Shown piece by piece: positions 1 to 64,000 of a DNA stretch of 64,000 bases. A program made the position numbers and the translations under genes. Below the pieces are notes generated by a model. The model saw only the letters and a list, made by a program, of their open reading frames with translations, made no database searches and was not told the origin of the DNA. The stretch lies in contig JASFLY010000003.1 of the NCBI GenBank assembly GCA_050117845.1, positions 24,851 through 88,850 of the forward strand, given 5' to 3'. How positions within the stretch are numbered: the stretch's first letter is position 1; every line of letters starts with the position of its first letter. This DNA comes from Candidatus Zixiibacteriota bacterium. GTDB lineage: Bacteria > RBG-13-66-14 > B26-G2 > WVWN01.

Positions 1-1200
1 TAACGCGGGACCGTGGACGCGAACTTCTCGACGAAGAAAGGCCGCTCGGGCCGGGGGCCGACGACGGACATGTCCCCCTTGAGGACGTTGATGAACTGGG
101 GGATCTCGTCGAGCGACGTACGGCGGAGAAAGCGCCCCAGGGGCGTCACGCGGTCGTCGTTCTCGGTGGCGAAAACCGGCCCCGTATCCGCTTCGGCGTT
201 GTGGCGCATCGACCGCAGCTTCATAAGTTCGAACGTTCGGCCGTCCTGCCCCACCCGCTCCTGGCGGTAGAACGCCGGCCCGGGCGACGTGAGTTTCACC
301 AGAATCGCCGCCAGGCCCCACACCGGCGCCGACACGATTAAAAATGACGCCGAGAACACCACGTCCATTAAGCGTTTGAGGAATCGGTTGAAGCCGGTGA
401 GCCGAAATTGTTTCAACGCGAAGACCGGTACGCCCAGCGCTTCGTCCGGGTGAACCTTCGTCGCCATGAGCTCCAGCGTCGACGGGAGGATGCGAACGTC
501 GATACCCTTAAGGTCGCACTCCAACACAAGGTCGAGCAGTACCGGGTCCGGCACGTCGCTGCCGAAAAAGACAACTTCTATTTTCTCCCGGGAGACGACG
601 TCGAAAAACTCCTCGAGTTCCCCCAGCACGTTGCATCCCTTGACCGCGCCGCCGTTCCCGTTCTTCCCTGAGTTGCCGGAGGGTATCACGCCGACGAAAT
701 AGTAGTCGCTCGCGGGGCCACCCAGTAAGCGGCGGCTGAGTTCGTTGGCGGCGACGGACGTTCCCACCACGAGCGTCCGCTTGGCCCCCACGCCCCGTTT
801 CAGCAGGTAATCGCGGAAGCGGACCACGGCCGCCCGGGCCAGGCCGATGCCGACGAAGGCGAAGGCCGCCGCTACCAACAGGACCAAACGCGAATAGGAA
901 AAGCCGCGGTAGATGAAGCCTAGCGCGCCTAAAAAGACCGACCCCAGAAGAACGCCGCCGAAGAGCGCGAAGATGGTGTCCCAGCCGAAGCTCCGGCCTC
1001 GCCGGCCGTAAAGGCCCAGCGCCTTGAAGACGACGAGCCACAGGACGATAACCACCGGCAAGGGATAGAGGTACGGCTCGAGCGTGGGCGCCCCGATGCC
1101 CGGCGGCAACGGCAACACGGTGAAGCGGAAAAAATACGCCCCCACCAGCGCCGTGGCGATAACGGCGACGTCCGTGATTACGAGTATCAGCGTAAACAAC
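1..1200 (-). CDS. Polyprenyl-phosphate sugar phosphotransferase (WbaP/CpsE-like bacterial sugar transferase); 3' end runs off the window
   Basis: The reverse-strand translation read from ~1200 towards position 1 is recognisably this family throughout. It begins with hydrophobic TM-rich segments (…LILVITDVAVIATALVGAYFFRF…), then a central region, then the C-terminal catalytic domain (…SPGPAFYRQERVGQDGRTFELMKLRSM…TGPVFATENDDRVTPLGRFLRRTSLDEIPQFINVLKGDMSVVGPRPERP…). The ORF is absent from the track because no stop falls inside the window. The start is a TTG/GTG near 1198–1200, directly downstream of the upstream gene's stop at 1218. Confidence 0.8.
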
Positions 1201-1217
1201 TAGGTAGTACCCCGGTC

Positions 1218-4200
1218 TTACGGCAACGGCGCCGGCGCGAGAATGATTTCCGTTTTTTCAATCCGGTCAACTTCCCGGCAGAACTTAACGAATTTCTTGT
1301 AGTCGCCCGGCGATATGTCGCCCTGGTCGATGAACAGGTGCCGCTTGATCGTCAGTTCGTCCCCTTCCGCCCCCAACTCCAGAACGTACTCCGACCCCGG
1401 CCCGCGGATGCGGCCGGAATCCGGCATATAGTCTATTTCGTAACCGGCCGGGATTTTTACGCGCACGTCGTCGATCCAGGCCTCCGGCCTTTCGATACGT
1501 AGCGGGTAGTTGCGCTTCTCGGCCGTGATAAACACTTGCGCCAACGTGAACTCGTACGGCACGACGCGCACGGCGAGGTTGTCGCCGCGCGTCCGAGCGA
1601 AATTCGGGACCCGCCCCTCGAAGTTCAGGGCGAACTCCCCCTTCAAATCGAAGAGGTTGTCGAAGCTGTACCCGTCTATCGTCGCCGCCGCGAATATCTG
1701 CGAGAGGCTTATCTCGACGTTGGATTCCTGCTCCTCGGGATTGGTGAAGCTCTCCCGATACGCGCCGCGCAAGCCCCGGTATATCCGCCGCCCCGCGAAT
1801 TTCGCAGCGCCGCCGTAATCGAGCTCCAGCTCGAGTTCCAGGCCGATGCTGTCCTTCTCGAAGGGCGCCGCCGGCACCCGGCCCATCTCGTATCCTTGGT
1901 CGTCCACGATGAGCGCCGGTTTGCCGTACGCCGTCGTCCATACGTCGCCGAACGAAAAGGTGTCGAGCAGCGGGTCCGCGAAGGTTCCCTCCGACCCCAC
2001 CGTCGGGAAGTAGACCAGGACGGTATCGAAGATCTCGGGGGTAACCACGTCCCACTCCCCCTTCGACCCGCCGGTCCCCACCAGCGCCAGCTTGGCGTCG
2101 ATGCCGAGGCGGCGGCACAGTGCGACGATGAGTACCGCCCTGTCCACCGTCCGGCCGCGGCCGCGGAACGCCGTCACGCGGGCGGACGACGGGTAGTACA
2201 CGCTGCCGCCCGAACTCTCGATGCTGCTCACGACGTGGTAATAGACGGCGGCGGCCCGGCCCGCTTCGTCCTTCGGCAACTCGACGGTCCGTAACCGTTT
2301 TTCCAGGAACTCGTCGAAGCGGAATTTCCCGAAAAGCTCGCCCCGATACCACTCGCCGACGGTGTCGACGTCCTCAAAGGTGGTGACGCGGACGTACGGC
2401 GCGTACGCGTCCTTCGAGGGCATCATCGGTTCCTCGACGATGGGCGGCATGTCGCGCCGCTCGAAGAGGTAGGCCGTCCGGCCTTCTCCCCGTATCTTTT
2501 TCGGCTTGAGGCGTTGGTTCGCCACGTCGAAGGTCAACCGGTCCTTCGCCGGAGAATCGTCCGGCACGACTACGGCGTAGCGCGTCCACAAAAGCGCCTC
2601 GCCGAGTTCGGCCATATAGAAGGGCTGGGAATAATACTGGAGCAGGTTGAATATCATCCGCCGGTCGATGTTGAGGTCGTACGCGACCTCCAGCACGGCG
2701 CCCGGGACGACCCGCTCCATCGAGATGGCCTTGTACCCGCTCGTATCCTTAATGGAAACGGCGTCGACCACTTCCCCGTCCGGGAGGTGCGTACGGGCGT
2801 CGATTATCTCGGTGCCGCGGCCCGACATTACCGTTATCTCGCCCCAGCGTTCCCGCCCGGCGTCGTTCATTATTTTTATTAAATTATGGTTCGTCTCCCG
2901 GAACGAGTAGTCCGGATTGACGTAAACCACCGTCTGGTCGAGCAGCATTGCCGTATCGGCCTGGGGGTAATCCTCCGGCCCCACGTCGCGCTTCGCGAGC
3001 TCCGCGCCGTCGACCGTGAGAGCCCGGGACACCGCGTCCGGCTCAATGGCCCCTTCCCGCTCCAGGTACAGACGCGTCCGGTAATCGCCGGCGTCGAGCG
3101 CCAGCGCCTCTCGCAAGGCCGCGAACCCCTCGTCCCGCAGGCCGAGGCCGCAAAGGTAATAACCGCCCTGGCGCCGCAGCTCCGACGAGCGGGGCAGCAT
3201 CGCCGCTCCCTTCGCGAACCACTCCCGGGCCGCGTCCTCGTTTCCGCGACGGGCCGCCAGGTCCGCCAGCCCCAGGTACGCGTCCTCGTTGTACGGCTCG
3301 AATTCGAGAACGGTCCGGTACTGGCGTTCGGCCGCTTCCATATCGCCGCGGAAGAGGTACACTTCGGCCAGGAGGGCCCGGACGCCGGCGTCGTTCGCCT
3401 TGTACTCCGTATACTTCTCGTAGTACTCCGCCGCCCGGTCGGTATTGTCCTTATCGTAATAATAACCGGCGAGCGCCAACAGGGCCCGGTAAGCCCCGGG
3501 ATTCAGGGCCAGGGCGCTTTTGGCTTGCCGGTTCAACTCCGCTTCCCAACCTTCCCGGGAAGCGATGTCCACGAGGCCGCACACCGACGAAACGTACGCC
3601 GGCTCCTCCCGCAAGGACTCCCGATAATAATCGACGGCCTCCTCGCGCTTGCCCTCGTACGACGCGAACACGGCGAGTTCCTCGATGGCCACGACGCACG
3701 CGGGGTCCTCCGCCCGGGCCCGCCGGAGCTGGGACTTCGCCCCGGCCAGGTTGTACTCGCCGCCGGACAGGATGCGGCCGTACGCCCCGGCGACGTAGAA
3801 CAGCGCGCACGCCGGAGCCGCCGACGTCGCGGCGTTCACTTTATCGATGCCGGCCAGGTACGACCCGACGGTAAAATCGTCGAAGCCGGCATAGAAGTCG
3901 GCCATCGGCCCGTCGCCGTCGTCGCCGTCCTCCGTGTCGAGCGGGACCGCGGGCGCGCCGGCGGCAGCCATATCCGCCGCGTCGGCCGTGACGTTCGCCG
4001 GCGTGGCGCCGTCGGCCTTAAGCACCCGGGCCTTGAATATCCAGGCGCCGTCGGTGCTGTAAACCGGGTCGTTGTTCTGCAGCGTTTTTATGAGGAGACG
4101 TTGCCGCCCTCCGTTCGTCTTGAAGCGGCAACGGTAGAGCGTGCGGGCGGGGCCGTCGGCCGGATGGTTAGTCATGACCTCGACGCCGCCCAGATAGGCC

Positions 4201-5012
4201 CGGAACCAATCGTCGCCCTGAATCTCGAGCCAGAACTCCCCGGCCGGGAGGTCGAACGTGGTGGTGGCGTACGCCACGCCCATATTGAAGCCGAGCGCGC
4301 CGCCGACGTTAATGGCGCCGAAACGGGAATCGACCGGCCGCCACCCGTCCTCTCCCGCCGTAACCTCCGGCGACGCCGTGAAGGCCTTCTCCGGCCCGAA
4401 GGCGTGGTCGACGTCGGCCAGGCCATATTCGTTGTAGACGCCGCACACGGAGAAATCCATCAGGTACCCGCGCTCCCGGGCCCACGCCTTGGCGTCGTCC
4501 CAGCGGCCGTACTGCAAGAGCAGCGATTCCGCCACCCGACCCGCCGCGTCGCGCGTGGCCGCCGGGCAATCCGGCCGCCGCGCGAGCGCCAGTAAAAAGT
4601 CGGGCGTCTGGGCGTACGCCGGAACGATGCCGTCGAAGAAGCGCAAGGTCGAGATAAGCGCGACCGCGGCTTCCCCGTCCGGGTAGAGTTCCAGGTATTG
4701 TTGCCACCGCTCGTAGGCCCGCGGCATCCGACCCCGCGAGAAGTCGAGCCAGGCCGCGCCCTCGAGCGTCGCCGCGTCTTCGGCGTCGGCCGCGAGCGCC
4801 CGTTTGAAGTACCCTTCCGCCGCGTCCTCGTCGCCGGTGAAAACCATCGCCAGCCAACCGGCCCGGGACCACTCCCCGGCGGCCGCGGCGCCGGCCAGCG
4901 CCGCCGGGGCTTCCCCCGCCGAACTGACGCCGAGGAATTCGTCCGTCACGCCCAGCGCCGGTACGGCGCCCGCGAACGCGCATATCCATATAATTAAGGA
5001 ACGTAATCTCAT
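1218..5012 (-). CDS. Large secreted TPR-repeat protein with a C-terminal transglutaminase-like (DUF3857 / TGase core / DUF3858-type) region
   Basis: 1264-aa ORF with an N-terminal signal peptide (MRLRSLIIWICAFAGAVPALG). The N-terminal half has tandem TPR-like repeats (…AEYYEKYTEYKANDAGVRALLAEVYLFRGDMEAAERQYRTVLEFEP…). The C-terminal half has a transglutaminase-like cysteine-protease core pattern (…VLIVALCRRLGIDAKLALVGTGG…). It is tightly coupled to the downstream sugar transferase. Confidence 0.7.
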   Translation of the reverse strand: MRLRSLIIWICAFAGAVPALGVTDEFLGVSSAGEAPAALAGAAAAGEWSRAGWLAMVFTGDEDAAEGYFKRALAADAEDAATLEGAAWLDFSRGRMPRAYERWQQYLELYPDGEAAVALISTLRFFDGIVPAYAQTPDFLLALARRPDCPAATRDAAGRVAESLLLQYGRWDDAKAWARERGYLMDFSVCGVYNEYGLADVDHAFGPEKAFTASPEVTAGEDGWRPVDSRFGAINVGGALGFNMGVAYATTTFDLPAGEFWLEIQGDDWFRAYLGGVEVMTNHPADGPARTLYRCRFKTNGGRQRLLIKTLQNNDPVYSTDGAWIFKARVLKADGATPANVTADAADMAAAGAPAVPLDTEDGDDGDGPMADFYAGFDDFTVGSYLAGIDKVNAATSAAPACALFYVAGAYGRILSGGEYNLAGAKSQLRRARAEDPACVVAIEELAVFASYEGKREEAVDYYRESLREEPAYVSSVCGLVDIASREGWEAELNRQAKSALALNPGAYRALLALAGYYYDKDNTDRAAEYYEKYTEYKANDAGVRALLAEVYLFRGDMEAAERQYRTVLEFEPYNEDAYLGLADLAARRGNEDAAREWFAKGAAMLPRSSELRRQGGYYLCGLGLRDEGFAALREALALDAGDYRTRLYLEREGAIEPDAVSRALTVDGAELAKRDVGPEDYPQADTAMLLDQTVVYVNPDYSFRETNHNLIKIMNDAGRERWGEITVMSGRGTEIIDARTHLPDGEVVDAVSIKDTSGYKAISMERVVPGAVLEVAYDLNIDRRMIFNLLQYYSQPFYMAELGEALLWTRYAVVVPDDSPAKDRLTFDVANQRLKPKKIRGEGRTAYLFERRDMPPIVEEPMMPSKDAYAPYVRVTTFEDVDTVGEWYRGELFGKFRFDEFLEKRLRTVELPKDEAGRAAAVYYHVVSSIESSGGSVYYPSSARVTAFRGRGRTVDRAVLIVALCRRLGIDAKLALVGTGGSKGEWDVVTPEIFDTVLVYFPTVGSEGTFADPLLDTFSFGDVWTTAYGKPALIVDDQGYEMGRVPAAPFEKDSIGLELELELDYGGAAKFAGRRIYRGLRGAYRESFTNPEEQESNVEISLSQIFAAATIDGYSFDNLFDLKGEFALNFEGRVPNFARTRGDNLAVRVVPYEFTLAQVFITAEKRNYPLRIERPEAWIDDVRVKIPAGYEIDYMPDSGRIRGPGSEYVLELGAEGDELTIKRHLFIDQGDISPGDYKKFVKFCREVDRIEKTEIILAPAPLP

Positions 5013-5095
5013 ATTATCAATCCGGCCTTACGCCGTCCTCAACCGCGTAACTTGCGATTTTACGATAACGTGAAGTCCCCGGCAAGGAAATCCGC

Positions 5096-6520
5096 TCAGT
5101 GACGTTTGTGGTCCGCCTCGAATACTGATTGTTCCTTGGCGATTTCAAGTATAGCGTCGCGGCTCTCTCCCCCGGCCACGTGCCGCGCCGCCAAAAGGCC
5201 CATCTTTATCGAATGGTCCATATTGTTGTAACGAAAGAGGCCGCCCCGACCGATGGTCAACAGGTTCTCGATGGGCCACACGAAATCCAGGACCGCCTTG
5301 AGCTTCCGTTTGTAGTCCACGTCGTATATGGGATACGAGTACTCGTCGTAGGAAGAGCCGTACTCCTCCACGTCGTCGGCCAGGTCCAGGTCCACGGCCG
5401 CGAGGTCGGCCAAGCAAATCTCTTTCACTTCCTCGTCCGACATGCGCCACTTCTCGTCGCCGGCGGTGCAGGCTATCTCGAGTTCCACCGCGCACTTCCC
5501 CGGCGGACACAGCGACGGCGACCAGTTGCGCAGATCCTGGACGCGGAAGAAGAAGTACTTCCGCTCGGGGATGTATATCCACGTATTGTCTGTTATCTCC
5601 GGACGGTCGACGACCAGGTTCAGGAAGCGCAGGCCCCGGAATTCCATTCGGCCCGCGGCCTCCGCGGCGTCCCGGTCCGCCGGCCTGATCATCTCGACCA
5701 GCCGCGGAAGCGGCGCCGTCGAAACGACGAAGTCGGCGGCCTCCGTCTCTTCCCGGCCGTCCCGGACGAACGAAACGCCGGTAACGCGGCCGCCCTCGCG
5801 GTTCACGCCGACCGCCCGGGCGCCGAGCCGCACCTCGGCCCCGGCGCTCCGCGCTCGTTCCGAAAGTTTTTCGAAGATCCGGCCTATCCCTCCCGGCGGG
5901 TAATGGAACTGCGTGGCGTAGGTCTTGGGTTGCTCTTTCTTCAGCTTCAATAAGAGGAGCAGGACGTCCCAGAGGTTTAACAGCGAGATACGTTGGGCGG
6001 CCCAATCCGCGGAAATCTCGCTCGGCGGCCGGCCCCAGAGCTTCTCGGTGTAGGGGCCGAAATATATGTCGTAGAGGGCCCGGCCGAATCGGTTCACGAC
6101 CCAGTCCTCGAACGATACGTCCCTGCGCGGGGCCAGCTTCTGGCGGGCCGTGGCCCCGAGATAATCCACGCCCGCCCGGAGCGTCGTGAACGGATTCATC
6201 CGCAGGAGGAGGTTCTTGAAATCCAGCGGATACGCGAAGTTCTTGCCGCGGAGGCGGATGGTGCTCTTCCGGTGCCGAACCTCGAGTTCGCCCCCCATCA
6301 GGTCGAAGACGAAGTCCCGGACCTCGTCGTCCCTGGTGATGAAGCGGTGGCCGCCCAGGTCGAAGGTCGCGCCGGCGAAGGATACGGTCCGGCACAGGCC
6401 GCCTACCCGGTCGTGGTCCTCGAGCACCAGGACGTCGAGGCCGGCGGCCGCCAGACGGTCCGCCGCCGTCAGGCCCGCCGGCCCGGCCCCGATTACGATT
6501 ACGCTTTTGGGGGACGTCAA
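5096..6520 (-). CDS. FAD-dependent oxidoreductase (amine-oxidase / UDP-galactopyranose-mutase-like NAD(P)/FAD-binding family)
   Basis: N-terminal Rossmann dinucleotide motif VIVIGAGPAGLTAADRLAAAGLDVLVLE…RVGG; 474 aa; first gene of the minus-strand operon with the TPR/TGase protein and the sugar transferase. Confidence 0.8.
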   Translation of the reverse strand: MTSPKSVIVIGAGPAGLTAADRLAAAGLDVLVLEDHDRVGGLCRTVSFAGATFDLGGHRFITRDDEVRDFVFDLMGGELEVRHRKSTIRLRGKNFAYPLDFKNLLLRMNPFTTLRAGVDYLGATARQKLAPRRDVSFEDWVVNRFGRALYDIYFGPYTEKLWGRPPSEISADWAAQRISLLNLWDVLLLLLKLKKEQPKTYATQFHYPPGGIGRIFEKLSERARSAGAEVRLGARAVGVNREGGRVTGVSFVRDGREETEAADFVVSTAPLPRLVEMIRPADRDAAEAAGRMEFRGLRFLNLVVDRPEITDNTWIYIPERKYFFFRVQDLRNWSPSLCPPGKCAVELEIACTAGDEKWRMSDEEVKEICLADLAAVDLDLADDVEEYGSSYDEYSYPIYDVDYKRKLKAVLDFVWPIENLLTIGRGGLFRYNNMDHSIKMGLLAARHVAGGESRDAILEIAKEQSVFEADHKRH

Positions 6521-6566
6521 CGTTGAGTTCCTATAAATATCTTTCCGGAAAGGCTTCTTTTAATCT

Positions 6567-6998
6567 TTACCCCTCGGCCCCGCCTTCTTCCTCGTACTTC
6601 ACGACGTCGACCTCGGCCTTCAGCGCGGCCACCTCGCCGCCCATCTGCATCGGCAAATACTTGGACTCGAAGGTCAGGCCGGAGGTATTGCCGTTGGGCG
6701 GGACCATCTCGGCGATCTCGAAGTCGTGGCTCTCGATAATCTCGTTATTGTCGTCGACCAGCCGGATGTACAAGGTCCCCATCCACGGGTAGGATGACCC
6801 GTTGCGCGCGCTGATGGTCCACTTGTAAACATCTCCCTCTTCCGATACGTCGTCTATCGTAATGACGTAATGGGCCGCCACCGCCGTCGCCACCAGGTCG
6901 GCTCCGCTTATCGGCGGCTTCGGTTTGGACCCGCAGCCGGCCAGCGCGAAAGAAAGGCCCAACGCCACTACTACCGCAATCCCCGTAATCTTTCTCAC
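6567..6998 (-). CDS. Hypothetical lipoprotein
   Basis: Signal peptide plus lipobox (…VVALGLSFALAGCGS…); 143 aa; no recognisable domain. Confidence 0.55.
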   Translation of the reverse strand: MRKITGIAVVVALGLSFALAGCGSKPKPPISGADLVATAVAAHYVITIDDVSEEGDVYKWTISARNGSSYPWMGTLYIRLVDDNNEIIESHDFEIAEMVPPNGNTSGLTFESKYLPMQMGGEVAALKAEVDVVKYEEEGGAEG

Positions 6999-7028
6999 CG
7001 GGATACCTCCGTCGTTACCGGTTCACGT

Positions 7029-9377
7029 TTAAAATTCGACGCCGAGCATGGTCGCCGCGGCTCCGGGGACCCGTTCCCAGAAGCTGTCCTCGGGGGTAAC
7101 GTATTCCACGGGCGCGTCGGCGGCGAGTTTGCCGTGTATACGGGCGTACTTCACGGCCTCGGCCAGGCCGCCGAGTTCGTCCACGAAACCCAATTTCCGG
7201 GCGTCTTCCCCGGTATAGATCCGGCCTCCGGCCAGTTCGTCCAGGCGGGCCGGCTCTATCCCCCGGGTCTCGGCGACGACGCCCTTGAAACGCTCGTACA
7301 TGTCGTCGGATATCCGCTGGGCCCAGGCCCGTTCCTGTTCCGTCCAGAGGCGGTGGTAACTGAGCGCGTCGACGTGCTCGCCCGATTTGACCGGGACCCG
7401 CGTTATGCCGTATTTTTTATAAAACTCTTCCAGCGACGGCTTCCCCATTACTACGCCGATAGAGACGGCCAGGGTTGCAGGGTCGGCGAAGATGCGGTCC
7501 GCGCCGCAGGAGATGAAGTACCCGCCCGAGGCGGCGATATCCCCCATCGACGCCACGACCAGCTTGCCGGCCTCCCGGCACTTCACCACCTCGTCGTATA
7601 TGGCCTCGGACGCTATGGCCGAGCCGCCGCCCGAGTTGATCCGCAGGACGATGGCCCCGACGTCCGGGTCCTTGCGCGCGGCCCGCAACTGGGCCACGAC
7701 CGTGTACTCGCCGATGGTCCGGCTGCCCCATAGTATCGAGCGCCGGCTGCGGCCGGTTTCGATGCTGCCCTCCGCGATGATGACCCGCACCGACTTCGGT
7801 TCGCCCCAGCGCCGCTTCCACGGTTGGCGCAGCGATATCTCGCCGAACGAGACCTCGTCCGCATCCCTGCCTGCGTCGCGGGCGACCACCGCCCGGACGT
7901 CCTCGTAGCGCGCCACCTCGTCAATCAGGCCCGCGTCCCGGCACTCGAAGGCCGTCATCGGTTCCCCCTCGCACAACTCCCGAAGCCGGCCGGCGTCGAT
8001 ACCGCGGTCCTCGGCCACGGCCCAAAGGAATTGCTCGTAAACGCCGTCCACCAGCTTCTGCACAACCTCTTTCATCTCCGGCGACGGCTCGTCGGCTATC
8101 TGGTGGAACAGCCCCTTAACGTCGCCTGAAGTTATAAAGTCCCACTCGACGCCGAAGCGCTCGGTCAGGTCGGTTATCCGCCACATCGTCATATAGGTCC
8201 CGACGCCGCCGAAGAAGCCGTTCGTCGGCATAACGATAACGTCCGCCGCCGACGCGATGTAATAACCCTGCGGCCGGTGAACCACCTCGACGTACGCGTA
8301 GACTTTTTTCCCGGCCCGCCGGACCTCGTATATCGCCGTCCGGATTTCCTGCGCCAGGCCCGTAATGCCCGGCGTGAACCCGGCGCTAACGTCGCCTATG
8401 CGCAGTACGACCGCCTTGACCTCCGGGTCGTCGCGGGCCGCGTTCAAGCGGCGGATTATATCCCGGCCGCTCTTCCGACCCGAGCCCAGAAGCGAGAAGC
8501 CGGAACCGCTCTCGGCCAGGCGCCCTTCTATAACAATCTCGCGGTACTGATCGCCGCAAAGGAAAACCGAATCCTTGCGCTCGAGGTTGAATCCCAGGCC
8601 CGCGCTGTCCGCCTGGTACTCGAGGTCCTCGTCCAGCCGGGCGTTGTAGTCGAAGCTCCCGTAACCGAAACCGAAGGTCACGCCGGCGCCGACGTTCTTG
8701 TCGTCGTCCGCGCTGAACCCCAGCTTCACGCCGTCGACTATTTCCAGGTCCAGGCCGCCGCGGTAACTAATGTCGCCAAGCTCGTCGCCTTCCCGCCACC
8801 CCGCGTCACAACTGAGCGTCAGCCGCTCCCAGAAGGGCCGGACGCCCACGGCGGCCACGTAGGTCCGCCTCTCGGTCTGACGCAGGAACCGCGGCTCGTT
8901 GAGGTTCCGGCCTACCGCCGCGAGGGACAGGTAGGGACTCGGCCGGGCCATGACGCCGGCGTCGACGGTCCAGGCCGACGTTAAGTAAGGCTTGGACGCG
9001 GCGAGGCGATTCACACCCAAACCCATGCCGAAACCCCGATACACGGGACCGCCGAAGGTCCAGGAAAAGCGACTGTTTTTAATATTGTCGTCCGGGAAGC
9101 GAGCCGCGTCATAAGCGAAACCGCCTATAAGCGTATCGAAGTAGAGATGGTAATTCCTCCGCCCCAGGTTCTGAATGTTACGGGAGAAGTAGCAGTTGAA
9201 ACCGTGGCCCGCGGCCAGGCCCGCCGGGTTAATGGGAACGCTCATCGCGTCGTCGGCCACCGCGGCCGATCCCCCCGCGCCGTAGGCCGGTGGCTCCCAG
9301 TACGAATAAACGTCGAAGGCCTCCGCCACCCCGGCGAGGCAAATCGCGGTAAAAACCGCCGCAAATTTATTAAACAT
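7029..9377 (-). CDS. sppA: Signal peptide peptidase SppA (protease IV, 67K type, two S49 domains) with an extra N-terminal ~260-aa beta-barrel-like domain
   Basis: The C-terminal ~520 aa carry two ClpP/crotonase-fold S49 domains, with a Ser nucleophile motif (…MGDIAASGGYFISCGADRIFA…) and the paired domain (…AVVLRIGDVSAGF…). The N-terminal region after the signal peptide shows the alternating hydrophobic pattern of an OM beta-barrel (…GFSADDDKNVGAGVTFGFGYGSFDYNARL…). Confidence 0.8.
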   Translation of the reverse strand: MFNKFAAVFTAICLAGVAEAFDVYSYWEPPAYGAGGSAAVADDAMSVPINPAGLAAGHGFNCYFSRNIQNLGRRNYHLYFDTLIGGFAYDAARFPDDNIKNSRFSWTFGGPVYRGFGMGLGVNRLAASKPYLTSAWTVDAGVMARPSPYLSLAAVGRNLNEPRFLRQTERRTYVAAVGVRPFWERLTLSCDAGWREGDELGDISYRGGLDLEIVDGVKLGFSADDDKNVGAGVTFGFGYGSFDYNARLDEDLEYQADSAGLGFNLERKDSVFLCGDQYREIVIEGRLAESGSGFSLLGSGRKSGRDIIRRLNAARDDPEVKAVVLRIGDVSAGFTPGITGLAQEIRTAIYEVRRAGKKVYAYVEVVHRPQGYYIASAADVIVMPTNGFFGGVGTYMTMWRITDLTERFGVEWDFITSGDVKGLFHQIADEPSPEMKEVVQKLVDGVYEQFLWAVAEDRGIDAGRLRELCEGEPMTAFECRDAGLIDEVARYEDVRAVVARDAGRDADEVSFGEISLRQPWKRRWGEPKSVRVIIAEGSIETGRSRRSILWGSRTIGEYTVVAQLRAARKDPDVGAIVLRINSGGGSAIASEAIYDEVVKCREAGKLVVASMGDIAASGGYFISCGADRIFADPATLAVSIGVVMGKPSLEEFYKKYGITRVPVKSGEHVDALSYHRLWTEQERAWAQRISDDMYERFKGVVAETRGIEPARLDELAGGRIYTGEDARKLGFVDELGGLAEAVKYARIHGKLAADAPVEYVTPEDSFWERVPGAAATMLGVEF

Positions 9378-9466
9378 ATGGCAACCCCTTGTATAATAAC
9401 GATTCGCGGTATAGTAGCTTAATATCGGCCTTTCCGCAAGCCGTTACCGCGACTAAAAAGACCCAA

Positions 9467-9505
9467 AAAACCCATTTCCCTTGACTTAAACCCGGTCGGA
9501 TAATA
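9467..9505 (+). promoter_or_regulatory. Putative sigma70-type promoter for smpB (TTGACT-17-TATATT)
   Basis: cccTTGACTtaaacccggtcggataaTATATTtc, about 30 nt upstream of the smpB ATG at 9535. Confidence 0.35.
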
Positions 9506-9534
9506 TATTTCTCCCAAGAAGTGAAGAGACTAAA

Positions 9535-9969
9535 ATGGATAAAACCGTCGCATCCAATCGTCGTGCGAGGTACGACTACGAGATTTTGCAGACCTACGAG
9601 GCCGGCCTGGTACTCGCCGGCGCCGAGGTCAAGTCGCTTAGGGGCGGCCGCTGTTCACTGGGGGACTCCTACGCCGCCCCCGATAACGGCGAAATATATC
9701 TCCACAACCTCCATATCCCGCGCTACGACAAGAGTTCGGCCGACGCCCTCAATCCCCGGCGCCGCCGGAAACTCCTCTTCAACCGGGGGGAGATTAACCG
9801 CATTATTCGGGCCGTGGAGCAAAAGGGCGTTACGCTCATACCGTTAAAAATATACTTCTCGGGACCCTACGCCAAGGTCGAAATCGCCCTCGCCCGGGGC
9901 AAAGCCAAATACGACAAAAGAGCAAAGATCCGCGAGAAAGACGAGGACAAGCAAAATTGGGAACGTTAA
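9535..9969 (+). CDS. smpB: SsrA-binding protein SmpB
   Basis: 144 aa with the canonical SmpB sequence (…IASNRRARYDYEILQTYEAGLVLAGAEVKSLR…NLHIPRYD…RRRKLLFNRGEINRI…). Confidence 0.95.
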   Translation: MDKTVASNRRARYDYEILQTYEAGLVLAGAEVKSLRGGRCSLGDSYAAPDNGEIYLHNLHIPRYDKSSADALNPRRRRKLLFNRGEINRIIRAVEQKGVTLIPLKIYFSGPYAKVEIALARGKAKYDKRAKIREKDEDKQNWER

Positions 9970-11207
9970 AACATATCGCATCGGGTCGCCGCGTAATCTC
10001 CCGGGCATTGTTGTGGGGAATATCTCTCGCCGTAACGGCGCCCGGCCTGGCGGCCCCGGCCGGCGCGGCCAACCGCGTCACCGGCATGACCGTCCGCAAC
10101 TACACCGACTACACCGCCGTCATCGTCAAACTCGAAAAGCCTGCTTTATTTAAAGTGAGTAAAACGAAGGACGGCCGCCTGGCCCTCATCATCGACGACT
10201 GCTCGGTATCGCCCTCGGCCGCCAAGTTGACCGAACCCGTGGGCGTCGTCGCGAAGGTCACCTCCGCCACTTCCGACAACCGGGCCTATATTTACGTAAC
10301 GCCGAGCAAAAGCGCCAAGAACTACGAGGGGAAATCCCTTAAAAACCCGCCGCAGATATTCTTTAAAATTTATAAAAAAGCCGGAACCACCAAGCCGACG
10401 ACGAAACCCGTAACCAAACCCGACGTCGAACCGGCGACGGAGAAACCGGTGGTCGCGGCCAAGGGCGAATTCCCCGTCTCGGCCCGCGAGATGGAAGCCG
10501 ACAAAACCCCCACGAAGATCGATACGATCTGCATCGACCCCGGCCACGGGGCCCACTTCTCCGGGGCGGAAGGCCCGACCGGCGTCCTCGAGAAGGACGT
10601 CAACCTCGAGATATCGCTCCGGCTGGCCCGGCTCCTGCGGGACAAATTGGGCGTACGCGTCGCGATGACCCGCATCGACGACAGCCACGTCTACATGCGC
10701 GACCGTACCGGCCTGGCCAACGCCATCAACGCCGACCTATTCATCGACGTCCACAACAACGCCGTCCTCAACTCCAAGGTGCGGGGGACGGAGACGTACT
10801 TCCTCTCCGAGTCCCGCAACGACTGGGAACGCGCCGCCACCATCGCCGAGAACCAGGACTACCTGGCCGAGAACCCCAACTTCAGCGCCGACCCGGGAAG
10901 CCTGAACTTCCTTTTGTCGATGCTCGCGCAGAACGAGTACCTGCAGGAATCGTCGGAGTTGGCCCACCTCGTCCAGGCGCGGATGCTGGCCAAGCTCGAA
11001 CTCCGCGACCGGGGCGTGAAGCAGGCGCCGTTCTTCGTCCTCGTGGGTTGCGAGATGCCCTCTATCCTGGTCGAGATAGCCTTCATCTCCAACGCGACCG
11101 AGGAGAAGCTTTTGACCGACCCGGCCTGGCAGCAAAAAGCCGCGGAAGCCATCTATGAGGGCATCAAGGCGTACAAGGACGCCTACGAGAAAAAGATGGC
11201 TAACTAA
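9957..11207 (+). CDS. N-acetylmuramoyl-L-alanine amidase (AmiC-like, N-terminal AMIN domain, Pro/Thr/Lys-rich linker, amidase_3 domain)
   Basis: Signal peptide; AMIN-like domain (VTGMTVRNYTDYTAVIVKLEKPALFKVSKTKDGRLALIIDDCSV); linker TTKPTTKPVTKPDVEP; catalytic domain ICIDPGHGAHFSGAEGPTGVLEKDVNLEISLRLARLL…DLFIDVHNNA…ETYFLS. Confidence 0.85.
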   Translation: MGTLKHIASGRRVISRALLWGISLAVTAPGLAAPAGAANRVTGMTVRNYTDYTAVIVKLEKPALFKVSKTKDGRLALIIDDCSVSPSAAKLTEPVGVVAKVTSATSDNRAYIYVTPSKSAKNYEGKSLKNPPQIFFKIYKKAGTTKPTTKPVTKPDVEPATEKPVVAAKGEFPVSAREMEADKTPTKIDTICIDPGHGAHFSGAEGPTGVLEKDVNLEISLRLARLLRDKLGVRVAMTRIDDSHVYMRDRTGLANAINADLFIDVHNNAVLNSKVRGTETYFLSESRNDWERAATIAENQDYLAENPNFSADPGSLNFLLSMLAQNEYLQESSELAHLVQARMLAKLELRDRGVKQAPFFVLVGCEMPSILVEIAFISNATEEKLLTDPAWQQKAAEAIYEGIKAYKDAYEKKMAN

Positions 11208-11228
11208 CGCCGCCGAACGGCAGTTTCT

Positions 11229-12293
11229 ATGACCGTACTCGAAATCGTACTCGCCGTCGTGGCCGTGGTCGCCCTGGCCGCCGCCGCGGCCATGTTCTTC
11301 TCCACCCGCGGCGCCCAGCGCCGGCTGGAGGACAACCTGGCCCGCGCCCGGGAACTGAACGCCACCGCGGCCGAAATGGCCGCGTTCCGCCAGGCCGTGG
11401 ACAACCGCCTCGACAGCGTATCGAGCCTCTTCGCCAACGCCTCGAACGCCATCAGCCAACAACTCGCCTCCGCCTCCGACACCGTATCGTCGGTGCATCA
11501 GGGCATCGGCGAAATCCGCGAGTCTTCCACCCGCGTCATCGAACTCAGCCAGAACATAAAGAAGCTGGAAGACATCCTTCGTCCCCCCAAGACGCGGGGC
11601 ATCGTCGGCGAGGTCCTTCTGGAAAACGTCCTCTCCCAGGTCCTGCCCGCCAAGCAGTTCCGGCGGCAGTACCCCCTGGGCGGGACTTTCGTCGACTTCG
11701 CCGTAATCATCGGAAACAAATTCGTCCCGGTCGACTCCAAGTTCCCGCTGGAGAGTTTCGAGCGCATGATTCGGGCCGACGAGGGCGAACGTGCCGGCCT
11801 GCGCCGCGACTTCGTCCGGGCGGTTAAAAACAAAATAGACGACATCGCCGCCAAATACATCCGTCCCGACCTCGGCACCTACGACTTCGCGCTGATGTAC
11901 CTGCCGTCCGAGAGCGTGTACTACGAGACGGCCGTGACCGACGGCGACCTCTTCGATTACGGCGCGGCGAAGAAAGTGTTCCCGGTTTCGCCAGCGACCA
12001 TTTACGTCTACCTGGCGACGGTGGCGATGGGCCTGCGGGGGATGGCGCTGGAAGGCCGGGCGGCCGCGGTGGCCGCCGAACTTAGCCGCCTGGGGGACGA
12101 ACTCGGCAAGTTCCAGGAGCTCTTCCGCGTCACCGGCAAGCACCTCCGCGACGCCGCGAACAAGTACGACGAGGCCGGCCGCGCCCTGGGCACCTTCCAG
12201 GACCGCCTCGCCGCCGCCGGCAAACTCGGCGAGGGCGAGGAGGACGGCGCTCCGGCGCCGCTCCCGGCCGACGAAACGGGCCTCTTCGATTAA
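11229..12293 (+). CDS. rmuC: DNA recombination protein RmuC
   Basis: N-terminal TM helix, coiled coil, and the conserved RmuC C-terminal region (…GEVLLENVLSQVLPAKQFRRQYPLGGTFVDFAV…VPVDSKFPLESFERM…FALMYLPSESVYYE…). Confidence 0.85.
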   Translation: MTVLEIVLAVVAVVALAAAAAMFFSTRGAQRRLEDNLARARELNATAAEMAAFRQAVDNRLDSVSSLFANASNAISQQLASASDTVSSVHQGIGEIRESSTRVIELSQNIKKLEDILRPPKTRGIVGEVLLENVLSQVLPAKQFRRQYPLGGTFVDFAVIIGNKFVPVDSKFPLESFERMIRADEGERAGLRRDFVRAVKNKIDDIAAKYIRPDLGTYDFALMYLPSESVYYETAVTDGDLFDYGAAKKVFPVSPATIYVYLATVAMGLRGMALEGRAAAVAAELSRLGDELGKFQELFRVTGKHLRDAANKYDEAGRALGTFQDRLAAAGKLGEGEEDGAPAPLPADETGLFD

Positions 12294-12299
12294 ACGTTT

Positions 12300-12932
12300 A
12301 TGGCAAAAAAGAGCCCCAACCGATTCTGGAAATGGACGGCCGCGGCGATAGTGGCCGCGGCGACGCTCGCGCTTATTTGGAGCGCTTATCGCTACCGGAA
12401 CGAGCTCCTGGCCGGCCTCGCGCCAGCAGGGGAGGAAGGCACGGCCGAAACCGCGGCGGCGACGGGAGAATCCGAAGCGGCCGACATCTACTTCGCGGAC
12501 GCCGAGTACACCGAACTCGTGGCCGAAAAGCGCGAGGTGGCGGCGACGGAGACGCCCGAGGAACGCGTCCGCCTGGTCGTCGCCGAGCTTATCGCCGGGC
12601 CCCGGTCGGCCGAGCTGTCCCCCACCCTTCCCTCGCAGGCCAAGCTAATATCGGTGTTCCTGCAAGACGGCGTCGCCATCCTGAACTTCGATAAAAACAT
12701 CCAGTCGGACAAGTTCGGCAGCACCGGCGAGCTGTTCGCCGTCAACTCCCTCTATGAAACGGTGACCGCGAACGTCGCCGGCGTGGACGGCATTCAGATA
12801 CGCATCGAGGGCCGGCGGGCGAATACCCTCACCGGCGACGGCGGCCACGTGGCCGCGGGCTTCCCGGTCTACGGCGAACTGGGCCGCTACGTATCCCCGC
12901 CGCCCACCTCCTCCCGGGAGTCCTCCGAATGA
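12300..12932 (+). CDS. GerMN domain-containing membrane-anchored protein
   Basis: N-terminal TM helix followed by a GerMN-like region (…RLVVAELIAGPRSAELSPTLPSQAKLISVFLQDGVAILNFDKNI…); 4-nt overlap with murI. Confidence 0.55.
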   Translation: MAKKSPNRFWKWTAAAIVAAATLALIWSAYRYRNELLAGLAPAGEEGTAETAAATGESEAADIYFADAEYTELVAEKREVAATETPEERVRLVVAELIAGPRSAELSPTLPSQAKLISVFLQDGVAILNFDKNIQSDKFGSTGELFAVNSLYETVTANVAGVDGIQIRIEGRRANTLTGDGGHVAAGFPVYGELGRYVSPPPTSSRESSE

Positions 12933-13750
12933 GCGCCTCCGCCCCCATCGCGATATTCGATTCCGGCGTCGGCGGCCTTACGGTCGCCCGCGAGATAAAC
13001 CGCGCCCTCGAAGGCGAGGAGCTAATTTATCTCGGCGACACCGCCCGCGTCCCCTACGGCTCCAAATCGCCCGCCACCGTACGGCGCTTCGCCGGCGAGT
13101 GCGTGGAGTTCCTACTTCACTTCCGGCCCAAGCTCGTCATCATCGCCTGCAACACGGCCTCCGCGACCGCGCTGGAATTCCTGGACAGGAACGTTGACGT
13201 GCCGATGCTCGGCGTAATCGAGCCCGGCGCGCGCGCCGCCGTGGGCGCGACCGACCTCCGTCGCGTCGGCGTCATCGGCACGCGGGCCACCGTGGCCAGC
13301 GGCGCCTATACCCGGGCCGTGGCCGCCCTCGACGACGCCGTCGAGGTCACGAGCCGGGCGTGCCCGCTCTTCGTCCCCCTCGTCGAGGAGGGTCGGCTGG
13401 GCGGCCCCGTCGTGCGGGAGATAGCCCGGGAGTACCTGGCGCCTCTGCTGGAGCGCGAGATAGACACGCTCATCCTCGGCTGCACCCACTACCCCGCGCT
13501 CAAGCCGGTCCTGGCCGAGGTCGCCGGCGCCGCCGTGACGCTGATAGACTCCGCGGAAACGATGGCCACGACCGTGCGCGAGGTACTCGCGGCCCGCGGC
13601 GAGGCCCGGCCCCGGGCCGAGACTCCGCCCGCGCCCCGCTTCTTCGTAACCGACATTATCGACGAATTCGAACGGGTGGGCGGGATAATCTGGCCCGACA
13701 TGTCGGGGAAGATAGAACGCGTGGAAATCGGGCGCGCGTCCCTGCATTGA
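12929..13750 (+). CDS. murI: Glutamate racemase MurI
   Basis: IAIFDSGVGGLTVAREI…LIYLGDTARVPYGSKS…IIACNTASATAL…LGCTHYP; both catalytic Cys motifs present. Confidence 0.9.
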   Translation: MSASAPIAIFDSGVGGLTVAREINRALEGEELIYLGDTARVPYGSKSPATVRRFAGECVEFLLHFRPKLVIIACNTASATALEFLDRNVDVPMLGVIEPGARAAVGATDLRRVGVIGTRATVASGAYTRAVAALDDAVEVTSRACPLFVPLVEEGRLGGPVVREIAREYLAPLLEREIDTLILGCTHYPALKPVLAEVAGAAVTLIDSAETMATTVREVLAARGEARPRAETPPAPRFFVTDIIDEFERVGGIIWPDMSGKIERVEIGRASLH

Positions 13751-13761
13751 GGCCCCATTTC

Positions 13762-15153
13762 ATGGACGCGAAACGGCCTAAGACGCTGTACTGGTTATGG
13801 GGACTCGGGGCATTCGGTATCGCGGTTACGGCGGCGGCCACGGTCCTCGACCCGCCGTCGCTTCGGCTCGAGATGGCGGCCCCGATAGCGGTATTCGCGG
13901 CCGCGGCGTTCCTCTCCGGGATTTACCAGGTCCGCCTTACCTCGGCCTCCGTATTCTCGCTGTGCGCGGCGGCTTTCGCCGGCGCCGTCCTGGCCTTCGG
14001 TCCCGTCATCGGCGCATGGCTGGCCGCCGGCGTCGACCTCCTGATAACGGTCGCGGACCAGCGGCGCATAAAGCGCGGCCTCGCGGCCCCGGCGCCCGCC
14101 GACATCGCCCCCGGCCGGGTCGTCATCAACACCGGCCTCAACGCGCTGATGTTCCTCGCCGGCGGTTACGCTTATCGGGCGGTGGCCGGAGAAATGCCCG
14201 TAAGCGAGATAACGCCTCTCACCGTGGCGGGCATCGTGGCCTTTCTGGCGGCCCGGATGGTCGTCATCCAGGTCTACCACGCGATAATCGGGGCGGTACG
14301 GGGGACGCTCTCCATTCGTTCCGCGCTCCGCGATATCCGTAGCACCTTGACCTTCGACGTGGCCCTGTACCCCGCGGCCCTCGTGCTGGCGCTGTTGTAC
14401 GCCCACGGGATGCTATGGGGGTTGGCCCTCGCCGGGACGTCGCTCGTCCTAGCGAGCGTTCTCCTCCAGCGTCAAACGCGCCTCGACCTCGTCGTGAAGC
14501 GATACGTATCGCCGGCCAAGTCGTCCGAAATTCTGGACAACCCGTACGAGTTCCTGCGCGCCGAGCGCCGTGATATCAGCATCGTCTTCGCCGACCTCCG
14601 CGGCACCACCGGCATAAGCCAGCGCCTCCCCGCTGCGGACATGCTCGCGCTCTTGAACGCGTTCCACCGGACGATGATAGACGAGGTCATCCGGGCCGGG
14701 GCGACCGTGGACAAGATTATGGGGGACGGCCTGATGATACTGGTGGGCGCGCCGATTAGGGAAGAGAACCACCCGGCGAAGGCGGTGGAACTGGGGATCG
14801 CGCTCCAGCGGGCGTACCGGGGAGTGCGGCGCGACCTCGAAGGCCGGGGCCTCCCGGCTCCGGGTATGGGCGTAGGCGTCGCGACCGGCGAGGTCGTAAT
14901 TGGGAACGTGGGGTCGGAGATGCGGCTGGACTACACGGCCATCGGGGCCGCGGTCAACGTTTCGTCCAAACTCTGCGCCGCCGCGGCCGATACTGAGATC
15001 TTGATTACCGGCGAGTGCCGCCGTCGGGTGGAAGAAGCCATGGCCGCCGGACGGGCGTCGTATTTGAAGGATATCGAATTTGAAGGACTGGCGCCGCTGG
15101 CCGTGGCCGGCCTGGCCGAACCCATAGAGGCCGTCCGGGCCGTGTACGCTTGA
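13762..15153 (+). CDS. Membrane-anchored class III adenylate/guanylate cyclase (N-terminal polytopic domain plus C-terminal CHD cyclase domain)
   Basis: The true start is the ATG at 13762 (MDAKRPKTLYWLWG…); the track ORF from 13360 is an upstream extension overlapping murI. About 6 predicted TM helices, then a cyclase domain (…ISIVFADLRGTTGISQRL…KIMGDGLMILVGAP…VGVATGEVVIGNVGS…). Confidence 0.8.
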   Translation: MDAKRPKTLYWLWGLGAFGIAVTAAATVLDPPSLRLEMAAPIAVFAAAAFLSGIYQVRLTSASVFSLCAAAFAGAVLAFGPVIGAWLAAGVDLLITVADQRRIKRGLAAPAPADIAPGRVVINTGLNALMFLAGGYAYRAVAGEMPVSEITPLTVAGIVAFLAARMVVIQVYHAIIGAVRGTLSIRSALRDIRSTLTFDVALYPAALVLALLYAHGMLWGLALAGTSLVLASVLLQRQTRLDLVVKRYVSPAKSSEILDNPYEFLRAERRDISIVFADLRGTTGISQRLPAADMLALLNAFHRTMIDEVIRAGATVDKIMGDGLMILVGAPIREENHPAKAVELGIALQRAYRGVRRDLEGRGLPAPGMGVGVATGEVVIGNVGSEMRLDYTAIGAAVNVSSKLCAAAADTEILITGECRRRVEEAMAAGRASYLKDIEFEGLAPLAVAGLAEPIEAVRAVYA

Positions 15154-15163
15154 TAGCGCGGAT

Positions 15164-15574
15164 TTATTCTATTACAAATTCGTGGCTGACGTCGCAAGCC
15201 TTAGAGAGCATGGCGTACGCGCCGCAATACTTCTCCACCGACAGGCGCACAGCCTCGGCTACGTCCTTCTCTTGCAGGTCCGTACCGCGGCAGTAGTATT
15301 TAACGCGAATACCGGTAAAAACGCGCGGGTGCTCCTCGGCCCTGTCGGCCTCGACCTCGACGCGAAAGTCCGTCAGGCCCGTCCGTTTTTTCGTAAGTAT
15401 TGACGCCACGTCCATGCCGGTGCAGCCGCCCAGGCCGATGAGAAAGAGCTCGAGCGGCCGCGACCCGGCCTCGAGGCCGCCCAGATTAACCGGCCCGTCC
15501 ATGGGCACCCAGTGGCCGGAATCAGCTTTACCGATGAAGGATAATCCCTGTACGCGATAAACTTCCGCTTTCAT
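15164..15574 (-). CDS. osmC: OsmC family peroxiredoxin
   Basis: 136 aa; …LELFLIGLGGCTGMDVASIL…YCRGTDLQEKDVAEAVRLSVEKYCGAYAML… with the two conserved Cys. Confidence 0.8.
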   Translation of the reverse strand: MKAEVYRVQGLSFIGKADSGHWVPMDGPVNLGGLEAGSRPLELFLIGLGGCTGMDVASILTKKRTGLTDFRVEVEADRAEEHPRVFTGIRVKYYCRGTDLQEKDVAEAVRLSVEKYCGAYAMLSKACDVSHEFVIE

Positions 15575-15620
15575 TCAAACCTCCTGCCGTCGCCGGCGTA
15601 AGTTACGGATAGGAGTAGTT

Positions 15621-16385
15621 ATGTCGAAAGAAAAAGCTCGGCCCGACGGCCGTCGCCCGGATCAACTCCGGCCTGTAAAAATCACCCGCGGGTATCTGAT
15701 GCACCCGGAAGGGTCCTGCCTCATCGAGGTCGGCGATACGAAGATAATCTGTACCGCCTCCGTCGAGGCCGGCGTCCCCAACTGGATGGACGGCGGCGGC
15801 CGGGGCTGGGTAACGGCCGAGTATTCTATGTTACCTCGGGCTACCCATTCAAGGTCTTTCCGCGAAGGCCGGACCGCTCGGCCGCCGGGGCGGACGATGG
15901 AGATCCAGCGGCTCGTGGGCCGCTGCCTCCGGGCGGTCACCGAACTTCCCGCGCTGGGCGACCGCCGCGTCACCATCGACTGCGACGTCATTCAAGCCGA
16001 CGGGGGCACGCGGACCGCCGCCATCACCGGCGGGTACGTCGCGCTGCACGACGCGCTCGCCAAGGTCGGCATTAAAACCGCCGAGGGAAACCTGCCGCTC
16101 CGCGATACCGTCGTCGGCGTTTCGGTGGGCATCGTGGCCGGCGAGCCGCGCCTAGACCTGCCCTACGCCGAGGACCGCGACGCCGCCGTCGACATGAACT
16201 GCGCATTCACCGGCGAGGGGCGCATCGTCGAGATTCAGGCATCCGCGGAGGAGCGGCCTTTCAGCGACGCCGAGTTCGAGAAGCTACTCGACCTGGCCCG
16301 CCAGGGGGCGGCGCTCCTTACGCGGCTCGTCAAACAACTCTTCGACCGGGACCTCCCCTCCATCAGGACCCACGACGGAACGTAA
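15621..16385 (+). CDS. rph: Ribonuclease PH
   Basis: …RPDQLRPVKITRGYLMHPEGSCLIEVGDTKIICTASVE…GWVTAEYSMLPRATHSR…GRTMEIQRLVGRCLRAV…DCDVIQADGGTRTAAITG…. Confidence 0.9.
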   Translation: MSKEKARPDGRRPDQLRPVKITRGYLMHPEGSCLIEVGDTKIICTASVEAGVPNWMDGGGRGWVTAEYSMLPRATHSRSFREGRTARPPGRTMEIQRLVGRCLRAVTELPALGDRRVTIDCDVIQADGGTRTAAITGGYVALHDALAKVGIKTAEGNLPLRDTVVGVSVGIVAGEPRLDLPYAEDRDAAVDMNCAFTGEGRIVEIQASAEERPFSDAEFEKLLDLARQGAALLTRLVKQLFDRDLPSIRTHDGT

Positions 16386-16398
16386 CGGCGGCCCGACG

Positions 16399-17469
16399 AT
16401 GCCCTACCCCTTTTCCTTCGAGGTTGAAGCCGAACGCGACGGCGCCCGCGCCGGCGTTTTAACCACTCCCCACGGCCGCATCCCCACGCCGGCGTTCATG
16501 CCGGTGGCCACGCAGGCCGCGGTCAAACTCCTCTCCCCGGACGAACTCATCGCGGCGGGTACGAGCATCCTCGTCGCCAATACCTACCACCTCCACCTCC
16601 GGCCGGGGGAGGACGTCGTCGCGGGCCACGGCGGCCTGCACGAGTTCATGGCCTGGCCCGGGGCCATCCTCACCGACAGCGGCGGCTTCCAGATCCACTC
16701 GCTGGCGTCGCGGCGGGAGCTGGACGACGACGGCGTTACGTTCCGCTCCCACGTCGACGGCCAACTGCTTCGCCTCACGCCCGAGATAGCGACCCGTATC
16801 CAGGAGGACCTGGGGGCCGACCTGATAATGGCGTTCGACTACTGTACCTCCTACCCCACGGGCCGGGAGGAAGCGGCCCGCGCGGTGGACCTCACGACGG
16901 CGTGGGCGGAGCGTTGTCTGCGAGCCCACGGCTCCCCCCACCAGCGTCTGCTGGGCATCGTGCAGGGGGCGGTATTCCGTGACCTGCGCGAACGGAGCGC
17001 CGCGGCGCTCGTCGACATGGGTTTCTTCGCGTACGCCATCGGCGGCCTCTCGGTCGGCGAGGACCCGGCCCAAACCGCGGAGTACGCCGCCTTCACTGCC
17101 TCCCTACTTCCGCGGCACAAACTCCGTTATCTGATGGGGGTGGGACGGCCGGAGGACATGACCCGGGCCGTCGCCGCCGGAATCGACCTCTTCGACTGCG
17201 TCGTGCCGACGAGGGAGGCCCGCCACGGCACGGCCATCACACCCGAAGGCCGGATGAACCTGCGGCGGGCGGAGTTCCGGGCGGACGAGAGGCCGGTGGA
17301 CGAGAATTGCTCGTGTTACACCTGCCGCCGTTTCTCGCGGGCGTACCTCCGCCACCTCCTCATGGCCGGGGAGCATTCGGCCGGCCGTCTGCTTTCCCTC
17401 CATAATATTTATTTCCTACAGCATACGCTGGCGTGCCTGCGCGCCCGCATTACCGGAGAAAACGTTTGA
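16399..17469 (+). CDS. tgt: Queuine tRNA-ribosyltransferase
   Basis: …GVLTTPHGRIPTPAFMPVATQAAVK…ILVANTYHLHLRPG…LTDSGGFQ…YAIGGLSVGE…Zn-site CSCYTCRRFSRAYLRHL. Confidence 0.9.
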   Translation: MPYPFSFEVEAERDGARAGVLTTPHGRIPTPAFMPVATQAAVKLLSPDELIAAGTSILVANTYHLHLRPGEDVVAGHGGLHEFMAWPGAILTDSGGFQIHSLASRRELDDDGVTFRSHVDGQLLRLTPEIATRIQEDLGADLIMAFDYCTSYPTGREEAARAVDLTTAWAERCLRAHGSPHQRLLGIVQGAVFRDLRERSAAALVDMGFFAYAIGGLSVGEDPAQTAEYAAFTASLLPRHKLRYLMGVGRPEDMTRAVAAGIDLFDCVVPTREARHGTAITPEGRMNLRRAEFRADERPVDENCSCYTCRRFSRAYLRHLLMAGEHSAGRLLSLHNIYFLQHTLACLRARITGENV

Positions 17470-17501
17470 CCCCGCCGCCGGGAACCTTTACAATATAGGC
17501 G

Positions 17502-18452
17502 ATGAAGCTTTTAATCGCGACACTAGTATTGTTGTTTATCGGCGCCGCGTACGCCGACGTTTGGATCGGCGTCGACGGGGGCCTCCGGCACTACTCGTAC
17601 GACGGCGAGTACATAAGGAGTTTCGACAGCTACCGCCGTCCCATCTCGCTGGTCCTCGACGCGGAGCGGAACCGCCTCTGGTTCCTGGACGCCTACGACT
17701 ACAAGCTGGTCTGCTTCGACGTGGAGGAGAAACGGGAACTACTGAGCGTCCCCAAGGTCGCCCACGCCCCGGCCATCGCCGCCGGCGACCTACGGATCTA
17801 CATGTTGGAGAAGCGGCCTTTCGAACCGTCCATCTCGGTCGATCCCAGCGACGGGTCGGTATGGATCGCGGATTTCTACGGCCACGAGGTGGCCCGGATC
17901 GACCTCGACGGCAACGAGATATTCCGGTCGGCCTCGTTCCACGAGCCGTTCTCCATCGCGACGCTGGGTGACTGCAACGCCTGGGTATCCGGCCGCATCC
18001 GAACCTTGACCCTTATAAGCCCGACCTGCGAAACGCTAAACAACCTCTCGGGCGTGAACGAAGCCCGCGCCCTGGCGTACGACGCGGCGCAGGATTTGGT
18101 GTGGGTAGCGGACTACCGCAACAACCGCGTCTTCGCGATAAACCGGGAAGGCCGGCTGAAAAAGAGAATCCCCGGCGTCGAACTGCCGGAGAAGCTGGCG
18201 GTGGACGAGGAACGAAGCACGGTGTGGGTCGCGACCAATTACAACGGTATAATAAAGATCTCGTCCGACAAGGAAGAGATAACCGCCACCATCCCCGAAC
18301 CCGATAGCGTCGTCGCGTTGGATATCGACTCGGAAGGCCGCCTGTGGGTGGCCTACGATAAAGCCGAAGAAGTAACCTGTTACTCGCCCGAGGCCGAAGA
18401 CGTCGTCACGATACGGCGCGTTAAAGGCGTGGTCGGCATCGCCGCCGAATAA
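17502..18452 (+). CDS. Secreted beta-propeller repeat protein (NHL/SMP-30-like), hypothetical
   Basis: Signal peptide, then repeated ~40-aa units with recurring patterns (…RLWFLDAYDYKLVCF…, …SVWIADFYGHEVARIDLDG…, …LVWVADYRNNRVFAINREG…, …TVWVATNYNGIIKI…, …RLWVAYDKAEEVTCY…). Confidence 0.5.
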   Translation: MKLLIATLVLLFIGAAYADVWIGVDGGLRHYSYDGEYIRSFDSYRRPISLVLDAERNRLWFLDAYDYKLVCFDVEEKRELLSVPKVAHAPAIAAGDLRIYMLEKRPFEPSISVDPSDGSVWIADFYGHEVARIDLDGNEIFRSASFHEPFSIATLGDCNAWVSGRIRTLTLISPTCETLNNLSGVNEARALAYDAAQDLVWVADYRNNRVFAINREGRLKKRIPGVELPEKLAVDEERSTVWVATNYNGIIKISSDKEEITATIPEPDSVVALDIDSEGRLWVAYDKAEEVTCYSPEAEDVVTIRRVKGVVGIAAE

Positions 18453-18490
18453 AAAACGGCCCGGGAGGAACGCCCCGGGCCGCTTTAACA
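18451..18490. terminator. Bidirectional rho-independent terminator between convergent genes
   Basis: aaaaaaCGGCCCGGGaggaacgCCCCGGGCCGcttta: GC stem flanked by an A-run on one side and a T-tract on the other. Confidence 0.5.
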
Positions 18491-18501
18491 GCCTGCCTAC
18501 G

Positions 18502-19179
18502 TTACCAACTCCACTCCAAGTGATATTGCTCGCCCGGTTTCATCCGGCCCACGTGCCACTCCAGCGTCGACCGGTCGGCCGCCAGCGCGAGTTCCGCCGG
18601 CCTCGCGTCCCGACCCTCCGACTTCACGTACGCCTTCGACGAATGCGGCAACCTCTCCGGCGGGAACTCCACGCGGAAGACGACGTCGTCCGTAGGGTAA
18701 TCCCCCACGAACATGAACGAGACGTCCTCGCCCGGGAAGGCGTCGTAAATGTTATAGGCCACGCGGCGCGACACCGCCTTCCCCGGCTCGAGCGGCGGTT
18801 TGAATACTACTTTAATAATGTAATACTTGCCTACGCTCATCCGTTCGCCGATTTCGCCCGGCGACACGTCGAAGTCGTCCAGCCGTCCCCGCGTAAAGAG
18901 ATTCCGGTCGCGTATGTCCGCCAGCGGCCGGTGCAGCGGGACCAACTCCTGGACCTTCTCGAAGTGGGCCACGTTTCCGGCCCCGTCGAGGATCTTCAGT
19001 CGCAACTCGGCGCTTTTAATCTTCAGGTAGCTACGCTGGAAGGTCAGCGCGGCCCAGATCACCGCGGCCACCATAAAGACGGCCAGCGCCACGCCGGGCC
19101 ATATCCAGCCCAATACGAAGCAGATTACGCTCGCCACGGCGAACGCGGCAACGAATATTAATTTGACCGGATTCTTCAC
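18502..19179 (-). CDS. Hypothetical membrane protein (two N-terminal TM helices)
   Basis: 225 aa; MKNPVKLIFVAAFAVASVICFVLGWIWPGVALAVFMVAAVIWAALTF… then a soluble domain; no family recognised. Confidence 0.45.
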   Translation of the reverse strand: MKNPVKLIFVAAFAVASVICFVLGWIWPGVALAVFMVAAVIWAALTFQRSYLKIKSAELRLKILDGAGNVAHFEKVQELVPLHRPLADIRDRNLFTRGRLDDFDVSPGEIGERMSVGKYYIIKVVFKPPLEPGKAVSRRVAYNIYDAFPGEDVSFMFVGDYPTDDVVFRVEFPPERLPHSSKAYVKSEGRDARPAELALAADRSTLEWHVGRMKPGEQYHLEWSW

Positions 19180-19191
19180 GTCACTCGCTCC

Positions 19192-20223
19192 TTAATATAT
19201 GAACATGGCGTCGCCGTACGAGTAGAACCGGTAGCCCTCTCGGACCGCGGCGCCGTACCATCCCAGAACGTTTTCCACGCCGCCGAACGCCGCCACGAGC
19301 GCCAGAAGGCTCGACCGCGGCAGGTGGAAATTCGTCAACAGCGCGTCGACGACTTTGAACTTGTAGCCGGGGTAAATATAGAGGTCCGTTTCCCCCCGGA
19401 ACGGGCCGACCATGCCGGCCTCGTCGGCCGCGGTCTCGAGGGCCCTTACGGCCGTCGTCCCGACCGCGACGACGCGGCGATGCTCGAGTTTCGCGGCGCT
19501 AATGGCCCGGGCCGCGGACCGGCTGATACTCATCTCCTCGCGCTCGACGTGGTGCTCCTCCAACGAATCGCCCCGGATGGGCTTGAAGGTCCCGTACGAG
19601 ACATGGAGGGTGATCTCGACTACCTCGACGCCCCGCTCCTTTATCCCGTCCAATATTTCCCGGGTGAAGTGCAGGCCCGCGGTAGGCGCCGCCACCGAAC
19701 CCCGGCGCCGCGCGTAGACCGTCTGGTAACGGCCCACGTCCTCCTCCGTCGGGCCGTCGGGCCTTTTAATGTACGGCGGCAGCGGCACCTTCCCCGTCTC
19801 GTCGACCACGGCCTCGACGTCGTCCGCCCCGTAGAACTCGACGACGCGCTCGGGCCCCGCCAGGACGCCGACGACCTCGGCGTGCAGGCCGTCCTCGCCG
19901 AATGTGAACCGCGCGCCCACGTCCGCCCGCCGGGCGGGGCGAGCCAAAACGCGGTAACGGCCGGGGGCCAGTTTGCGGAGGAGCAGCAGTTCGCCGTCGC
20001 TATCGCCGACGCGGCCCAAAAGGCGCGCCGGGTAAACCGACGTGTCGTTCAGGACCAGTACGTCCCCCTCCGCCAAAAGTTCCGGGAACTGGGCGAAGGA
20101 ACGGTGCTCCGGTTCGCCGCCGTCGCGGCGGCAGGCCAGAAGGCGGGCCCGGTCGCGCTCGGGCGCCGGCTGTTGGGCGATGAGGTCTCGGGGAAGGTCG
20201 TAGTCGATAATCTCGGTTTTCAT
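19192..20223 (-). CDS. queA: S-adenosylmethionine:tRNA ribosyltransferase-isomerase
   Basis: MKTEIIDYDLPRDLIAQQPA…PLPPYIKR…YQTVYA…GSVAAPTAGLHFT…VAVGTTAVRALE…LTNFHLPRSSLLALVAAF. Confidence 0.9.
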   Translation of the reverse strand: MKTEIIDYDLPRDLIAQQPAPERDRARLLACRRDGGEPEHRSFAQFPELLAEGDVLVLNDTSVYPARLLGRVGDSDGELLLLRKLAPGRYRVLARPARRADVGARFTFGEDGLHAEVVGVLAGPERVVEFYGADDVEAVVDETGKVPLPPYIKRPDGPTEEDVGRYQTVYARRRGSVAAPTAGLHFTREILDGIKERGVEVVEITLHVSYGTFKPIRGDSLEEHHVEREEMSISRSAARAISAAKLEHRRVVAVGTTAVRALETAADEAGMVGPFRGETDLYIYPGYKFKVVDALLTNFHLPRSSLLALVAAFGGVENVLGWYGAAVREGYRFYSYGDAMFIY

Positions 20224-20343
20224 AAGCCAGAAGGGATAATAACATAGGAGCGGCGGCCGTTAAAGGTAAAACCAGAAAAAGGTTAAACTTGCGCCCGGTT
20301 TATACCGGTGCTACTATGACCGAACGCTTGGAGAGGTATATCT

Positions 20344-21219
20344 ATGGTTAATTCTATGACGGGATTCGGTCGGGGCGAGGCCCCTTACGGCGACGGCGTC
20401 ATCGTCGTCGAGGTCACGACCGTAAACAGCCGGCACCTCGACGTCACCGTCCGGGGCCTCCGGGAATACGGCTCGCTCGAGCTGGACGTGCGGTCCCGCG
20501 TCGGCGAACGGCTGGGCAGGGGCAAAGCCCACGTCACGGTGGCCGTCCGGGGCACCTCGGCCGGGACCAAACGCGTCGTCTCCCACGTCGACCTGGCCCG
20601 GGAATACGTCAACGAATTCGAACGGCTGCGCTACGCCGTCGGCCTCAAGGGAAACCTCCCGCTGGAGGCGTTGACCTCCCGGGACGATTTCCTCACGATA
20701 GAGGAAGATACGGACGACGGCGCGCTGGGGGAAGGGGTCCTGGCCGCACTCGACGCCGCCCTCGGCCGCGTCTCCCAGATGCGGGCCGCGGAAGGCGAAA
20801 AGCTGGCCGCGGACCTTTCGGAGCGGCTCGAACGTTTGGGCAAACTCTACGACGACGTGGCGAGCCGGGCCCCGGAAGTGGCGGTCGCCTACCGGGACCG
20901 GCTGCAGGCGCGGATATCCGAGCTGACCGACGGGGCCGGCCTGGATCCCGGCCGCCTGGAAAACGAGACCGCCCTCTTCGCCGAACGCTGCGACATCAGC
21001 GAGGAGATAGTCCGGAGTCGGGCTCACGCCAAGGCGTTCGCCGACGCCCTCGGCGGCGACGGACGGGCGGGAAGGCGCCTCGACTTCCTCGCGGTGGAGC
21101 TGAACCGCGAGGCCAACACCATCGCCGCCAAGGCCCAGGACGCCGGCATCGCGTCCCTGGCCATAGAAATAAAAGACCTGCTCGAGCAGATCCGCGAGCA
21201 GGTGCAGAATATCGAGTAG
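20344..21219 (+). CDS. yicC: YicC/YloC family stress-induced protein
   Basis: N-terminal MTGFGRGE motif, …VEVTTVNSRHLDV…, and C-terminal …LAVELNREANTIAAKAQD…IKDLLEQIREQVQNIE. Confidence 0.85.
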   Translation: MVNSMTGFGRGEAPYGDGVIVVEVTTVNSRHLDVTVRGLREYGSLELDVRSRVGERLGRGKAHVTVAVRGTSAGTKRVVSHVDLAREYVNEFERLRYAVGLKGNLPLEALTSRDDFLTIEEDTDDGALGEGVLAALDAALGRVSQMRAAEGEKLAADLSERLERLGKLYDDVASRAPEVAVAYRDRLQARISELTDGAGLDPGRLENETALFAERCDISEEIVRSRAHAKAFADALGGDGRAGRRLDFLAVELNREANTIAAKAQDAGIASLAIEIKDLLEQIREQVQNIE

Positions 21220-21231
21220 TATTAACCGGCC

Positions 21232-22419
21232 TTAATATTTCCTGACGGCCGCGACGGACCTGATAACCTCGTCCCAGGCGCGGCCGTGTACGTCCCAGGT
21301 ATACTTCTGTTCGACGGCCTGCCGCCCCCAGCGGCCGTACTCCTCACGCAGTTTCTCGTCCCGCAACAGGCGCGCCACGGCCGCCGCGAATTCGGCCGGT
21401 TCGTCCGCGACGATAAAATCGCGCCCCGCCACCAGGTCCATCCCCTCCACGCCCCGCGTCGTGCAAACCACGGGCAGGCCCGCCGCCATCGCCTCTATCA
21501 CTTTCATCTTCATCCCCGCGCCGAGGCGCATCGGGCACACCGACACCTGGCAGCGCCGTAAATAAGCCTTCATGTCCGGAACGGCTCCGGTAACGACGAC
21601 GCCCTCCCGCCGGGCCAACGCCCGCACTTCGCCGGTCGGGTTCTTGCCCACGATATGGAACGTGGCCTCCGGCACCGCGTTCCTCACCCGGGGGAATATC
21701 TCGTTTGCGAAGTAAGCCGCAGCGTCCGCGTTCGGCGGGTAGTCCATGACGCCCGAAAAAACTATCGAGAACGGCTCCCGCGATACGCCCTCGTCGGCGG
21801 CGACGTCCGTCCCGAAGGGGGCGTAGTAAACGGGAAGGCCCGGGCAAAGCTCACCGATGACCTCCGCGTCGCGCCGGGCCACGAGGACGCACGCGTCGTA
21901 CCGGCCGTACGTCCGGCGCTCGTAACTTTTAACCTTCCAATATTGCAGGAGGAAATAGAGGGAGGCGGCGGGGTTGAGGCGCAGGCCCAACTGGCGCTTG
22001 TAGTACAGGGACGTGGCGTCGAGCGGCGCGATTATCTTCGGCGTGTTCTGTACGTCCACGGTATACTGCGCCATGTTGATGTGGCCGCCGATGATGACGT
22101 CAAAATCCCGGCGCCGCAGGAGTTTCCCCAAAGCCGCCGCGAAGTCCCGGTTCCGGTAGAGCAGGACGCCGAACGGCCAGATGGTCAACATACTCCATAA
22201 TCGCCGCAGGAGGGTCTTGTCGAATTCGTGGGGGACGAGGACGAGTTCCCCCACCATATCCCGGACGACCGCGATATCCTCCGGGGCGTCGCCCGAGGTC
22301 ATGGCGAGCATCGTAACGTCGTGCTCGGGCCGGAAGCGCCGCAATAAATTATACACCACCGCCCGGTTCGAATCGGTCGGAGGATAAGGGACTTCCGAGG
22401 CAATAATGAGAATCTTCAC
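21232..22419 (-). CDS. Glycosyltransferase family 4 (GT-B fold)
   Basis: 395 aa; MKILIIASEVPYPPTDSNRAVVYNLL… and a C-terminal GT1/GT4 motif (…VSVCPMRLGAGMKMKVIEAMAAGLPVVCTTRGVEG…). Confidence 0.8.
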   Translation of the reverse strand: MKILIIASEVPYPPTDSNRAVVYNLLRRFRPEHDVTMLAMTSGDAPEDIAVVRDMVGELVLVPHEFDKTLLRRLWSMLTIWPFGVLLYRNRDFAAALGKLLRRRDFDVIIGGHINMAQYTVDVQNTPKIIAPLDATSLYYKRQLGLRLNPAASLYFLLQYWKVKSYERRTYGRYDACVLVARRDAEVIGELCPGLPVYYAPFGTDVAADEGVSREPFSIVFSGVMDYPPNADAAAYFANEIFPRVRNAVPEATFHIVGKNPTGEVRALARREGVVVTGAVPDMKAYLRRCQVSVCPMRLGAGMKMKVIEAMAAGLPVVCTTRGVEGMDLVAGRDFIVADEPAEFAAAVARLLRDEKLREEYGRWGRQAVEQKYTWDVHGRAWDEVIRSVAAVRKY

Positions 22420-22524
22420 GGTTATCCCGGGTCCTTCACCTTTTTTATTATAGAACGTTTCGCCGACAAAAACAAGTCGCGGTAGTTGACGCCGCCCCTC
22501 GGACCACGCTACGCGGGCGATGCA

Positions 22525-22552
22525 TGAAAAAACCCGGCTGCCAGCCGGGCGT
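22525..22552 (-). terminator. Rho-independent terminator after the small minus-strand gene
   Basis: On the + strand: aaaaaaCCCGGCtgccaGCCGGGcg. On the minus strand the hairpin is followed by TTTTTT. Confidence 0.5.
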
Positions 22553-22575
22553 ACTTTCGTTCGGCCTGACGGCCG

Positions 22576-22902
22576 CTATTCCTCCTCGGCCCACTCTTCC
22601 AGAAACTTTGCTATGAGGTCCTTTTCCTCCCGGTCGACGCCGCGCTGCTCCTCGGCCGTAATGGGGACCAGCTCCCCCTCCTGGAGTTTGGTGATCATCA
22701 GGTCGTGCTGGCTCCGCATCAACTTCCGTACTTTTTCGACCCGGTCCGCGCCGGCGATGGCTCCCACGACCTGCTTCGCCCGGGCCACGACGGCCCCGCC
22801 CTTGAAGACGAGGGTTACGAGGTTGTCGCCGACGTTCTCGGTCTGGATATGGTAGCGTTCACCGCCGACCGTAACTTCGCAATTAAGGCCTTGCGTTATC
22901 AT
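22576..22902 (-). CDS. Hypothetical small protein (108 aa), downstream of obg
   Basis: Packed directly after obg (20-nt overlap) and followed by a terminator; no domain recognised. Confidence 0.4.
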   Translation of the reverse strand: MITQGLNCEVTVGGERYHIQTENVGDNLVTLVFKGGAVVARAKQVVGAIAGADRVEKVRKLMRSQHDLMITKLQEGELVPITAEEQRGVDREEKDLIAKFLEEWAEEE

Positions 22903-23875
22903 AGGCTTTTACGGCTTCCCACAGAGCCACCTTTAATTCCTCGACGCCGGCCCCGGATACGGCGGAAGTCGCTATCACGGCCTTGCCGGCCGCTCCGCCC
23001 AGGGCCGCCGCTATACCTTCGTCGTGCGGCAGGTCCGTTTTATTCGCGATGACGATTACGACTCGCGATACCAGTTCTTTTTTGAAATTCTCTATCTCGG
23101 CGACGACGGTTTCGAAGTCGCGCACCGGCGACTCGCCCGAAACATCCACCACGACCGCCAGCGCCTTCGCCCGTTCCACGTGCCGCAGGAAGTCGAGGCC
23201 CAGGCCCCGTCCTTCCGCCGCCCCCTCCAAAAGGCCCGGCACCTCTATTACGGCGTAGGTCTGGGCCGCCGAATATTCCACGATGCCCAGCTGGGGAGCC
23301 AGCGTCGTGAAAGGATACGGCGCGACCCTGGGATGGGCGGAACTTAGCGCGGCGAGAACCGACGATTTCCCGGCGTTGGGGGGCCCGATGAGCGCGACGT
23401 CGGCTATTAGCTTCAGCGTCAGCCGCAGGCGGCGCTGTTGGCCCGGACCACCGTCCTCGGCGTAGCGGGGAACCTGCATCGTCGGCGTGGCGAAATGGGA
23501 ATTGCCCCGGCCGCCTCGGCCTCCCCGGGCCAGGAGGACCTCTTCGGACGCCGCCGCCACTTCTCCCACGACGGAGCCGCCGTCGTCCTCGATGACGGTC
23601 CCCGGCGGGACCCGTATCCATTTATTCTCCCCGGCGGCGCCGGTACGCTTCCTTCCGGCCCCGTCTACGCCGCCGTCGGCCGCGACGAGTTCAACACCCG
23701 CCAGGTGGTTCAGCGTGCGGAGGCCGCCGTGGCCCACTGCGTATACCGAGCCGCCTCGGCCGCCGTCGCCGCCGTCCGGGCCGCCCCGGGGGACGAACTT
23801 CTCCCGGCGGAAGGAAACCGCGCCCCGGCCGCCGTCGCCTCCCCGCACTTCCAGCTCCACTTCGTCGATAAACAC
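22883..23875 (-). CDS. obg: GTPase Obg/CgtA
   Basis: Obg glycine-rich N-domain (MFIDEVELEVRGGDGGRGAVSFRREKFVPRGGPDGGDGGRGGSV…) and GTPase domain (ADVALIGPPNAGKSSVLAAL…PFTTLAPQLGIV…VANKTDL). Confidence 0.9.
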   Translation of the reverse strand: MFIDEVELEVRGGDGGRGAVSFRREKFVPRGGPDGGDGGRGGSVYAVGHGGLRTLNHLAGVELVAADGGVDGAGRKRTGAAGENKWIRVPPGTVIEDDGGSVVGEVAAASEEVLLARGGRGGRGNSHFATPTMQVPRYAEDGGPGQQRRLRLTLKLIADVALIGPPNAGKSSVLAALSSAHPRVAPYPFTTLAPQLGIVEYSAAQTYAVIEVPGLLEGAAEGRGLGLDFLRHVERAKALAVVVDVSGESPVRDFETVVAEIENFKKELVSRVVIVIANKTDLPHDEGIAAALGGAAGKAVIATSAVSGAGVEELKVALWEAVKAYDNARP

Positions 23876-23968
23876 AATAAACCCGGGGAGCCGAAGCGCG
23901 TGGTCGTTTGTGCGCTAATCAACCCGCCGGGGTATCGTTGGAACTCCAATTAACGGTTCGCGTGCCTG

Positions 23969-24223
23969 TTACGAAGCGGGAACGACGTGTACCTCGCGCC
24001 GGTTCCTGCGCCGCACGAATTCCACCCGACCAGTTACCGTCGCGAATAAGGTATAATCTCTCCCCATGCCGACGTTCTCGCCGGGGTAATAGCTGGTGCC
24101 GTGCTGACGAACGATAATGGAGCCCGCGGTAACGGGCTGGCCGCCGTACGCCTTGATGCCCAGGCGCTGGCCGGCGCTGTCGCGGCCGTTGCGGGAGGAA
24201 CCACCTGATTTCTTGTGAGCCAT
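23969..24223 (-). CDS. rpmA: 50S ribosomal protein L27
   Basis: [69 protein letters not shown]. Confidence 0.95.
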
Positions 24224-24261
24224 GTCGACCTCCGGCGCTCCGGAAAACGCGGGCCGGAACG

Positions 24262-24576
24262 CTAGGACTTCGTTACGGACAATACCTTGAGAACCGTATA
24301 CGGCTGCCGGTATCCCCGTAAGCGCCGGTAGTTCTTACGACGCTTGAATTTAAAAACTTCGACCTTGGGTCGCCGCTCGTGAGCCACGACCTCGGCGGTA
24401 ACGCGCGCGTTCGGGACCAGCGGCGTACCCACTTCGGCGCCTTTGTCGTCGCCGAGCAGGAGTACTTCGTCCAGCTCCACTTGCGCGCCTACGTCAACGT
24501 TCATCAGATCGACGGCGACCAATTCGCCTTCGCTCATCCGGTATTGACGGTTTCTATTTCGTACCAATGCGAACAT
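24262..24576 (-). CDS. rplU: 50S ribosomal protein L21
   Basis: [52 protein letters not shown]…[26 protein letters not shown]. The track start at 24582 (MIM…) is probably 2 codons too long. Confidence 0.9.
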
Positions 24577-24639
24577 AATCATCCTTAGGTTAGCGTGTTT
24601 TTTAACATATTAGGATGATAATGTCAAGAGTTCTTTCGG

Positions 24640-24672
24640 CCCGCGTACTATATATTATACCATAAGCGGGGG
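24640..24672 (-). promoter_or_regulatory. Putative rplU-rpmA-obg promoter with an extended -10 (TGgTATAAT) on the minus strand
   Basis: The minus-strand reading …gcttaTGgTATAATatatag… lies about 70 nt upstream of the rplU start. A second TTGACA sits nearer the start. Confidence 0.35.
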
Positions 24673-24874
24673 CATCATTTCCAAAGCCGGAAACGAAAGG
24701 GGCCGGCGACGGCCCTGCGAAAAACCGGCCTCAATACCTCTTACGTTAAAAGGTAGACCGCCGATTTAACACTGGTTATAATGAAACACCCCCGCGGGAG
24801 TTATTACTAAACGTTCCGTCCGGGTGAAACAACCTGAAGGCCGTTTCTATCGAAGCTCCGGATTTTTTTTTTGC

Positions 24875-24904
24875 TTGACAAGGAAAATCCCTTTCTATTA
24901 TAAT
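24875..24904 (+). promoter_or_regulatory. Near-consensus sigma70 promoter (TTGACA-18-TATAAT) with an upstream T-tract, driving the lipoprotein/LysM pair
   Basis: ggattttttttttgcTTGACAaggaaaatccctttctatTATAATgc; the predicted transcript carries a ~100-nt leader before the ATG at 25015. Confidence 0.6.
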
Positions 24905-25014
24905 GCTGAGCCAAGGAGCAAGCCCAAAGTACAAACGCTTTGGAGCAAGGAAATCATAAATATTACCGGATTACCGAGCTTACACAGTCCCTCGAAGGGA
25001 GGTGAATCGCCAGG

Positions 25015-25335
25015 ATGAAAAAGGCCATTATCTTCAGCGTCATTGGAGCTTTCATTCTTGGCTTCTTAGCCCTCGGTTGCGGCCCGAGCAAGGAATTGCT
25101 CGACGCGTACTACGACGCGAAAATGAAGAAGCAGGAAGGCGAAGACCGTCTCGCCAAAGCGAAATCTGCCAACGAAGCTTACAAGGCTGAGTTCGACAAG
25201 GCCGTCAAGAAGATCGACGAGCTTCGTGCGCAGCACAAAGACCTTCACGAGAAACGCAACAACATCGAGAAGGCTCGCGGAATGAAAATCACGCCGTTGC
25301 TCCACGGCGCCGAGAAAGAACCTACTTGGGAATAA
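25015..25335 (+). CDS. Small coiled-coil lipoprotein (106 aa), hypothetical
   Basis: Signal peptide plus lipobox (…AFILGFLALGCGPS…). The mature part is Lys/Glu/Ala-rich with heptad-like character (…AKMKKQEGEDRLAKAKSANEAYKAEFDKAVKKIDELRAQHKDLHEKRNNIEKAR…). Local GC is ~48% against a ~66% background. Confidence 0.6.
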   Translation: MKKAIIFSVIGAFILGFLALGCGPSKELLDAYYDAKMKKQEGEDRLAKAKSANEAYKAEFDKAVKKIDELRAQHKDLHEKRNNIEKARGMKITPLLHGAEKEPTWE

Positions 25336-25421
25336 GCTGAATTTTAGCCCGGCACGTAATTAATAACACCCATACGAAGCCGTGGCTTAAAAATACTCCT
25401 CAAGGAAAGGGGTGTTAACGG

Positions 25422-25898
25422 GTGAAAAAGGCTGTCTTAGCTTTAGCGGTCTTCGTGCTCACGGTCGCCCCGTTCGCTTTGGCCCAGGATTACGACGCGC
25501 TTAAGCGCGAAGTCAAAATGAACGAAGGCGCCGGCGAAGGCGATATAAACGCGCAGATCCAAAGCCGCCTTGACGATGCCGCCCGGCTGAACAAAGAGGC
25601 CGAGGGTGTCGAGTTCGAGAACAAGGCGCTCGAAGGTAAAGTAATGAAGGTCCAGAAGGTACACGACTTCTGGAAGACGCTAATCGGCGAAGATCAGGCG
25701 TTCCTCAACAAATGGGCGGAGCGCGAAGGTGATCACGTCGTAGTCGAGGGCGAATGCCTCTGGATGATCGCGGGTATGGAATACGGCCATCCCTACTACT
25801 ACAAATGGCCGCTTATTTATAATGCCAACCGCGACCTCATCAAGGATCCGGACCTCATTTATCCTGGCTGGAACCTCAAAGTTCCCGCGATGCAGTAA
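25422..25898 (+). CDS. Secreted LysM domain protein (158 aa)
   Basis: GTG start after RBS aaggaaagggg; signal peptide [23 protein letters not shown]; C-terminal LysM (…[49 protein letters not shown]). Confidence 0.7.
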
Positions 25899-25920
25899 TC
25901 ATCGATCACGGTTATAAAAG

Positions 25921-25951
25921 GGCAGTCGGCTTAAACGACTGCCTTTTTTTT
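25921..25951 (+). terminator. Strong rho-independent terminator after the LysM gene
   Basis: GGCAGTCGgcttaaaCGACTGCCtttttttt. Confidence 0.7.
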
Positions 25952-25966
25952 AGCCCCTTACGTTAT

Positions 25967-26420
<454 letters not shown>

Positions 26421-26422
<2 letters not shown>

Positions 26423-26448
26423 AAAAACGGCCCGGACGGGCCGTTTTC
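26421..26448. terminator. Bidirectional terminator between dtd (+) and cca (-)
   Basis: aaaaaaaCGGCCCGgacGGGCCGtttt. Confidence 0.55.
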
Positions 26449-26470
26449 GATATCTCCTACTCCCCCAAGT

Positions 26471-27865
26471 TCAGGCGGACTTCTCGCGCAACAACTCGAG
26501 TAGTCGTTCGCGTTCATTGAGGGACTGATCCTCCAGCACGCGCTCGAGCAGATATCCGAGTGCTTCGCCGACGGCCGGCCCGGCCGCGATGCCGAGTTCG
26601 GTCATCACGTCGTGGCCGTTAACGGCGAGGTCCTTCTCCGTGAACGCCTCTTCCCGGGCAATGGCCTCGTTTATGCGGCGCTCCAGCGCCCGGAGGTACG
26701 CCGGGAAGCCGTAATTCGTCCCGTTCCCGAACCAGTCAGCGATGCGCAGGTCGAAGAGGTCCGCGATGTTCTCCCGGCCGACCTTACGGATGAAACGCCG
26801 CACCGCCGCGTCCGTCCACTGCGAAGTGTACCCGAACATATGGTGGTAGACGAGGTGCAGGACGTGGTCCCGGTCCTTCTTGCTGAAACGGAGGCGGTTC
26901 ATAATGTCGCGGGCCATACGCCGGCTCACGGCCTGGTGATTGTAGAAGGTCACCCGGCCTTCACGCACGACCCGGGTCCGGGGCTTGCCTATGTCGTGCA
27001 GCAAAGCCGCCAGCCGCACGAGCGGTTTCTTCGCGGGCGCGGCGTCGCAGGAATAGAGGGCGTGGGTATAGACGTCGTGCGCGTGGAATTCGTTCTGGGT
27101 AACGCTGTACCCTTCCAGGAGTTCGGGTACGGAGAGTTCCAAAAGGCCGGTTTCCCGCATGAGGTCGATGCCGTACGAGGGCCGCTCGGCCGTCGCGAGC
27201 ATCTTCATTAGTTCGCCCCGTACGCGTTCGACCGCGACCATCCGGACGCGCTCCAGCACTTTCGGTATGGCTTGGAGGGTTTCGGCTTCTATCTCGAATT
27301 CGAAGCGCGCCGCGAGCCGGATCGCCCGTAGCGGCCGCAGGCCGTCCTCGCGGAAACGCTCCTCCGCGTTCCCCACCGCCCGCACGATCCCCTGCTCGAA
27401 GTCCTCGACGCCGCGGTATAAATCTATGAACTCGTCCTCGAGCGGGTCGTAGGCGAAGGCGTTGAAGGTGAAATCGCGACGGCTGAGGTCCTCTTCCACG
27501 GCGGCCGCGTACGTCACGTCGTCCGGGTGTCGGGCGTCGCCGTATTTCCCGTCCCGGCGGAACGTCGTCACCTCGTACTCGCCGGCCTTGCCCAGGACCG
27601 TAATAGTGCCGTGCTTTATCCCGGTGGGCGCGGTACGAGGGAACAGCTTCCGCACCTCCTCCGGCCGGGCGTCCGTGGCCACGTCGAAATCCTCCGCCGG
27701 CAGGCCGGCTAGCAGGTCGCGCACGCCGCCCCCCACGAGGTACGCGCGCTTCCCCACGGCCTTCAAGGCCGCGACAAGCTCCCGTACCTCGGAGGGAATA
27801 CCTTTCAGGTTCGCCCGGTCCAGCCGGTACTTGGGTTTCGCCTTCTTTTTGGTCTTTGCCGCCAT
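26471..27865 (-). CDS. cca: CCA-adding tRNA nucleotidyltransferase with HD domain
   Basis: N-terminal polymerase-beta-like head (…AYLVGGGVRDLLAGLPAEDFDVATDARPEEV…GTITV…TFRRDG…), C-terminal HD (…AALLHDIGKP…). Confidence 0.85.
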   Translation of the reverse strand: MAAKTKKKAKPKYRLDRANLKGIPSEVRELVAALKAVGKRAYLVGGGVRDLLAGLPAEDFDVATDARPEEVRKLFPRTAPTGIKHGTITVLGKAGEYEVTTFRRDGKYGDARHPDDVTYAAAVEEDLSRRDFTFNAFAYDPLEDEFIDLYRGVEDFEQGIVRAVGNAEERFREDGLRPLRAIRLAARFEFEIEAETLQAIPKVLERVRMVAVERVRGELMKMLATAERPSYGIDLMRETGLLELSVPELLEGYSVTQNEFHAHDVYTHALYSCDAAPAKKPLVRLAALLHDIGKPRTRVVREGRVTFYNHQAVSRRMARDIMNRLRFSKKDRDHVLHLVYHHMFGYTSQWTDAAVRRFIRKVGRENIADLFDLRIADWFGNGTNYGFPAYLRALERRINEAIAREEAFTEKDLAVNGHDVMTELGIAAGPAVGEALGYLLERVLEDQSLNERERLLELLREKSA

Positions 27866-28246
27866 TTATCCCAACGCGATCGCGAATGCCATCGCGTATT
27901 CCCGCTCGTGGCTTATGGTGACCATAACGCTCGTTATGCCGCGTTCCGCCGCCAACTCCGCGGCCACGCCGCCGAGTTTGACCTGCGGCCGGTTGCCGTC
28001 CGCGTGGACTTCTATGTCCCTGTACGCCATGCCCCCCGGCACCGCCGGCGAGAGGGCCTTGACGACCGCTTCCTTGGCCGCGAAGCGGCCCGCCAGAGCG
28101 CCGGCGAAGTCGACGCGGGCCATGCAGTACTCCCGCTCCTCGGGAGCGTACAGCCGCTCCAGGAAACGCTCGCCGAAGCGCTCGTACGCCCGGGCGACGC
28201 GTTTTATCTCTATCAGGTCGGCCCCTATGCCAAGTACCGCCGTCAT
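27866..28246 (-). CDS. acpS: Holo-[acyl-carrier-protein] synthase
   Basis: The true start is [17 protein letters not shown]… at ~28246 (ATGA overlap with the pdxJ stop); the track ORF to 28549 is a spurious Arg/Gly-rich extension. …[11 protein letters not shown]…[14 protein letters not shown]. Confidence 0.85.
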
Positions 28247-28971
28247 GGCGCCTCGGCCCGCGCCTCGCGCATCAGCGCGAGCATCCGCCGCGTGGCTTCT
28301 TCCAAGCCGTCGAAGACGGCCCGGGCCACGATGCTGTGGCCGATGTTTAGCTCCTCCAGTTCCGGAATCGCCGCCACCGGCTTGACGTTGAAGTAATTGA
28401 GGCCGTGCCCCGCGGCCACGCGCAGGCCCGCCGCCGCCGCGACCCGGGCCGCCGCCGCCAATTCCCCCAGCCGCGCCGCGACCTCGGCCGGGCCGGCGTT
28501 GGCGTACGCGCCGGTATGCAGTTCCACCGCCACGGCCCCAACCTCGCACGACGCCGCGACCTGCTCCTCCGACGGCTCGACGAAGGTACTAACCGGTACG
28601 CCGCCGTTCGCGAGTTCCGCGACGACGTCTTTGAGCCGGCCTACGTTACCCGCCACGTCGAGGCCGCCCTCGGTCGTCAATTCCTCCCGGCGCTCCGGCA
28701 CCAACGTAACGAAGGTCGGTTTGTACTTCAGCGCCATGGCCACCATCGCGCCGGTGGCCGCCATCTCGAGGTCTATGCCGGACGCCACGGTACGACTCAT
28801 TACGTCTAGGTCCCGCTCCTGGACGTGACGCCGGTCCTCGCGGACGTGGATGGTGATGTGGGCCGCGCCGCCCCGTTCCGCGGCGAACGCCGCGGCCACC
28901 GGGTCGGGCTCGAAGGTCTGGCGGGCCTGTCGGAGCGTGGCGACGTGGTCGACGTTTACTCCCAACCTCAT
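28243..28971 (-). CDS. pdxJ: Pyridoxine 5'-phosphate synthase
   Basis: [19 protein letters not shown]…PDPV…HLREDRRHV…. Confidence 0.9.
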
Positions 28972-29816
28972 GGATTCTCCTCGAGTTCGCTATTCCCCGG
29001 CAACGGTACCGTCGTCCGTTCCCGCCGGGAGAAAGTTATATATTCCTCGTATCCCGCGTCGCGGGCGAGTTCCACCGCCCGGGCGAATTCGTGCCCCACT
29101 TCATCGGGCCGGTGGGCGTCCGAACCGAACGTTACGGGTATCCCGGCCTCCCGGGCCCGCCTCAACAGGTCCGGCCGCGGATATATCTCGCCCACCGTTT
29201 TCCTGAGGCCGCCCGTATTTATTTCCATTACCATACGCGCCGCCGCCACCGCCGCCAGGGCGGCGTCCTCGGCGTCGGTCACGTCGTCCTCGGGGAAACG
29301 GCCGAACTTCTTCGGTATGTCCGGATGCCCCCAGACGTCGTACAGGCCGGTCCGGGCCATATCCGCAACCAGGCCGTAGTAGTCGCGATAAAGCGCCGTC
29401 ATGTCGGCCCGGCGGTATCGTTCCAGGCCCCGGCTGTCGTCGAAGGGCCAATCGCCGATCCAGTGCACCGACCCGTAGACGTAATCGAACGGCAACGGCG
29501 CCAGGACCTCCGCCAACCGGCCCTCCTGCCCTGGGATGTAGTCCGCCTCCACGCCCAGGAGTATAGGCGCTCCCGCCTCCTCCCGGACCCGTAAAACGTC
29601 CTCGACGTAAGCCGGCAACTCCTCGTACGGCATCGCGAGCTCGGGGTCGGCCATGGAGGGGTCGAGAAACGGAAGGTGGTCGTTGAAACCCACTCCGGCC
29701 AAGCGAGCGCCGGCCGTCGCATATTCGGCCAGCGTTCCCTCGGCGTGGCCGCAACGCGCCGTATGGACGTGATGGTCGACCGGGAGCCGGCCGCCGGACC
29801 GGGCGCTACTCACCAT
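28968..29816 (-). CDS. PHP-domain histidinol-phosphatase family protein (HisK/HisJ type)
   Basis: Metal-binding PHP motifs (…[15 protein letters not shown]…, …[11 protein letters not shown]…, …[12 protein letters not shown]…, …[14 protein letters not shown]…). Confidence 0.75.
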
Positions 29817-30450
29817 CCTCCTCTATCTCCTCGTCGTCGAGCGGCGGGAACTCGTCCGCCGGAAGGTCTTCCGGCCCCCCCTCGTCCGTCGTCCCCTTTT
29901 CATCGGACTTCAGGTAATCGTCGATAAGTTTCTTGACATCCAGACCCTCGTACCCTTCACCCCGTATCTTCTTCATTACGGCGCCGTACAGCGCCGGGGC
30001 GACCTTGACGACGTGCGGCCCCAAAAAGCTGCTTCCCAGGTCCCGTTCAAGTTTCGGGAAAAACGGGAAGAGCGCTAGAATGAGCGCCACGACGCTCGCG
30101 AAGATAATGCCCCGGGCCGCCCCGAACGCGCCCCCGGCCAGACGGTCGAACCAGCCCACGAAAAGGCGTTTCGCCCCCTTGTGGAGTACGTGCCCCAACC
30201 AACTTACGCCGGCCGCGATGACGCAGAACACGACGGCGAACGCGATTAAGTTCCCCATCCCCGGCTTGGCGTCCAACCACCCCTCGACGCTCCACCCCAG
30301 CGCCTCGTACGACCGGAGGCCGGCGAAGAGACCCAGAATAATGCCGCCCAGGTTGAATACCTCCCGGAGGATACCGCGCCGGAGGCCCATTACGCAATTC
30401 GCGGCGACGATTATCGCGAGTACGACGTCGACCCAGTTAAGGCTTCGCAT
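29806..30450 (-). CDS. cvpA: CvpA family membrane protein
   Basis: MRSLNWVDVVLAIIVAANCVMGLRRGILREVFNLGGIILGLFAGLRSYE…; 4 TM helices and an acidic C-terminal tail. Confidence 0.7.
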   Translation of the reverse strand: MRSLNWVDVVLAIIVAANCVMGLRRGILREVFNLGGIILGLFAGLRSYEALGWSVEGWLDAKPGMGNLIAFAVVFCVIAAGVSWLGHVLHKGAKRLFVGWFDRLAGGAFGAARGIIFASVVALILALFPFFPKLERDLGSSFLGPHVVKVAPALYGAVMKKIRGEGYEGLDVKKLIDDYLKSDEKGTTDEGGPEDLPADEFPPLDDEEIEEDGE

Positions 30451-31043
30451 CCGACTTCCTCGCTTGGCGTAAGTAGTAGTGCTTGATCTCGGCCCACGAG
30501 CAGGCTTCGGTCTGTTCGTTCTCGAGAACGCGGGGGCTCCCCGAACCGGTCTTGTCGGTCAGGCCGACGATAAGCCAGGGGGCGTCGGCGTCCGCCCGGC
30601 CGAAATCGAAAATGACGTCGCCGCGGGCGTAAAAGCAGAAAGTGGGCTCGCGCCACACGCGGACGCGCACGTCCATCGGCAGGGACGAAAATGAGGTCGC
30701 CCCCTCCCGTGGCACCCCCACGGCTTCATCCTTCGTAACCATCTCGAAAACGATGTGGAAGGCCTCCGCGAATAGGGCCCGGCTCGCCTCCATCTCCTCG
30801 TCGTAACCCCAGCGCTCCGGGAAGCCGTCCGGCGGATTCTCGACGCGCGCTTCGAACGCGCCCGGGGAAAACAGGGCGGCGTACGCCTCGAAGTCCGGCG
30901 CATTGTAAGCCAATTTTAATGTATACAGGGTAGCGGCGGGCGTGGGGACGGACTTCTTCGGAGGCGGCGGGGCCGGGCCGCCGCAGGACGCCGCGAACGC
31001 GGCCGCGCCCAACGCCGCGCCGAGACGCAAAGCGTTCCGTATC
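30437..31043 (-). CDS. Hypothetical lipoprotein (~200 aa)
   Basis: The real start is probably the GTG giving MIRNALRLGAALGAAAFAASCGG… (lipobox). The upstream 340-aa track ORF is a spurious Arg/Gly-rich extension overlapping thiDN. Confidence 0.5.
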
Positions 31044-31044
31044 A

Positions 31045-32412
31045 CTAAAGCCTTCGAGATATCGCTACCGCCCGACGCACGACCTCGATGGCGTCGCGCC
31101 CGAAGAGCCGCACCATCGGTTCCTTCCCGACGGCCCCGCAGTCGTATACCACGTCCGGCACGGCCTCGTTTCCCCCGGCCGCCGCCCGGCCGACGCCCCA
31201 TTGCAGCGTCGTCCCCTCGGCGGAGGCGTCTTCCTCCGGCTCGTCGCCCCGGTCGAAACTCGCCATCCGATAACCCAACTCCGAACAGGCCGCTATAACG
31301 TCCTCGCCGTAACGGACGTTCATGGCCGCCCGGTACGACGGGTCGTATTTCATCACCGTCTTCACCGCCCGGGCCATATGGCCGCTGGCGCCGAAGGCCG
31401 GGTGGCCGTACGATTCCACGCCGTGGTTTATCCGGATTATCCTGCCCGGCACCGCGCATATCTCGCTTTCGTCGTGTGCCGTCGGGAGGGCGTAAACGAT
31501 ATTGGTTCCGACCTCCGGTATAAGCTTGTACGTATTGGCCGCCGCGCTGAAGATGTTAACGGCGCGCGCGACGTTATTGTATACCCGCCAGCGTTCGGCG
31601 TCGTCGAACACGGCCGCCGTCCGGTTCGGGACCCGTACCCCGGTCCCCGGTGCGTACGCGGCCGCCACGGCCGCCGTCGCGTATTCCTCGGCCTGCTGGA
31701 ACGCCGCCATGAGGTCGAGCCCCTGGGCCATGTATCCGGCGATAGCGGCCGCTATCAAGCAACCCGTGCCGTGGATATTCCCGGCGACGCGGGTCCGCCG
31801 GTATTCCCGCATCTCGGAACCCGTGAATAAAATGTCCGCGACGTCGCCGTCGCCGCCGTCGTCGCCGATATGGCCGCCGGTCGCCAGGACCGCGGGGCCG
31901 TAACGGCTCTGGAATACGCGAACCTGCGTCCGCAGTTCCCCCTGGTTCGCGGCCGGTTGGTCACCGATGAGGCTCGCGAGTTCGAGCGTGTTCGGCGTGA
32001 CGAGCGTTACCCGGGGCAACACCACGTCGCCGAATATCTTTTCCGGAACTCCCTCATACAGGGGCTGGCCGTTCCCCGCTACCGTAACGGGGTCGAATAC
32101 GACAGGCACGCCGGCGTCAAGCCATCGCGTTAGGTACGGGTCGAGCGCGTGGACCAGCACGTCCGAGGCCAACATGCCCAACTTGACGGCACCGACGTCG
32201 ACGTCCTCGAGGAGCGCGTCGAGTTGCGCTACCATGTCACGTTCGGCGACGGCCCCGAAACCGGATACGCCGCGCGTACTCTGGTACGTCAAAGCCGTCG
32301 CGACCGAGACGCCGTGAACGCCGATTACGGCGAAACTGATACAATCCGCCGTTATGCCGGCCCCGGTGGAGGGGTCCAATCCGCCGATAGCCAAAGCGAC
32401 TTTCCTACTCAT
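31045..32412 (-). CDS. thiDN: Bifunctional hydroxymethylpyrimidine/phosphomethylpyrimidine kinase ThiD fused to a C-terminal ThiN-type thiamine-phosphate synthase-like domain
   Basis: N-terminal ThiD (…VALAIGGLDPSTGAGITADC…HGVSVATALTYQ…VKLGMLAS…); the C-terminal ~190 aa (…LIPEVGTNIVYALPTAHDESEICAVPGRIIRINHGVESYGHPAFGASGHMARAVKTVMKYDPSYRAAMNVRYGEDVIAA…) resemble archaeal ThiN. Confidence 0.75.
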   Translation of the reverse strand: MSRKVALAIGGLDPSTGAGITADCISFAVIGVHGVSVATALTYQSTRGVSGFGAVAERDMVAQLDALLEDVDVGAVKLGMLASDVLVHALDPYLTRWLDAGVPVVFDPVTVAGNGQPLYEGVPEKIFGDVVLPRVTLVTPNTLELASLIGDQPAANQGELRTQVRVFQSRYGPAVLATGGHIGDDGGDGDVADILFTGSEMREYRRTRVAGNIHGTGCLIAAAIAGYMAQGLDLMAAFQQAEEYATAAVAAAYAPGTGVRVPNRTAAVFDDAERWRVYNNVARAVNIFSAAANTYKLIPEVGTNIVYALPTAHDESEICAVPGRIIRINHGVESYGHPAFGASGHMARAVKTVMKYDPSYRAAMNVRYGEDVIAACSELGYRMASFDRGDEPEEDASAEGTTLQWGVGRAAAGGNEAVPDVVYDCGAVGKEPMVRLFGRDAIEVVRRAVAISRRL

Positions 32413-33577
32413 CCGCGTCTCCCTCGCTTTCGGCCGTACCGGCCTTCACGACGGCCTCGCCCCCTTCTTCCGCCGCTTTCTTCTCGTACTCCTCGAAAAC
32501 CTCGTCGGGTATCAATAAATCAGCGTCTTCCGGTATCTCGACGACTTTAAGCTTACTCCCGTCGACGATATGAATGGGCATCTTATCGCTCCCAAGGTAA
32601 TTGTAAGGATCGACCGGAACGCCGTTGATGCGGACCTCGTAGTGAAGGTGGCTGCCGGTCGCCAGGCCGGTAGCCCCGACGCGACCGATTATATCGTTCC
32701 GCTCGACCCGGTCCCCTTTCTTGACGTCGGCGGTCGACAGGTGGCCGTAGCGAGTCGTGAAACCGCCGCCGTGGTCCAGGAAAATTACCTGGCCGTAATA
32801 GGGATACGGCCCGGCCGTCGTTACTACGCCCTCCGCCGGGGCCCGTACGGCCGTTCCCAGAGGCGCCGCTATGTCGAGGCCCACGTGCACGCGGCCTCGC
32901 CACCGGCGGGCGCCGAAGTACGACGTTATGACGCCCGTGACAGGCGTCATGTCGGGCACGTCGGCCAAAAGCGACTTGCGCCGTTCCAACAAGCGCCGCA
33001 GGACCAGGAACTCCTTTTCGCAGCCGCGGCAATCCAGGTACAACTGGGACTCGTGCCGCCGGGCCTCTAGGCCGAAGCGTTCCTCGTCGAGACGATACAA
33101 GGCGTCAAAATAATCCGCTTCCGTTAACGCCGGCCCGCCGGAGCCCAATTCCTTGGCCGATTTCGCGTCCAGCTTGAACCCGGCCATTATTCTGAGGTCG
33201 GTGTAAAACTTGTCCAACCTCTTGAGCGCGGCGTCAAGCTCCTCGACGCGCAAGGCGTAATCGTCGCGTTCTTTCTGTACCTCGAAACTGAGTTTGGATA
33301 TAACCTCGTCGCGGCGCGCGATTTCGGTAGTAAGGTCGGCGTTCGTCGCCTCGAGGTCCCGGTTGCGCTCGAAGGTAGGGTTTACGGCCTTTTCCATGGC
33401 CCGGAAATTGTAATACAGGGTGACCGCAACACCCGTTACGGCCGCCGTTGTGCATAATATGAACGCCAGTCCCGCGACGATGATATGGCGATGGAGGTAT
33501 ATCGACCGGGATCGCCCCGAGGAATGCGAACATATCATCAACGTATAGTCTCTTTTAAACATATCGCTACCGTCCAA
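32405..33577 (-). CDS. M23 family metallopeptidase (TM anchor, coiled coil, LytM domain)
   Basis: …GVHVGLDIAAPLGTAVRAPAEGVV…VIFLDHGGGFTTRYGHLS…SHLHYEVRINGVPVDP. Confidence 0.8.
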   Translation of the reverse strand: MDGSDMFKRDYTLMICSHSSGRSRSIYLHRHIIVAGLAFILCTTAAVTGVAVTLYYNFRAMEKAVNPTFERNRDLEATNADLTTEIARRDEVISKLSFEVQKERDDYALRVEELDAALKRLDKFYTDLRIMAGFKLDAKSAKELGSGGPALTEADYFDALYRLDEERFGLEARRHESQLYLDCRGCEKEFLVLRRLLERRKSLLADVPDMTPVTGVITSYFGARRWRGRVHVGLDIAAPLGTAVRAPAEGVVTTAGPYPYYGQVIFLDHGGGFTTRYGHLSTADVKKGDRVERNDIIGRVGATGLATGSHLHYEVRINGVPVDPYNYLGSDKMPIHIVDGSKLKVVEIPEDADLLIPDEVFEEYEKKAAEEGGEAVVKAGTAESEGDADE

Positions 33578-33643
33578 TATAGGACGTAAATTCTACCAGA
33601 AAGCGGCCGTTAAATCAACGGCGCAGCCGGCCGCCGGCCGGTT

Positions 33644-33673
33644 AAAAAAACCCCGGCGCCGGGCCGGGGTTTG
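33644..33673 (-). terminator. Rho-independent terminator at the 3' end of the nuo operon
   Basis: On the + strand: aaaaaaaCCCCGGCgccggGCCGGGGttt. On the minus strand the hairpin is followed by TTTTTTT immediately after the nuoN stop. Confidence 0.55.
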
Positions 33674-33686
33674 GGATTCCTGGGAA

Positions 33687-35207
33687 TTATATTACGGGTA
33701 TGGCGAGAAGCAGAGGTTCGATAGCGCCTCGGGCCCAGGTTACGAGCAGGTGCGGCCAAACGCCGAGGAGAAGCGTGAACAGGACGCAAATCAACAGGAC
33801 CACCGCCGCCGCCGCGGGAACGCCCCGCACGTCCTCGCCCTCGCCTTTGTCGAAGTACATCGGCTTCAATATACGGGCGTAGAGGAAGAGCGCGGCCACA
33901 CTGGCCAGTATCGCGACGACCGCCAGGAAGATGTAGTTGCCGGCGACGAGCGCGGCCAGTATATAGAATTTCGCGAAGAACCCGGCGAGGGGCGGTATCC
34001 CGGCCAGGGCCAGAAGGAATACCGACAACGCGACGGCGAGCAGCGGGTGCCGCCGTCCCATGCCGGCGTAACTATCGAGGTCGTACTTGCCCGTAACGTG
34101 GCCTATGACGGCCACCGTGCCGAAGGCTCCGACGTTCATCGCCGCGTAAAGGGCGAGGTACACCAGAACCGACGAGAAGCCGATAGCCGTATCGGCGACG
34201 ATGCCGAGCAGAACGAAGCCGGCGTGGGCGATGGAGGAATACGCGAGTATGCGCCGCACGTCCTTTTGTACGATACCGATGACGACGCCGAAAACCATCG
34301 ACGCGATAGCGAGAGCCCCGAGGTATTTCGTCCAACCACCGTAGACCATGTTAAGCGGCCCGTGCAACGCCAGGACCAACCTCATTATAACGGCGAACCC
34401 GGAAGCCTTTGAAGCGACCGACAGGAACGCCGCTATCGGCGTGGGCGCGCCCTGATAGGCGTCGGGGGCCCACATGTGGAAGGGCACCGCCGAGATTTTA
34501 TAACCCAGGCCAACGAGGATAAGGGCGAACGCCAGGAAGATGAATCCGGCCGGCATCGTGGCCGCGGCACCGGTAGTCGGCGCCAGGACGGACAGGCAGC
34601 TCCCCGCCCCGCAGAACCATTCCACGTGGGGCAGGTTCTGCGCGATAACGCCCAGGTCCGTGGACCCGCTCATCCCGTAAAGGAGCGTGAATCCGAGCAG
34701 CATCACCGCCGAGGCCACGGCCCCATAGAGGAAATACTTGAGGCCCGCCTCCGCGGAGAAACGGTCGCCGCGGAGGTATCCGACCAGGACGTAGGAAAGG
34801 ATACTCGAGAACTCGATGGCGACGTAGATAAGGATGAGGTTGGTGGAGGACGCCATGAAGGCGACGGCGCAGGTAACGAGCATCAAAAGCGCGTAGTATT
34901 CCGGCCGGTCCCGGTCGCCGAGCGGCCCGTAGCCGGCCGACAACAGCGCCACCAGCGCGAGCGTCGCCGTGAATATCACCGTAAAGACCACGAAGAGGGG
35001 GTCGACGGTCAACGCCCCGAACCAGGAGGTCGCGGGTCGGACCCAGAGCCATATCGCGGCCGCTGCCGCCGCGGCGGCCACGACGACCGTGTAGTAGGGC
35101 GCCACGGCCCCGGCGAAGCGCCGCGACATAAGGCCGATGCAGACCAGCAACATCGCGCCGCCGGCGAGGATCATATGGGGCGAAAGGCTAAGCCAGTTGA
35201 ATTCCAT
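33687..35207 (-). CDS. nuoN: NADH-quinone oxidoreductase subunit N
   Basis: 506-aa polytopic antiporter-like subunit with NuoN-type sequence; last gene of the operon. Confidence 0.9.
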   Translation of the reverse strand: MEFNWLSLSPHMILAGGAMLLVCIGLMSRRFAGAVAPYYTVVVAAAAAAAAIWLWVRPATSWFGALTVDPLFVVFTVIFTATLALVALLSAGYGPLGDRDRPEYYALLMLVTCAVAFMASSTNLILIYVAIEFSSILSYVLVGYLRGDRFSAEAGLKYFLYGAVASAVMLLGFTLLYGMSGSTDLGVIAQNLPHVEWFCGAGSCLSVLAPTTGAAATMPAGFIFLAFALILVGLGYKISAVPFHMWAPDAYQGAPTPIAAFLSVASKASGFAVIMRLVLALHGPLNMVYGGWTKYLGALAIASMVFGVVIGIVQKDVRRILAYSSIAHAGFVLLGIVADTAIGFSSVLVYLALYAAMNVGAFGTVAVIGHVTGKYDLDSYAGMGRRHPLLAVALSVFLLALAGIPPLAGFFAKFYILAALVAGNYIFLAVVAILASVAALFLYARILKPMYFDKGEGEDVRGVPAAAAVVLLICVLFTLLLGVWPHLLVTWARGAIEPLLLAIPVI

Positions 35208-35220
35208 AATCGTACGCCGC

Positions 35221-36705
35221 TTACTTGAGCGCCATCATAAAGCGCGAGAGTTCGGACAGCGCCGGGTCCATTAGCTTTATCAGGATCGACGGGTAAACGC
35301 CGATAAGAACCATAAGTATCATGAGCGGGATGACGGTCACGAGTTCGCGGAAATTGATGTCCGGCAGGTCCGCCCAGCGCTCGTTCAACTTGCCCAGGAA
35401 CATCCGGCGGATGGTCCAGAGGAAATACCCCGCGGTGATGACGATGCCCGCGCCGGAGATTATAACCAGCACCGGGTATACGGGGAAGGCGCCGGCCAGA
35501 GACAGGAACTCGGACACGAAGCCGGACAGGCCGGGCAGGCCGAGCGAGGCGAACATCGTGAACGACATGATGCCGACGTAAACCGGTACGCGAACCGCCA
35601 GGCCGCTGAAGGCCTCGATTTGCCGGGTGTGGGCGCGGTCGTAAAGGACGCCCACCAAAAGGAACAACGCGCCCGTGATGATGCCGTGGTTGACCATCTG
35701 CATCATGGCGCCGTTGAGGCCCGTGGGCGTCATGGCCGCGGCGCCGAGCAGCACGAAGCCCATGTGGCCCACCGACGAGTACGCGATGAGCTTCTTCAGG
35801 TCCTTCTGCGCCATTGCGACCAGTGAGCCATATACGATGTTAATCACGCCCAATATCGCGAGGGGCCACGAGAACCAGTGCGCGCCCGTCGGCAATATGG
35901 GGTACGAGATGCGCAATAGGCCGTACCCGCCCATCTTCAGGAGGACGCCGGCCAGCAGGACCGATATCGCGGTCGGCGCCTCGACGTGGGCGTCGGGCAA
36001 CCACGTGTGGAACGGGAAGACAGGCACTTTAATCGCGAACCCCACGTATAAGGCCAGGAAGACGATAATCTGGAAGGTCCGGACGAAGTTCCCCTGCTGA
36101 CGCATGAGTTCCAGCATGTCGAAGGTGTGCGGCTGGGACGTGAAGTAGAGCGCCAGTATCCCCAGGAGCATTATTACGCTCCCCAGCAGGGTGTAAAGGA
36201 AGAACTTGATGGCGGCGTATTCGCGGCGCTGGCCGCCCCAGATGCCGATGAGGAAGTACATCGGCACCAGCATGACTTCCCAGAATACGTAGAACAGGAA
36301 GAGGTCCAGCGAGACGAACACGCCGAGCATTCCGGCCTCGAGCAGAAGGTACAGCGCGAAATATTCCTTAATGCGTTCTTTAATCGAAAAAGAGGCGATG
36401 GCGGCTAAAACCGATAACAGCGTCGTAAGGATAAACAGCGGCATCGAAAGGCCGTCGATGCCGACGTGGTAAAAGATGTTTATCGACGGAATCCACTGAT
36501 GGATCTCTTCGAATTGCATGGCGCCGGTGATGCCCGGGTCGAACGCCGTCAGGGCCCAAATGGAGAAGCCCAACGCCACGGCGGTAAACGCCACCGCGGT
36601 TGCCCGGATGCCGTTCACCCATCGTTCGGGCAACAGCAACACCACCACCATACCCACGACCGGGGTAAATACGGTTACGGTTAATATGGGAAACGCCATC
36701 GCCAT
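35221..36705 (-). CDS. nuoM: NADH-quinone oxidoreductase subunit M
   Basis: 494 aa; …FYVFWEVMLVPMYFLIGIWGG…HTWLPDAHVEAPTAISVLLAGVLLKMGGYG…. Confidence 0.9.
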   Translation of the reverse strand: MAMAFPILTVTVFTPVVGMVVVLLLPERWVNGIRATAVAFTAVALGFSIWALTAFDPGITGAMQFEEIHQWIPSINIFYHVGIDGLSMPLFILTTLLSVLAAIASFSIKERIKEYFALYLLLEAGMLGVFVSLDLFLFYVFWEVMLVPMYFLIGIWGGQRREYAAIKFFLYTLLGSVIMLLGILALYFTSQPHTFDMLELMRQQGNFVRTFQIIVFLALYVGFAIKVPVFPFHTWLPDAHVEAPTAISVLLAGVLLKMGGYGLLRISYPILPTGAHWFSWPLAILGVINIVYGSLVAMAQKDLKKLIAYSSVGHMGFVLLGAAAMTPTGLNGAMMQMVNHGIITGALFLLVGVLYDRAHTRQIEAFSGLAVRVPVYVGIMSFTMFASLGLPGLSGFVSEFLSLAGAFPVYPVLVIISGAGIVITAGYFLWTIRRMFLGKLNERWADLPDINFRELVTVIPLMILMVLIGVYPSILIKLMDPALSELSRFMMALK

Positions 36706-36739
36706 TGCCTCCTACAAGGAATCCTCGCGCCGGCCGCCC

Positions 36740-37333
36740 TTACGGCATACCGGCGAATTTCTCCAATTCTTCGGCCTCGGCCTGCGAGCCGTACGCCGGG
36801 ACCGTGCCCGGCGCCAGCGCGGAATAAACGTACGCGGTGCCGAGGCTTGTCTTCGCCTCGCCGAGCCGGCCCAAATGATATTGCGCCCGGCCCAGGAGGT
36901 GCAGCGCCGCTATCGCCCGGATGGTCTGCGGATAGGCGGCGACGAGCCGTTCGGTTTGCGACGCGACGGTTTCGTAATCGTCGGCCTGTAAGGCCGTTAC
37001 GATATCCTCGTACAGCGCGTCGAGTTCGGGCGGTTCGGGAGGTATCATTTCGAGGTAACGAGTGGCCTTCTCGTCGTCGCCCCGGGCGTCCTCGAGCTGG
37101 CTCAGGACGTAATAGGCCATAAAGCAACCGTCGTCTTCGGCGGCCGCGCGCTCGAAGTTGTCCCGGGCGCCCTTGACGTCGCCCTCGCTTATAGCGTCGT
37201 ACCCCGCCCAGAAATAAGCCCGGCACTCGGCGTCGGCCGAGATTATTTCGGGGAACGGTAATTCCTCGGCCGCGGCGAAACCGACGGCCAGAAACACGCC
37301 AAGTACGAGAGTCGTTAAGTTTCTCTTCAACAT
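36740..37333 (-). CDS. Secreted TPR-like protein (197 aa), hypothetical, embedded between nuoL and nuoM
   Basis: Signal peptide MLKRNLTTLVLGVFLAVGFAAA, then TPR-like helical repeats; 34 nt from nuoM and 4 nt from the upstream hypothetical. Confidence 0.55.
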   Translation of the reverse strand: MLKRNLTTLVLGVFLAVGFAAAEELPFPEIISADAECRAYFWAGYDAISEGDVKGARDNFERAAAEDDGCFMAYYVLSQLEDARGDDEKATRYLEMIPPEPPELDALYEDIVTALQADDYETVASQTERLVAAYPQTIRAIAALHLLGRAQYHLGRLGEAKTSLGTAYVYSALAPGTVPAYGSQAEAEELEKFAGMP

Positions 37334-37337
37334 ATTC

Positions 37338-37910
37338 TTATAGGGCTTTAACTCGGAAAAAAAACGCCGTTTCGCCCTCTCCCGTTTCGGCCGCTTTCAC
37401 GTCGAAGCCGTCGAACGACCAATCCTCGTCCTCTTTCGCGGCCGGAACCACGACGTGAGTCGCTCCGCGGGAAGCCGCCGCCGCCTCGAACCCGGCCATC
37501 AGCGCCTTGAGATCGTTATCGCCGACGCACGGGGCCGCCGCCGCGGCGAGGAGGTAAACCGGCCTTCCCTCTATTCCGGCCCCCTCAAGCACCGCCGGGG
37601 CCCAACCCCCGGTCGGCATATGCGCTCCCCCGAAAAGCCTCGGTCCCGGGGAGCGCCAGGGACGCCGTCGCTTCAGCCACTCCAACGGGGCGCCGGCGTC
37701 GGTCGTTCCGCAAATGACGCCCACGACTTCCGAACCCTCAAGCCCCGCCGTTCCCACGGTGAAGTCGCGATTGGCGTACGCGTCGTAAAACCGCTTAAGT
37801 ACGCCTCGGCCGCCCTTCCCCCGGTAACACCAAACCCGCCCTTCGCCATGGAGCTCCGCGGCTCCCCGGAGATGCGACCGATTTAGCGCGACCAGCCTCA
37901 TCTCCACCAT
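37338..37910 (-). CDS. Hypothetical protein (190 aa), possibly GNAT-like fold; embedded between nuoL and nuoM
   Basis: The ATG start abuts the nuoL stop, and the gene is tightly packed in the operon. The composition is partly Arg/Gly-rich, so the call rests mainly on operon packing. Confidence 0.4.
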   Translation of the reverse strand: MVEMRLVALNRSHLRGAAELHGEGRVWCYRGKGGRGVLKRFYDAYANRDFTVGTAGLEGSEVVGVICGTTDAGAPLEWLKRRRPWRSPGPRLFGGAHMPTGGWAPAVLEGAGIEGRPVYLLAAAAAPCVGDNDLKALMAGFEAAAASRGATHVVVPAAKEDEDWSFDGFDVKAAETGEGETAFFFRVKAL

Positions 37911-39842
37911 CTACAGCAGCACGAACGCGGCCACGAGAATGGCGACGACGCCGCACGCCAGGACTATTAAATATTCCTGAACGTAACCGGTCTGGACGCG
38001 CCGGAACACCTTGCCGAAGCCCTGCGTAATCCAACCGGCGAAGTTGACCAGGCCGTCGACGACGGCGAGGTCGAACCAGCCCTTGAAGCGGGCCCACAGG
38101 ATAGTCAATTTGGCCGAGCCGTTCACGGCCCCGTCTATGACATAGGTGTCGAAGAGGCCCCACATCCGGGCGAAAACGATAGTCCCCTTGACGAAGAGGA
38201 AGTTATACACCTCGTCGAAGTAGTATTTGTGTTCGAGGACGGTCGCCACCGGCCGGAAGGTCTTGTAAATCTTCTCCACCGGGAACAGCTTGCGTTTGTA
38301 CAAGGCCCAGGCGAGCGCGATGCCGCCGAGCGCCAGCACGAGCGACGCGCCCATCGCGGCGTAGTTTACGCCGTGGTGGCCGTGGCCGTGCATCTCGAAA
38401 CCGGCCCACCCGGCGAAACCGGGCCCCACGCCGGGGATGCCTATCCACCCCGCGACTACCGCGAGGACGCACAGGAACACCATCGGCCCGACCATGCTCA
38501 CGGGCGACTCGTGCGCGTGCGACGCCTTCTCCCGCGGCGAGCCGGTGAAGGTCATGAATATCGCCCGGAACATGTAGAACGCCGTCAGGAAGACGGTGAA
38601 GAACGCGGCGAATATCAGGTACCAGCCGCCGTGGCCGGCAACGGCCGAGAGTATTTCGTCCTTGGAGAAGAAGCCCGAAAGCGGCGGCACGCCCGCCAGC
38701 GCGAGCGACGCGACGACGAAGGTAATCGCCGTCCCCTTCATCTTGCCGCCCAGGCCCCCCATCTCGCGCATGTCGTTGGTGTGGCAGGCGTGGATGACGG
38801 AGCCGGCGCCGAGGAACAGCAGCGCCTTAAAGAAGGCGTGCGTGAAGAGGTGGAAGATGCCGGCGGCCGCGCTGCCGCAACCGAGCGCCAGCATCATGTA
38901 GCCGAGCTGGCTGATAGTGGAGTACGCCAGGACGCGTTTGATGTCCACCTGGACCACGGCGATGGTCGCCGCCATGAGGGCCGTCGTCGCGCCGACGTAG
39001 GCCACGACCTCCGAGGCCTGGCCGGCGGCCATGAATATGGGGAACGACCGCGCCACGAGGTAAACGCCGGCGGCCACCATCGTGGCGGCGTGGATGAGGG
39101 CGCTGACGGGCGTCGGGCCCTCCATCGCGTCGGGCAGCCAGACGTGTAGCGGGACCTGGGCCGATTTGCCGACGGCGCCCGCGAAGATGAGGAGCGCGAT
39201 GGCCGTTATCATCGCCGGGGCCAAGGCGCCGTGTTCCACCAGGCCGAAGACGCTCGCGAAGTGGAATGTCCCCGTAACCGCGAACATCAGCAGTATGCCG
39301 ATAAGGAGGCCCACGTCGCCGAGACGCGTGGTGATGAAGGCCTTCATGCCGGCGTTGGCCGCCTCCGGCTTTTCGAACCAGAAGCCGATGAGGAGATAGG
39401 AGGTAAGGCCGACCAGTTCCCAGAAGATGAACGCCTGGAGGTAGTTGTTCGCGAGGACCAGGCCCAGCATCGCCATCGAGAAGAGGTTGAGGTAGGAGAA
39501 GTAGCGGCCGTAGAGCTTGTCGCCCTTCATGTATCCGGTCGAGTAAATGTGGACCATGAAGGACACGGTGGCGACGACGACCGCCATGATGCCGCCGAAG
39601 CGGTCCAACTGGTAACCGAAGGCCAACGTCACGTCGCCGAGCTGGAGCCACGTGAACGAGAAGTCGCCGCCCTCGCCCAACAGAATACGGACGAGCAGCG
39701 TCACGGCCGCGGCGAACGATACTCCCAGCGCCGCAATGGGCGCGATGGCCGCTTTCGGTTCGCCGAGTCGCTTGCCCCAGAACACGGCGATGAGGAACCC
39801 GACGAGCGGGGCGAAGTTAACTATTAATGCCAGCCAGACCAT
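37911..39842 (-). CDS. nuoL: NADH-quinone oxidoreductase subunit L
   Basis: 643 aa; …HLFTHAFFKALLFLGAGSVIHA…, with the long C-terminal extension typical of NuoL. Confidence 0.9.
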   Translation of the reverse strand: MVWLALIVNFAPLVGFLIAVFWGKRLGEPKAAIAPIAALGVSFAAAVTLLVRILLGEGGDFSFTWLQLGDVTLAFGYQLDRFGGIMAVVVATVSFMVHIYSTGYMKGDKLYGRYFSYLNLFSMAMLGLVLANNYLQAFIFWELVGLTSYLLIGFWFEKPEAANAGMKAFITTRLGDVGLLIGILLMFAVTGTFHFASVFGLVEHGALAPAMITAIALLIFAGAVGKSAQVPLHVWLPDAMEGPTPVSALIHAATMVAAGVYLVARSFPIFMAAGQASEVVAYVGATTALMAATIAVVQVDIKRVLAYSTISQLGYMMLALGCGSAAAGIFHLFTHAFFKALLFLGAGSVIHACHTNDMREMGGLGGKMKGTAITFVVASLALAGVPPLSGFFSKDEILSAVAGHGGWYLIFAAFFTVFLTAFYMFRAIFMTFTGSPREKASHAHESPVSMVGPMVFLCVLAVVAGWIGIPGVGPGFAGWAGFEMHGHGHHGVNYAAMGASLVLALGGIALAWALYKRKLFPVEKIYKTFRPVATVLEHKYYFDEVYNFLFVKGTIVFARMWGLFDTYVIDGAVNGSAKLTILWARFKGWFDLAVVDGLVNFAGWITQGFGKVFRRVQTGYVQEYLIVLACGVVAILVAAFVLL

Positions 39843-39845
39843 ATC

Positions 39846-40454
39846 TTATTCGTTCTCCAGGGGGGCCTCGGCCCCGCCTTCGGGGGTATTGTTATCCTGT
39901 CCCGGATGGATTCTTAAAGACCGTTCAAACGACCTTATCGGTTCCGAGGTATCGCCCTCCGGCGCGATTGGGCGGAAAACCTCGACCCGATATAGCGTTC
40001 CGTTAACCGTCAAGAATAACGCGGTTACCCGGCGCGGCTCCTCCCCCTTCGTTATATAATCCACTCGAACGCCGTCCTGAGCGCCTATCCGGGCGAGGTC
40101 TTCTTCGGTTAAAAGCCCGGCCCGGGCCTCGAACGCTTTATCTATCCCTCGGCGCCGCTGGTACAGGCCGGCCGCTATAACCGGCGTCTCGTACGTCACG
40201 TTTCGGGCGGTGATTAAGAACTCCAGCCCCGCGTAAGGCCCGTCGGCCCAAAATAAACGGAGAACGCGGGTCGTACTACCCGGCGCCGGAGCCGGCGTTT
40301 CCTCTTCGTAACCGGCCGGCACGTCGAACGAAACGCCCAGATCGTCGCTTCGGTACGGTGGGGTTTGTTCCACGGCGTACGCCGGGGCGCAAGGCGCCGT
40401 AACCGCACACAAAGCCGCGGCCGCCGCGGCCGTCTTTATCCACCCACCCGTCAA
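39846..40454 (-). CDS. Secreted hypothetical protein (202 aa) embedded between nuoK and nuoL
   Basis: Signal peptide MTGGWIKTAAAAAALCAVTAPCAPAYA; 3-nt gaps to nuoK and to nuoL; no domain recognised. Confidence 0.5.
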   Translation of the reverse strand: MTGGWIKTAAAAAALCAVTAPCAPAYAVEQTPPYRSDDLGVSFDVPAGYEEETPAPAPGSTTRVLRLFWADGPYAGLEFLITARNVTYETPVIAAGLYQRRRGIDKAFEARAGLLTEEDLARIGAQDGVRVDYITKGEEPRRVTALFLTVNGTLYRVEVFRPIAPEGDTSEPIRSFERSLRIHPGQDNNTPEGGAEAPLENE

Positions 40455-40457
40455 ACC

Positions 40458-40769
40458 TTAACCGCGTAACTCGCGGAGGTCGTCAATGGCGACGGTCCCC
40501 CGCGACCGGTATATTGCCAATATCAACGCCAGCCCCACGACCGCCTCGGCCGCGGCGACGGTAATAACGAAAATCGAGAACACCTGGCCGTCCAGCATCG
40601 CCGGCCCGTAAATCCGGTCGAACGTAACCAGCGCCACGTTAACGGCGTTCAGCATCAGCTCGATGCCCATGAGTATGCCGATGGCGTTGCGCCGGGTCAG
40701 GGCGACCAGCAGGCCGATGCCGAAGAGGAGCAGCGAAACACCCAGGAAATGAAGCGGCGTGATAGCCAT
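40458..40769 (-). CDS. nuoK: NADH-quinone oxidoreductase subunit K
   Basis: 103 aa, 3 TM helices; …GILMGIELMLNAVNVALV…. Confidence 0.9.
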   Translation of the reverse strand: MAITPLHFLGVSLLLFGIGLLVALTRRNAIGILMGIELMLNAVNVALVTFDRIYGPAMLDGQVFSIFVITVAAAEAVVGLALILAIYRSRGTVAIDDLRELRG

Positions 40770-41278
40770 TATTTCCGCTCCTCCTTACGGGCCAGGACGA
40801 TAGCGCCGATGAGAGCGCCCAGAAGCAAGAGAGAGATTACCTCGAAAGGCAACAGGTACGTGGAGAGGAGGGCCGAGGCCAACGCCTCGATGGCCCCCTC
40901 GCCGTCCGGTACGGCCGCCAACGGCGGCAGGTCCACCTTCCACATAACCAGGGCCGACGCGGCCGCGAGCGCCAGGAGGACCGGTATCGCGGGCAAAATC
41001 GCCCGGGTGTACTGCTTGACCCGGCGGGAAGTTATCCGCTGGGTCAACATTACGGCGAAAAGTATCAGCACGGCGATGGCGCCCACGTAAATCAGAACCT
41101 GGACGCCCGCCAGGAACTCCGCCCCCAAAAGGACGAAGAGCGAGGCCACCGCGCACAGCGCCAGTATCAAACTCAGGCCGGCGTGGAAAAGGTTGCGCAG
41201 GAACAGCACGCCCAGCGCGCTCAGGAGCGCGACGCCCGCGACGCCGTAAAAAGCTATTATATAAATCCAATCGGTCAT
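40769..41278 (-). CDS. nuoJ: NADH-quinone oxidoreductase subunit J
   Basis: 169 aa polytopic protein with NuoJ-like sequence. Confidence 0.85.
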   Translation of the reverse strand: MTDWIYIIAFYGVAGVALLSALGVLFLRNLFHAGLSLILALCAVASLFVLLGAEFLAGVQVLIYVGAIAVLILFAVMLTQRITSRRVKQYTRAILPAIPVLLALAAASALVMWKVDLPPLAAVPDGEGAIEALASALLSTYLLPFEVISLLLLGALIGAIVLARKEERK

Positions 41279-41299
41279 TTTCTCTATACCCGGGCGGTT

Positions 41300-41830
41300 T
41301 TAAACGTCGTCGGGTTCCATCCATTCCACTACGTAACGGTTAACTTCGGCGTTTTCGGCTCGATTGTCCAGGACCGTAACTCGCACGTTTAAGGCCCCGA
41401 GACCCGTGAAGCCCGCCGTTAAAACGCCCCGAATGAATTCGACGCTTCTAATAATCGAGGAATCTTTAATAACCAAACGGCCCGGCCTGTATTCTTCGAC
41501 GACGTATTCCCCGGTCCCCGGTCCCCGCACGAAATGGGGATATACGCTCGCTACCTTCTCGGCGAAAGCCCCCGTCGACGTTATACCCAATTCCCTAAGT
41601 TCGGACGTTACTACGTTGGTCAACTCGTTGCCCATAATAACCAACGCCTGCGGCGATATATGTTCGAGTAAGTATTCTAACGTCGCGACGTACGGCTCCC
41701 CTTCATACCACCCGTTCGGGTCGAACTCCCTTTCGAAATATCCCCCCAGGTCGGGCCTTACGATATCCGCGATATGGGGAAATACGTTTTTTATACCCTG
41801 GTATAAAGCGCCCCGGACTTCGATTGCCAT
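41300..41830 (-). CDS. Paralog 1 of a tandem family of ~175-aa cytoplasmic proteins of unknown function
   Basis: MAIEVRGALYQGIKNVFPHIADIVRPDLGGYFEREFDPNGWYEGEPYVATLEYLLEHISPQALVIMGNELTNV…FAEKVASVYPHFVRGPGTGEYVVEEYRPGRLVIKD…LNVRVTVLDNRAENAEVNRYVVEWMEPDDV. The ATG is directly preceded by GGAGG; the track extends the ORF to a GTG at 41881. Confidence 0.6.
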   Translation of the reverse strand: MAIEVRGALYQGIKNVFPHIADIVRPDLGGYFEREFDPNGWYEGEPYVATLEYLLEHISPQALVIMGNELTNVVTSELRELGITSTGAFAEKVASVYPHFVRGPGTGEYVVEEYRPGRLVIKDSSIIRSVEFIRGVLTAGFTGLGALNVRVTVLDNRAENAEVNRYVVEWMEPDDV

Positions 41831-41973
41831 CCTCCTCGCTGCGTGTTTACCGTAACCGTCCCCCCGCCGGAACCGGCCCACGCCGACGTACGCCCGGGCT
41901 ATTAAAATATCACTTGTTACACAATACTACCTCCCGCCTCTATCCGCGCGTTACCGTAAAAATCTCGACGCTA

Positions 41974-42504
41974 TTAATCGTCGTCGGTTTCCAGCCACTC
42001 CACGAGGTACCTATTCGCTTCCGCACCCGAAGCCCGGTTGTCCAGCAGGATAACCCGCACGTTCAAAGCCCCGAAAACGGAAAAAGTCGCCGCCAGAACT
42101 CCCCTCGTAAATTCGGCGTTCGAAATAATCGAAGACTCCCTCACCACCATACGGCCCGGACGATATTCCTCAACGAGCCATTCACCTGTTTCGGGGCCCC
42201 TTACGAATCGGGGATAGACCTGACCTACTTTTTCCGCAAACGTTCTGATCGACGTTATCCCGAGGTGCTTGAGTTCCTCGGCTATTATGCTAGTTAATTC
42301 CTTCCCCAAAATAACTATCGCTTGAGGCGATATGCGTTAGTATAAATACTCCAACGCCGCTATGTAATACTCCCCTTCATACCACGCGGCCGGGTTGATT
42401 TCACCCTCGAAATGTTTTCCCAACTCGGGCGGTAAAATTTCCGCGATATCGGGAAAAACATTCTTCACACTCTGTAGCAAAACCCCCAAGACCTCGATAG
42501 CGGG
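41974..42504 (-). pseudogene. Paralog 2 of the same family, with an in-frame TAA
   Basis: The C-terminal 111 aa are a track ORF (MGKELTSIIAEEL…YLVEWLETDDD). The upstream in-frame translation reads …PAIEVLGVLLQSVKNVFPDIAEILPPELGKHFEGEINPAAWYEGEYYIAALEYLY*RISPQAIVILGKELTS…, where the conserved LEH is replaced by Y-stop-R (TAA at ~42337–42339). No ATG precedes IEV. Confidence 0.5.
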
Positions 42505-42649
42505 CCACCTCGCTGTTCGTTTACTTCTTCATCCGCTCCAGCAAGTATCGGCATGTCGCACCGGCTCAAGCCCAGCCGTAACACCCCCTATACGCTTCCC
42601 TATCACCCCCCGTGTTTCCCGCCGCCGATTCCGCCCCCACCGAACGCTT

Positions 42650-43180
42650 TTACTTCCCGTCGGCCTCGATCCATTCCACCAGCAACCGGTTATACTCCGC
42701 GCCCTTCGCCCTTTCGTTAAGAACCGTGATCCGGATATTTACGGCGCCGAACACGTTAAACAAAGCTTTTAATACACCCAGTACGAAACTAATATTCCAG
42801 ACTATTCCGGTTTCCCTTACTACCATTCTTCCGGGACGGTACTCCTCCGGAAACCACCCGCCGGCCCCCGGGCCCCGTACGAATTGGGGATAAAGTTCGG
42901 CCACTTTCTCCGCGAAGTCCCGCGTCGTTTTAATCCCCGTCGCCCACATCATCGCCTTCCCCACTTCGGTCAACTCGTTCCCCAACAACACCATTGCCTG
43001 CGGCGAAATGTGTTCCAGCAAGTATTCCACCGCCGCTACGTACGGTTCACCCTCATACCACGCGGCCGGGTCGATTTCTCTTTCGAAGTATTCCCCGAGT
43101 TCCGGCGGCACTATTTCCGCGATATGAGGGAATACGTTCTTTATTGCCTGGTAGAATACGCCCCGTACTTCGATTTCTGC
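42650..43180 (-). CDS. Paralog 3 of the same family; the conserved N-terminus lacks a canonical start codon
   Basis: Full in-frame similarity runs from AEIEVRGVFYQAIKNVFPHIAEIVPPELGEYFEREIDPAAWYEGEPYVAAVEYLLEHISPQAMVLLGNELTEV… to …EYNRLLVEWIEADGK. The track ORF starts at an internal GTG (VPPELG). The paralog-4 stop lies immediately upstream, and an aaggggg SD-like element sits 5 nt before an ATC codon. Confidence 0.5.
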   Translation of the reverse strand, partial: AEIEVRGVFYQAIKNVFPHIAEIVPPELGEYFEREIDPAAWYEGEPYVAAVEYLLEHISPQAMVLLGNELTEVGKAMMWATGIKTTRDFAEKVAELYPQFVRGPGAGGWFPEEYRPGRMVVRETGIVWNISFVLGVLKALFNVFGAVNIRITVLNERAKGAEYNRLLVEWIEADGK

Positions 43181-43195
43181 CCCCTTTCGCGTGCG

Positions 43196-43720
43196 CTACG
43201 CCATTATCCACTCCATCAGGTAACGGTCGGCCCCGCCTTCCCCGCTCCGCGTATCGATCATTTCGACGCGGATGTTATAAGCTCCCGTAGATTCCAAAGC
43301 CCGCCGCACTATTCCGACGCAAATATCGGGCTGTGCGAAGTCGCCGTCGTAACGCAATATCGACCGGCCTTCGCGGTATTCCTCCAACGTCCAGCCGCCG
43401 CCCTCTCCCCTAACGAATTCGCGGTATACGTCGTTAACCTTTTCCATGAAGTTACGCGGCGTATTAATCCCCAACTCCCGCAACTGCGACTCGAAAAGGT
43501 CGATAAGTCTCGTGCCCACCAGGGCGTTAACGGTCGGGGACATGTGCTTAATTAAATACTCCCGCGCTCGCAGGTACAAGTCCGCCGAATACCAACCGTC
43601 GGCCTTTACTTCCCGGAACAACTTGGCGAGCTCCGGGTCGACGACGTCCCCTAGATGCGGGAATACCCCTTTCACCATAAGGTATAAGACTCCGCGGACT
43701 TCGATTTTGGGCGTCATCAT
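43196..43720 (-). CDS. Paralog 4 (most divergent) of the same family
   Basis: MMTPKIEVRGVLYLMVKGVFPHLGDVVDPELAKLFREVKADGWYSADLYLRAREYLIKHMSPTVNALVGTRLIDL…FMEKVNDVYREFVRGEGGGWTLEEYREGRSILRYD…YNIRVEMIDTRSGEGGADRYLMEWIMA; RBS ggggag 8 nt upstream of ATGATG. Confidence 0.6.
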   Translation of the reverse strand: MMTPKIEVRGVLYLMVKGVFPHLGDVVDPELAKLFREVKADGWYSADLYLRAREYLIKHMSPTVNALVGTRLIDLFESQLRELGINTPRNFMEKVNDVYREFVRGEGGGWTLEEYREGRSILRYDGDFAQPDICVGIVRRALESTGAYNIRVEMIDTRSGEGGADRYLMEWIMA

Positions 43721-43814
43721 CGCGATAGCTCCCCAGGTCGATAGTACCGACGCACGATACCAGGCCGCCTCGCCTCTCCGCTCCTATTCCCGCTCCGGCG
43801 TCCCCCCTTACCCC

Positions 43815-44276
43815 CTATTTCTTAAACTCCGGCTCGAGCTGCCGGGATAACAGCTTCGGTATATCGTACACCAATTCGCGTTTATCGTAAACCGATATCT
43901 CGTATTCCGGAATCATCGCCAGCGCCTCGAAGTTGCACACCTCGACGCAGAGGCCGCAATAGATGCACAGGCCGAGGTCGACGACGTAATCGTCGACGAT
44001 GAAGCCCTTGACGCCTTCTTCCTTGTGGCGGCGGAGCGTGATGCACGCGGCGGGACAAACCCGCAGACACTGGCCGCACGCCGTACACTTGTGGCCGCCG
44101 TCGTCGCCGGGCACCATCGCGAGGCGTCCCCGGAACCGCGGCCACTGCTCGAAGCGCTTCTTCGGATACTGAATAGTAACCGAACGCCGGAGCATGTGTT
44201 TGGTCGTCGTGACCATGCCGATAAAGAGCCACCACGTACCTTTGATTACCCGACCTATGGCGCGAAAAATAATCAT
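43815..44276 (-). CDS. nuoI: NADH-quinone oxidoreductase subunit I (2x[4Fe-4S] ferredoxin)
   Basis: Two CxxCxxCxxxCP motifs (CTACGQCLRVCP and CIYCGLCVEVCN). Confidence 0.9.
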   Translation of the reverse strand: MIIFRAIGRVIKGTWWLFIGMVTTTKHMLRRSVTIQYPKKRFEQWPRFRGRLAMVPGDDGGHKCTACGQCLRVCPAACITLRRHKEEGVKGFIVDDYVVDLGLCIYCGLCVEVCNFEALAMIPEYEISVYDKRELVYDIPKLLSRQLEPEFKK

Positions 44277-44280
44277 ACGT

Positions 44281-45309
44281 CTACATGAGGACTATTATTA
44301 AGCCCGTTATTATCAAATTCAGGAACGCGAGCGGAAGCAGGAACTTCCACGCGAACGACATCAACTGGTCCACTCGAATCCGGGGATACGTCCACCGGAA
44401 GAACATAAGCAGAAGGACGATGGCGAACGACTTGAGCATGAACCAAACTTCGCCCGGCAATACCGGCCCGTGCCACCCGCCCAGGAACAGCGTCGTCGCG
44501 ATGGCCGCGATGAGGAACATATTGGCGAACTCGGCGAGGAAGAACATCGCGAACTTCATGCCCGAGTATTCCAGGTTGAAGCCGGCGATAATCTCCTGCT
44601 CCGCTTCCGGGATGTCGAACGGCGTCCGGTTCACCTCCGCCGTGGCCGCGATGACGTAAATAACGAACGCCAGCGGCTGATAGACGATAAACCATATCGA
44701 CTTCTGCGCGTCGACGATGGCGCCCATCTTCATCGTCCCGGCGAGCATTATGACGCCCAGCACCGAAAGCACCAGCGGCACCTCGTACGATACGAGCTGG
44801 GCCGCGGAGCGGAAGCCGCCGATTATCGAATACTTCGAGCCGGACGCCCATCCCCCGCAGATGATGGCGATGACGTTGATGGTCGTAATCGCAAAGAGGA
44901 AAAGGACGCCGATATTGAGGTCGCGAATAATGGCGCCGTCGCCGAAGGGAATGACGACGAAAGCGACGACGGTGGGCGCGAAGGCCAGGAACGGGGCGAT
45001 GTTGAATACCGGCCTGTCGCAATCGCGGGGCGTGGTGTCCTCTTTCTGGACCAGCTTCAGCGCGTCCGCGACGGTCTGGATGGAGCCGTGCCAGCCCGTG
45101 CGCATGGGCCCCAGCCGCTGTTGGATGTGGGCCGAGACCTTTCGGGTGAGCCAGATGAGGAAGAGGACGAGGAGCGCGATGAAGGCCGCAATCAGAATGG
45201 CGTGCACGACCATCTGGGCCGCCGGCACGAACCAGCCCGGCAGGCCGTAACGGGTTACGACGCCGATCCACCATTCGTTGAGCCAGGATAGTATGGGGTG
45301 AATTATCAT
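44281..45309 (-). CDS. nuoH: NADH-quinone oxidoreductase subunit H
   Basis: 342 aa; …IQQRLGPMRTGWHGSIQTVADALKLVQKED… with NuoH/ND1 motifs. Confidence 0.9.
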   Translation of the reverse strand: MIIHPILSWLNEWWIGVVTRYGLPGWFVPAAQMVVHAILIAAFIALLVLFLIWLTRKVSAHIQQRLGPMRTGWHGSIQTVADALKLVQKEDTTPRDCDRPVFNIAPFLAFAPTVVAFVVIPFGDGAIIRDLNIGVLFLFAITTINVIAIICGGWASGSKYSIIGGFRSAAQLVSYEVPLVLSVLGVIMLAGTMKMGAIVDAQKSIWFIVYQPLAFVIYVIAATAEVNRTPFDIPEAEQEIIAGFNLEYSGMKFAMFFLAEFANMFLIAAIATTLFLGGWHGPVLPGEVWFMLKSFAIVLLLMFFRWTYPRIRVDQLMSFAWKFLLPLAFLNLIITGLIIVLM

Positions 45310-45326
45310 AACGTACGCGCCTGCGC

Positions 45327-46442
45327 CTAGCGGTCCACGTCCGGCAGAATAACGTCCAGCGAGCCGAAGATGGGCACGATGTCGGCCAGGTAAACGCCCC
45401 GCAACAGTTCCGCGATCATCGAGAGGTTGTTGAACGACGGCGTCCGGAGCTTGTAACGGTACGGCTTATTTTCGCCTTCGGAAACGAGGTACAGGCCGTA
45501 GTCGCCGCGGGGCGACTCGACGCGGACGTAAACCTCGCCCGCCGGGACCTTGGGGAACTTCGATATCTTCTCGGCCTGAACCGGCCCTTCCGGCAGGCCC
45601 TCCATACATCGTCTTATAAGGTCGTGCGAGGCGCGCATCTCGAGAATGCGGGCCTGGTAGCGGTCGTAGCAGTCGCCGTTCTTCAAAACTACCGGCTTGT
45701 AGCCGACCTCGCCGTACGCCTCGTACGGGAGATTGGACCGCACGTCGAAGTCCACGCCGGAGGCCCGGAGGTTCGGGCCGGTCCAGCCGTAGTTGACGGC
45801 CCGGGCGCCTTCCACCGTGCCGATGTTCTTGGTCCGGGCCAGGAATATCTCGTTCTCGTTGAGGATGCGGTCGTAGTCGTCCAGCCGGCCGGGGAACACC
45901 TTGATGAACTCCTCCACCATGGTGAAGAAGGAATCCGGCAGGTCCTCCGCGACGCCGCCGAACCGGGCGTAGTTGAAGGTCATCCGCTGACCGGTCGTCA
46001 TCTCCAACAGGTCCATCGCCAGCTCGCGCTCGCGGAAGCCGTAGAGGAAGGGCGTCACGGCGCCCAGGTCGAGCGCGAAGACGCCGAAGTAAATGGCGTG
46101 GGAGGCTATTCGGCACAGCTCCATCGTTATGGTCCGGATGTACTGCGCCCGCCGCGGCACCTCTATCTCCATCAGCCGCTCGACCGCCTGGCAATGGGCG
46201 ACGCCGCAGAAGATGGAACTTAAGTAGTCAATGCGGTCCGCCATCGGCAGGAACTGGATGTAGAGGCGGTTCTCCGCCATCTTCTCCATTGAACGATGGA
46301 GGAAACCGATGTGCGGCTCGCAGTCGACGACGCGCTCGCCGTCCATCGTGAGGACCATGCGGAAGACGCCGTGCGTCGACGGGTGCTGCGGGCCGACGTT
46401 GACCTCGAACTCTTCCGTGGTGTATATCGTATCGGTGGCCAT
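45327..46442 (-). CDS. nuoD: NADH-quinone oxidoreductase subunit D
   Basis: …FEVNVGPQHPSTHGVFRMVLTMDGERVVDCEPHIGFLHRSMEKMAE…. Confidence 0.9.
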   Translation of the reverse strand: MATDTIYTTEEFEVNVGPQHPSTHGVFRMVLTMDGERVVDCEPHIGFLHRSMEKMAENRLYIQFLPMADRIDYLSSIFCGVAHCQAVERLMEIEVPRRAQYIRTITMELCRIASHAIYFGVFALDLGAVTPFLYGFRERELAMDLLEMTTGQRMTFNYARFGGVAEDLPDSFFTMVEEFIKVFPGRLDDYDRILNENEIFLARTKNIGTVEGARAVNYGWTGPNLRASGVDFDVRSNLPYEAYGEVGYKPVVLKNGDCYDRYQARILEMRASHDLIRRCMEGLPEGPVQAEKISKFPKVPAGEVYVRVESPRGDYGLYLVSEGENKPYRYKLRTPSFNNLSMIAELLRGVYLADIVPIFGSLDVILPDVDR

Positions 46443-46457
46443 AGAAACGGGGAGCCT

Positions 46458-46952
46458 TTACTTCCCGGGTTTAACGTCCGGGAACGGGATGTAGTCCTCG
46501 TTCGTAAAGTCCTTGAGGAGCGGGTGGCCGGTGAAGCCCTCCGGCGTCAGGAGGCGCGTCATGTTCGGGTGCCCCTCGAAGGTCACGCCGAAGAGGTCGA
46601 AAACCTCGCGCTCTAGCCAGTCCGCAGCGGCGTAAAGGTGCGTAACCGTCGGGACCGCGGCGCCGGCCCGGGGGACGTCCGCCTTCACCATGAACTCGTG
46701 CTGGTGCTCGTACGAGAAGTACTGGTACACCAGCGTTATCTTCTCGTCCTCCGGGTAGTCCACGGCGCTGATGAACATTAGGAAGTCGCACCCAAGGCCG
46801 GCTTCATCCTTGAGGAAGCGGGCCACCCGGGCGAGCGAGGCCGGCTCGACGCGAACGAAGGGTAACATCCCCTCGCCGTTCACTTCGACGACGGCGTCGC
46901 CGAACGTCTCCTTAAGCCTCGCGGCGATTTTATCGAAAGCGGCGTTACTCAT
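46458..46952 (-). CDS. nuoC: NADH-quinone oxidoreductase subunit C
   Basis: The real start is the ATG at ~46952 (MSNAAFDKIAARLKETFG…); the 338-aa track ORF is a spurious upstream extension. Confidence 0.85.
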   Translation of the reverse strand: MSNAAFDKIAARLKETFGDAVVEVNGEGMLPFVRVEPASLARVARFLKDEAGLGCDFLMFISAVDYPEDEKITLVYQYFSYEHQHEFMVKADVPRAGAAVPTVTHLYAAADWLEREVFDLFGVTFEGHPNMTRLLTPEGFTGHPLLKDFTNEDYIPFPDVKPGK

Positions 46953-46999
46953 ATTTAAACGGTAAAAATTACGCACACGTGAGACGGGGAAAACCCGGT

Positions 47000-47581
47000 T
47001 TACTTCTGTTCCAGCCGATCCAGAATCCAGCGGCCGTCGTTCCGGCCTTCCGGCGCTTTCTCGTCCGGGAAGTTGCCGAACGCTTCTACCAGGCTCTCGC
47101 CCTTTATTTTTTCCTGGAGCTTGAGGCAGCCGTGCATCAGCGCCTCGGGGCGCGGCGGGCAACCGGGGACGAATACGTCCACCGGGATTATCTTGTCGAT
47201 ACCCTTGAGGACGCTGTAAGCGTCGTAGTAGAAGCCGCCGCCCGATATGGCGCAGGAGCCCATCGCGATGACGTAACGCGGCTCGGCGAGCTGCTCCCAG
47301 AGGCGGCGGATGCGGGGGGCCATCTTGAGGGTGATGGTCCCGGAGATGAACATCATGTCGGACTGACGGGGCGTGGCCCGGAACATCATGCCGTAGCGGT
47401 CGAGGTCGTAGCGCGAGGCCCCGGCGGCCATCATCTCGATGGCGCAACAGGCCAGGCCGAAGATCATGTACCACACGCTCGACGCCCGCGACCAGTTGAG
47501 AACCTTCTCGGTACTCATCGTCAACAAGCTGCCGCCCGGCAGCTTCTCCCAGTAGACGGGGAGCTTCGCGATTACGCCCAC
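47000..47581 (-). CDS. nuoB: NADH-quinone oxidoreductase subunit B
   Basis: …[27 protein letters not shown]…MGSCAISGG…[11 protein letters not shown]…; conserved cluster-N2 cysteines. Confidence 0.9.
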
Positions 47582-47937
47582 TTCAGGGCCCCTTTCCGCC
47601 AGGCGTAGGCGAGCGCGATAAGCAGTATCCCGATGAATACCATCATCTCGACGAAGGCGTACAGGCCCAACTTCTTCGCCGCTACCGCCCAGGGCAAAAG
47701 AAAAGCCGCCTCGACGTCGAAGACCACGAACGCCAGGGCGATCAGATAAAAGCGAACGTTATACTGGACCCAGGCGGTACCCCGGGTCGTTTCGCCGCAC
47801 TCGTAAATATCGCGCTTCATGCGGCTCGGCCGCTGGGGGCGAATGAACCAAGCCCCAATCAGCGCGGCGGCGACAAAGAACAGGCCGAACCCTATAAAGA
47901 ACGCGACGAACGCGTAATCCGTCAGCAAACGTAACAC
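47572..47937 (-). CDS. nuoA: NADH-quinone oxidoreductase subunit A
   Basis: 121 aa, 3 TM helices; …[43 protein letters not shown]…. Confidence 0.85.
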
Positions 47938-48009
47938 CTCACTAGATTTTAATCACTCGATAACACAGCTCCAGGCCGAAGTCAAGCTTTTTGTGATTAT
48001 CGGCACGGA

Positions 48010-48038
48010 TTGACCCGTGCGGCCCCTCGTGCTAATAT
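48010..48038 (+). promoter_or_regulatory. Consensus-like sigma70 promoter (TTGACC-17-TAATAT) overlapping the annotated 5' end of the radical SAM gene
   Basis: ggaTTGACCcgtgcggcccctcgtgcTAATATacgatg. The predicted TSS at ~48045 is adjacent to an in-frame GTG at 48047; the track GTG at 48017 lies inside the spacer. Confidence 0.5.
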
Positions 48039-49195
48039 ACGATGGCGTGTCCGACATCCTACATTATGTAAAAAAAGTCGCCCGGCGCTCGCCGGGCGAA
48101 GTCCTCCGGGAGGCGGCCAAACGAAGCCGCGTCGCCCTAAAACTGGAGCGGCCCCTAGGCCGCGGCCGGGCCCTCTCGCCGTACGCCGTCAGCTTCTGGG
48201 TCACCCGGCGCTGCAACCTCCGGTGCGATATGTGTTGGGTCGAGCAGTCCCGCGAACTCGAGGGCGACGGCTACCTCCTGTCGGAAAACGAGCTGAATTT
48301 GTCCGAGTTGACCGGCGTGGTGGACGACCTGGCGCGGCGCTGGCGACCCCGCATCGGCATCACCGGCGGCGAGCCCTTCGTCCGCCGCGACACGCTCGAC
48401 TTCATCCGGCACGTCAAAAACCGGGGCCTACGCTGCGGCGTCAACACCAACGGGACCTTCCTCGCCCGCGACGCCGAAGAGCTGATCGAGGCCGGCCTCG
48501 ACAGCATCATGGTCTCCGTGGACGGTCCGCCCGCCGTCCACGACCAACAGCGCCGCGTCCCCGGCACCTTCGTAAAAACGAAGGAAGGCATCGACGCCCT
48601 GCTGGCCGCCCGGGGCCGGGCCGGCGCCGGCCGGCCCTACGTCAAACTCACCTGCACCGTCACGAACGCCAACGTCGACGCGTTGGCCGACATACCCGCG
48701 CTCTTCACCGACCTCCCGCTCGACGAGTTCACGTTCCAGCATCTCTGGTTCACCGAGGCCGAGACCGCCCGGGCCCAACGAAAACTCTTCACCGAAATCT
48801 TCGGCCAGGACACGACGTACCTGGAAGGCTTCGTCTCGCCGGAAATCCCGCCGGTGGACGTGGGTCGGCTCCGGGGCGCGGTCGAGGCCGTCGCGAGAAA
48901 GAGCTGGCCCTTCCCCGTTAACTTCTATCCGGCGCTGGGGCCGGACGAACTGGGCCCCTTCTACGAGGACCCGCGGCACGCGTTCCGCCGGTCCTGTTTC
49001 TCCCGCTGGCTCCGCGTGGACGTACTGCCCGACGGCACCGTCACGCCCTGCCTCGGCCTGGCGGTGGGAAACGTACGCGAAAAGCCGATAAACGAAATAT
49101 GGAACGGCCCGACTTTCCGCCGCTTCCGCCGCGAGCTGGGCCGAAGAGGAACCTTTCCCGGCTGCGAACGATGTTGCGGTTTATTCAGTGATTAA
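48017..49195 (+). CDS. Radical SAM protein with C-terminal SPASM/twitch Cys-rich domain (true start probably the GTG at ~48047)
   Basis: CxxxCxxC motif (…FWVTRRCNLRCDMCWVE…), a GGEP-like motif (…IGITGGEPFVRRD…) and a C-terminal Cys cluster (…VTPCLGLAVGNV…FPGCERCCGLF). Confidence 0.8.
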   Translation: MRPLVLIYDGVSDILHYVKKVARRSPGEVLREAAKRSRVALKLERPLGRGRALSPYAVSFWVTRRCNLRCDMCWVEQSRELEGDGYLLSENELNLSELTGVVDDLARRWRPRIGITGGEPFVRRDTLDFIRHVKNRGLRCGVNTNGTFLARDAEELIEAGLDSIMVSVDGPPAVHDQQRRVPGTFVKTKEGIDALLAARGRAGAGRPYVKLTCTVTNANVDALADIPALFTDLPLDEFTFQHLWFTEAETARAQRKLFTEIFGQDTTYLEGFVSPEIPPVDVGRLRGAVEAVARKSWPFPVNFYPALGPDELGPFYEDPRHAFRRSCFSRWLRVDVLPDGTVTPCLGLAVGNVREKPINEIWNGPTFRRFRRELGRRGTFPGCERCCGLFSD

Positions 49196-49210
49196 CGCCT
49201 AAAAGACGGC

Positions 49211-49239
49211 TTGAAGCGAACGGCGGGCCGTGTTAATAT
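49211..49239 (+). promoter_or_regulatory. Sigma70-type promoter (TTGAAG-17-TAATAT) for the first GT-C-like gene
   Basis: ggcTTGAAGcgaacggcgggccgtgtTAATATcc, with the same TAATAT -10 as the rSAM promoter; ~70-nt leader to the ATG at 49318. Confidence 0.45.
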
Positions 49240-49317
49240 CCTCGCCTAACTCCGGCCTCCAAGTCCCCCGGGCCGGCCGAATACCCAACCCTTTTACCGC
49301 TCATTACCGCCGAAGTT

Positions 49318-50928
49318 ATGGACGATAACAAACGCGAACGTAACGACCGCATACGCTTATGGGCCGGGCGCCTGGCGCCGGCCGGAGCGTTCGCCTTCAA
49401 GCTGGCCGTATCGCTGGGCTTCCTCGTATATTACGTCCGGCACTTTAAACGGATAATGTACATCGCCGACGGCCCCGGCCGCGGCATCGAGGCGTACACT
49501 CTCGCCTACGCCGGGTTCGACCTCTTCCCCCGGCACCAGTTCCCGCCGCTGCCTCTTTGGATATGGTCGGGCCTGTTGAAGATTTGGCCGGACATTTACT
49601 TCACCGGGACGGCGATGAACATCGTCGCCGGCTGCGGCATCGCCCTCTTCCTTTACCTCCTGGGGCGGCGCCTGGCCGGGCCGTTGGCGGGAGCGGTGGC
49701 GGTAATCGCGTTCACCTTCTCTCCCGTTCACCACAACCTGACGGTCACGATGGGCATGGCGGAGCCGGTCTTTTACTTCTGGCTCGTGGCGGGCGTGTTC
49801 TTCGCGGCCCGGGCGGAGGCCGGCCTGCGGGGCGCGGCGGGCGCGGCCTTCTGCTTCGCCGCCGCGGCGCTCAGCCGCTATGAGGGTACGGCCTTCCTCA
49901 TCCTGTACTCGGCCTATCGCCTCTTCCGCCACCGGCCCCGGACGGTCCTGGCCTGGGTCCTCTACTTTATCCCGCTCGCCGTCGCGGGCGTCTTCGTGGC
50001 CCACAAGGGCCTCCAGCCCAGCCACGCGGGTTTGTGGCCGGCGCTCGCCGGCGTCCGCGCCGACACCTCGGCGGTCCTTTCCAACCCGACGTGGTACCGG
50101 CGCCTGGGTTACGGCGTATACCGTTTCCTCTTCGACGGCCGCGCCACGGCCGTACTGGCCTTCGCCGGTGCGATTCTCGTCTTCCGAAAAAAGTGGCTGC
50201 GCGCCGACCGCTTCATGATCTGGCTGGCGTGGGCGCTTATCTTCACCGCCCTCACGGCTATCGCCGTCATAGTCGGCCTGGGCTTCTGCCCGGAGCGCTA
50301 CTTCGCCACGCCGCTCATGCTCATCTTCCCGTTCGCCGGCCTGGCCGTGGTGGAACTCGTCCAGTTCGTAAAACCGCCCGCGAAGGCCGTCAAGGCCGTC
50401 GTCGTGGGCGCGATCCTAATCACGTCGCTCTACGTCACGGCGCGATGGGATTACGTGATAATCAAGCCCGGATACGGCTTCCCCGGCCCCTGCAACACCC
50501 GACCCGCCTTCGCCACCGAGACGGCCCTTCGGCTCCGGGAACTCTGGCGCGGCGGCCGGCTCGGCCCCCAGGAAGTCGTGCTGATAGAAATCGGCGAACC
50601 GGGTTCGACCGGCTCGTGGCGTTTCGAGGAATACCCGTTGCGGGCCTTCAGCGACCACCCCCTGCACTTCCTACGGGAGACGGAATCCGAGCTGACGCCG
50701 GAGCTCGATTACCTCGTACCGCTCCTGCGCGAGAACGACATGCGTATCGCGATCGTTTGTAGCGATACGAACCGGGAGCTTCTGCGCCGGCACTACGACG
50801 AAATCCTCCCGGACGCCGTCATATACGACAACCCGACGCAGACCATAGTGGTCCTACGCGAGAGGTGGGAAAAGATACCCGACTTCGCGTCCCGTATTTG
50901 CCCGGACGAAGTCACGGTATACGAATAG
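49318..50928 (+). CDS. Polytopic membrane protein, putative GT-C-fold glycosyltransferase (ArnT/PMT-like), copy 1
   Basis: 536 aa. About 11 predicted TM helices fill the first ~350 aa, then a soluble C-terminal ~180-aa domain. It is paralogous to the next gene, with shared blocks (…YIADGPGRGIEAYTLAYAGFDLF…FSPVHHNLTVTMGMAEP…ALSRYEGTAFLILYSAYRLFRHRPR…GYGFPGPC…). Confidence 0.55.
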   Translation: MDDNKRERNDRIRLWAGRLAPAGAFAFKLAVSLGFLVYYVRHFKRIMYIADGPGRGIEAYTLAYAGFDLFPRHQFPPLPLWIWSGLLKIWPDIYFTGTAMNIVAGCGIALFLYLLGRRLAGPLAGAVAVIAFTFSPVHHNLTVTMGMAEPVFYFWLVAGVFFAARAEAGLRGAAGAAFCFAAAALSRYEGTAFLILYSAYRLFRHRPRTVLAWVLYFIPLAVAGVFVAHKGLQPSHAGLWPALAGVRADTSAVLSNPTWYRRLGYGVYRFLFDGRATAVLAFAGAILVFRKKWLRADRFMIWLAWALIFTALTAIAVIVGLGFCPERYFATPLMLIFPFAGLAVVELVQFVKPPAKAVKAVVVGAILITSLYVTARWDYVIIKPGYGFPGPCNTRPAFATETALRLRELWRGGRLGPQEVVLIEIGEPGSTGSWRFEEYPLRAFSDHPLHFLRETESELTPELDYLVPLLRENDMRIAIVCSDTNRELLRRHYDEILPDAVIYDNPTQTIVVLRERWEKIPDFASRICPDEVTVYE

Positions 50929-51005
50929 CGCGCCCCCGCCGGGAACGGCGGCGGGCACGGCACAAGTAGGAAGGGATCGTAGTTACGCACACCGAGAGGG
51001 AAGCG

Positions 51006-52610
51006 GTGCATTCCCGGAAGAAAACGGAGTGGTTGGGTCGGCTCGCGCCGTGGGGATTCTTCGCCCTTAAAATCCTCGTATCCATCTATTCCCTCCACCG
51101 GTACATGCCCCACTACCTAAGGTTGACCTATATCGCCGACGGGCCGGCCCGCGGCATAGAGGCCTTCAACCTGGCGTACGGCGACTTCGGCGTTTTTAAA
51201 ACCTACCAATTCCTGCCCATGCAGATATGGCTCTGGGCGGGCCTCCTTAAAATATATCCCGACGTTTATTGGACAGGGACGGCGCTGAACGTCGCGTTCG
51301 CCGCCGGCACGACGGTCCTCCTTTACCTCCTGGGGCGCGAACTCGCGGGGCCGGCGGCCGGGGCGCTGGCGGCCGTCCTCTTTATCTTTTCGCCCGTGCA
51401 CCATTGCCTGACCATCTCGGAGGGGATGGCGGAAAGCATATTCTTCTTCTGGAACGCCGCCGGCATATACGCCGCGGCCCGGGCGGCGCGGGAAGGACGC
51501 GGCGAGTGGGTGGCCGGCCTCTGCTTCGGCGCCGCCGCCCTGACGCGCTACGAGAGCGCGGCCCTGCTCATCCTCTACTCGGCCTACCGGCTGTTCCGAG
51601 CGCGGCCGCGGAGCGCCGGCGGGTGGCTGCTCTGGGCGGCGCCTTTGGCGGCCGTGGCCGTTGTACTGGGCCACAAGGCCATGCTCGCCGCGCACGTGGG
51701 CGTTCGTCACGACCTCGCCGGCGTCAAGGGCGACAGCGAACTCGTACTGCCCGGGGCGTTGTGGTACGAGCGGGTCGCCTACGGCCTGACGCGCGTCTGG
51801 CGGGACGGCCGGGTGTTCGGCCTCCTGGGCGCCGCCGGCTTCTTCCTCGTTTGGCTGCGCGGCATACGCAACGAAAGCCGGCTCCTGATATGGGGCGGCC
51901 TCGCCGCCCTGCTGGTCGGCGTATCGACCGTATTCGCGGTAGTCGGCCTGGGCCTGGGGCCGGAGCGGCACTTCTCCATCATACTGATGTTCTTGTTCCC
52001 CTTCGCCGGCCTTACCGTCACGGAGGCGTGGCGCCGGGCGCGGGGCCTCGCGTTAAAAATCGTCCTGATCGTATTATTGGCGGCCGCCGGCGCTTACACC
52101 GTTTATTTCGACTCGGCCATCAAGGACTACGGTTACGGCTTCCCGGGGCCATGTTACTCCTGCATGACCGTGGACGCGGAGCTGGCCCTCAAGCTCCGGG
52201 ACCTCTGGCGCTCGGGGGAACTCGGGCCGGACGAGATAATATATATGGAACAAAACGACGGCAATTTCAGCAACTACCCGATCCAGGCGTACAGCAACCG
52301 GCCGCGGAACTTCTACGTCAGCCCCGCCTACCAGTCGGAACGGGACCTCTGGTACCTCGATTATATAATGGAGACGAACGGGTTCCGCGTCGCCATATTC
52401 GTGAACGCGGTTACCCGCCACCAGTTGAAATCCTTCTATCGGGCCCTGGGAAAGAAGTACGTCATCTACGAAACGCCGGCCCACTCGCTCGTCGTGCGGC
52501 GCGACGGATGGCCGCGCGGCCTCCCCGATTTCCGGTCGGCCCGCCACCCCCGGCAATCCCGCGTAGTCGACTACGGCTCGCCCGACGCCGTAATAAAAAG
52601 GACGCCCTGA
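51006..52610 (+). CDS. Paralog of the preceding putative GT-C-fold membrane glycosyltransferase, copy 2
   Basis: 534 aa with the same architecture and blocks (…YIADGPARGIEAFNLAYGDFGVF…FSPVHHCLTISEGMAES…ALTRYESAALLILYSAYRLFRARPR…GYGFPGPC…). Confidence 0.55.
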   Translation: MHSRKKTEWLGRLAPWGFFALKILVSIYSLHRYMPHYLRLTYIADGPARGIEAFNLAYGDFGVFKTYQFLPMQIWLWAGLLKIYPDVYWTGTALNVAFAAGTTVLLYLLGRELAGPAAGALAAVLFIFSPVHHCLTISEGMAESIFFFWNAAGIYAAARAAREGRGEWVAGLCFGAAALTRYESAALLILYSAYRLFRARPRSAGGWLLWAAPLAAVAVVLGHKAMLAAHVGVRHDLAGVKGDSELVLPGALWYERVAYGLTRVWRDGRVFGLLGAAGFFLVWLRGIRNESRLLIWGGLAALLVGVSTVFAVVGLGLGPERHFSIILMFLFPFAGLTVTEAWRRARGLALKIVLIVLLAAAGAYTVYFDSAIKDYGYGFPGPCYSCMTVDAELALKLRDLWRSGELGPDEIIYMEQNDGNFSNYPIQAYSNRPRNFYVSPAYQSERDLWYLDYIMETNGFRVAIFVNAVTRHQLKSFYRALGKKYVIYETPAHSLVVRRDGWPRGLPDFRSARHPRQSRVVDYGSPDAVIKRTP

Positions 52611-52639
52611 CGGGCGCCCGGCGTCGGCGTAGGATTAGC

Positions 52640-53389
52640 TTATTGTTCGACCGCGGCCTGCGGCATTCCCAAATGCACCAGGCCCAGGTTCATAAAGCCG
52701 TTCACGATTTTCAATAGGTACAACTGGTCGTCGATGTTCAGCCGCCGGGCCATATCCCGGATGGTCAACCCCTGTTCGGCCAGGTGGAGAATCTCCCGCT
52801 CCATGGAGGAGAATTCGTAGTCGCCGCGCAACAGCTCCGCCAGCGGCCTCGTCTCTTTGTGGATAACGAGATCCACCGACGGGATCCTCCGGCTGATACG
52901 CTTGTAGTCGTCCATCCTCTTCGTCGATTCCATCACGAGTTCCGTAACCGAGATGGAGACCGTTATGTCCTCGTCGAGGCGGTAGGGCGTAAGCTCGTAG
53001 GTGAACGTCCCGTCCTCGATCAGGAACATGTCGAAGAGTTTTATTTTAATTTTACGTTGGATGAAGTCGACCAGCGTCTCCCGGCCTATCGTCCCCCGGT
53101 GCAGGAGGAAAGTGCCGAAGCGGGGCTTCTCGGCGCCGGAGTCCTCGTATTCGCGCAGGGCCCGCGTCAATTGCTCGCGCTTGATGACGCCGGCGTTCAC
53201 GAGATCCTCGCCGAGGGGCGCGTATTTCTTGCTGGAATCGGCGTAAATTACGAAGCCGTCGTCGAAGTAGGTGCGATACCAAACGCCGAATTCGTCGTCC
53301 ACCGTCAGGATGCAGGTCCGCCGGCCCAGTTGGACTATCTGAAACAGGTCCACTAACGTCAGGTCTCGTACGTTGCCGATTACCGCCAT
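52640..53389 (-). CDS. DUF4388 domain-containing protein
   Basis: N-terminal MAVIGNVRDLTLVDLFQIVQLGRRTCILTV… matches the DUF4388 signature (GxLxxxxLxDLLQxL…tGxL). Confidence 0.5.
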   Translation of the reverse strand: MAVIGNVRDLTLVDLFQIVQLGRRTCILTVDDEFGVWYRTYFDDGFVIYADSSKKYAPLGEDLVNAGVIKREQLTRALREYEDSGAEKPRFGTFLLHRGTIGRETLVDFIQRKIKIKLFDMFLIEDGTFTYELTPYRLDEDITVSISVTELVMESTKRMDDYKRISRRIPSVDLVIHKETRPLAELLRGDYEFSSMEREILHLAEQGLTIRDMARRLNIDDQLYLLKIVNGFMNLGLVHLGMPQAAVEQ

Positions 53390-53588
53390 AAGTCAAGGCC
53401 GCCTCGTTTGGAAACGCCGTTGCGCCGGTGAAACGAAGTTATGTCGTTTTTCATTATAACAATGAGGCCCTTTCCGGTCAAGCGAACACAACTATAAGGG
53501 GAACGCCGGTTCCGCTTGACCGAAACGCCGTTATCGGTTATATTCTCCACAACGAAGCTCTTTTCGGCTCTTTCCACCGAGGTGCGAT

Positions 53589-54803
53589 ATGGGAAACGAC
53601 GGACCCCAGCTCTCCGCCCGGGCGGCCGCCCTGCCGGCCTCGCCCATCCGCAAGTTAATACCGCTCGCCGACGGCGCCAAAAAGCGGGGCGTTCACGTGT
53701 ATCACCTCAACATCGGCCAGCCCGACATCCCGTCGCCCGAGGCATTCCTCCGCGCGCTGGGGGAATTCCCGGAAAAGGTAATCGCGTACGGCCGCTCCGA
53801 AGGGGAACCGCCGCTCCGGGAGGCCTACCGGGAATACTACGGCCGCTTCGGCCTCGACCTCGCCGTCGAGAATATCATGGTGACGACCGGCGGCTCCGAA
53901 GCCCTGCTCTTCGCGTTCTTCTGCGTCGCCGCCGCGGGCGAAGAGGTAATCGTCTTCGAGCCCTTTTACACCAACTACAACGGCTTCGCGGACGTCGTGG
54001 GCGTTAAGTTCAAGCCGCTCGCGACCGAGCCCGGCAGCGGCTACCACCTCCCCGCGCCGGACGCGATCGAGGCCGCCATCGGCCCCAAGACCCGGGCCAT
54101 CGCCCTCTGCAACCCCAACAACCCCACCGGGACCGTTTACGGCGACGACGAACTCCGCGCCGTCGCCGAGCTGGCGAAACGGCACAACCTCTTCATTATC
54201 TCGGACGAGGTGTACCGCGAATTCGTTTACGACGGCCTGACCCACACGTCGATGCTCTCCTACCCCGACGTGGCATCCCGCGTCGTCGTTACCGATAGTC
54301 TGTCGAAGCGCTTCAGCGCCTGCGGCGCGCGCATCGGCTGCCTGGTTTCGCGCAACGCCGAATTCATGGCCGCGGCGCTCAAGCTCGGCCAGGCCCGCCT
54401 CTCCCCGCCGGTGGTGGAGGAGTTCGCGGCGACCGCGGCCCTACGGCTCGCGCCGTCGGAATACGTCGAACCGATGATCGCGGAATTCGCCCGGCGCCGA
54501 GACGTCGTATACGGCGCGGTGGCCGACATGCCGGGCGTTCTGGCCTACAAACCGTCGGGCGCTTTCTACATGGCTCCCGAGTTCCCGGTGGACGACGCCG
54601 AGAAATTCGTGTCCTGGATGCTCACGGACTTCGAGCACGAGGGCGCGACCACCATGCTCGCGCCGGCGAACGGCTTCTACGCCACGCCGGGCGCAGGCCT
54701 GCGGGAGGCGCGTATCGCGTACGTCCTCAACGAAGGCGACCTGGGCCGGGCGATGACTTGCCTGGCCGAGGGCCTGAAACAATACCCGGGGCGGAGTTCC
54801 TAG
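53589..54803 (+). CDS. Pyridoxal-phosphate-dependent aminotransferase, class I (aspartate/aromatic aminotransferase family)
   Basis: …NIMVTTGGSEALLFAFFCVAAAGEEVIVFEPFYTNY…ALCNPNNPTGTVY…ISDEVYREFVYDG…SLSKRFSACGARIG…. Confidence 0.85.
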   Translation: MGNDGPQLSARAAALPASPIRKLIPLADGAKKRGVHVYHLNIGQPDIPSPEAFLRALGEFPEKVIAYGRSEGEPPLREAYREYYGRFGLDLAVENIMVTTGGSEALLFAFFCVAAAGEEVIVFEPFYTNYNGFADVVGVKFKPLATEPGSGYHLPAPDAIEAAIGPKTRAIALCNPNNPTGTVYGDDELRAVAELAKRHNLFIISDEVYREFVYDGLTHTSMLSYPDVASRVVVTDSLSKRFSACGARIGCLVSRNAEFMAAALKLGQARLSPPVVEEFAATAALRLAPSEYVEPMIAEFARRRDVVYGAVADMPGVLAYKPSGAFYMAPEFPVDDAEKFVSWMLTDFEHEGATTMLAPANGFYATPGAGLREARIAYVLNEGDLGRAMTCLAEGLKQYPGRSS

Positions 54804-55223
54804 GTGGCCCGGCCGGACAAAACCCTCCCCGAGGGCACGACCTTCCGCGGCGAGAAGCTGAACGCGAAAGATAAAGCCCTGCTCGCCGCCGCCGAAGCGG
54901 ACGACCTCAAGGCGCGGGACATCGTCGTTCTCGACGTCCGGGAGTTCCCTTCGCTGGCCGAGTACTTCGTAATATGCACCGGCGACACCAAGCGGCACCT
55001 CCGCGGTATCGCCGGCCGCCTGAAGGACGCTGCCGACGAGCACGACTTCGCCGTCCATCACACCGAGGGCCTCGACATGGCCCGGTGGATACTTGTGGAC
55101 CTCAATAACGTCGTCGTCCACATCTTCGACCCGGAAGCGCGGAACCATTACGAGCTCGAGCGCCTCTGGGGCGACGCGGCCCGCGTCCCCTTCGCCCCTC
55201 CCCAACCCCCCGGAAAAAAATAA
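54804..55223 (+). CDS. rsfS: Ribosome silencing factor RsfS (Iojap family)
   Basis: …KARDIVVLDVREFPSLAEYFVICTGDTKRHLRGIAGRLKD…ARWILVDLNNVVVHIF…; the real start may lie downstream of the first in-frame start. Confidence 0.8.
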   Translation: MARPDKTLPEGTTFRGEKLNAKDKALLAAAEADDLKARDIVVLDVREFPSLAEYFVICTGDTKRHLRGIAGRLKDAADEHDFAVHHTEGLDMARWILVDLNNVVVHIFDPEARNHYELERLWGDAARVPFAPPQPPGKK

Positions 55224-56851
55224 TGACCGCCGACCTGCAAACACTCCTCGAACAGGCGCTCGCGGAGGCGAGCGCCGATATGGCGCCGGGCGAGGCCGAG
55301 TTCACGGTCCCCCCCGACGCCGACCACGGCGACCTTTCGACCAACGCCGCGCTCGTCTTCGGCAAGAAACTCGGCGTCAAGCCGCGCGACCTGGCCGGCG
55401 CCATCGCCGAAGCCCTCAAGGCCGCGCCGGACGCCGCCGCGGTCGAGGTCGCGGGGCCCGGATTCGTCAACGTACGCCTGGCCGACGAGGCGATTTTCGC
55501 CGCAGCCTCCCGGGCCCTCTCGGAAGGCGACGACTACGGCCGGAGCGACGTGGGCCGGGGCGCCCGGGTGCAGGTCGAGTTCGTCTCCGCCAACCCCACC
55601 GGCCCGCTCAACGCCGTGAACGCCCGCGCCGCCGCCTACGGCGACGCCCTCGCCCGCCTCCTCGAGTTCACCGGCCACGCCGCCGCCCGGGAGTTCTACG
55701 TCTGCGACGTGGGGACGCAGATGGACCTGCTGGCCCAATCGGTCCGGGCGCGGATGCTGGAACTGAGAGGCGAAGCGGCGGAACTGCCGGAGGGCGGCTA
55801 CCGTGGCGAGTACGTCGTCGACCTGGCCCGGCAGCTATCCGAAGCCGGGGCCGTCTCGCCGGGCGACGACGACGGCCGCATCGCCGCCGCCGCCGCCGAG
55901 GCCGTCGTGGCCGGCCAGCGCGCCGACCTGGGGAGTTTCGGCGTCGAATTCGACGAGTGGTTTCCCGAATCGTCGCTCTATCCCGACGCCGTGGCCCGGG
56001 CCCGGAAGCTGTTGGCCGAACGGGCCGCGACCTACGAGAAGGACGGCGCCACGTGGCTGCGGACGACGGCCGCGGGCGACGACGAGGACCGCGTAATCGT
56101 CCGGGCCGACGGCAGGCCCACCTACTTCATGGCCGACGTCGCCTACCACCTGGACAAACACGAACGAGGCTTCACGAGGGTCATCGACGTCCTGGGCCCC
56201 GACCACCACGGCCACGTGAAGAAACTCCACGCCATGGTGGAACTGCTGGGCCTGCCGGCCGACTGGCTGGAGGTCGTCATCTGCCAGCAGGTGAATATGC
56301 TGGAGGGCGGCGAGAAGGTCAAGATGTCGAAACGGGCCGGCGCCCTGGTCACGATGCGCGAGGTCCTGGAGCAGATAGGCACCGACGCCGCGCGCTTCTT
56401 CTTTTTAATGCGGACCCCCCCGGCCCACCTCGACTTCGACCTCGAGCTCGCGCGCAGCCAGACGCCGGATAACCCGGTGTACTACGCCCAGTACTGCCAC
56501 GCCCGCGTCGAGAGCGTCCGGCGGGAAGCGGGCGAAGACATGGCGAACGCCTCCCCCCAAGACTTCGACGCCGCCGAACTACCCCTCCCCGAGGAACGCC
56601 TTCTCGCCCGGACCATCTGGGAGTTCCCCGGCTTCGTCGAAGCCGCGGCCGCCCGCCGCGAGCCCCACCGCCTGACGGCGTACGCCGGCCGGCTGGCCTC
56701 CCTCTTCCATAATTATTATCACCACCACCGCATCCTCCAGGCCGACACGGCGGGCCAGGCCCGCGCCCGGCTCTTCCTCGCCCGGGCGGTGGGCCGGACC
56801 ATGAAAAACGCGCTCGGCCTGTTGGGCGTGAGCGCGCCGTCCCGCATGTAA
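55223..56851 (+). CDS. argS: Arginine--tRNA ligase
   Basis: …VEFVSANPTGPLNAVNARAAAYGDAL… (class I HIGH-like) and …KMSKRAG (KMSKS); 542 aa. Confidence 0.9.
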   Translation: MTADLQTLLEQALAEASADMAPGEAEFTVPPDADHGDLSTNAALVFGKKLGVKPRDLAGAIAEALKAAPDAAAVEVAGPGFVNVRLADEAIFAAASRALSEGDDYGRSDVGRGARVQVEFVSANPTGPLNAVNARAAAYGDALARLLEFTGHAAAREFYVCDVGTQMDLLAQSVRARMLELRGEAAELPEGGYRGEYVVDLARQLSEAGAVSPGDDDGRIAAAAAEAVVAGQRADLGSFGVEFDEWFPESSLYPDAVARARKLLAERAATYEKDGATWLRTTAAGDDEDRVIVRADGRPTYFMADVAYHLDKHERGFTRVIDVLGPDHHGHVKKLHAMVELLGLPADWLEVVICQQVNMLEGGEKVKMSKRAGALVTMREVLEQIGTDAARFFFLMRTPPAHLDFDLELARSQTPDNPVYYAQYCHARVESVRREAGEDMANASPQDFDAAELPLPEERLLARTIWEFPGFVEAAAARREPHRLTAYAGRLASLFHNYYHHHRILQADTAGQARARLFLARAVGRTMKNALGLLGVSAPSRM

Positions 56852-56871
56852 AGGGGCAGTTAAGGAGTGAA

Positions 56872-58488
56872 TCAGGACCCGCGGCCCGCCGCGGGTTTTA
56901 GTTTTACGCCCGGCTCAACGAAGACGACCTCGCCGCCGCGCGGGAGAACGCGCCCCGCGGGCCCCTTGGCCCGGCGGACGTGGCGCCGCTCGACGACGAT
57001 GACCGGGACCAGGCCCGAGTGCTTATCGCCGGAGTAGAAGGCCGCCAGCGCCGCCGCCTCTTCCACCGTGCGGCGCGGCACCGGCTTATTCTTGTCGTCC
57101 CGACGTATCACGACGTGCGAACCCCGGGCCTGCTCCGCGTGGAGCCACAGGTCGTGGGGCCGGGCGACCTTGAAGGTAATCTCGTCGTTCTCGGCGGCGC
57201 TCCGGCCTACGATGACGAGTAAGCCGTCGGACGACAGGAAACGCCGACCGGGACCCGATTGAACCTTGCCCGCCGACTTCGCGGCCGGCCCATCGTCCTC
57301 CCGCCAGGGCTCTAGTTCCTCGAGCGACGTCGCCTCCCGCAGTTCCGCGAGTTCCGCCCGGGCTTCGGCCAGTTCGCCGTCGAGCGCCGCGAGCCGTTCG
57401 GCCACGGCCTCCACGCCCCGTTTGGCCCGCCGGTACTTTTTGAAGAGCCGTTCCATATTCTCCGCCGGCGACAGGTCGGCTTGCAACTCTATTTCAAGGT
57501 CGCCGCCGCCGTACGGATCCGGCAAGGTCACGGAGGGCATGCCGCGGCGAAGCGAGGCCAGGTTGTACTTCAACGCCTCCCCCATCCTCCTGTAATCCTC
57601 ATATTGGCCGTACTCGTCGCGGCGCCGCTCCAGCTCGCGGCGCTGGCGCTCGAGCCGCTTCACCCGGGTCGCGAGGCGCCGCTCCGCCGCCCGCCGTTCG
57701 TCGTCGAAACGCGAGGCCGTCTCGTTCTCGGCGTAAGCGTACGCCACGGCCTCGTTGACGCCGTCGAAACGCCGCACCTCGGCGGCGTCGGCGTCGAACA
57801 ACGGCCCCGCGTACGGCCGCCACGTACCGTCCACAAGCACGGCCGCGGGGGCCGTCTCCCCGGCGGCTACACGGGCGAAGGCTCCGAAACGCTCGGCCGC
57901 GTGCTCTTCCGTCCCGCCGGCGACTATCCACCGCGCTACGAGGGGAGACATATAAGCCACGCCGCGGGAGAGAGCCGCGGCGCCTTCTTCGACCAGGTAC
58001 GGCCCCGGGCCCTCGGCCGCCGCGTCGGCCGCGGCCTTGCGGCCCCGGTCGCCGGGCCAGGGGTACGGTTCCCCCACGGGGAGTTTCCGGCCGGCCAGGC
58101 ATTCGGCCACGGCGTCGCCCTCCAAAACGAAGACGCCGCCGGCCCGGCCGAAGAACTCCGCCACTACCCGGCGCGCCCCCCCCGGCCCCCCCTGCCCCGC
58201 GACGTCGATTATCAATATGCGGTCGTCGTACCACTGGCGGAATTCGACTATCCGGGCGTCCTCCAAAGACGACCGGACGCGCCCCCGCCTGCCGCTCCGT
58301 ATCTCCTCGGCGAAAAACGCGGCCCCGCCGTCGCCCGGGGCGAGCGTCAACGTACGGCGGTTGCCGTCCGCGGCCGTAAGGGCCAACGCGACCGGCGCCT
58401 CCGGCAAACGGAAAACGCCTACCACAGCCGAGCCGGCCAGGGCCGAATTTAATTCGGGGAGTAAAACCGATAAGGTTAGCTCATCCAA
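56872..58488 (-). CDS. rqcH: NFACT-family ribosome quality-control protein (RqcH / FbpA-like) with C-terminal NFACT-R (DUF814)
   Basis: 538 aa; central coiled coil; C-terminal …DLWLHAEQARGSHVVIRRDD…. Confidence 0.7.
   Translation of the reverse strand: MDELTLSVLLPELNSALAGSAVVGVFRLPEAPVALALTAADGNRRTLTLAPGDGGAAFFAEEIRSGRRGRVRSSLEDARIVEFRQWYDDRILIIDVAGQGGPGGARRVVAEFFGRAGGVFVLEGDAVAECLAGRKLPVGEPYPWPGDRGRKAAADAAAEGPGPYLVEEGAAALSRGVAYMSPLVARWIVAGGTEEHAAERFGAFARVAAGETAPAAVLVDGTWRPYAGPLFDADAAEVRRFDGVNEAVAYAYAENETASRFDDERRAAERRLATRVKRLERQRRELERRRDEYGQYEDYRRMGEALKYNLASLRRGMPSVTLPDPYGGGDLEIELQADLSPAENMERLFKKYRRAKRGVEAVAERLAALDGELAEARAELAELREATSLEELEPWREDDGPAAKSAGKVQSGPGRRFLSSDGLLVIVGRSAAENDEITFKVARPHDLWLHAEQARGSHVVIRRDDKNKPVPRRTVEEAAALAAFYSGDKHSGLVPVIVVERRHVRRAKGPAGRVLPRGGEVVFVEPGVKLKPAAGRGS
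56878..56905 (+). terminator. Rho-independent terminator for argS, embedded in the last codons of the convergent rqcH
   Basis: CCCGCGGcccgCCGCGGGttttagtttt. Confidence 0.5.
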
Positions 58489-58548
58489 ACGTGAAATCCT
58501 TCGCTTTAACCTTGACTTTCGCGCCGGGGCGGCCGATAATTACGGCGT

Positions 58549-58911
58549 ATGGAAGCGTTATTCGACGTGCTGGACTACTTCACCTACGGTATCGCCATCG
58601 TCGGCGGCCTGCTGGCGATCCTCTGGATTTTTAATAGTACCATTAAGGAACGCCGGGGCGTAGAACGCCGCGCGGCGCGGGTGCGAAACCCCGCGTTCGA
58701 ACGCATCCTGACCCAGGGCGCGTTACTCCAGCGTCTCGGCTTCAGCACGGCCTCCGTCGCTACCGGCGTCGCCATTCTCTGGTTCGCCCGGGGTTATTAT
58801 AACAAATACCACGTCAACGTCGCGACCGCGTACTTTTACGTGGCCGCGGTTCTTATCGGCATTGGGGCCATCGGCGTTATACTATGTTTACTCTTCCGAA
58901 ATAAGGAGTGA
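58549..58911 (+). CDS. Small hypothetical membrane protein (120 aa, ~3 TM helices)
   Basis: Hydrophobic segments (…YFTYGIAIVGGLLAILWIF…, …VATGVAILWF…, …YVAAVLIGIGAIGVILCLLF…); no other ORF explains this interval. Confidence 0.4.
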   Translation: MEALFDVLDYFTYGIAIVGGLLAILWIFNSTIKERRGVERRAARVRNPAFERILTQGALLQRLGFSTASVATGVAILWFARGYYNKYHVNVATAYFYVAAVLIGIGAIGVILCLLFRNKE

Positions 58912-58915
58912 TAAT

Positions 58916-59827
58916 ATGAAAAAGATATCCGTAATTATATCAGCCATACTCGTCGCTACCGCCCTTTTGTTCTGGGGCTGCGGTACGACCGACCAACCCA
59001 CCGTCAAATGGCTGAGTTCCATGGAAGAGGGTAAAGAGAAGGCGACATCGGAGAAGAAGCACCTCCTCGTATATTATAGCGCCGACTGGAGTAAGATGTC
59101 GGAGCGGTTCGAGGACGACGTCCTGGACGACGCCACGGTCGAGGAAAAACTGGCCGCCGACTTCATAGCGGTCCACATCGATTCCGACGTGGACGAGGAG
59201 ACGCCGGTCGCGTACAACGTAAACGCCTTCCCCACTACCATCTTCTATACGCCCACCGGCGAGGAGGTTACCCGGGTCGTGGGCGCGGTCCCGGCCGAGG
59301 AATTCGCGAAACTGGTGGACGACATTGTGGCCGGGAAAGTCGAGACGTTGGTGCAGCTCCTGGCCCGCGAGGAGGCCAACCCGGACGACCTGAAACTCGC
59401 GTACGAGATAGGGACGATGTACGTCGAGACGGGCCGGCCGGAGAAAGCCCGGTCCCGCTTCGATAAGGTCATCGCGGGCGACGCGGAGAACGGAACCGGC
59501 CTCGTCCCCGGCGCACTCCTGCAACGGGGTTTCATCGACCTAATGGCCCCCAACGCGGAGGGCGCGATTCCGGCCTTCAACGAGGTCATAGAGAAATACC
59601 CCGATTCCCCGGAAGCGGTTAAATGCTACCTCTACCTGGGCGACGCCGACCATCTACTCGACGACGTTGAGGGAGCCGTAGAAGCCTACCGTCACGTCGT
59701 CGAGGCTTACCCGGATTCCCCGGAGGCGGAAGAGGCCCAACGCAAACTGACGAAGCTTACGATGTTCGAGGATACCGTGGAAGCTTTCGCCCAGGGTCCC
59801 GAGACGGCGGCCGGCGAAGGCAAATAG
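58916..59827 (+). CDS. Lipoprotein with thioredoxin-like fold lacking the CxxC active site, plus C-terminal TPR-like repeats
   Basis: Strong RBS aaggag 8 nt before the ATG at 58916. The signal peptide and lipobox are within MKKISVIISAILVATALLFWGCGT. The thioredoxin-like block (…HLLVYYSADWSKMSERFEDDVLDD…AFPTTIFY…) has SKMS where CxxC is expected. TPR-like helices follow (…YEIGTMYVETGRPEKARSRFDKVIAGD…). The track ORF from 58862 is a spurious 18-codon extension. Confidence 0.6.
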   Translation: MKKISVIISAILVATALLFWGCGTTDQPTVKWLSSMEEGKEKATSEKKHLLVYYSADWSKMSERFEDDVLDDATVEEKLAADFIAVHIDSDVDEETPVAYNVNAFPTTIFYTPTGEEVTRVVGAVPAEEFAKLVDDIVAGKVETLVQLLAREEANPDDLKLAYEIGTMYVETGRPEKARSRFDKVIAGDAENGTGLVPGALLQRGFIDLMAPNAEGAIPAFNEVIEKYPDSPEAVKCYLYLGDADHLLDDVEGAVEAYRHVVEAYPDSPEAEEAQRKLTKLTMFEDTVEAFAQGPETAAGEGK

Positions 59828-59849
59828 GACGGCGGTAAAGCACGCGAAA

Positions 59850-59883
59850 ACAAAAAGCCGACCCGCGGGGCCGGCTTTTTTAC
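59850..59883. terminator. Bidirectional rho-independent terminator between convergent genes
   Basis: aaaacaaaaaGCCGacCCGCGGGgCCGGCttttttt. Confidence 0.55.
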
Positions 59884-59894
59884 TTGTAAGATTG

Positions 59895-60824
59895 TTACGC
59901 CGGGCTACCGGCCGGTTTCGGCCGTCGTATGGACTCCGGTTCGCGCAGGATGAAGTAGCGCGGATTAACGGGGATGCCGTCCTTGATAACCTCGTAATGG
60001 ACGTGGGTGCAACTCGAGCGGCCGGTGCTCCCCACGTACCCGATGACCTGACCCCGTTTCACCTCGGATCCGACGCGTACGGCGTTCCGCATATTATGGG
60101 CATAGCGGGTAACGTAGCCGCTGCCGTGGTCTATCTGGACCGTCAGGCCGTAATGCTCCTCCAGGCCCGCCGCCGTTACGACGCCCGCCGCCGTCGCGAC
60201 GACGGGAGTGCCGCGCGGCGCCGCGACGTCTAGGCCCGCGTGCATCTCCACCCTTCCGGTGAACGGCGACACGGTGTTGCCGAAGTCCCGGTATAGCCAG
60301 CCCTGGCAGGGCATAATGGACGGCACGACCTCGAGCAGGCCCGGGTCCTCGTCGAAACGCGTGCTGACCTTACCCAGGTTCTCCTCGAGCCGGGCGACGC
60401 GTTCGGCGACGCCGTCGAGCGTCCCCGCGTTATCCAGTTCCTCGTATACCAGCAGGTCTTCGGGGTCCCGGACCTCGTGGAGGCGATGTTCGCGCTCCAG
60501 GAGTTCGTATTGGCCGCCGACCTCCTCGACCTTGACGTCGAGTTCGTCGAGACCCTTTTCCATCACGTCGAGCTTGTAACTCTCCTCGCGCTCCCGCTTC
60601 TCGTACGCGCCGAGCTGGGAAAGTTTTATAACGTTTTTCCAGTAATCGGAAACCATCAAACCCGCCGCCACGAGAACGGCAAGCGTCCCCGATACCAAAA
60701 ACACGAGCACGATGACGTGGACGAGGAGGTTCCGGCTCCGGCCGCCGCCGTGCGGAACGATCATCACGTTCATCCGGCCGCTCTTGGCGCGGGCCGATTT
60801 ATTCTTGTCCTTCTTCTTAAACAT
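59895..60824 (-). CDS. M23 family metallopeptidase (second copy in the window)
   Basis: TM anchor and coiled coil, then …HAGLDVAAPRGTPVVATAAGVVTAAG…TVQIDHGSGYVTRYAHN…THVHYEVIKDGIPVNP. Confidence 0.8.
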   Translation of the reverse strand: MFKKKDKNKSARAKSGRMNVMIVPHGGGRSRNLLVHVIVLVFLVSGTLAVLVAAGLMVSDYWKNVIKLSQLGAYEKREREESYKLDVMEKGLDELDVKVEEVGGQYELLEREHRLHEVRDPEDLLVYEELDNAGTLDGVAERVARLEENLGKVSTRFDEDPGLLEVVPSIMPCQGWLYRDFGNTVSPFTGRVEMHAGLDVAAPRGTPVVATAAGVVTAAGLEEHYGLTVQIDHGSGYVTRYAHNMRNAVRVGSEVKRGQVIGYVGSTGRSSCTHVHYEVIKDGIPVNPRYFILREPESIRRPKPAGSPA

Positions 60825-61073
60825 GGAGTTAACCCGCGTATTTTACCGAAAAACCGCCGGCCGGTCAAGGTCAATCCGTAGCCCGCACGGGCCGGTAAGC
60901 CCTTTCTTTGCCGCTGTGGACGCCGCTCCGCGTCGGCCGCCGCGGGCTCCGGGCGCCTCCTCGCGCGCTGCGGGGTCGCCCTCCGCACTGTAGTCGACGC
61001 CGGACCTACCGTTCGCGGGACGGGGATTATCGCCCGTCGGGCCAACGGGTACCAGCACTCGATAATACGAGTT

Positions 61074-61820
61074 CTATTGGGGGGGGTTAGGCCGACCCGC
61101 CAGCGTTTTTTTCTTCCGCCGCAGACGCAATACGCCCAGGAACGCGGTCAATATCTCCGTGCGGGAAAGGTTGGATTGGCCTCGCCGCCGGTTAACGAAA
61201 ACGGTCGGCACGTCGGCGAAGCGGCAGCCCCGGAGGTAAAGTTGGTAGGCTATCTCGCTCAGGACGATGTACCCGGACGCGTCGATCAACGAGGGGTCGA
61301 GCGCCTCCACCGCCGACCGTCGGTAGCAGCGGTATCCGTTGGTGTAGTCCGAGATGGGAATGCGCAGGAAAAAGCGGGCGTAGAGGTTGGCCAGTTTGCT
61401 AAAAAAGCGCCGGGTCCCGGGCCAATTCTCTATGCGGGAATCCGGCAGGTAGCGCGACCCGACGACGACGTCCGCCGCCGCCACCGCATCGAGGAATAGC
61501 GGCAGCTCCTCCGGCCGGTGCGAGAAGTCGGCGTCCATCTCGAAGAAGAGGTCGTAATCCCCCGGAAGGCCGCGTGCGAAGCCGGCCAGCACCGCTCCCC
61601 CCCGGCCGCCCTTGCCCTCCCGGCACAGCACGTCCATGCGGCCGGGGAACTCCGCCGCCACGGCCTCGGCCGCCGCGGCCGTGCCGTCCGGCGAGTTATC
61701 GTCCACCACGAGGACGTCAGGCCGCTCCGGCCTCTCCAACAGGACCCGACACAAGGCGGGGACGTTATCGTGCTCGTTATACGTCGGAATAACTACGAGG
61801 ATGCGAGGCGCCATTATCAC
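61074..61820 (-). CDS. GT2-family polyprenyl-phosphate glycosyltransferase (Dpm1 / polyprenol monophosphomannose synthase-like; ArnC-like)
   Basis: MIMAPRILVVIPTYNEHDNVPALC…VLVVDDNSPDGT…GKGGRGGAV…FEMDADFSHRP…; 248 aa with no C-terminal TM helices. Confidence 0.8.
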   Translation of the reverse strand: MIMAPRILVVIPTYNEHDNVPALCRVLLERPERPDVLVVDDNSPDGTAAAAEAVAAEFPGRMDVLCREGKGGRGGAVLAGFARGLPGDYDLFFEMDADFSHRPEELPLFLDAVAAADVVVGSRYLPDSRIENWPGTRRFFSKLANLYARFFLRIPISDYTNGYRCYRRSAVEALDPSLIDASGYIVLSEIAYQLYLRGCRFADVPTVFVNRRRGQSNLSRTEILTAFLGVLRLRRKKKTLAGRPNPPQ

Positions 61821-61838
61821 CGTTCGCCCGGCGGCCGC

Positions 61839-63065
61839 TCAGCGGCCGGCGATAAACTCGTCGAAGAGGCCGACGACGTAATCGGCGTCGTCGTCCGTTA
61901 TGTTCTGGTGACAACCGATGTAGAAACCGCGCGAGCCGACGTACTCGGCCCCCGGGAAATCTCCCTCGCGGTGCCCCATCCATTCGTACGCCGGCTGTTG
62001 GGTGGGGATGGCCCCGAAGGCCGGCCTGGTCTCGACGCCGTGCTGCTCGAGATACTTGGTCAACTCGAAGCGCTGGAAGGGCGCCCCTTCCCGGACGACG
62101 ATGGGATAGCAGAGGGGGCTTATCTCCTCGCCCTCGGCGGGACGGAATAGCTTCAGGTATTCCTCGTACCGGACCAGCCGCTCGTTGTAATATTCCAGGC
62201 GGGCGCGCCGGGCCCCGACGATGTCGTCCATCAACGCGACCTGCTCGACGCCCAGCGCCGCCTCCAGCTCGTTCATCTTGCTGGAGAAACCGACGCGTTC
62301 GAAGTGGAAGCGAATATCGGTGTTGTCACCGTATTTGTAGCGGAGGGGGCAATAACTGGAGTCGACGTTGAGGACGCAGACCTTGCAATCGCAGGCGCGG
62401 CCGTGGGCGCGGATACTCCGGCAGAGGCGGGCCAGGTCGGCGTCGTCGGTTATGACCATGCCGCCCTCGCCCGTCGTCAGGATATGGGCCACGTAGAACG
62501 AATAGGTGGCCATGGCACCGAAGGTCCCGACGAGGCGGCCTTTGTAGCGGGCGCCGTGGGCCTCGGCGGCGTCCTCGATGAGCGTCAGATTATGGCGCCG
62601 CGCGACGTCCATAAGCTCGTCCAGCGGCGCCGGCCGGCCGAAGTTGTGCACGGCCATAATCGCGCGCGTCTTCGGCGTTATGGCGGCCTCGACGGCGGCG
62701 GGGTCGAGATTATAACTATCCGGGTCCACGTCCGCGAAACGGGGCGTCAGGCCGGCGTGCAGGACGGCGTTCGCGACCGAGATAAACGTGAGGGCGGGGA
62801 CCACTACCTCGTCGCCCCGCCGGGCCCCGGTCTCGAGCAGCGTCGCGACGGCGACGGCGTCGGCGTCGGTCCCGGTCGAGACCGCGATGCCGTACTGCAG
62901 GCCGTGGTACGCCGCGAAGGCGTCCTCGAATTCCTGGACGTATTTGCCGCCCGAAATCCGGCCCCGCGTCAGGGCTTCCATTACGCGTTTTTTCCCGTCC
63001 TCGCCCACGGCCACGGTGCCGACGGAGATGCGGCGCTCGGGGGCGGGCACCTTTTTTTCGACCAT
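61839..63065 (-). CDS. DegT/DnrJ/EryC1/StrS-family PLP-dependent sugar aminotransferase (ArnB-like) with a Cys-rich insertion
   Basis: …GKYVQEFEDAFAAYHGLQYGIAVSTGTDA…, the catalytic-Lys region …SFYVAHILTTGEGGMV…, and an unusual insert …AHGRACDCKVCVLNVDSSYCPLRYKYGDN…. Confidence 0.85.
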   Translation of the reverse strand: MVEKKVPAPERRISVGTVAVGEDGKKRVMEALTRGRISGGKYVQEFEDAFAAYHGLQYGIAVSTGTDADAVAVATLLETGARRGDEVVVPALTFISVANAVLHAGLTPRFADVDPDSYNLDPAAVEAAITPKTRAIMAVHNFGRPAPLDELMDVARRHNLTLIEDAAEAHGARYKGRLVGTFGAMATYSFYVAHILTTGEGGMVITDDADLARLCRSIRAHGRACDCKVCVLNVDSSYCPLRYKYGDNTDIRFHFERVGFSSKMNELEAALGVEQVALMDDIVGARRARLEYYNERLVRYEEYLKLFRPAEGEEISPLCYPIVVREGAPFQRFELTKYLEQHGVETRPAFGAIPTQQPAYEWMGHREGDFPGAEYVGSRGFYIGCHQNITDDDADYVVGLFDEFIAGR

Positions 63066-63177
63066 AAATTACCCTCGTGGAATCGGAATGTAAAACGGCG
63101 TCGGCCTGCGACGTACTACCGTAAAAAAGTAGTCCCGGTAAAGCTTTTAGGGGGCGAACGGGCCGGGGCCGTTTTAA

Positions 63178-63206
63178 TTGACGCTCAAATTGACGAATGC
63201 TATAAT
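63178..63206 (+). promoter_or_regulatory. Consensus sigma70 promoter (TTGACG-17-TATAAT) for folK-panB
   Basis: aaTTGACGctcaaattgacgaatgcTATAATgtatcataaaatacaattATGATG. Confidence 0.55.
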
Positions 63207-63224
63207 GTATCATAAAATACAATT

Positions 63225-63731
63225 ATGATGCGCGATAAAATAAATGCTTTCCTGGCCCTCGGTTCGAACGAGGGGGACCGTCTCGCGAATATCGACGCGG
63301 CCGAGTCCGCCGTAGCAAGCGCCTCCGGGATTTACCTCGACCGGTCGTCGCCCACGTACGAATCCCCGGCGGCCGAACCGTGCGAGGGGCAGCCCGACTT
63401 CCTCAACCGCGTACTGGCCATCGAGATCTGGCTCACGCCACGGGAGCTGCTCACGACCTGTCTCGATATCGAAAATAAGCTGGGCCGCGACAGAGGAAAA
63501 GAGGGCGACCCCCACGTGATAGACGTCGATATCCTGCTTTTCGGCGACCTTATCCTCGACGAAGCGGACCTCAAAATCCCGCACGAGGCCCTGGCGCGCC
63601 GGCCTTTCTTCCTCAAGCCCCTCGCCGACTTGACCGGAGACATCATCCTCCCCGGCTACGGCGTATCCATCAACAGCCTGCTGGCTGGACTCGCGCCGTA
63701 CGAGTTGACGCTTTTCGAAAAGAAATACTAA
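63225..63731 (+). CDS. folK: 2-amino-4-hydroxy-6-hydroxymethyldihydropteridine diphosphokinase
   Basis: …AFLALGSNEGDRLANIDAA…RSSPTYES…GQPDFLNRVLAIE…RWGPRVIDVDILLF-like block (HVIDVDILLFGD). Confidence 0.85.
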   Translation: MMRDKINAFLALGSNEGDRLANIDAAESAVASASGIYLDRSSPTYESPAAEPCEGQPDFLNRVLAIEIWLTPRELLTTCLDIENKLGRDRGKEGDPHVIDVDILLFGDLILDEADLKIPHEALARRPFFLKPLADLTGDIILPGYGVSINSLLAGLAPYELTLFEKKY

Positions 63732-63733
63732 AT

Positions 63734-64000
63734 ATGAATAAAACTACCGCCGCCGATATTATCAAACTCAAGCGCGATGGGAAACCCGTGGTATGCCTCA
63801 CGGCGTACGACTACCCCACCGGCGCCGTCGTGGACGAGGCCGGCGTAGACCTTATCCTCGTCGGCGATACGGTGGGAATGGTTGTCCAGGGCCGCGAGAA
63901 CACGCTGGCCGTCACGGTCGACGAAATGGTCTACCACGTCGCCATGGTCAAACGGGCGACGGAGCGGGCGATGCTCGTGGCCGATATGCCGTTTATGTCC
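63734..64000 (+). CDS. panB: 3-methyl-2-oxobutanoate hydroxymethyltransferase, N-terminal part (runs off the window)
   Basis: MNKTTAADIIKLKRDGKPVVCLTAYDYPTGAVVDEAGVDLILVGDTVGMVVQGRENTLAVTVDEMVYHV…. Confidence 0.85.
   Translation, partial: MNKTTAADIIKLKRDGKPVVCLTAYDYPTGAVVDEAGVDLILVGDTVGMVVQGRENTLAVTVDEMVYHVAMVKRATERAMLVADMPFMS

Follow-up and report, generated by a model that had tools for sequence, protein, structure and literature searches.

Proteins of the Lpp/OprI family are small when mature and form one long parallel coiled coil, as a homotrimer. Lpp, Pal and the related single-chain proteins that combine a lipid anchor with LysM are located in the outer membrane. A lipid anchor, a coiled coil or a LysM domain also recurs in NlpD, EnvC, DipM and ActS, where it is combined with the regulation of amidases or M23 peptidases. 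LysM domains (CBM50) as a class bind glycans that contain GlcNAc, in peptidoglycan or chitin. Lpp itself is confined to some Gammaproteobacteria, and tethers of the Pal/OmpA type are widespread in Gracilicutes (both bioRxiv 10.1101/2021.05.31.446380); the width of the periplasm is set by Lpp (PMC8824477). In a phylum without Lpp, an abundant and highly expressed verrucomicrobial lipoprotein has been reported, WP_009060351 (PMC10260701).

Here, we describe a pair of adjacent genes that, on sequence grounds, is a conserved cassette and, as judged from profile scores, is not in the Lpp, Pal, OmpA, Kbp or FtsB families. It lies in a 64 kb window (the whole stretch of DNA that was analysed), where the following features were recognized:

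24863..24872, + strand: T10 tract in the position of an UP element, directly 5' of the -35 hexamer (sequence reading)
24875..24904, + strand: sigma-70-type promoter TTGACA-18-TATAAT, 12/12 match (consensus match)
24911..25014, + strand: putative 5' UTR of ~104 nt (from the inferred transcription start)
25015..25335, + strand: ORF1, a predicted 106-aa lipoprotein (open reading frame, lipobox, AlphaFold2, heptad pattern)
25336..25421, + strand: inter-cistron spacer of 86 nt with the ORF2 ribosome-binding site (sequence reading)
25422..25898, + strand: ORF2, a predicted secreted protein of 158 aa with a GTG start (open reading frame, AlphaFold2, profile and structure matches)
25921..25951, + strand: intrinsic terminator with an 8-bp GC-rich stem, a 7-nt loop and T8 (fold and shuffles)

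Comparison with described systems

Like Lpp of Escherichia coli (Lpp/OprI), ORF1 is a small predicted lipoprotein, nearly all of which is modelled as one alpha-helical rod, a putative coiled coil. The helical part of the mature protein has ~66 residues (58 in Lpp), its expression signals are very strong and its length is conserved, as expected for a periplasmic ruler. Unlike Lpp, it ends in ..PTWE, without the C-terminal Lys needed for L,D-transpeptidase linkage to meso-DAP, and the wall contact proposed for the pair is non-covalent, through a second chain with a LysM domain. Neither is there any detectable sequence relationship: ORF1 has no match to NF040598 or PRK15396 at E <= 0.1, and the partner lipoproteins of Melioribacter and Eisenbacteria score 21.8-23.8 bits where the cut-off is 43. 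In its proposed role, the pair also resembles the Pal/OmpA tethers, which combine membrane anchoring with a non-covalent peptidoglycan-binding domain. However, LysM takes the place of OmpA_C here (neither protein matches PF00691 at E <= 1), anchoring and wall binding are divided between two polypeptides with a presumed coiled-coil joint, and there is no tol-pal context.

The LysM subtype nearest to that of ORF2 is the one of Kbp/YgaU and XkdP (COG1652; PDB 7pvc; phage baseplate LysM 9gb2), with which it shares a motif that begins Y.V..G[DE].L..IA...Y.....W..I[YF].AN. Unlike Kbp/YgaU, ORF2 lacks a BON domain, is predicted to be exported rather than cytoplasmic and has a 59-residue helix ahead of LysM; it scores 55.1 bits against the 134 required by the Kbp/YgaU model NF008399, and that score is carried by the LysM part. 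The combination of a lipid anchor, a helical region and LysM (one or more domains), the three modules named in the preliminary description, is known from single-chain lipoproteins, namely LipL71/LruA of Leptospira and the DUF4398-LysM proteins of Aquificota, Deferribacter and Acidobacteria, whereas in the pair these modules are divided between two genes; LipL71 matches only across the LysM domain (30.5 bits versus a cut-off of 600). NlpD, EnvC and DipM are likewise periplasmic and carry a lipobox, a coiled coil and LysM in various combinations, but their defining (degenerate) LytM/M23 domain is absent from the pair. Finally, WP_009060351 of Methylacidiphilum fumariolicum is, like the lipoprotein described here, small, lineage-restricted and proposed to link the outer membrane to peptidoglycan; it is, however, unrelated in sequence and a single protein, with no LysM partner reported.

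Composition of the locus

The locus (24583-25966) has a GC content of 50.1% against 63.5% for the full window, a drop of ~13 points, and kilobases 24-26 are the GC minimum of the window. The preliminary description had reported such a low-GC island, and the island itself stands; the background of ~66% given there does not, nor does the length of 1.1 kb, as the stretch measures ~1.37 kb. It had also placed the promoter at the start of the stretch, whereas the first ~290 nt (24583-24870) precede it. This leading segment contains the rplU promoter, of divergent orientation, and a spacer for which neither conservation in relatives nor significant structure was seen.

The GC deficit is fully explained by the K/E/N-rich composition of the two proteins, as one of two earlier readings had it, together with codon usage that is displaced to the same extent as in the adjacent rplU and rpmA and with AT-rich regulatory and other non-coding DNA. 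Comparison with these ribosomal protein genes, a check proposed in the preliminary description, indicates that codon choice moves in the same way at the pair as in rplU and rpmA: GGT, GCT and CGT go up, while GGG, CGG, CTG, GTG and ATA go down. In a genome of high GC content, an abrupt drop can thus simply flag the gene of a highly expressed, K/E-rich protein.

Other candidate elements were discarded. For a small RNA between the divergent promoters (24789-24874), shuffled sequences fold equally well (z = 0.19), and relatives either do not have the segment or cannot be aligned over it; the promoter-like sites at 24754 (+) and 24683 (-), both in the non-conserved segment, were taken as chance. 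Rfam returned zero RNA families for the whole window at the gathering threshold, and only terminator look-alikes for 24400-26100 at a permissive E-value.

Transcription and translation signals

The promoter, previously called near-perfect, matches the consensus at all 12 positions (TTGACA at 24875-24880, an 18-nt spacer and TATAAT at 24899-24904) and is the sole perfect site of this kind in the 64 kb window, against a chance expectation of 0.01. Both hexamers are retained in eight loci, including one (L005) whose upstream neighbour gene differs, and a T6-T8 tract occupies the position equivalent to the T10 in seven other Coatesbacteria-type loci. In the 5' UTR, the block CTCGAAGGGAGGTGAA..CCAGGATG varies little or not at all across eight loci, and the UTR ends with the strong Shine-Dalgarno sequence of ORF1, GGGAGGTG (24997-25004). 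A possible 5' hairpin shows weak covariation; there was no support for a riboswitch or other structured 5' UTR, the RNAalifold energy being only -6.2 kcal/mol, with double changes at two pairs.

No terminator is present between ORF1 and ORF2 (25336-25421), and the ORF2 ribosome-binding site, AAGGAAAGGGGTG, lies at 25402-25414. In WOR-3-type relatives, the lipoprotein and LysM genes are separated by 10-13 nt, which is consistent with a single operon. Downstream of ORF2, the hairpin GGCAGTCG-GCTTAAA-CGACTGCC (25921-25943) is followed by T8 (25944-25951); it folds at -24.8 kcal/mol (z = -6.9), none of 200 shuffles folding equally well, and so bears out the terminator of the preliminary description. 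The same hairpin is also called on the minus strand. The locus thereby contains the consensus hexamers with a spacer within 16-18 nt that characterize a sigma-70 promoter, and the GC-rich hairpin and U-tract of an intrinsic terminator. We read it as one operon of two cistrons, with signals indicative of very strong, constitutive expression.

The two proteins

ORF1 has a predicted signal peptide (residues 1-21, reading MKKAIIFSVIGAFILGFLALG ahead of C22) with the lipobox LALG-C22. C22 is invariant in 30 of 30 homologues and G21 nearly invariant, as in substrates of Lgt/LspA, which follow the pattern [LVI][ASTVI][GAS]-C with a conserved Cys. AlphaFold2 gives a single helix of 62 residues (26-87; pLDDT 89 overall and ~95 for the helix) with an a/d heptad pattern of 3.5-residue periodicity, in line with the coiled-coil lipoprotein of 106 aa proposed earlier. 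The tail is conserved (ITPLLHG..EPTWE), the C-termini of ORF1 and all close homologues being ..P[TS]WE or ..DWL(K), and six polar residues are invariant (N53, H74, H78, R81, E85 and H97). These polar residues and the tail suggest a specific site, one that a simple tether leaves unexplained.

ORF1 has no Pfam or NCBIfam family and no PDB relative, and when 1.84 billion representative proteins were searched exhaustively by profile, just five clusters were recovered. ORF1 sequences of the Coatesbacteria type thus make up a tiny family, whose counterparts in other phyla can be told only from position, lipobox, length and helicity. Membership of FtsB/DivIC (PF04977), taken as a bitopic protein with an uncleaved transmembrane helix, a coiled coil and at least 28.9 bits, was rejected: ORF1 scores 11.9 bits, and the invariance of its lipobox Cys suggests an N-terminus that is cleaved and lipidated.

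ORF2, whose GTG start is kept in orthologues, comprises a predicted signal peptide (1-21, cleaved ALA/QD), a heptad-patterned helix (42-100) and a LysM domain of the YgaU/XkdP type (105-155). AlphaFold2 models a helix of 59 residues followed by a beta-alpha-alpha-beta domain (pLDDT ~90), and the structure matches of this domain are LysM structures only (rmsd 1.2-2.2 A, with Kbp at 1.2 A). On its own, ORF2 scores 16.4 bits against Pfam LysM (PF01476), under the threshold of 20.9, which its orthologues pass; the family profile matches the LysM of Kbp at E = 1.8e-12. Orthologues, profile and predicted fold thus agree in assigning to ORF2 the beta-alpha-alpha-beta unit of ~45-55 residues and the signature by which LysM (PF01476/CBM50) is defined, and the secreted protein of 158 aa with a C-terminal LysM in the preliminary description is upheld. 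The best Foldseek matches to the domain include phage baseplate LysM proteins, and the JGI label of ORF2 is 'YgaU'. For the pair as a whole, the present analysis corrects the database labels 'FtsB', 'EnvC', 'YgaU' and 'nuclease with TOPRIM domain'.

Conservation of the pair

A small lipobox ORF lies at most 107 nt upstream of the LysM gene at 54 of 80 loci, as compared with 3 of 285 control ORFs. Far from being restricted to this strain, the pair was found in Coatesbacteria, Ignavibacteria/Melioribacter, WOR-3, Hydrothermus, Zixibacteria, Latescibacteria, Eisenbacteria, Cloacimonadia and Cytophagia, and its adjacency persists through differing genomic contexts. Several divergent Coatesbacteria genomes have the identical order obg-rpmA-rplU, pair, dtd-cca-acpS-pdxJ. 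In Coatesbacteria 4484_99, the cassette adjoins LptF and LptG, which indicates that the lineage is diderm; in the Coatesbacteria genome of L005, it adjoins genes for an M23 peptidase and a bactofilin, and in the window an M23 peptidase gene lies 6.5 kb from the pair. Variations on the design exist. Indeed, the LysM partner of Eisenbacteria itself bears a lipobox, single-chain proteins of the order lipoprotein-helix-LysM occur in Aquificota, Deferribacter and Acidobacteria, and 25 of 36 partner lipoproteins of Ignavibacteria end in Lys. Our search of the literature on the cassette, on the envelope biology of Coatesbacteria and on MROS_2295/2296 found no published description.

Rod lengths are conserved as well. 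The mature lipoprotein measures 65-71 aa in almost all lineages, though these sequences are too diverged for HMMER to bridge. The segment of the partner that precedes LysM has, in round figures, ~66 or ~130 residues. It is shortest in WOR-3, Hydrothermus and most loci of the Coatesbacteria type (57-69 aa), two loci of the latter type, L015 and L016, having 81-95 aa. Loci of the Eisenbacteria type have 92-99 aa, and a length of 128-163 aa is seen in Ignavibacteria/Melioribacter, Zixibacteria, Latescibacteria, Cloacimonadia and Cytophagia. In the window, the two lengths coincide, with 66 residues in ORF1 (C22-R88) and 66 in ORF2 ahead of LysM. Charge complementarity of the two rods, as a proxy for hetero-association, was not seen, both being neutral to acidic.

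Published proteomic data for Melioribacter roseus offer a hint (PMC5492636 supplements). The anchor-less LysM orthologue MROS_2296 was detected in the 100,000 g membrane fraction with nine unique peptides and an emPAI of 0.55-0.94 in every column, approximately the range of an OmpA/MotB protein; it ranks only ~147th by Mascot score, far from an Lpp-like abundance, and the fraction also holds contaminating cytoplasmic proteins. The two membranes were not separated, and MROS_2295, the small lipoprotein of the pair, is not listed in the data for that fraction. An OmpA-like protein is present in M. roseus as well, so that tethering there need not depend on the cassette alone.

Proposed function

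We give a probability of roughly one half to the reading that the pair is an abundant, non-covalent, two-part tether and spacer between membrane and peptidoglycan that works like Lpp, a reading for which we infer localization, hetero-oligomer, peptidoglycan binding and tethering. ORF1 would be lipidated at Cys22, would anchor in a membrane, most likely in the inner leaflet of the outer membrane, and would project ~62-66 residues from it as a rigid, alpha-helical rod, roughly 9-10 nm long. Signal peptidase I would free ORF2 into the periplasm, where its rod (~66 residues before LysM) may zip in parallel with the length-matched rod of ORF1. Such parallel zipping would put the C-terminal LysM of ORF2 at the membrane-distal tip, non-covalently on the glycan strands of peptidoglycan. 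The two proteins would then act as an abundant staple and spacer from membrane to wall, with an unrelated wall-binding module on a separate chain.

The perfect, conserved promoter with its T-tract, the strong, conserved Shine-Dalgarno sequence, the strong terminator and the rplU/rpmA-like codons fit an abundant structural protein. A functional analogy to Lpp and Pal, already raised in the preliminary description, is plausible and is strengthened by the pairing across phyla, the conserved rod lengths and the conserved expression signals.

Alternative explanations

The pair could instead be a scaffold for wall remodelling or division that recruits or regulates peptidoglycan hydrolases in the manner of NlpD, EnvC, DipM and ActS. 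Source annotations that label the lipoprotein 'FtsB' or 'EnvC', together with weak DivIC matches, are in keeping with this, but the DivIC, FtsB and EnvC similarities are all sub-threshold, as for any coiled coil, and neither protein has a LytM/M23 domain. Similarly, the M23 and bactofilin neighbours of L005 and the M23 gene near the pair in the window would suit a hydrolase scaffold, whereas this linkage is not kept at other loci. The invariant polar patch of ORF1 could well dock a partner; the promoter, the codons and the fixed rod length are nonetheless more in keeping with a structural protein of high abundance than with a regulator present in few copies, and we consider such a scaffold unlikely.

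A little less probable still is the same architecture with the lipoprotein retained in the inner membrane. The pair would then connect this membrane to the wall or hold the two apart, or would be a periplasmic sensor of the distance to the wall, instead of tethering the outer membrane. Room for such an anchor is left by the sorting signals of lipoproteins (the Lol rules), which are known only from Proteobacteria, by the sequence of ORF1, which carries no outer-membrane assignment, and by the M. roseus data, which pool both membranes. Single-chain lipoprotein-LysM designs, Lpp and Pal are, however, outer-membrane precedents, and a rod of 9-10 nm matches the spacing between outer membrane and wall that is set by Lpp.

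The two genes might also be adjacent but independent. In that case, ORF1 could be a lipoprotein that is exposed on the surface or has a structural role, and ORF2 a protein free in the periplasm, wall-binding or osmoprotective in the way of Kbp/YgaU. Consistent with this are the 'YgaU' label, Kbp as the nearest solved LysM, the lack of charge complementarity and, in our own reading, negative residues right after the lipidated Cys of the Ignavibacteria versions that faintly resemble surface-export signals of Bacteroidota. We nevertheless regard independence as improbable, given that the adjacency survives across phyla and changes of context, that the rod lengths are matched, that ORF2 has a signal peptide and no BON domain, whereas Kbp is cytoplasmic, and that the NF008399 score of ORF2 stays far below the cut-off.

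Lastly, a horizontally acquired or phage-derived mini-island (e.g. spanin-like lysis genes or a tail LysM protein), the other earlier reading of the GC dip, to which the phage baseplate matches and weak scores, below threshold, against models of phage scaffold, Spackle and LysB might be added, is effectively refuted by the synteny shared among divergent Coatesbacteria genomes, by the codon and GC accounting, by the lack of relatives of ORF1 among 2.9 million viral contigs and by the lack of flanking mobility genes or repeats.

Implications

The pair would bear on how most diderm phyla without Lpp set and keep the spacing of outer membrane and wall. We would go further only tentatively, short of even odds, in suggesting that the pair is a fifth, hitherto unrecognized kind of tether from membrane to wall. 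It would be an analogue of Braun's lipoprotein in two components, a helical lipoprotein ruler of fixed length (~66 residues) and a matching coiled-coil LysM adaptor, and would be shared by phyla of the FCB group (Ignavibacteriota, Zixibacteria, Latescibacteria, Cloacimonadota and some Bacteroidota) and by candidate phyla that we do not place taxonomically here (Coatesbacteria, unplaced at NCBI, WOR-3, Eisenbacteria and Hydrothermae). Some lineages, such as Ignavibacteria, might add a covalent, Lpp-style attachment via the C-terminal Lys. If true, the pair would be a concrete, testable candidate for a ruler in several FCB-group phyla and allied candidate phyla, with cultivable carriers, namely Melioribacter roseus (MROS_2295/2296) and probably other cultured Ignavibacteria, for genetics and cryo-ET.

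Organization of the locus

Direct inspection bore out the preliminary description of a low-GC stretch holding a promoter, two genes and a terminator, with small corrections. The stretch spans 1.37 kb, the background GC content is 63.5% rather than the 66% claimed, and the promoter, described as opening the stretch, does exist but lies approximately 290 nt inside it. The two genes, ORF1 (a predicted helical lipoprotein) and ORF2 (a secreted coiled-coil LysM protein), are arranged as follows:

22883–23875, minus: obg, in the housekeeping operon flanking the region
23969–24223, minus: rpmA, same operon
24262–24582, minus: rplU, same operon
24599–24627, minus: divergent rplU promoter, TTGACA (24627–24622), 17-nt spacer, TGT-TAAAAA (extended −10, 24607–24599)
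24863–24872, plus: T10 tract
24875–24904, plus: perfect TTGACA-18-TATAAT promoter
24911–25014, plus: inferred 5′ UTR of approx. 104 nt, ending in GGGAGGTG, 10 nt 5′ of the ATG
25015–25335, plus: ORF1, 106 aa
between ORF1 and ORF2, plus: 86-nt spacer; contains a separate ribosome-binding site, lacks a terminator
25422–25898, plus: ORF2, GTG start, 158 aa
25921–25943, plus: terminator hairpin, then T8
25967–26422, plus: dtd (D-Tyr-tRNA deacylase), the other flank
beyond dtd, minus: cca, acpS and pdxJ, housekeeping genes

In the whole 64 kb of the window a perfect promoter of this kind occurs once, against 0.01 expected from shuffles, and the terminator hairpin folds with an energy of −24.8 kcal/mol (z = −6.9). 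An alignment of eight loci revealed conserved upstream blocks (T-tract, TTGACA, TATAAT and CTCGAAGGGAGGTGAA..CCAGGATG). Within the 5′ UTR (24911–25014), the block ATCATAAAT is conserved in the aligned loci, most relatives keep AAGGAG close to the predicted 5′ end (upstream alignments A5 and A6), and a stem (CAAGG/CCTTG or CCAAAG/CTTTGG) shows a few compensatory changes and weak RNAalifold support; these features could stabilize the mRNA or constitute a regulator binding site.

The segment of approximately 240 nt that separates the rplU promoter from the T-tract (24630–24870) is absent or unalignable in related genomes; it holds two extra promoter-like sites (24754, plus; 24683, minus) and a GC-rich hairpin (24700–24715), and folds no better than shuffled sequence. 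The rplU promoter, which gives a very short leader, was missed by the promoter scan because the final base of its −10 hexamer is A; its TTGAC core and the next block are conserved among relatives. At the other end (25944–25969), dtd starts only 15 nt past the terminator T8 tract with no recognizable Shine-Dalgarno sequence upstream of its start, and its translation may depend on a leaderless transcript or on terminator read-through. A spacing of 65–75 nt between the ORF2 stop and the dtd start recurs in three related loci (L004, L005 and L006).

Origin of the low GC content

Positions 24583–25966 have a GC content of 50.1%, and kilobases 24–26 are the lowest of the window. Three ordinary factors explain this dip: non-coding DNA, amino-acid composition and codon choice. 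Of the 1384 nt, 586 are non-coding (GC 43–46%), and proteins this rich in K, E, N and D would reach only 57–59% GC at window-average codon choice; the K/E/N-rich composition initially suggested as a possible cause is one of the three. Codon choice brings a further drop of approximately 4 points, equal in sign and extent to that of the neighbouring ribosomal protein genes (observed versus expected GC: ORF1, 52.7 versus 56.8; ORF2, 54.8 versus 58.7; rplU, 56.5 versus 62.3; rpmA, 63.9 versus 67.7), dtd showing no shift (68.4 versus 68.1). The pair and rplU/rpmA alike prefer GGT, GCT and CGT and disfavour GGG, CGG, CTG, GTG and ATA, and GC3 is 0.68–0.70 in the pair and 0.68 in rplU, against 0.80–0.90 in most genes. 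This comparison with ribosomal genes, suggestive rather than conclusive as codon counts are small, points to the signature expected for highly expressed genes, not foreign DNA.

Horizontal acquisition, also proposed to explain the GC content, is rejected on the basis of this codon shift together with synteny, the viral search and the surroundings. The gene order obg-rpmA-rplU / ORF1-ORF2 / dtd-cca-acpS-pdxJ is also found in the complete ‘Candidatus Coatesbacteria’ genome CP070633 (89% identity for ORF1), as well as in two contigs, one from JGI (908 kb) and one from Logan, and CP070755 keeps the pair and dtd with other upstream neighbours. No relative of ORF1 was detected among 2.9 million viral contigs, and outside this region the window consists of core chromosome (nuo operon, tgt, rph, smpB, thiamine genes). 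A phage origin is rejected on the same grounds.

Names conflict in this group: the protein 100% identical to ORF1 comes from a MAG labelled Zixiibacteriota, and the closest complete genomes are called Coatesbacteria.

Second only to kilobases 24–26 in low GC is 41300–43720 (minus; 54–56%, strong negative GC skew), with four tandem paralogous ORFs of 174, 153, 111 and 193 aa located between nuoI (43815–44276) and nuoJ (40769–41278) of the nuo operon. These ORFs have in common the motifs FAEKV..VYP.FVRGPG.GE..VEEYRPGR and LDNRA...NRY.VEW.E.D, and none matched Pfam.

Features of the two proteins

The ORF1 signal peptide ends in LALG↓C, the Cys being invariant (30/30 homologues). AlphaFold2 predicts a single unbroken helix (residues 26–87, pLDDT approx. 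95) with hydrophobic residues in 3–4 heptad spacing, followed by a tail, ITPLLHG..EPTWE, which is unstructured in the model yet conserved. Polar residues at core or flanking positions, N53(a), H74(a), H78(e), R81(a) and E85(e), are invariant, as is H97 in the tail; such a pattern is suggestive of a specific interface or a site for a ligand. ORF1 falls into no Pfam or NCBIfam family and lacks a solved relative, and only five clusters matched when 1.84 billion representative proteins were searched by profile.

ORF2 comprises a cleavable signal peptide (ALA↓QD), a 59-residue helix (42–100) in which a periodicity of 3.5 residues is clear, and, at the C-terminus, a beta-alpha-alpha-beta domain (AlphaFold2 pLDDT approx. 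90) for which all Foldseek matches were LysM, including a phage baseplate LysM, CtCBM50 and Kbp (rmsd 1.2 Å). The family profile matches the Kbp LysM with E = 1.8e-12; the window's ORF2 scores 16.4 bits, just below the Pfam LysM threshold of 20.9, and its orthologues score above it. The orthologues of CP070633 (L004, 6412–6888, VKKAVL..) and CP070755 (L005, 4857–5330, VKKTVL..), shortened by gene callers to 84 and 109 aa, respectively, are in fact intact and GTG-started. The GTG start is conserved throughout the clade and might adjust the ratio between the two proteins.

Databases label ORF1 as FtsB, ‘nuclease with TOPRIM domain’ or ‘chromosome segregation ATPase’, and ORF2 as ‘nucleoid-associated protein YgaU’. 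The defining features behind the automated labels ‘FtsB’, ‘EnvC’, ‘YgaU’ and ‘TOPRIM nuclease’ are missing; for Kbp/YgaU, ORF2 lacks the BON domain, carries a signal peptide and reaches 55 bits against a cut-off of 134.

Conservation of the gene pair

Distant ORF2 relatives combine a coiled coil with one or two LysM domains. A gene for a small coiled-coil lipoprotein precedes theirs, too, in Coatesbacteria 4484_99 and in WOR-3-like contigs, where the surroundings differ: the pair adjoins phoH-ybeY and, in one case, LptF/LptG. The pairing extends far outside the source strain. In a scan of one genome per species (80 loci), a 60–145-aa ORF with a lipobox ending at most 107 nt upstream of the LysM gene was found in 54 loci, against 3 of 285 control ORFs of the same loci. 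These 54 belong to Ignavibacteria/Melioribacter, WOR-3, Hydrothermus, Zixibacteria, Latescibacteria, Eisenbacteria, Cloacimonadia, Cytophagia and Coatesbacteria. The phoH gene lies directly downstream of the pair in L007, L009, L035, L042, L080 and L085 (WOR-3, Coatesbacteria 4484_99, Melioribacter, Hydrothermus, Latescibacteria), followed by a 7TM-HD gene and ybeY in the two with called genes (L007, L009); this linkage is lost in the window's clade, where dtd is downstream instead.

The other 26 loci mostly encode LysM proteins that themselves bear a lipobox, for instance the DUF4398-LysM lipoproteins of Aquificota, Deferribacter and Acidobacteria. In the same three groups and an unclassified MAG (L019, L036, L057, L061, L072, L073), single-chain lipoproteins form a family of their own, each combining a helical region with a LysM domain and sharing the conserved C-terminus ..[RK]..RG[PA]WSL.D[GN]K; DUF4398 was identified in the helical region of L061, the only one of these loci scanned.

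The mature lipoprotein measures 65–71 residues in nearly all lineages, a length kept even though divergence is too great for HMMER to connect the lipoproteins across lineages; in the window's clade its 85 residues comprise 66 from Cys22 to the helix end and a 19-residue tail. From signal-peptide cleavage site to first LysM domain, the partner segment covers 57–69 residues in WOR-3, Hydrothermus and most Coatesbacteria-type loci (window: 66), 81–95 in two other Coatesbacteria loci, L015 and L016, 92–99 in Eisenbacteria-type loci, and 128–163 in Ignavibacteria/Melioribacter, Zixibacteria, Latescibacteria, Cloacimonadia and Cytophagia. Fixed length without fixed sequence is what a spacer would be expected to show. 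A helix of 62–66 residues is approximately 9–10 nm long, a span similar to that of Lpp. The length of Lpp is known to determine periplasm width (PMC8824477).

Ignavibacteria/Melioribacter partner lipoproteins (L018–L089) share one conserved internal Cys, and 25 of 36 end in Lys (..KLPK, ..KMSK, ..KIGK), the feature that Lpp uses for covalent peptidoglycan attachment; the window's ORF1, by contrast, ends in ..PTWE. In Melioribacter roseus, the lipoprotein MROS_2295 (‘hypothetical’) adjoins MROS_2296 (‘LysM domain protein’). Gavrilov et al. 2017 (PMC5492636) identified MROS_2296 in membrane-fraction proteomes by 9 unique peptides; it ranked approximately 147th by Mascot score in one sample (1239 proteins identified in the whole study). 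Its emPAI, 0.55–0.94 in all columns and not differing between aerobic and fermentative growth, is near those of an OmpA/MotB protein and BamD. MROS_2295 is not among the proteins listed there, from which nothing follows, the protein being small, lipidated and K/E-rich. Sedimentation with membranes of MROS_2296, for which no membrane anchor is predicted, is consistent with attachment via its partner or wall fragments, and is no proof of it because the fraction also contains cytoplasmic proteins.

A putative two-part tether

The export and lipidation signals, helices, LysM fold, pairing, conserved lengths, strong conserved expression signals and diderm context are best accounted for by a non-covalent, two-part membrane-to-peptidoglycan tether or spacer, to which we give a probability of about one half. 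The lipoprotein rod would be anchored in a membrane, probably the outer one; the LysM protein rod, of equal length, would pair with it in parallel as a hetero-oligomer; and the LysM domain, at the distal tip, would sit on wall glycan strands, the assembly acting mechanically.

This tether model leaves the invariant His/Arg/Glu patch and the ORF1 tail unexplained, and a wall-remodelling or division scaffold is a possible, though clearly less probable, role. Somewhat less likely still, the same design could operate from the inner membrane. Charge complementarity between the ORF1 and ORF2 rods was tested and not found; independent functions of the two proteins nonetheless appear improbable beside their recurrent pairing. 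A foreign island, given the shared gene order, deserves almost no credence.

A working similar to that of Lpp or Pal, as proposed in the preliminary description, is retained in the tether model, but the pair belongs to neither family: it shows no Lpp/OprI sequence signal, ORF1 lacks a C-terminal Lys, and there is no OmpA_C domain. LysM goes unmentioned in the tether survey of Witwinowski et al. (bioRxiv 10.1101/2021.05.31.446380), which covers Lpp, Pal, OmpA and OmpM, and no description of the cassette was found in the published literature searched. The pair may accordingly represent a candidate outer-membrane-to-wall tether, made of other parts than the known ones and divided between two chains.

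Follow-up and report, generated by a model that had tools for sequence, protein, structure and literature searches.

The DNA analysed here, below called the window, is a 64-kb stretch (64,000 nucleotides) from an uncultured bacterium whose clade resembles Coatesbacteria; among its relatives, some MAGs carry the label Zixibacteria. Its minus strand holds a complex I-like operon of 11 genes, nuoABCDHI-JK-L-MN, from which nuoEFG are absent. Two genes that do not belong to nuo lie between nuoL, which encodes an antiporter-like subunit of 643 aa (37911..39842, minus strand; NCBIfam NF005141, 695 bits, cut-off 556), and nuoM (35221..36705, minus strand; 494 aa; TIGR01972 NDH_I_M, 599.7 bits, cut-off 263.8). 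The nuoL stop codon TAG (37911-37913) directly abuts the first of them, an open frame of 190 codons that we call ORF190 (37338..37910, minus strand; 0 nt from the nuoL stop), and the coding strand here reads TAG and immediately ATGGTGGAGATG. After a spacer of 4 nt, as read from the sequence (37334-37337, minus strand), follows TPR197, a gene of 197 codons (36740..37333, minus strand) recognized by Pfam TPR profiles, homologs and an AF2 model. A further 34 nt (36706..36739, minus strand), which carry the AGGAGG ribosome-binding site of nuoM, separate it from nuoM, and nuoN (33687..35207, minus strand; 506 aa; TIGR01770, 378 bits, cut-off 332.6) is the operon's final gene. A preliminary description of the locus had already placed two non-nuo genes between nuoL and nuoM; its coordinates and its 0-, 4- and 34-nt junctions agree with ours, and we add the strand, which is minus for all genes.

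Consensus-only scans of the minus strand from 36706 to 37910, with a promoter type that may not be the host's, found no promoter-like or terminator-like site, and a terminator plus promoter would not fit into the spacer of only 34 nt between TPR197 and nuoM. A promoter and terminator of its own for the TPR gene, which according to the preliminary description would argue against an accessory role, is hence not among the minus-strand sites of this interval. 3' of nuoN, the scan returned weak terminator-like hairpins (33665-33619) and then a promoter-like site (33618-33590). Stops and starts are 0 and 4 nt apart in the window, and homologous loci feature ATGA overlaps and a conserved 9-nt G-rich linker. 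In relatives, nuoN is followed by co-directional, packed housekeeping genes unrelated to nuo (M23 peptidase, ThiDN, PdxJ, AcpS). Since unrelated genes are packed there too and TPR genes are common in the genome, tight packing says little by itself.

As originally described, the operon is interrupted at three positions, nuoI/J, nuoK/L and nuoL/M. The second insertion site, between nuoK and nuoL, holds orf202 (39846..40454, minus strand), a signal-peptide protein that matched no family in Pfam or NCBIfam. Every clade locus that retains the K-L junction has an orf202 homolog there, with 35-42% identity, and a remote homolog is present in the sister-lineage locus L015. The third site, between nuoI and nuoJ, contains four tandem DUF2378-like paralogs (41300..43720, minus strand), which tblastn identified as four full-length copies at 43196-43720, 42650-43177, 41974-42525 and 41300-41881. 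The first copy matches Pfam DUF2378 with 23.6 bits (cut-off 22.2), and the third has an in-frame stop in its translation (42337-42339). Of the seven accessory genes counted previously, six are thus intact, and the seventh is this interrupted paralog.

Open frames of similar size arise by chance in DNA of 63.5% GC, as in the window, where two spurious frames, 181 aa long (36681-37226, minus strand) and 143 aa long (37455-37886, plus strand), overlap the two genes; ORF length alone is therefore uninformative. ORF190 could accordingly be such a chance frame and no gene at all, and its GC content at the three codon positions (0.71/0.54/0.74) is indeed less polarised than in the nuo genes (about 0.6/0.4/0.85-0.9). 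The likelihood of this is nevertheless negligible. ORF190 has 35 homologs of constant length (178-190 aa; 42-100% identity) with invariant motifs and 32 invariant columns in the family alignment, its AF2 model has a pLDDT of 89 and a recognised fold, and its family aligns with GNAT proteins in hhalign (E 4e-24). On this evidence the chance ORF was rejected, and the lack of coding signal or conservation that the preliminary description had considered for ORF190 was not found. Conservation and not ORF length hence identifies both inserts as real non-nuo genes. The closest available DNA is ~55-59% identical at the protein level, so that synonymous sites are saturated. Homolog junctions point to the second ATG, at 37901, as the likely true start of ORF190, which would give a protein of 187 aa.

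Predicted folds and family motifs of TPR197 and ORF190

By curated profiles, TPR197 is a tetratricopeptide repeat protein: Pfam TPR_19 matches with 36.8 bits (cut-off 25) and TPR_2 with 29.9 bits (cut-off 27). Its family search gave 44 matches, among them 42 full-length members of about 180-200 aa with 48-91% identity. The AF2 model (pLDDT 87.5) features nine helices, eight of them paired in four TPR hairpins and one forming a C-terminal cap. In Foldseek, the model retrieved consensus TPRs, MamA, YbgF and PilF at low TM (about 0.3), that is, generic TPR proteins and no informative specific relative, and a profile search against all PDB chains found YbgF (2xev, E 1.4e-5) and designed consensus TPRs only. 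Residues 1-22 (37268..37333, minus strand; MLKRNLTTLVLGVFLAVGFAAA / EE) have the basic n-region, hydrophobic core and A-x-A site of a signal peptide. Homologs have an equivalent, variable hydrophobic N-terminus, and AF2 assigns these residues in TPR197 a pLDDT <50. Judged by these N-terminal features, TPR197 is predicted to be exported with a Sec-type signal peptide, and the signal-peptide TPR-like protein of 197 aa proposed before is hence well described. Two cysteines, Cys37 (37223-37225, minus strand) and Cys70 (37124-37126, minus strand), are near-invariant in the family alignments and probably form a periplasmic disulfide. Residues 173-180 (36794..36817, minus strand) form the motif LAPGTVPA, in which six of the eight positions are invariant family-wide, A174 is near-invariant and V178 varies conservatively; the alignments include the orthologs of the sister-lineage loci L015 and L016. 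LAPGTxPA is thus a candidate partner-binding segment.

ORF190 is cytoplasmic and has no signal peptide. Because neither Pfam nor NCBIfam contained a matching family at E<=1, Acetyltransf_1 included, we used fold prediction and an exhaustive HMM search. In Foldseek against the PDB, all 50 matches listed for the model were GNAT-fold proteins or domains (probability 0.99-1.00, TM 0.43-0.57), and the best of them, every one a GNAT, reached a TM of about 0.5-0.57. The family profile found no sequence at E<=1 among all PDB chains. The exhaustive HMM search returned its own small family only and then, weakly, bona fide GNATs of ~200 aa (E 1e-6 to 1e-3), remote relatives that themselves match Pfam Acetyltransf_1 at 1e-8 to 1e-22. 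With this uncharacterised GNAT subfamily, the ORF190 family aligned over its full length (hhalign 99.6%, E 4e-24, 184 columns). Fold model and detectable homology thus place ORF190 in the GNAT superfamily. In NCBIfam, the remote relatives gave generic, sub-threshold matches only (RimI, ArsN2), from which no substrate can be inferred for ORF190.

In contrast to canonical GNATs, ORF190 does not have the acetyl-CoA motif A (Q/R-x-x-G-x-G/A, after beta4). The position, residues 130-135 (37506..37523, minus strand), reads G-D-N-D-L-K, and in the alignment with canonical relatives it is an acidic, variable and poorly conserved loop throughout the family. None of 25 family members begins the motif with R or Q, and in place of the key Gly at its fourth position 15 of them have D, while 4 have G. 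Furthermore, helix alpha4 has a deletion of five residues by which the A..FY segment is gone. Loss of motif A by itself does not prove that cofactor binding is lost; from the acidic loop together with the shortened alpha4, ORF190 is probably a non-catalytic GNAT. Where the preliminary description listed a hypothetical protein of 190 aa, we hence find a genuine gene for a divergent GNAT-fold protein, with a start that probably makes it 187 aa long. Its family has invariant motifs of its own, CYRGK, FYDAYANRD and RRPWRS. The last is part of a basic, Gly-rich insertion between beta3 and beta4 (residues 78-103; 37602..37679, minus strand) with the pattern W-L-x-x-R-R-P-W-R-S ... G-G ... G-G-W, in which W78, L79, R82, R83, W85, R86, S87, G94, G95, G101, G102 and W103 are invariant or nearly so. 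The insertion was modelled as three short helices (pLDDT 76-88) and is a candidate docking surface.

Other functions are conceivable for each protein. ORF190 might still transfer acyl groups, either with a cofactor site that departs from the canonical one or from another donor, e.g., acyl-ACP; its substrate near the membrane arm might be a Nuo subunit, a lipid or a molecule related to quinones. In agreement with this, the GNAT fold is wholly kept in the model, H13, H21, Y42, R82, R148, G149 and G168, which the canonical relatives share, are invariant, the acyl-ACP-using GNAT-fold enzyme FeeM (2g0b) is among the Foldseek matches, and the conserved basic patch would suit an acidic carrier. The replaced motif A, the alpha4 deletion and the absence of ORF190 matches to any acetyltransferase profile, whichever threshold was applied, nevertheless make such an activity unlikely. 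TPR197, in turn, might be a general cell-envelope TPR protein of CpoB/YbgF, BamD or PilF type that serves an unrelated periplasmic process and is merely co-expressed with nuo. Its weak best matches do fall on the YbgF TPR domain (TIGR02795; 2xev), and in JGI annotation some homologs go under the names PilF or TolA-binding protein. Yet these matches lie far below family cut-offs and cover one or two repeats (for TIGR02795, 30.3 bits against a cut-off of 90.1, residues 106-165 only), and TPR197 has neither the N-terminal coiled coil of YbgF nor a lipobox. Moreover, the invariant motifs LLSQ, YPQT and LAPGTxPA are unique to the nuo-linked family, and tol-pal, bam or pil genes never adjoin its members in the retrieved loci. 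We hence regard this function as very improbable; the assignments to YbgF/CpoB, BamD and PilF were dismissed on sub-cut-off scores and nuo neighbours.

Conservation of position and order of gain

With ORF190, TPR197 and NuoM as three separate queries, we retrieved and compared ~30 related loci. Wherever a retrieved locus spans the junction, nuoM is immediately preceded by the TPR gene. ORF190 directly follows nuoL in all loci with NuoM of at least 81% identity and the junction present, and it is confined to this narrow clade. In three sister-lineage loci, L015, L016 and L032, NuoM is 69-71% identical and the TPR gene is present, whereas ORF190 is absent. The TPR protein keeps its slot upstream of nuoM in these loci at identities of 46%, 30% and 43%, respectively. 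Elsewhere the operon varies, with 0 to 4 copies in the I-J array and with nuoA/B missing upstream in L015 and L016. In more distant 11-gene operons nuoL and nuoM are adjacent. In none of the retrieved loci did either family occur outside nuo operons, and the neighbours of TPR197 were always nuoL or ORF190 and nuoM. The inserts are thus lineage-specific, as proposed before, and conserved in position. As the majority of loci belong to a single, rather narrow clade (NuoM 81-92% identical), part of this synteny is mere inheritance.

The sister loci with TPR gene but without ORF190 and the distant operons with adjacent nuoL and nuoM show that the TPR gene, which is also the more widely conserved of the two inserts, was gained before ORF190. 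The order of gain is TPR first, followed by genes of the orf202 and GNAT types, and the DUF2378 array is variable. In sister phyla, TPR genes were recruited independently into other nuo junctions (L017, L019). Nine NuoL and NuoM sequences from TPR-bearing and TPR-lacking lineages contained no group-specific indel as a docking site; between the two groups, 23 substitutions in NuoL and 9 in NuoM are fixed, a comparison that is confounded by phylogeny.

A possible role at the membrane arm of complex I

We see an even chance that ORF190 and TPR197 serve the NuoL/M module, as accessory subunits or as assembly factors specific to this lineage. This link to the antiporter-like module is drawn from gene position, tight junctions and co-occurrence only, and physical association of the two proteins with complex I is what we infer from it. 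Both genes would share one transcript with those of the membrane-arm subunits. TPR197 would be exported by its Sec-type signal peptide and fold in the periplasm to a four-hairpin solenoid, probably pinned by the Cys37-Cys70 disulfide. With its groove, the LAPGTxPA segment or both, it might then grip NuoL or NuoM at a periplasmic loop or terminus, and TPR197 could in this way serve in the periplasm as a clamp, or as a chaperone of assembly, that joins the distal antiporter-like modules. ORF190 would stay in the cytoplasm. As a descendant of the ~200-aa GNAT acetyltransferase subfamily, it is most likely a non-catalytic GNAT put to new use as a structural or regulatory accessory protein, and its conserved basic insertion would be the surface by which it binds NuoL/M on the cytoplasmic side.

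The main rival explanation, possible although we would not expect it, is that both genes are functional passengers unrelated to complex I, which were inserted once and then kept by vertical inheritance and by handy co-transcription in a compact genome. The restriction of ORF190 to the clade with NuoM of at least 81% identity would fit such a history, as would the packing of unrelated co-directional genes downstream of nuoN in all relatives, the frequency of TPR genes in the window and the NuoL and NuoM sequences without docking-site indels. [quoted passage not shown] 2). As in the window, non-nuo frames there lie amid canonical complex I genes of a single operon. Paracoccus denitrificans likewise has URFs among its nqo genes; the intermixed ORFs of R. 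capsulatus are reported to be dispensable for the enzyme, and alphaproteobacterial ORFs of this kind are not known from the purified enzyme. Unlike the window, however, these two organisms belong to another phylum and have a 14-subunit enzyme, and the intermixed proteins are unrelated. Moreover, passengers would hardly explain why the TPR gene keeps its exact slot while its identity falls to 30-46% and the operon is rearranged elsewhere, why neither family was found outside nuo operons in the retrieved loci, why starts and stops overlap or abut, and why TPR genes were independently recruited to other nuo junctions in sister phyla. If passengers they are, the locus would be an ordinary operon quirk of one candidate phylum.

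An accessory role of ORF190 and TPR197 would have parallels in known enzymes. In mycobacteria, the gene MSMEG_2064 adjoins the nuo operon. Its product, an orphan response regulator, and Nqo16 of Thermus are lineage-specific proteins of reused fold that are proven subunits of bacterial complex I; for MSMEG_2064 (/ Rv3143), cryo-EM established the subunit, with the phospho-acceptor Asp buried against NuoB and not used normally (PMC10068793). Like these two, ORF190 is a lineage-restricted soluble protein that seems to have borrowed its fold from another system. MSMEG_2064, in contrast, has a receiver fold and binds NuoB/A/C/I at the arm junction and not distal NuoL/M, and its association was directly seen by cryo-EM, whereas that of ORF190 is deduced. 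Relative to the GNAT superfamily, ORF190 has the same fold and remote homology, without motif A, with a shortened alpha4 and without a curated profile match. Its Foldseek matches include a known pseudo-acetyltransferase domain, namely the HAT-like domain of O-GlcNAcase (6r45).

For TPR197, TPR assembly factors on the periplasmic or lumenal side of bioenergetic membrane complexes, such as photosystem II, come closest. Slr0151 is a TPR protein of this kind (PMC4853703). Like PratA, Slr0151 and YbgF/CpoB, TPR197 would be a short solenoid of TPR repeats that works, or is suggested to work, at the outside of a membrane complex; the client complexes are others, and the similarities to TPR197 stay below family thresholds. 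PratA is a periplasmic TPR assembly factor of photosystem II. A literature search found no TPR protein as complex I subunit or assembly factor, nor does a solved structure match TPR197 in this capacity, and a search for Coatesbacteria together with complex I gave nothing relevant. In a profile search of the whole PDB, neither TPR197 nor ORF190 matched a solved complex I or NDH chain. On the outer face of the membrane arm, supernumerary subunits are known from mitochondria, i.e., the CHCH proteins NDUFB7/B10/S5/A8 on the IMS side, and from the chloroplast NDH with its lumenal PnsL proteins. Enzyme-derived mitochondrial subunits are NDUFA9, with an SDR fold, and NDUFA10, with a nucleoside-kinase fold. 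These organellar enzymes thus combine disulfide-stabilised helical proteins on the non-cytoplasmic face with former enzymes on the matrix or cytoplasmic face, both of which coat the antiporter-like arm and make it more stable. We would regard this as a functional analogy only, as they have no sequence or fold kinship to TPR197 or ORF190.

Bacterial complex I usually is treated as a minimal core enzyme. To our knowledge, the few proven lineage-specific bacterial subunits, i.e., Thermus Nqo15/16, MSMEG_2064 and alphaproteobacterial homologs of mitochondrial subunits, are all on the cytoplasmic side. If the two proteins bind, no accessory protein of a bacterial complex I would have been placed in the periplasm before TPR197, and the antiporter-like module would gain its first partners of TPR and GNAT fold. 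ORF190 would then add a clean case of an enzyme fold put to non-catalytic use, and the enzyme would offer a simple system to study why membrane arms attract extra subunits, be it for stability, assembly order or regulation. We may speculate, with clear reservation, that this 11-subunit bacterial complex I has independently built a supernumerary shell on both faces of its membrane arm. At NuoL/NuoM, such a shell would include TPR197, disulfide-bonded in the periplasm, and ORF190 as a GNAT pseudoenzyme in the cytoplasm; periplasmic orf202 and the DUF2378-like proteins would belong to it as well. It would be a prokaryotic parallel to the gain of subunits from reused enzyme folds in mitochondrial and chloroplast complex I. 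With the order of gene gains dated, comparative genomics can follow step by step how the complex grew.

Operon context and gene status

All genes of the nuo operon lie on the minus strand of the window, in the order nuoA (47572-47937), nuoB (47000-47581), nuoC (about 46458-47000), nuoD (45327-46442), nuoH (44281-45309), nuoI (43815-44276), four DUF2378-like paralogs (41300-43720), nuoJ (40769-41278), nuoK (40458-40769), orf202 (39846-40454), nuoL (37911-39842), the 190-codon ORF190 (37338-37910), the 197-codon TPR197 (36740-37333), nuoM (35221-36705) and nuoN (33687-35207); nuoL, nuoM and nuoN score above the curated NCBIfam cut-offs. Since nuoE, nuoF and nuoG were found neither in the operon nor among the larger window ORFs scanned, the operon is of the 11-subunit (NUO11) type. 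The mechanical ORF containing nuoC (46458-47474, minus strand) reaches 338 aa and overlaps nuoB because no in-frame stop precedes nuoC; as NuoC of relatives measures 161-175 aa, the true start is probably near 46950-47000. Upstream of nuoA, a divergent radical-SAM/SPASM gene (48017-49195, plus strand), kept at the same position in the related loci L003 and L020, is followed by two PMT_2-type glycosyltransferase-like membrane proteins (49318-52610, plus strand).

Directly 3' of the nuoL stop TAG stands ATGGTGGAGATG, ORF190 and TPR197 lie 4 nt apart, and nuoM is preceded by a 34-nt spacer with AGGAGG, exactly as the preliminary description had it. That description had named a promoter and terminator of the TPR gene's own as an argument against its reading. 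Our consensus scan over 33000-48500, which assumes sigma-70-type signals, found no promoter-like or terminator-like site on the minus strand anywhere from the nuoL stop to the nuoM start, and spacers of 0, 4 and 34 nt leave no room for either. In homologs, the stop codon of the ORF190-type gene shares the sequence ATGA with the start codon of the TPR gene. Between nuoN and the M23 peptidase gene, the stretch 33590-33665 (minus strand) contains two weak terminator-like hairpins and one promoter-like site (TTGATT-17-TAGAAT, preceded by a TG), which suggests that the nuo transcript ends there. In all relatives, however, a conserved co-directional block runs on past this point, comprising M23, ThiDN, CvpA, PHP, PdxJ, AcpS and the CCA enzyme.

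At the 63.5% GC of the window DNA, ORF length is no evidence for a gene, and spurious ORFs (181 and 143 aa) also run across the ORF190/TPR197 region. GC by codon position in ORF190 (0.71/0.54/0.74) is coding-like, weaker than in the nuo genes. It is conservation that settles the gene status of both. ORF190 has 35 homologs of 178-190 aa (42-100% identity), with 32 invariant columns in the family alignment and the motifs LNRSH, CYRGK, FYDAYANRD, TVGTA, CGxTD, WLxxRRPWRS, GG..GGW and ASRGA. TPR197 has 44 matches, 42 of them full-length family members of about 180-200 aa (48-91% identity). AlphaFold2 models of both are confident (pLDDT 89.0 for ORF190, 87.5 for TPR197). With its homologs and predicted fold, ORF190 hence escapes the earlier reservation that it might carry no coding or conservation signal. 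In homologs, the nuoL TAG is followed by a G-rich 9-nt linker (GGGGGCGGG) and a TTG or GTG start, with which the second ATG of ORF190 (37901, giving 187 aa) aligns; judging from this alignment, the second ATG probably is the real start.

Occurrence in related loci and order of insertion

Related loci were gathered in three independent ways, via ORF190, TPR197 and NuoM, and mapped by tblastn. All clade loci (NuoM 81-92% identical to the window) that span the relevant junctions have the order K-orf202-L-ORF190-TPR-M-N-M23 peptidase, and fragmentary ones show the matching part. In these loci, identity to the window proteins is 34-59% for ORF190, 48-69% for TPR197 and about 72-90% for the flanking core subunits; for ORF190 it rises to 76% in P0002, a homolog known only as a protein. 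NCBI labels the related MAGs 'Candidatus Coatesbacteria', 'Candidatus Zixiibacteriota' or 'bacterium', and CP070633.1, a closed 2.35-Mb Coatesbacteria genome, is arranged in the same way.

In the sister lineages L015, L016 and L032 (NuoM 69-71%), a TPR ortholog (46%, 30% and 43% identical, respectively) lies directly upstream of nuoM and ORF190 is absent, and in L017, L018 and L019 (NuoM 65-66%) nuoL adjoins nuoM. From this it follows that the insertion of the TPR gene came first and that ORF190 later arrived in the gap between it and nuoL. In the retrieved loci, members of both families occurred only within nuo operons. Other candidate-phylum relatives have different TPR genes, at other nuo junctions. 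L017, labelled Coatesbacteria (NuoM 66%), encodes two exported TPR proteins at the nuoD-nuoH junction (4044-5493), and in L019 (Eisenbacteria, CP070702.1) the nuoK-nuoL junction contains the gene of a TPR protein of 289 aa that lacks a signal peptide (6088-6957). NUO11 operons therefore seem to have recruited TPR genes repeatedly.

Folds and possible roles of ORF190 and TPR197

ORF190 matched no Pfam, NCBIfam or PDB sequence profile, and the PDB matches listed for its model were all GNAT-fold structures (probability 0.99-1.00, TM 0.43-0.57). When 1.84 billion representative proteins were searched exhaustively with its profile, seven proteins, all of its own small family, came up at E<1e-10, followed by weak matches (E 1e-6 to 1e-3) that are bona fide GNATs of about 200 aa (Pfam Acetyltransf_1, 1e-8 to 1e-22). 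Profile-profile comparison of the family with this GNAT group gave a probability of 99.6% (E 4e-24) across the full length, and ORF190 thus is derived from a GNAT subfamily. Where its GNAT relatives align motif A (QGRGIA, RGTGLA and similar), the family has a variable acidic loop (GDNDLK, GEDDVG, TEDGLA); R/Q at position 1 occurs in 0 of 25 members, and the key Gly is Asp in 15 of the 25. The alpha4 segment N..A..FY..GF is five residues shorter than in the relatives, and the N-terminal residues and a basic, Gly-rich beta3-beta4 insertion are strongly conserved. ORF190 is therefore likely, as far as its residues tell, a pseudoenzyme without canonical acetyl-CoA binding; that it is an active, non-canonical acyltransferase seems improbable to us. 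As it has neither signal peptide nor hydrophobic segment, it presumably is cytoplasmic.

TPR197 scores above the Pfam cut-offs for TPR_19 and TPR_2, and its model shows four helical hairpins and a C-terminal helix. What it matches in fold and in sequence is of a generic kind (consensus TPRs, MamA, YbgF, PilF), all far under any family threshold. Its N-terminus, MLKRN-LTTLVLGVFLAVGF-AAA|EE, looks like a Sec signal peptide and has an equivalent hydrophobic, sequence-variable counterpart in homologs; residues 1-22 were left unmodelled by AF2 (pLDDT <50). These features point to export. C37 and C70, near-invariant and at the N-terminal ends of neighbouring A-helices, would fit a putative periplasmic disulfide. 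The most striking family-specific feature is the invariant C-terminal segment S-x-L-A-P-G-T-x-P-A, kept even in the most distant orthologs. We consider it very improbable that TPR197 is a general envelope TPR protein. P0078, a 193-aa predicted protein on a 1217-bp ENA contig, matches about a quarter of TPR197 at 80% identity and carries ISL3-transposase N-terminal domains (PF14690, PF13542); it may represent an IS element in or beside the TPR gene of one population, or a chimeric gene call.

Two conserved proteins are thus apparently encoded within, and translated from, the message for the distal membrane arm, one an exported TPR scaffold, the other a presumably cytoplasmic GNAT fold without the cofactor motif. 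TPR197 might bind NuoL or NuoM at a periplasmic loop or terminus, serving as a clamp or chaperone for joining the antiporter-like modules, and ORF190 could dock on the cytoplasmic side as an accessory protein without catalytic activity. We give even chances to both being accessory subunits or assembly factors of complex I, as proposed earlier, a reading that our results support in part: the architecture behind that proposal is real, conserved and datable, whereas the functional link to complex I is circumstantial. Its chief rival, that both are passenger genes kept by descent, we rate as rather unlikely. The narrow clade, the unrelated housekeeping genes packed right behind nuoN and the abundance of TPR genes in this genome speak for passengers, as do the ORFs known to be interspersed with the nuo genes of R. 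capsulatus (PMC4758237). In a comparison of nine sequences, NuoL and NuoM of TPR-bearing lineages showed no specific docking-site indel.

Non-nuo genes in nuo operons and lineage-specific complex I subunits are already known kinds. MSMEG_2064 of mycobacteria, an orphan response regulator with its phospho-acceptor Asp buried against NuoB, and Thermus Nqo16 are proven, lineage-specific bacterial subunits with reused folds (PMC10068793). They set a precedent, whereas for ORF190 and TPR197 we infer the association. The two families at hand, one a putative GNAT pseudoenzyme linked to nuo, the other a periplasmic TPR protein with a fixed place upstream of nuoM, are not described before; our literature search found nothing on them, and PDB profile searches matched no solved structure to either. 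A periplasmic accessory protein, if true, would be new for bacterial complex I.

Other insertion sites

Of the seven accessory genes counted in the preliminary description, six are intact. The seventh, the third DUF2378-like paralog (41974-42525, minus strand), aligns over its full length in tblastn but is interrupted by an in-frame stop at 42337-42339 (LEYLY*RISPQ versus LEYLLEHISPQ in its paralogs); it is a recent pseudogene unless the stop stems from an error in sequencing or assembly. Between nuoI and nuoJ, such copies number none in L003, L007 and L008, one in L001, L010 and L013, two in L005 and L020, one full and one truncated in L012, and four in the window; the array expands and contracts inside the operon among close relatives. 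GC of these genes is 0.53-0.56, versus about 0.6-0.64 in the rest of the operon.

The protein encoded by orf202, between nuoK and nuoL, has a signal-peptide-like N-terminus, matched no known family and is only 30-42% identical within the clade. Sister lineages have two orf202-type genes at this junction (L015, 6153-7142; L016, 5551-6500), of which L015 6630-7142 is a remote homolog (27% identity, E 5e-6). The low-GC clusters of L015 (1-5316) and L016 (1-4697) start at nuoC, with no nuoA or nuoB upstream, and the gaps between nuoD, nuoH and nuoI contain tiny predicted ORFs (37-51 aa). In L016, nuoL is in two pieces (495 aa and 147 aa); a frameshift, a stop or faulty assembly may account for the split.

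Follow-up and report, generated by a model that had tools for sequence, protein, structure and literature searches.

Tandem paralogues with a predicted H-NOX fold between nuoI and nuoJ in the NuoEFG-less complex I operon of a Candidatus Zixiibacteriota bacterium

Introduction

Many anaerobes possess 11-subunit complex-I-like enzymes without the NADH-oxidising module, and it is acknowledged to be open where the electrons of these enzymes come from and whether they carry extra subunits (PMC11238625). The nuo operon of a Candidatus Zixiibacteriota MAG encodes 11 subunits, lacks NuoEFG and carries four paralogous units (A, B, C and D) between nuoI and nuoJ. What are the products of these units, and what could they contribute to the enzyme? 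We addressed this question in a 64-kb stretch of DNA around the operon (hereafter, the window) and in related loci (L numbers) and proteins (P numbers).

Results

Array layout and operon context

The genes nuoI and nuoJ and the four paralogous units between them all lie on the minus strand. The features discussed below are as follows.

43815..44276, minus strand: nuoI, upstream of the array; 153 aa, two 4Fe-4S motifs, Pfam Fer4 families
43196..43720, minus strand: paralogue A; 174 aa, ATG start, GGGGAG 8 nt upstream of the start
43172..43186, minus strand: Shine-Dalgarno (SD) sequence and start of paralogue B; AAGGGGG at 43186-43180, 5-nt spacer, ATC at 43174-43172
42650..43174, minus strand: paralogue B; 174 aa if read from the AUC start
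41974..42498, minus strand: paralogue C; SD GAGGTGG and ATC, in-frame TAA at 42339-42337
41300..41830, minus strand: paralogue D; 176 aa, ATG immediately after GAGGAGG
40769..41278, minus strand: nuoJ, downstream of the array; Pfam Oxidored_q3
39846..40454, minus strand: 202-aa ORF between nuoK and nuoL; signal-peptide-like N-terminus, no family match
36740..37910, minus strand: 190-aa ORF and 197-aa TPR protein between nuoL and nuoM

The nuoI product scored 110.7 bits against the NCBIfam NuoI model TIGR01971 (cut-off 113.05). The earlier note had described four same-strand paralogues in this position, with shared sequence blocks and gaps of 0–145 nt. The array, its strand and the shared blocks were confirmed, but only three of the four units are intact, C being interrupted by the TAA. 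The gaps from nuoI through A, B, C and D to nuoJ measured 94, 21, 151, 143 and 21 nt, respectively. Each copy has its own SD sequence. Paralogue D, 21 nt upstream of nuoJ, occupies the nuoJ-proximal position that the single copy takes in relatives.

The operon is decorated at three accessory sites: nuoI–nuoJ, nuoK–nuoL and nuoL–nuoM. Counterparts of the 202-aa ORF (197–200 aa) also occurred between nuoK and nuoL in L006, L007 and L019, and the accessory ORFs between nuoL and nuoM had counterparts in L006 and L019. The 190-aa ORF at the latter site had no family match; the 197-aa TPR protein has a signal-like N-terminus. Location among subunit genes fits a true subunit and an assembly factor equally well. 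Hairpins inside the array were weak only (e.g., 41983-41966, after C). Region-wide, the terminator scan found 23 terminator-like sites versus 11 expected, and promoter-like sites occurred at chance level. PADLOC returned no anti-phage defence match, and Rfam no RNA family within the window.

Paralogy, expansion and decay of copies

The kinship of the four units is far beyond chance. Paralogues B, C and D shared 61–63% identity with each other and 39–40% with A; for A and D, identity was 40% (BLASTP E = 2e-45). At the DNA level, a 213-nt unit was present three times at a spacing of 674/676 nt (identity 70–79%). Paralogue A, the most divergent copy, falls within an "A-type" clade. The array thus arose by local tandem expansion (A, B, pseudo-C and D). 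Such expansion occurred independently in L007, as its four copies grouped together in a neighbour-joining tree and identity matrix.

Copies are also lost. The TAA in paralogue C stands for the Glu of EYLLEHISPQ, and C has Leu for the nearly invariant Arg of EVRG; its remaining family-conserved residues are intact. C is probably a recent pseudogene. A sequencing error at this codon was not supported: an independently built Logan assembly (L001) was 100% identical across the array, the stop in C included, though it may share the same reads. In L006, the A-type gene is reduced to a 53-aa remnant.

Start codons of paralogues B and C

Neither B nor C has an ATG, GTG or TTG at the conserved N-terminus; in both, an ATC follows an SD sequence after 5–6 nt. 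Each of the six B-type genes inspected (window, L002–L006) showed an SD sequence followed by ATC or ATA, and L013, where LRRLE-IEVRG continues in frame past the stop of A, is consistent with this arrangement. Single-copy orthologues have ATG at exactly the position of the ATC codon of B. Across its first 22 codons, B differed from its counterpart in L005 by seven synonymous and no nonsynonymous substitutions.

Two other explanations were considered. Readthrough of the stop codon of A into B is compatible with the window, L006 and L013, where B is in frame with the TAG of A, but in L002–L005 the frame of B differs (spacer of 37, 39 or 40 nt). An upstream start at GTG or ATG within the "EWM" codons of A would not be in frame in either the window or L006. 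Readthrough was rejected on these grounds; only an SD sequence with an AUC/AUA start suits every locus. Judging from these sequence patterns, B and the C unit start at the conserved AUC codon, which would make B a clear-cut natural case of initiation at a conserved AUC/AUA codon. Public gene calls are truncated: 153 aa for B (from a GTG at 43111), 111 aa for C and, at NCBI, 160 aa for A.

Rarity and synteny in relatives

The family is rare: searches yielded 39 matches (E <= 1e-3) in 1.84 billion representatives and 16 matches (E <= 1e-10) in 5.8 billion clusters. A metagenome scan with alignment A2 added two loci only. One profile match, P0014 (4195 aa, 22 matched stretches), was a PKD-like repeat protein and was discarded as spurious.

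The gene nuoI was directly upstream of the family in nine loci (window, L004, L005, L006, L007, L011, L012, L014 and L019), and nuoJ was directly downstream in seven (window, L004, L006, L007, L011, L013 and L019). Close relatives with a readable flank, on about a dozen independent contigs, all adjoined nuoI and/or nuoJ, with one to four copies per nuoI–nuoJ site. A small, uncultured clade of Zixibacteria-like bacteria thus carries at least one family gene between nuoI and nuoJ in an 11-subunit, NuoEFG-less operon, and the position within the operon is conserved across lineages, as would be expected of an accessory or supernumerary subunit of complex I. The clade is narrow and uncultured. L019, which has a single copy, retains the macro-synteny of PMT_2 genes, nuoA-N with the three accessory sites, an M23 peptidase and ThiDN. 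Of two distant homologues, P0018 was outside a nuo context and P0020 was found on short, uninformative contigs only. Distant superfamily members occurred in unrelated contexts, such as a GH57 neighbourhood and a fusion to an MCP.

The adjacency of nuoI and nuoJ in relatives, together with mobile-element scars around the array, had been named beforehand as what would point to a recent passenger insertion. Instead, the relatives all carry one to four copies, and we found neither mobile-element scars nor flanking repeats; no repeats other than the paralogues were present, and scanning of large ORFs in the flanks showed housekeeping genes. Recent insertion of a passenger or mobile element is refuted by this conserved synteny on about a dozen independent contigs, by the lack of non-paralogue repeats and by the housekeeping flanks.

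Codon usage

The paralogues had a GC3 of 0.59–0.71 versus 0.82–0.90 for the core nuo genes, with the lowest value of the region in C (0.59), and their GC content was also below that of the flanking genes. The same GC3 contrast was observed in L019 and L007. The paralogues are not a recent un-ameliorated import, since low GC3 is stable across lineages. Expression level need not be the cause of the lower GC3, which could stem from relaxed selection or from amino-acid composition.

Fold and family membership

AlphaFold2 models of D and A were confident (pLDDT 89.3 and 85.2, respectively). They comprise the N-terminal helical and C-terminal alpha/beta subdomains of the H-NOX fold, and the top Foldseek matches were all H-NOX domains (TM-scores up to 0.72). 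As modelled, the ~175-aa products adopt the H-NOX fold in full; they are acidic and soluble. Most members had a pI of 4.5–5.3, and two deviated (5.96 and 7.97).

At the sequence level, the family is a distant, nuo-specific offshoot of DUF2378 without haem-binding residues. Against PF09536 (DUF2378; cut-off 22.2 bits), paralogue A scored 23.6 bits (residues 14–171 versus model positions 11–176 of 177) and P0012 scored 22.8. Scores below the cut-off were obtained for P0010 (21.6), P0013 (20.7), P0011 (20.0), D (18.5), C (16.4) and B (12.5), and P0009 had no PF09536 match. A precomputed PF09536 match existed for two relatives. The best TIGR02265 score was 13 bits (A, E = 0.067; cut-off 25), with no match for B and D. 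The resemblance to DUF2378/TIGR02265 proposed in the earlier note thus held, at the borderline, for the Pfam family and failed for the TIGRFAM model. Membership in V4R (PF02830) was ruled out, as the paralogues had no Pfam match and no Cys motif; V4R was approached only by the distant outgroup matches P0025 and P0038 (22.7–24.5 bits, below the cut-off of 31).

The best PDB sequence match of the family profile was the H-NOX domain of sGC beta1 (E = 0.016), yet no paralogue matched PF07700 (HNOB) at E <= 1. In H-NOX domains, the proximal haem-ligating His resides on helix alpha-F (His105 of sGC beta1, His102 of Tt H-NOX). No invariant or nearly invariant His was present in the 18 family sequences, and no Cys was invariant: B, C and D have none, and A has a single non-conserved one. 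The invariant residues were only Gly, Trp, Tyr, Leu, Ser and Arg. A purely structural role is conceivable for the conserved Arg, Glu and Trp. In an hhalign alignment against sGC beta1 (probability 4%, consulted solely to set the register in the C-terminal half), the column opposite His105 was Ala/Asn; this register is of low confidence, and the sGC sequence used agrees with the profile-search match. In the hmmsearch alignment (residues 131–186), Y135, S137 and R139 of sGC beta1 were opposite non-conserved E/D/Y, G/S and V/I/F, and an alternative hhalign register placed K, a gap and S opposite YxSxR. The lack of a proximal His, of YxSxR and of a PF07700 match excludes haem binding in the canonical mode, and gas sensing through haem is not supported.

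Discussion

Fold and synteny are the basis on which we infer a function for the family. Our preferred explanation, taken as a whole, is a tentative one that falls somewhat short of probable: the proteins would be dedicated cytoplasmic accessory factors of the NuoEFG-less, 11-subunit complex I. They may act by direct protein–protein contact with a partner encoded alongside, like stand-alone proteins of the H-NOX/V4R fold. The likely contact surface would be the peripheral arm (NuoI/B/C/D) that NuoEFG otherwise covers. The state of the factor may be set by a non-haem ligand, probably hydrophobic or anionic, in the central pocket. Weak codon adaptation, the AUC/AUA starts of the second copy, variable copy number and copy decay point to proteins that are made in low amounts and can be lost, which would fit a modulator or helper rather than a permanent structural subunit or one that carries electrons. 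As neither Cys nor His is conserved, the family is unlikely to carry electrons itself.

A bolder but doubtful reading places the proteins on the NuoI face, the site of NuoEFG in canonical complex I, where they could either control the entry of electrons according to a small non-haem ligand or determine which donor docks. If true, a sensor-fold protein would for the first time be part of a respiratory complex I, and the N-module would have a replacement specific to this lineage.

Among the alternatives, it is conceivable, though we would not expect it, that the proteins are stoichiometric supernumerary subunits of the peripheral arm, capping the bare NuoI face and docking a donor such as ferredoxin by analogy with NdhS/NdhV/NdhO of cyanobacterial NDH-1. 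The strict location directly after nuoI in every lineage examined agrees with this proposal, as does the acknowledged uncertainty over which donor feeds 11-subunit enzymes and whether they contain further subunits (PMC11238625). Nevertheless, low GC3 (the lowest of the operon), non-AUG starts, copy-number change and gene decay argue against a core stoichiometric subunit. One to four copies arose by independent duplications, and the second copy uses AUC/AUA. Moreover, the mostly acidic proteins (pI 4.5–5.3) would be unfavourable for docking acidic ferredoxins, and they have no redox-ligand residues.

We regard as unlikely an assembly factor or chaperone that acts at the Q-module or at the junction of peripheral and membrane arms, transiently during biogenesis, and is absent from the mature enzyme. 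Such a factor could well be operon-encoded and yet bear low-expression signatures, and the other non-subunit genes of the operon (the secreted 202-aa ORF, the 190-aa ORF and the TPR protein) suggest a biogenesis toolkit. However, no chaperone was among the fold matches within the H-NOX/V4R/DUF2378 superfamily, and both fast divergence (35–60% identity, with NuoI and NuoH much more conserved) and tandem diversification would be unusual for chaperones.

More unlikely still is an unrelated small-ligand-binding protein hitch-hiking in the operon, either as a neutral passenger or as an unrelated sensor that uses the nuo promoter. GC and GC3 below those of the flanking genes, the dispensability of individual copies and the unrelated contexts of distant superfamily members would suit a hitch-hiker. 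Against it, the same site is kept on about a dozen independent contigs although the copies have diverged to 35–60% identity, the subfamily was found nowhere else, scars and flanking repeats were not detected, and the low GC3 is stable across lineages. A canonical haem H-NOX sensor of NO or O2 that tunes respiration is very improbable: its full-length fold, its exclusively H-NOX structural matches and an N-terminal R-G-x-x-Y similar to the M-x-G start of H-NOX are outweighed by the missing invariant His, with Ala/Asn opposite sGC His105, by the non-conserved YxSxR positions and by the absent PF07700 match at E <= 1.

The family is found essentially only inside a NuoEFG-less nuo operon, right after the gene for NuoI, the electron-entry subunit. 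It therefore offers a concrete, clonable candidate partner for this type of complex I, a soluble, confidently modelled protein of ~175 aa. On the strength of the profile and model matches, it would also add a respiration-linked branch without haem to the H-NOX/V4R/DUF2378 superfamily.

Comparison with known systems

The closest relative in sequence is DUF2378 (PF09536)/TIGR02265, a Myxococcus paralogous family of unknown function that is similar in length (~175 aa) and in having multiple paralogues. No other sequence family scored at all against the array paralogues, whose scores straddle the PF09536 cut-off (12.5–23.6 versus 22.2 bits). We know of no exclusive nuoI–nuoJ context for DUF2378, and our literature search returned nothing relevant on DUF2378, TIGR02265, H-NOX together with nuo or insertions between nuoI and nuoJ.

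H-NOX domains (PF07700; S. oneidensis 4u99, Nostoc 6mx5/2o09 and sGC beta1) share 8–14% identity with the family but differ by the proximal His, the YxSxR motif and the PF07700 match that the paralogues lack. Alignments with V4R domains (PF02830; the sensory domains of DmpR/PoxR, and MJ1460) and with the N-terminal domain of VirS span only 115–130 residues: V4R domains are shorter, without the N-terminal helical half of the array proteins, and possess a Cys motif that is not conserved in the array. TRAPP Bet3-family subunits and BcsD are scaffolding members of the same fold. They align over the C-terminal alpha/beta part alone (~115–128 residues) and have no sequence relationship to the array proteins.

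Functional analogues, compared by role rather than by sequence or fold and with no detectable relationship to the array proteins, are NdhS/NdhV/NdhO of the oxygenic-photosynthesis-specific NDH-1 and NuoX/NuoY of Campylobacter. All of these are extra soluble proteins that match a NuoEFG-less complex I with its particular electron donor, and all are proven subunits, whereas the array proteins are tied to their enzyme by synteny alone. The additional subunits of cyanobacterial NDH-1 have a role in that enzyme (PMC11238625).

The nuo operon and its paralog array

The nuo operon lies on the minus strand in the order nuoA, B, C, D, H, I, array, J, K, a 202-aa ORF, L, a 190-aa ORF, a 197-aa TPR ORF, M, and N. 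The window's operon contains no nuoE, nuoF, or nuoG and is therefore of the 11-subunit type. The four paralogs reported between nuoI and nuoJ in the earlier note are real (A and D share 40% identity, E = 2e-45), but C is interrupted by a stop codon.

Features of the nuo operon
47581-47000, minus strand, nuoB
46442-45327, minus strand, nuoD (above the NCBIfam NuoD cut-off)
45309-44281, minus strand, nuoH (above the NCBIfam NuoH cut-off)
44276-43815, minus strand, nuoI (just under the NCBIfam NuoI cut-off)
43720-43196, minus strand, paralog A (174 aa, ATG start)
43174-42650, minus strand, paralog B (174 aa from the predicted AUC start)
42498-41974, minus strand, paralog C (TAA in frame)
41830-41300, minus strand, paralog D (176 aa, ATG start)
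41278-40769, minus strand, nuoJ
40769-40458, minus strand, nuoK
39846-40454, minus strand, 202-aa ORF in the nuoK-nuoL gap, N-terminus signal-peptide-like (MTGGWIKTAAAAAALCAVTAPCAPAYA)
39842-37911, minus strand, nuoL
36740-37910, minus strand, two non-nuo ORFs in the nuoL-nuoM gap (190-aa ORF and 197-aa TPR protein)
36705-35221, minus strand, nuoM
35207-33687, minus strand, nuoN

Pairwise identity among paralogs B, C, and D is 61-63%, and a 213-nt DNA block recurs in the array at a spacing of 674/676 nt. Gaps from nuoI through A, B, C, and D to nuoJ measured 94, 21, 151, 143, and 21 nt, correcting the 0-145 nt given previously.

The 202-aa ORF had no match in Pfam, NCBIfam, or PADLOC, and counterparts of 197-200 aa occupy its position in three related loci (L006, L007, and L019). 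No family match was found for the 190-aa ORF; the TPR protein has a signal-like N-terminus, and both are matched by counterparts at equivalent sites in L006 and L019. Accessory sites conserved in the operon thus number three rather than one. Locus L007 also carries a 46-aa single-transmembrane mini-ORF (MTPAPTGLLGLGMWELVIIGLGIMALVAVAVCILLLAVSRQRKKRG; 1049-1189) in the nuoH-nuoI gap, without counterpart in the window. Genes for PMT_2-type (ArnT/PMT-like) membrane glycosyltransferases were recurrently linked to this nuo operon:

48017-52610 of the window, plus strand, two genes divergent from nuoA, with a radical SAM/SPASM gene
2102-5383 of L019, two genes divergent from nuoA
1695-3287 of L012, one gene inserted between nuoD and nuoH

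Synteny and copy number in relatives

Synteny was strict: the family occupied the same nuoI-nuoJ site in every close relative with a flank visible on its contig, in one to four copies per locus.

Gene order at related loci (A and B, paralog types; numbers, copies; X as designated in the analysis)
L004: nuoH, nuoI, A, B, nuoJ
L005: nuoI, A, B
L013: A, B, nuoJ
L014: nuoH, nuoI, A
L003: A, B, X
L006 (GTDB representative MAG): nuoH, nuoI, 53-aa A remnant, X, nuoJ, nuoK, 198 aa, nuoL, 185 aa, 155 aa, nuoM, nuoN
L007: nuoH, 46 aa, nuoI, 1, 2, 3, 4, nuoJ, nuoK, 197 aa, nuoL
L011: nuoH, nuoI, 1, nuoJ
L012: nuoC, nuoD, PMT_2, nuoH, nuoI, 1, 2
L019/L020: two PMT_2, nuoA, nuoB, nuoC, nuoD, nuoH, nuoI, one copy, nuoJ, nuoK, 200 aa, nuoL, 186 aa, 199 aa, nuoM, nuoN, M23, ThiDN

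The window's macro-synteny was repeated in L019. On the tree, the window's C and D branched as sisters of the B clade, with the A-types in a clade of their own. The four L007 copies grouped together and had identical C-termini, so that expansion was independent.

Copies have also decayed. Paralog C has an in-frame TAA (42339-42337) where all relatives have Glu, and in its 'EVRG' block a Leu takes the place of the nearly invariant Arg; it keeps the remaining conserved residues and is probably a pseudogene of recent origin. Throughout the array, the window was 100% identical to a Logan assembly built independently. In L006 (3918-4177), an A-type gene of which only the last 53 codons survive, roughly 100 nt past nuoI, reads as a second, independent decay.

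Start codons of B-type genes

At their conserved N-terminus, paralogs B and C lack all three usual start codons (ATG, GTG, and TTG). A strong Shine-Dalgarno sequence (GAGGAG(G), AAGGAGG, AAGGGGG, or GAGGTGG) was instead found 5-6 nt 5' of an ATC/ATA codon, the Ile of 'IEVRG', in window C and all six B-type orthologues with inspected upstream DNA (window, L002-L006). In L013, the translated sequence (LRRLE-IEVRG, read in the frame of A) fits this pattern.

43186-43172, minus strand, Shine-Dalgarno and ATC element of paralog B
42510-42496, minus strand, Shine-Dalgarno and ATC element of paralog C

Possible upstream ATG/GTG codons precede the ATC/ATA by 37, 39, or 40 nt, which puts them out of frame in the window and L006, where such a start was rejected. 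Two single-copy orthologues (P0046 and P0047) have ATG at exactly this codon, giving 'MEVRG'. Over the 22 codons that separate the ATC from B's first canonical start, differences were seven synonymous and none nonsynonymous against L005, and seven and one against L002. Together, these observations argue that translation of B starts at AUC.

Because of the non-canonical start, public calls of B (153 aa) and C (111 aa) are too short. NCBI's call for A is also too short: PVH29_03160 (160 aa) spans only 92% of the 174-aa ORF (43720-43196), and therefore probably lacks the 'IEVRGVLYL' strand and the helix conserved at the N-terminus.

Family assignment, rarity, and fold

The kinship with DUF2378/TIGR02265 suggested earlier held in part: paralog A matched almost the full Pfam model (PF09536) at 23.6 bits (cut-off 22.2), while D (18.5), C (16.4), and B (12.5) fell below; relatives scored 20-22.8 bits, and no paralog reached the TIGR02265 cut-off. 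As to the suggested H-NOX/V4R resemblance, Pfam returned no HNOB or V4R match for the paralogs. We take DUF2378, HNOB, and V4R to form one Pfam clan.

The family proved extremely rare: in a k-mer search of 5.8 billion clusters, D and A each had two outside relatives, and profile searches gave 39 matches at E <= 1e-3 (10 at E <= 1e-10) among 1.84 billion representatives and 16 at E <= 1e-10 in the 5.8-billion set. The only named source organism was a Candidatus Zixiibacteriota MAG. Pattern-based genome and metagenome scans were insensitive; the family may thus be more widespread than these results show. One match in the set of representatives, the 4195-aa P0014 (22 stretches, E = 3.9e-36), was rejected as a PKD-like tandem-repeat protein, its score being an artefact of summed weak repeats.

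Confident AlphaFold2 models of D (pLDDT 89.3, pTM 0.81) and A (pLDDT 85.2, pTM 0.77) predicted an H-NOX fold. The best 43 Foldseek matches were all H-NOX (TM-scores to 0.72), followed by the VirS N-terminal domain, TRAPP Bet3-type subunits, DmpR/PoxR V4R sensory domains, YslB, BcsD, and MJ1460. Family proteins are mostly acidic (pI 4.5-5.3; two relatives, 5.96 and 7.97).

Composition

Core nuo genes had a GC3 of 0.82-0.90, and that of nuoI was 0.77; the paralogs were lower, at 0.71 (A), 0.66 (B), 0.59 (C), and 0.62 (D). The gap recurred in L019 (0.68) and L007 (0.60-0.66) and is therefore a stable property, not a sign of recent import. Over 41250-43750, GC was 0.51-0.57 vs 0.60-0.66, plus-strand GC skew fell to -0.37, which means a G-rich mRNA strand, and G-runs (GGGGG) were abundant in the intergenic spacers. 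No Rfam elements were found in the window.

Possible roles

We tentatively favor a cytoplasmic accessory factor dedicated to the NuoEFG-less enzyme. This factor would directly contact the exposed peripheral arm, by analogy with stand-alone H-NOX/V4R-fold proteins acting on neighboring partners, and a non-haem ligand might set its state.

A stoichiometric supernumerary subunit or donor-docking adaptor is possible but rather unlikely. For 11-subunit enzymes, the identity of the electron donor and the existence of extra subunits are open questions (PMC11238625); low GC3, AUC/AUA starts, and copy decay point to lower, non-stoichiometric expression of the paralogs. An assembly factor, also in keeping with a place in the operon, is improbable. 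Slightly more doubtful still is an unrelated passenger: a distant homologue (P0018, E about 1e-10) has a neighborhood unrelated to nuo, and a second (P0020) lies on contigs too short to show context, but the synteny comparison did not reveal the earlier note's scenario of adjacent nuoI and nuoJ in relatives with mobile-element scars. A canonical haem sensor is very improbable despite the fold, as no His or Cys was invariant among 18 aligned sequences.

The accessory-factor reading makes the family a clear candidate open to testing, with a predicted function in a narrow, uncultured clade.

Comparison with H-NOX proteins

Cyclases are the classical partners of H-NOX domains. A class III adenylate/guanylate cyclase catalytic domain is present in a 597-aa protein encoded 26 kb from the array (13360-15153, plus strand); nothing ties this protein to the array. 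Haem, Cys, and His ligands are absent from the family: invariant columns are limited to G, W, Y, L, S, and R, and Cys is missing altogether from B, C, and D. In a profile alignment to sGC beta1 (E = 0.016), Y135, S137, and R139 fell on non-conserved positions. An hhalign register of low probability placed His105 opposite an Ala/Asn column; the sGC sequence used for it was consistent with the profile alignment. The family has the H-NOX fold but, with the defining haem residues missing, is no haem sensor of the H-NOX kind. Both the fold superfamily and the notion of lineage-specific complex I accessory proteins are already known; absent from the literature searched is their combination, a haem-less family with the H-NOX fold that is restricted to the junction of nuoI and nuoJ.
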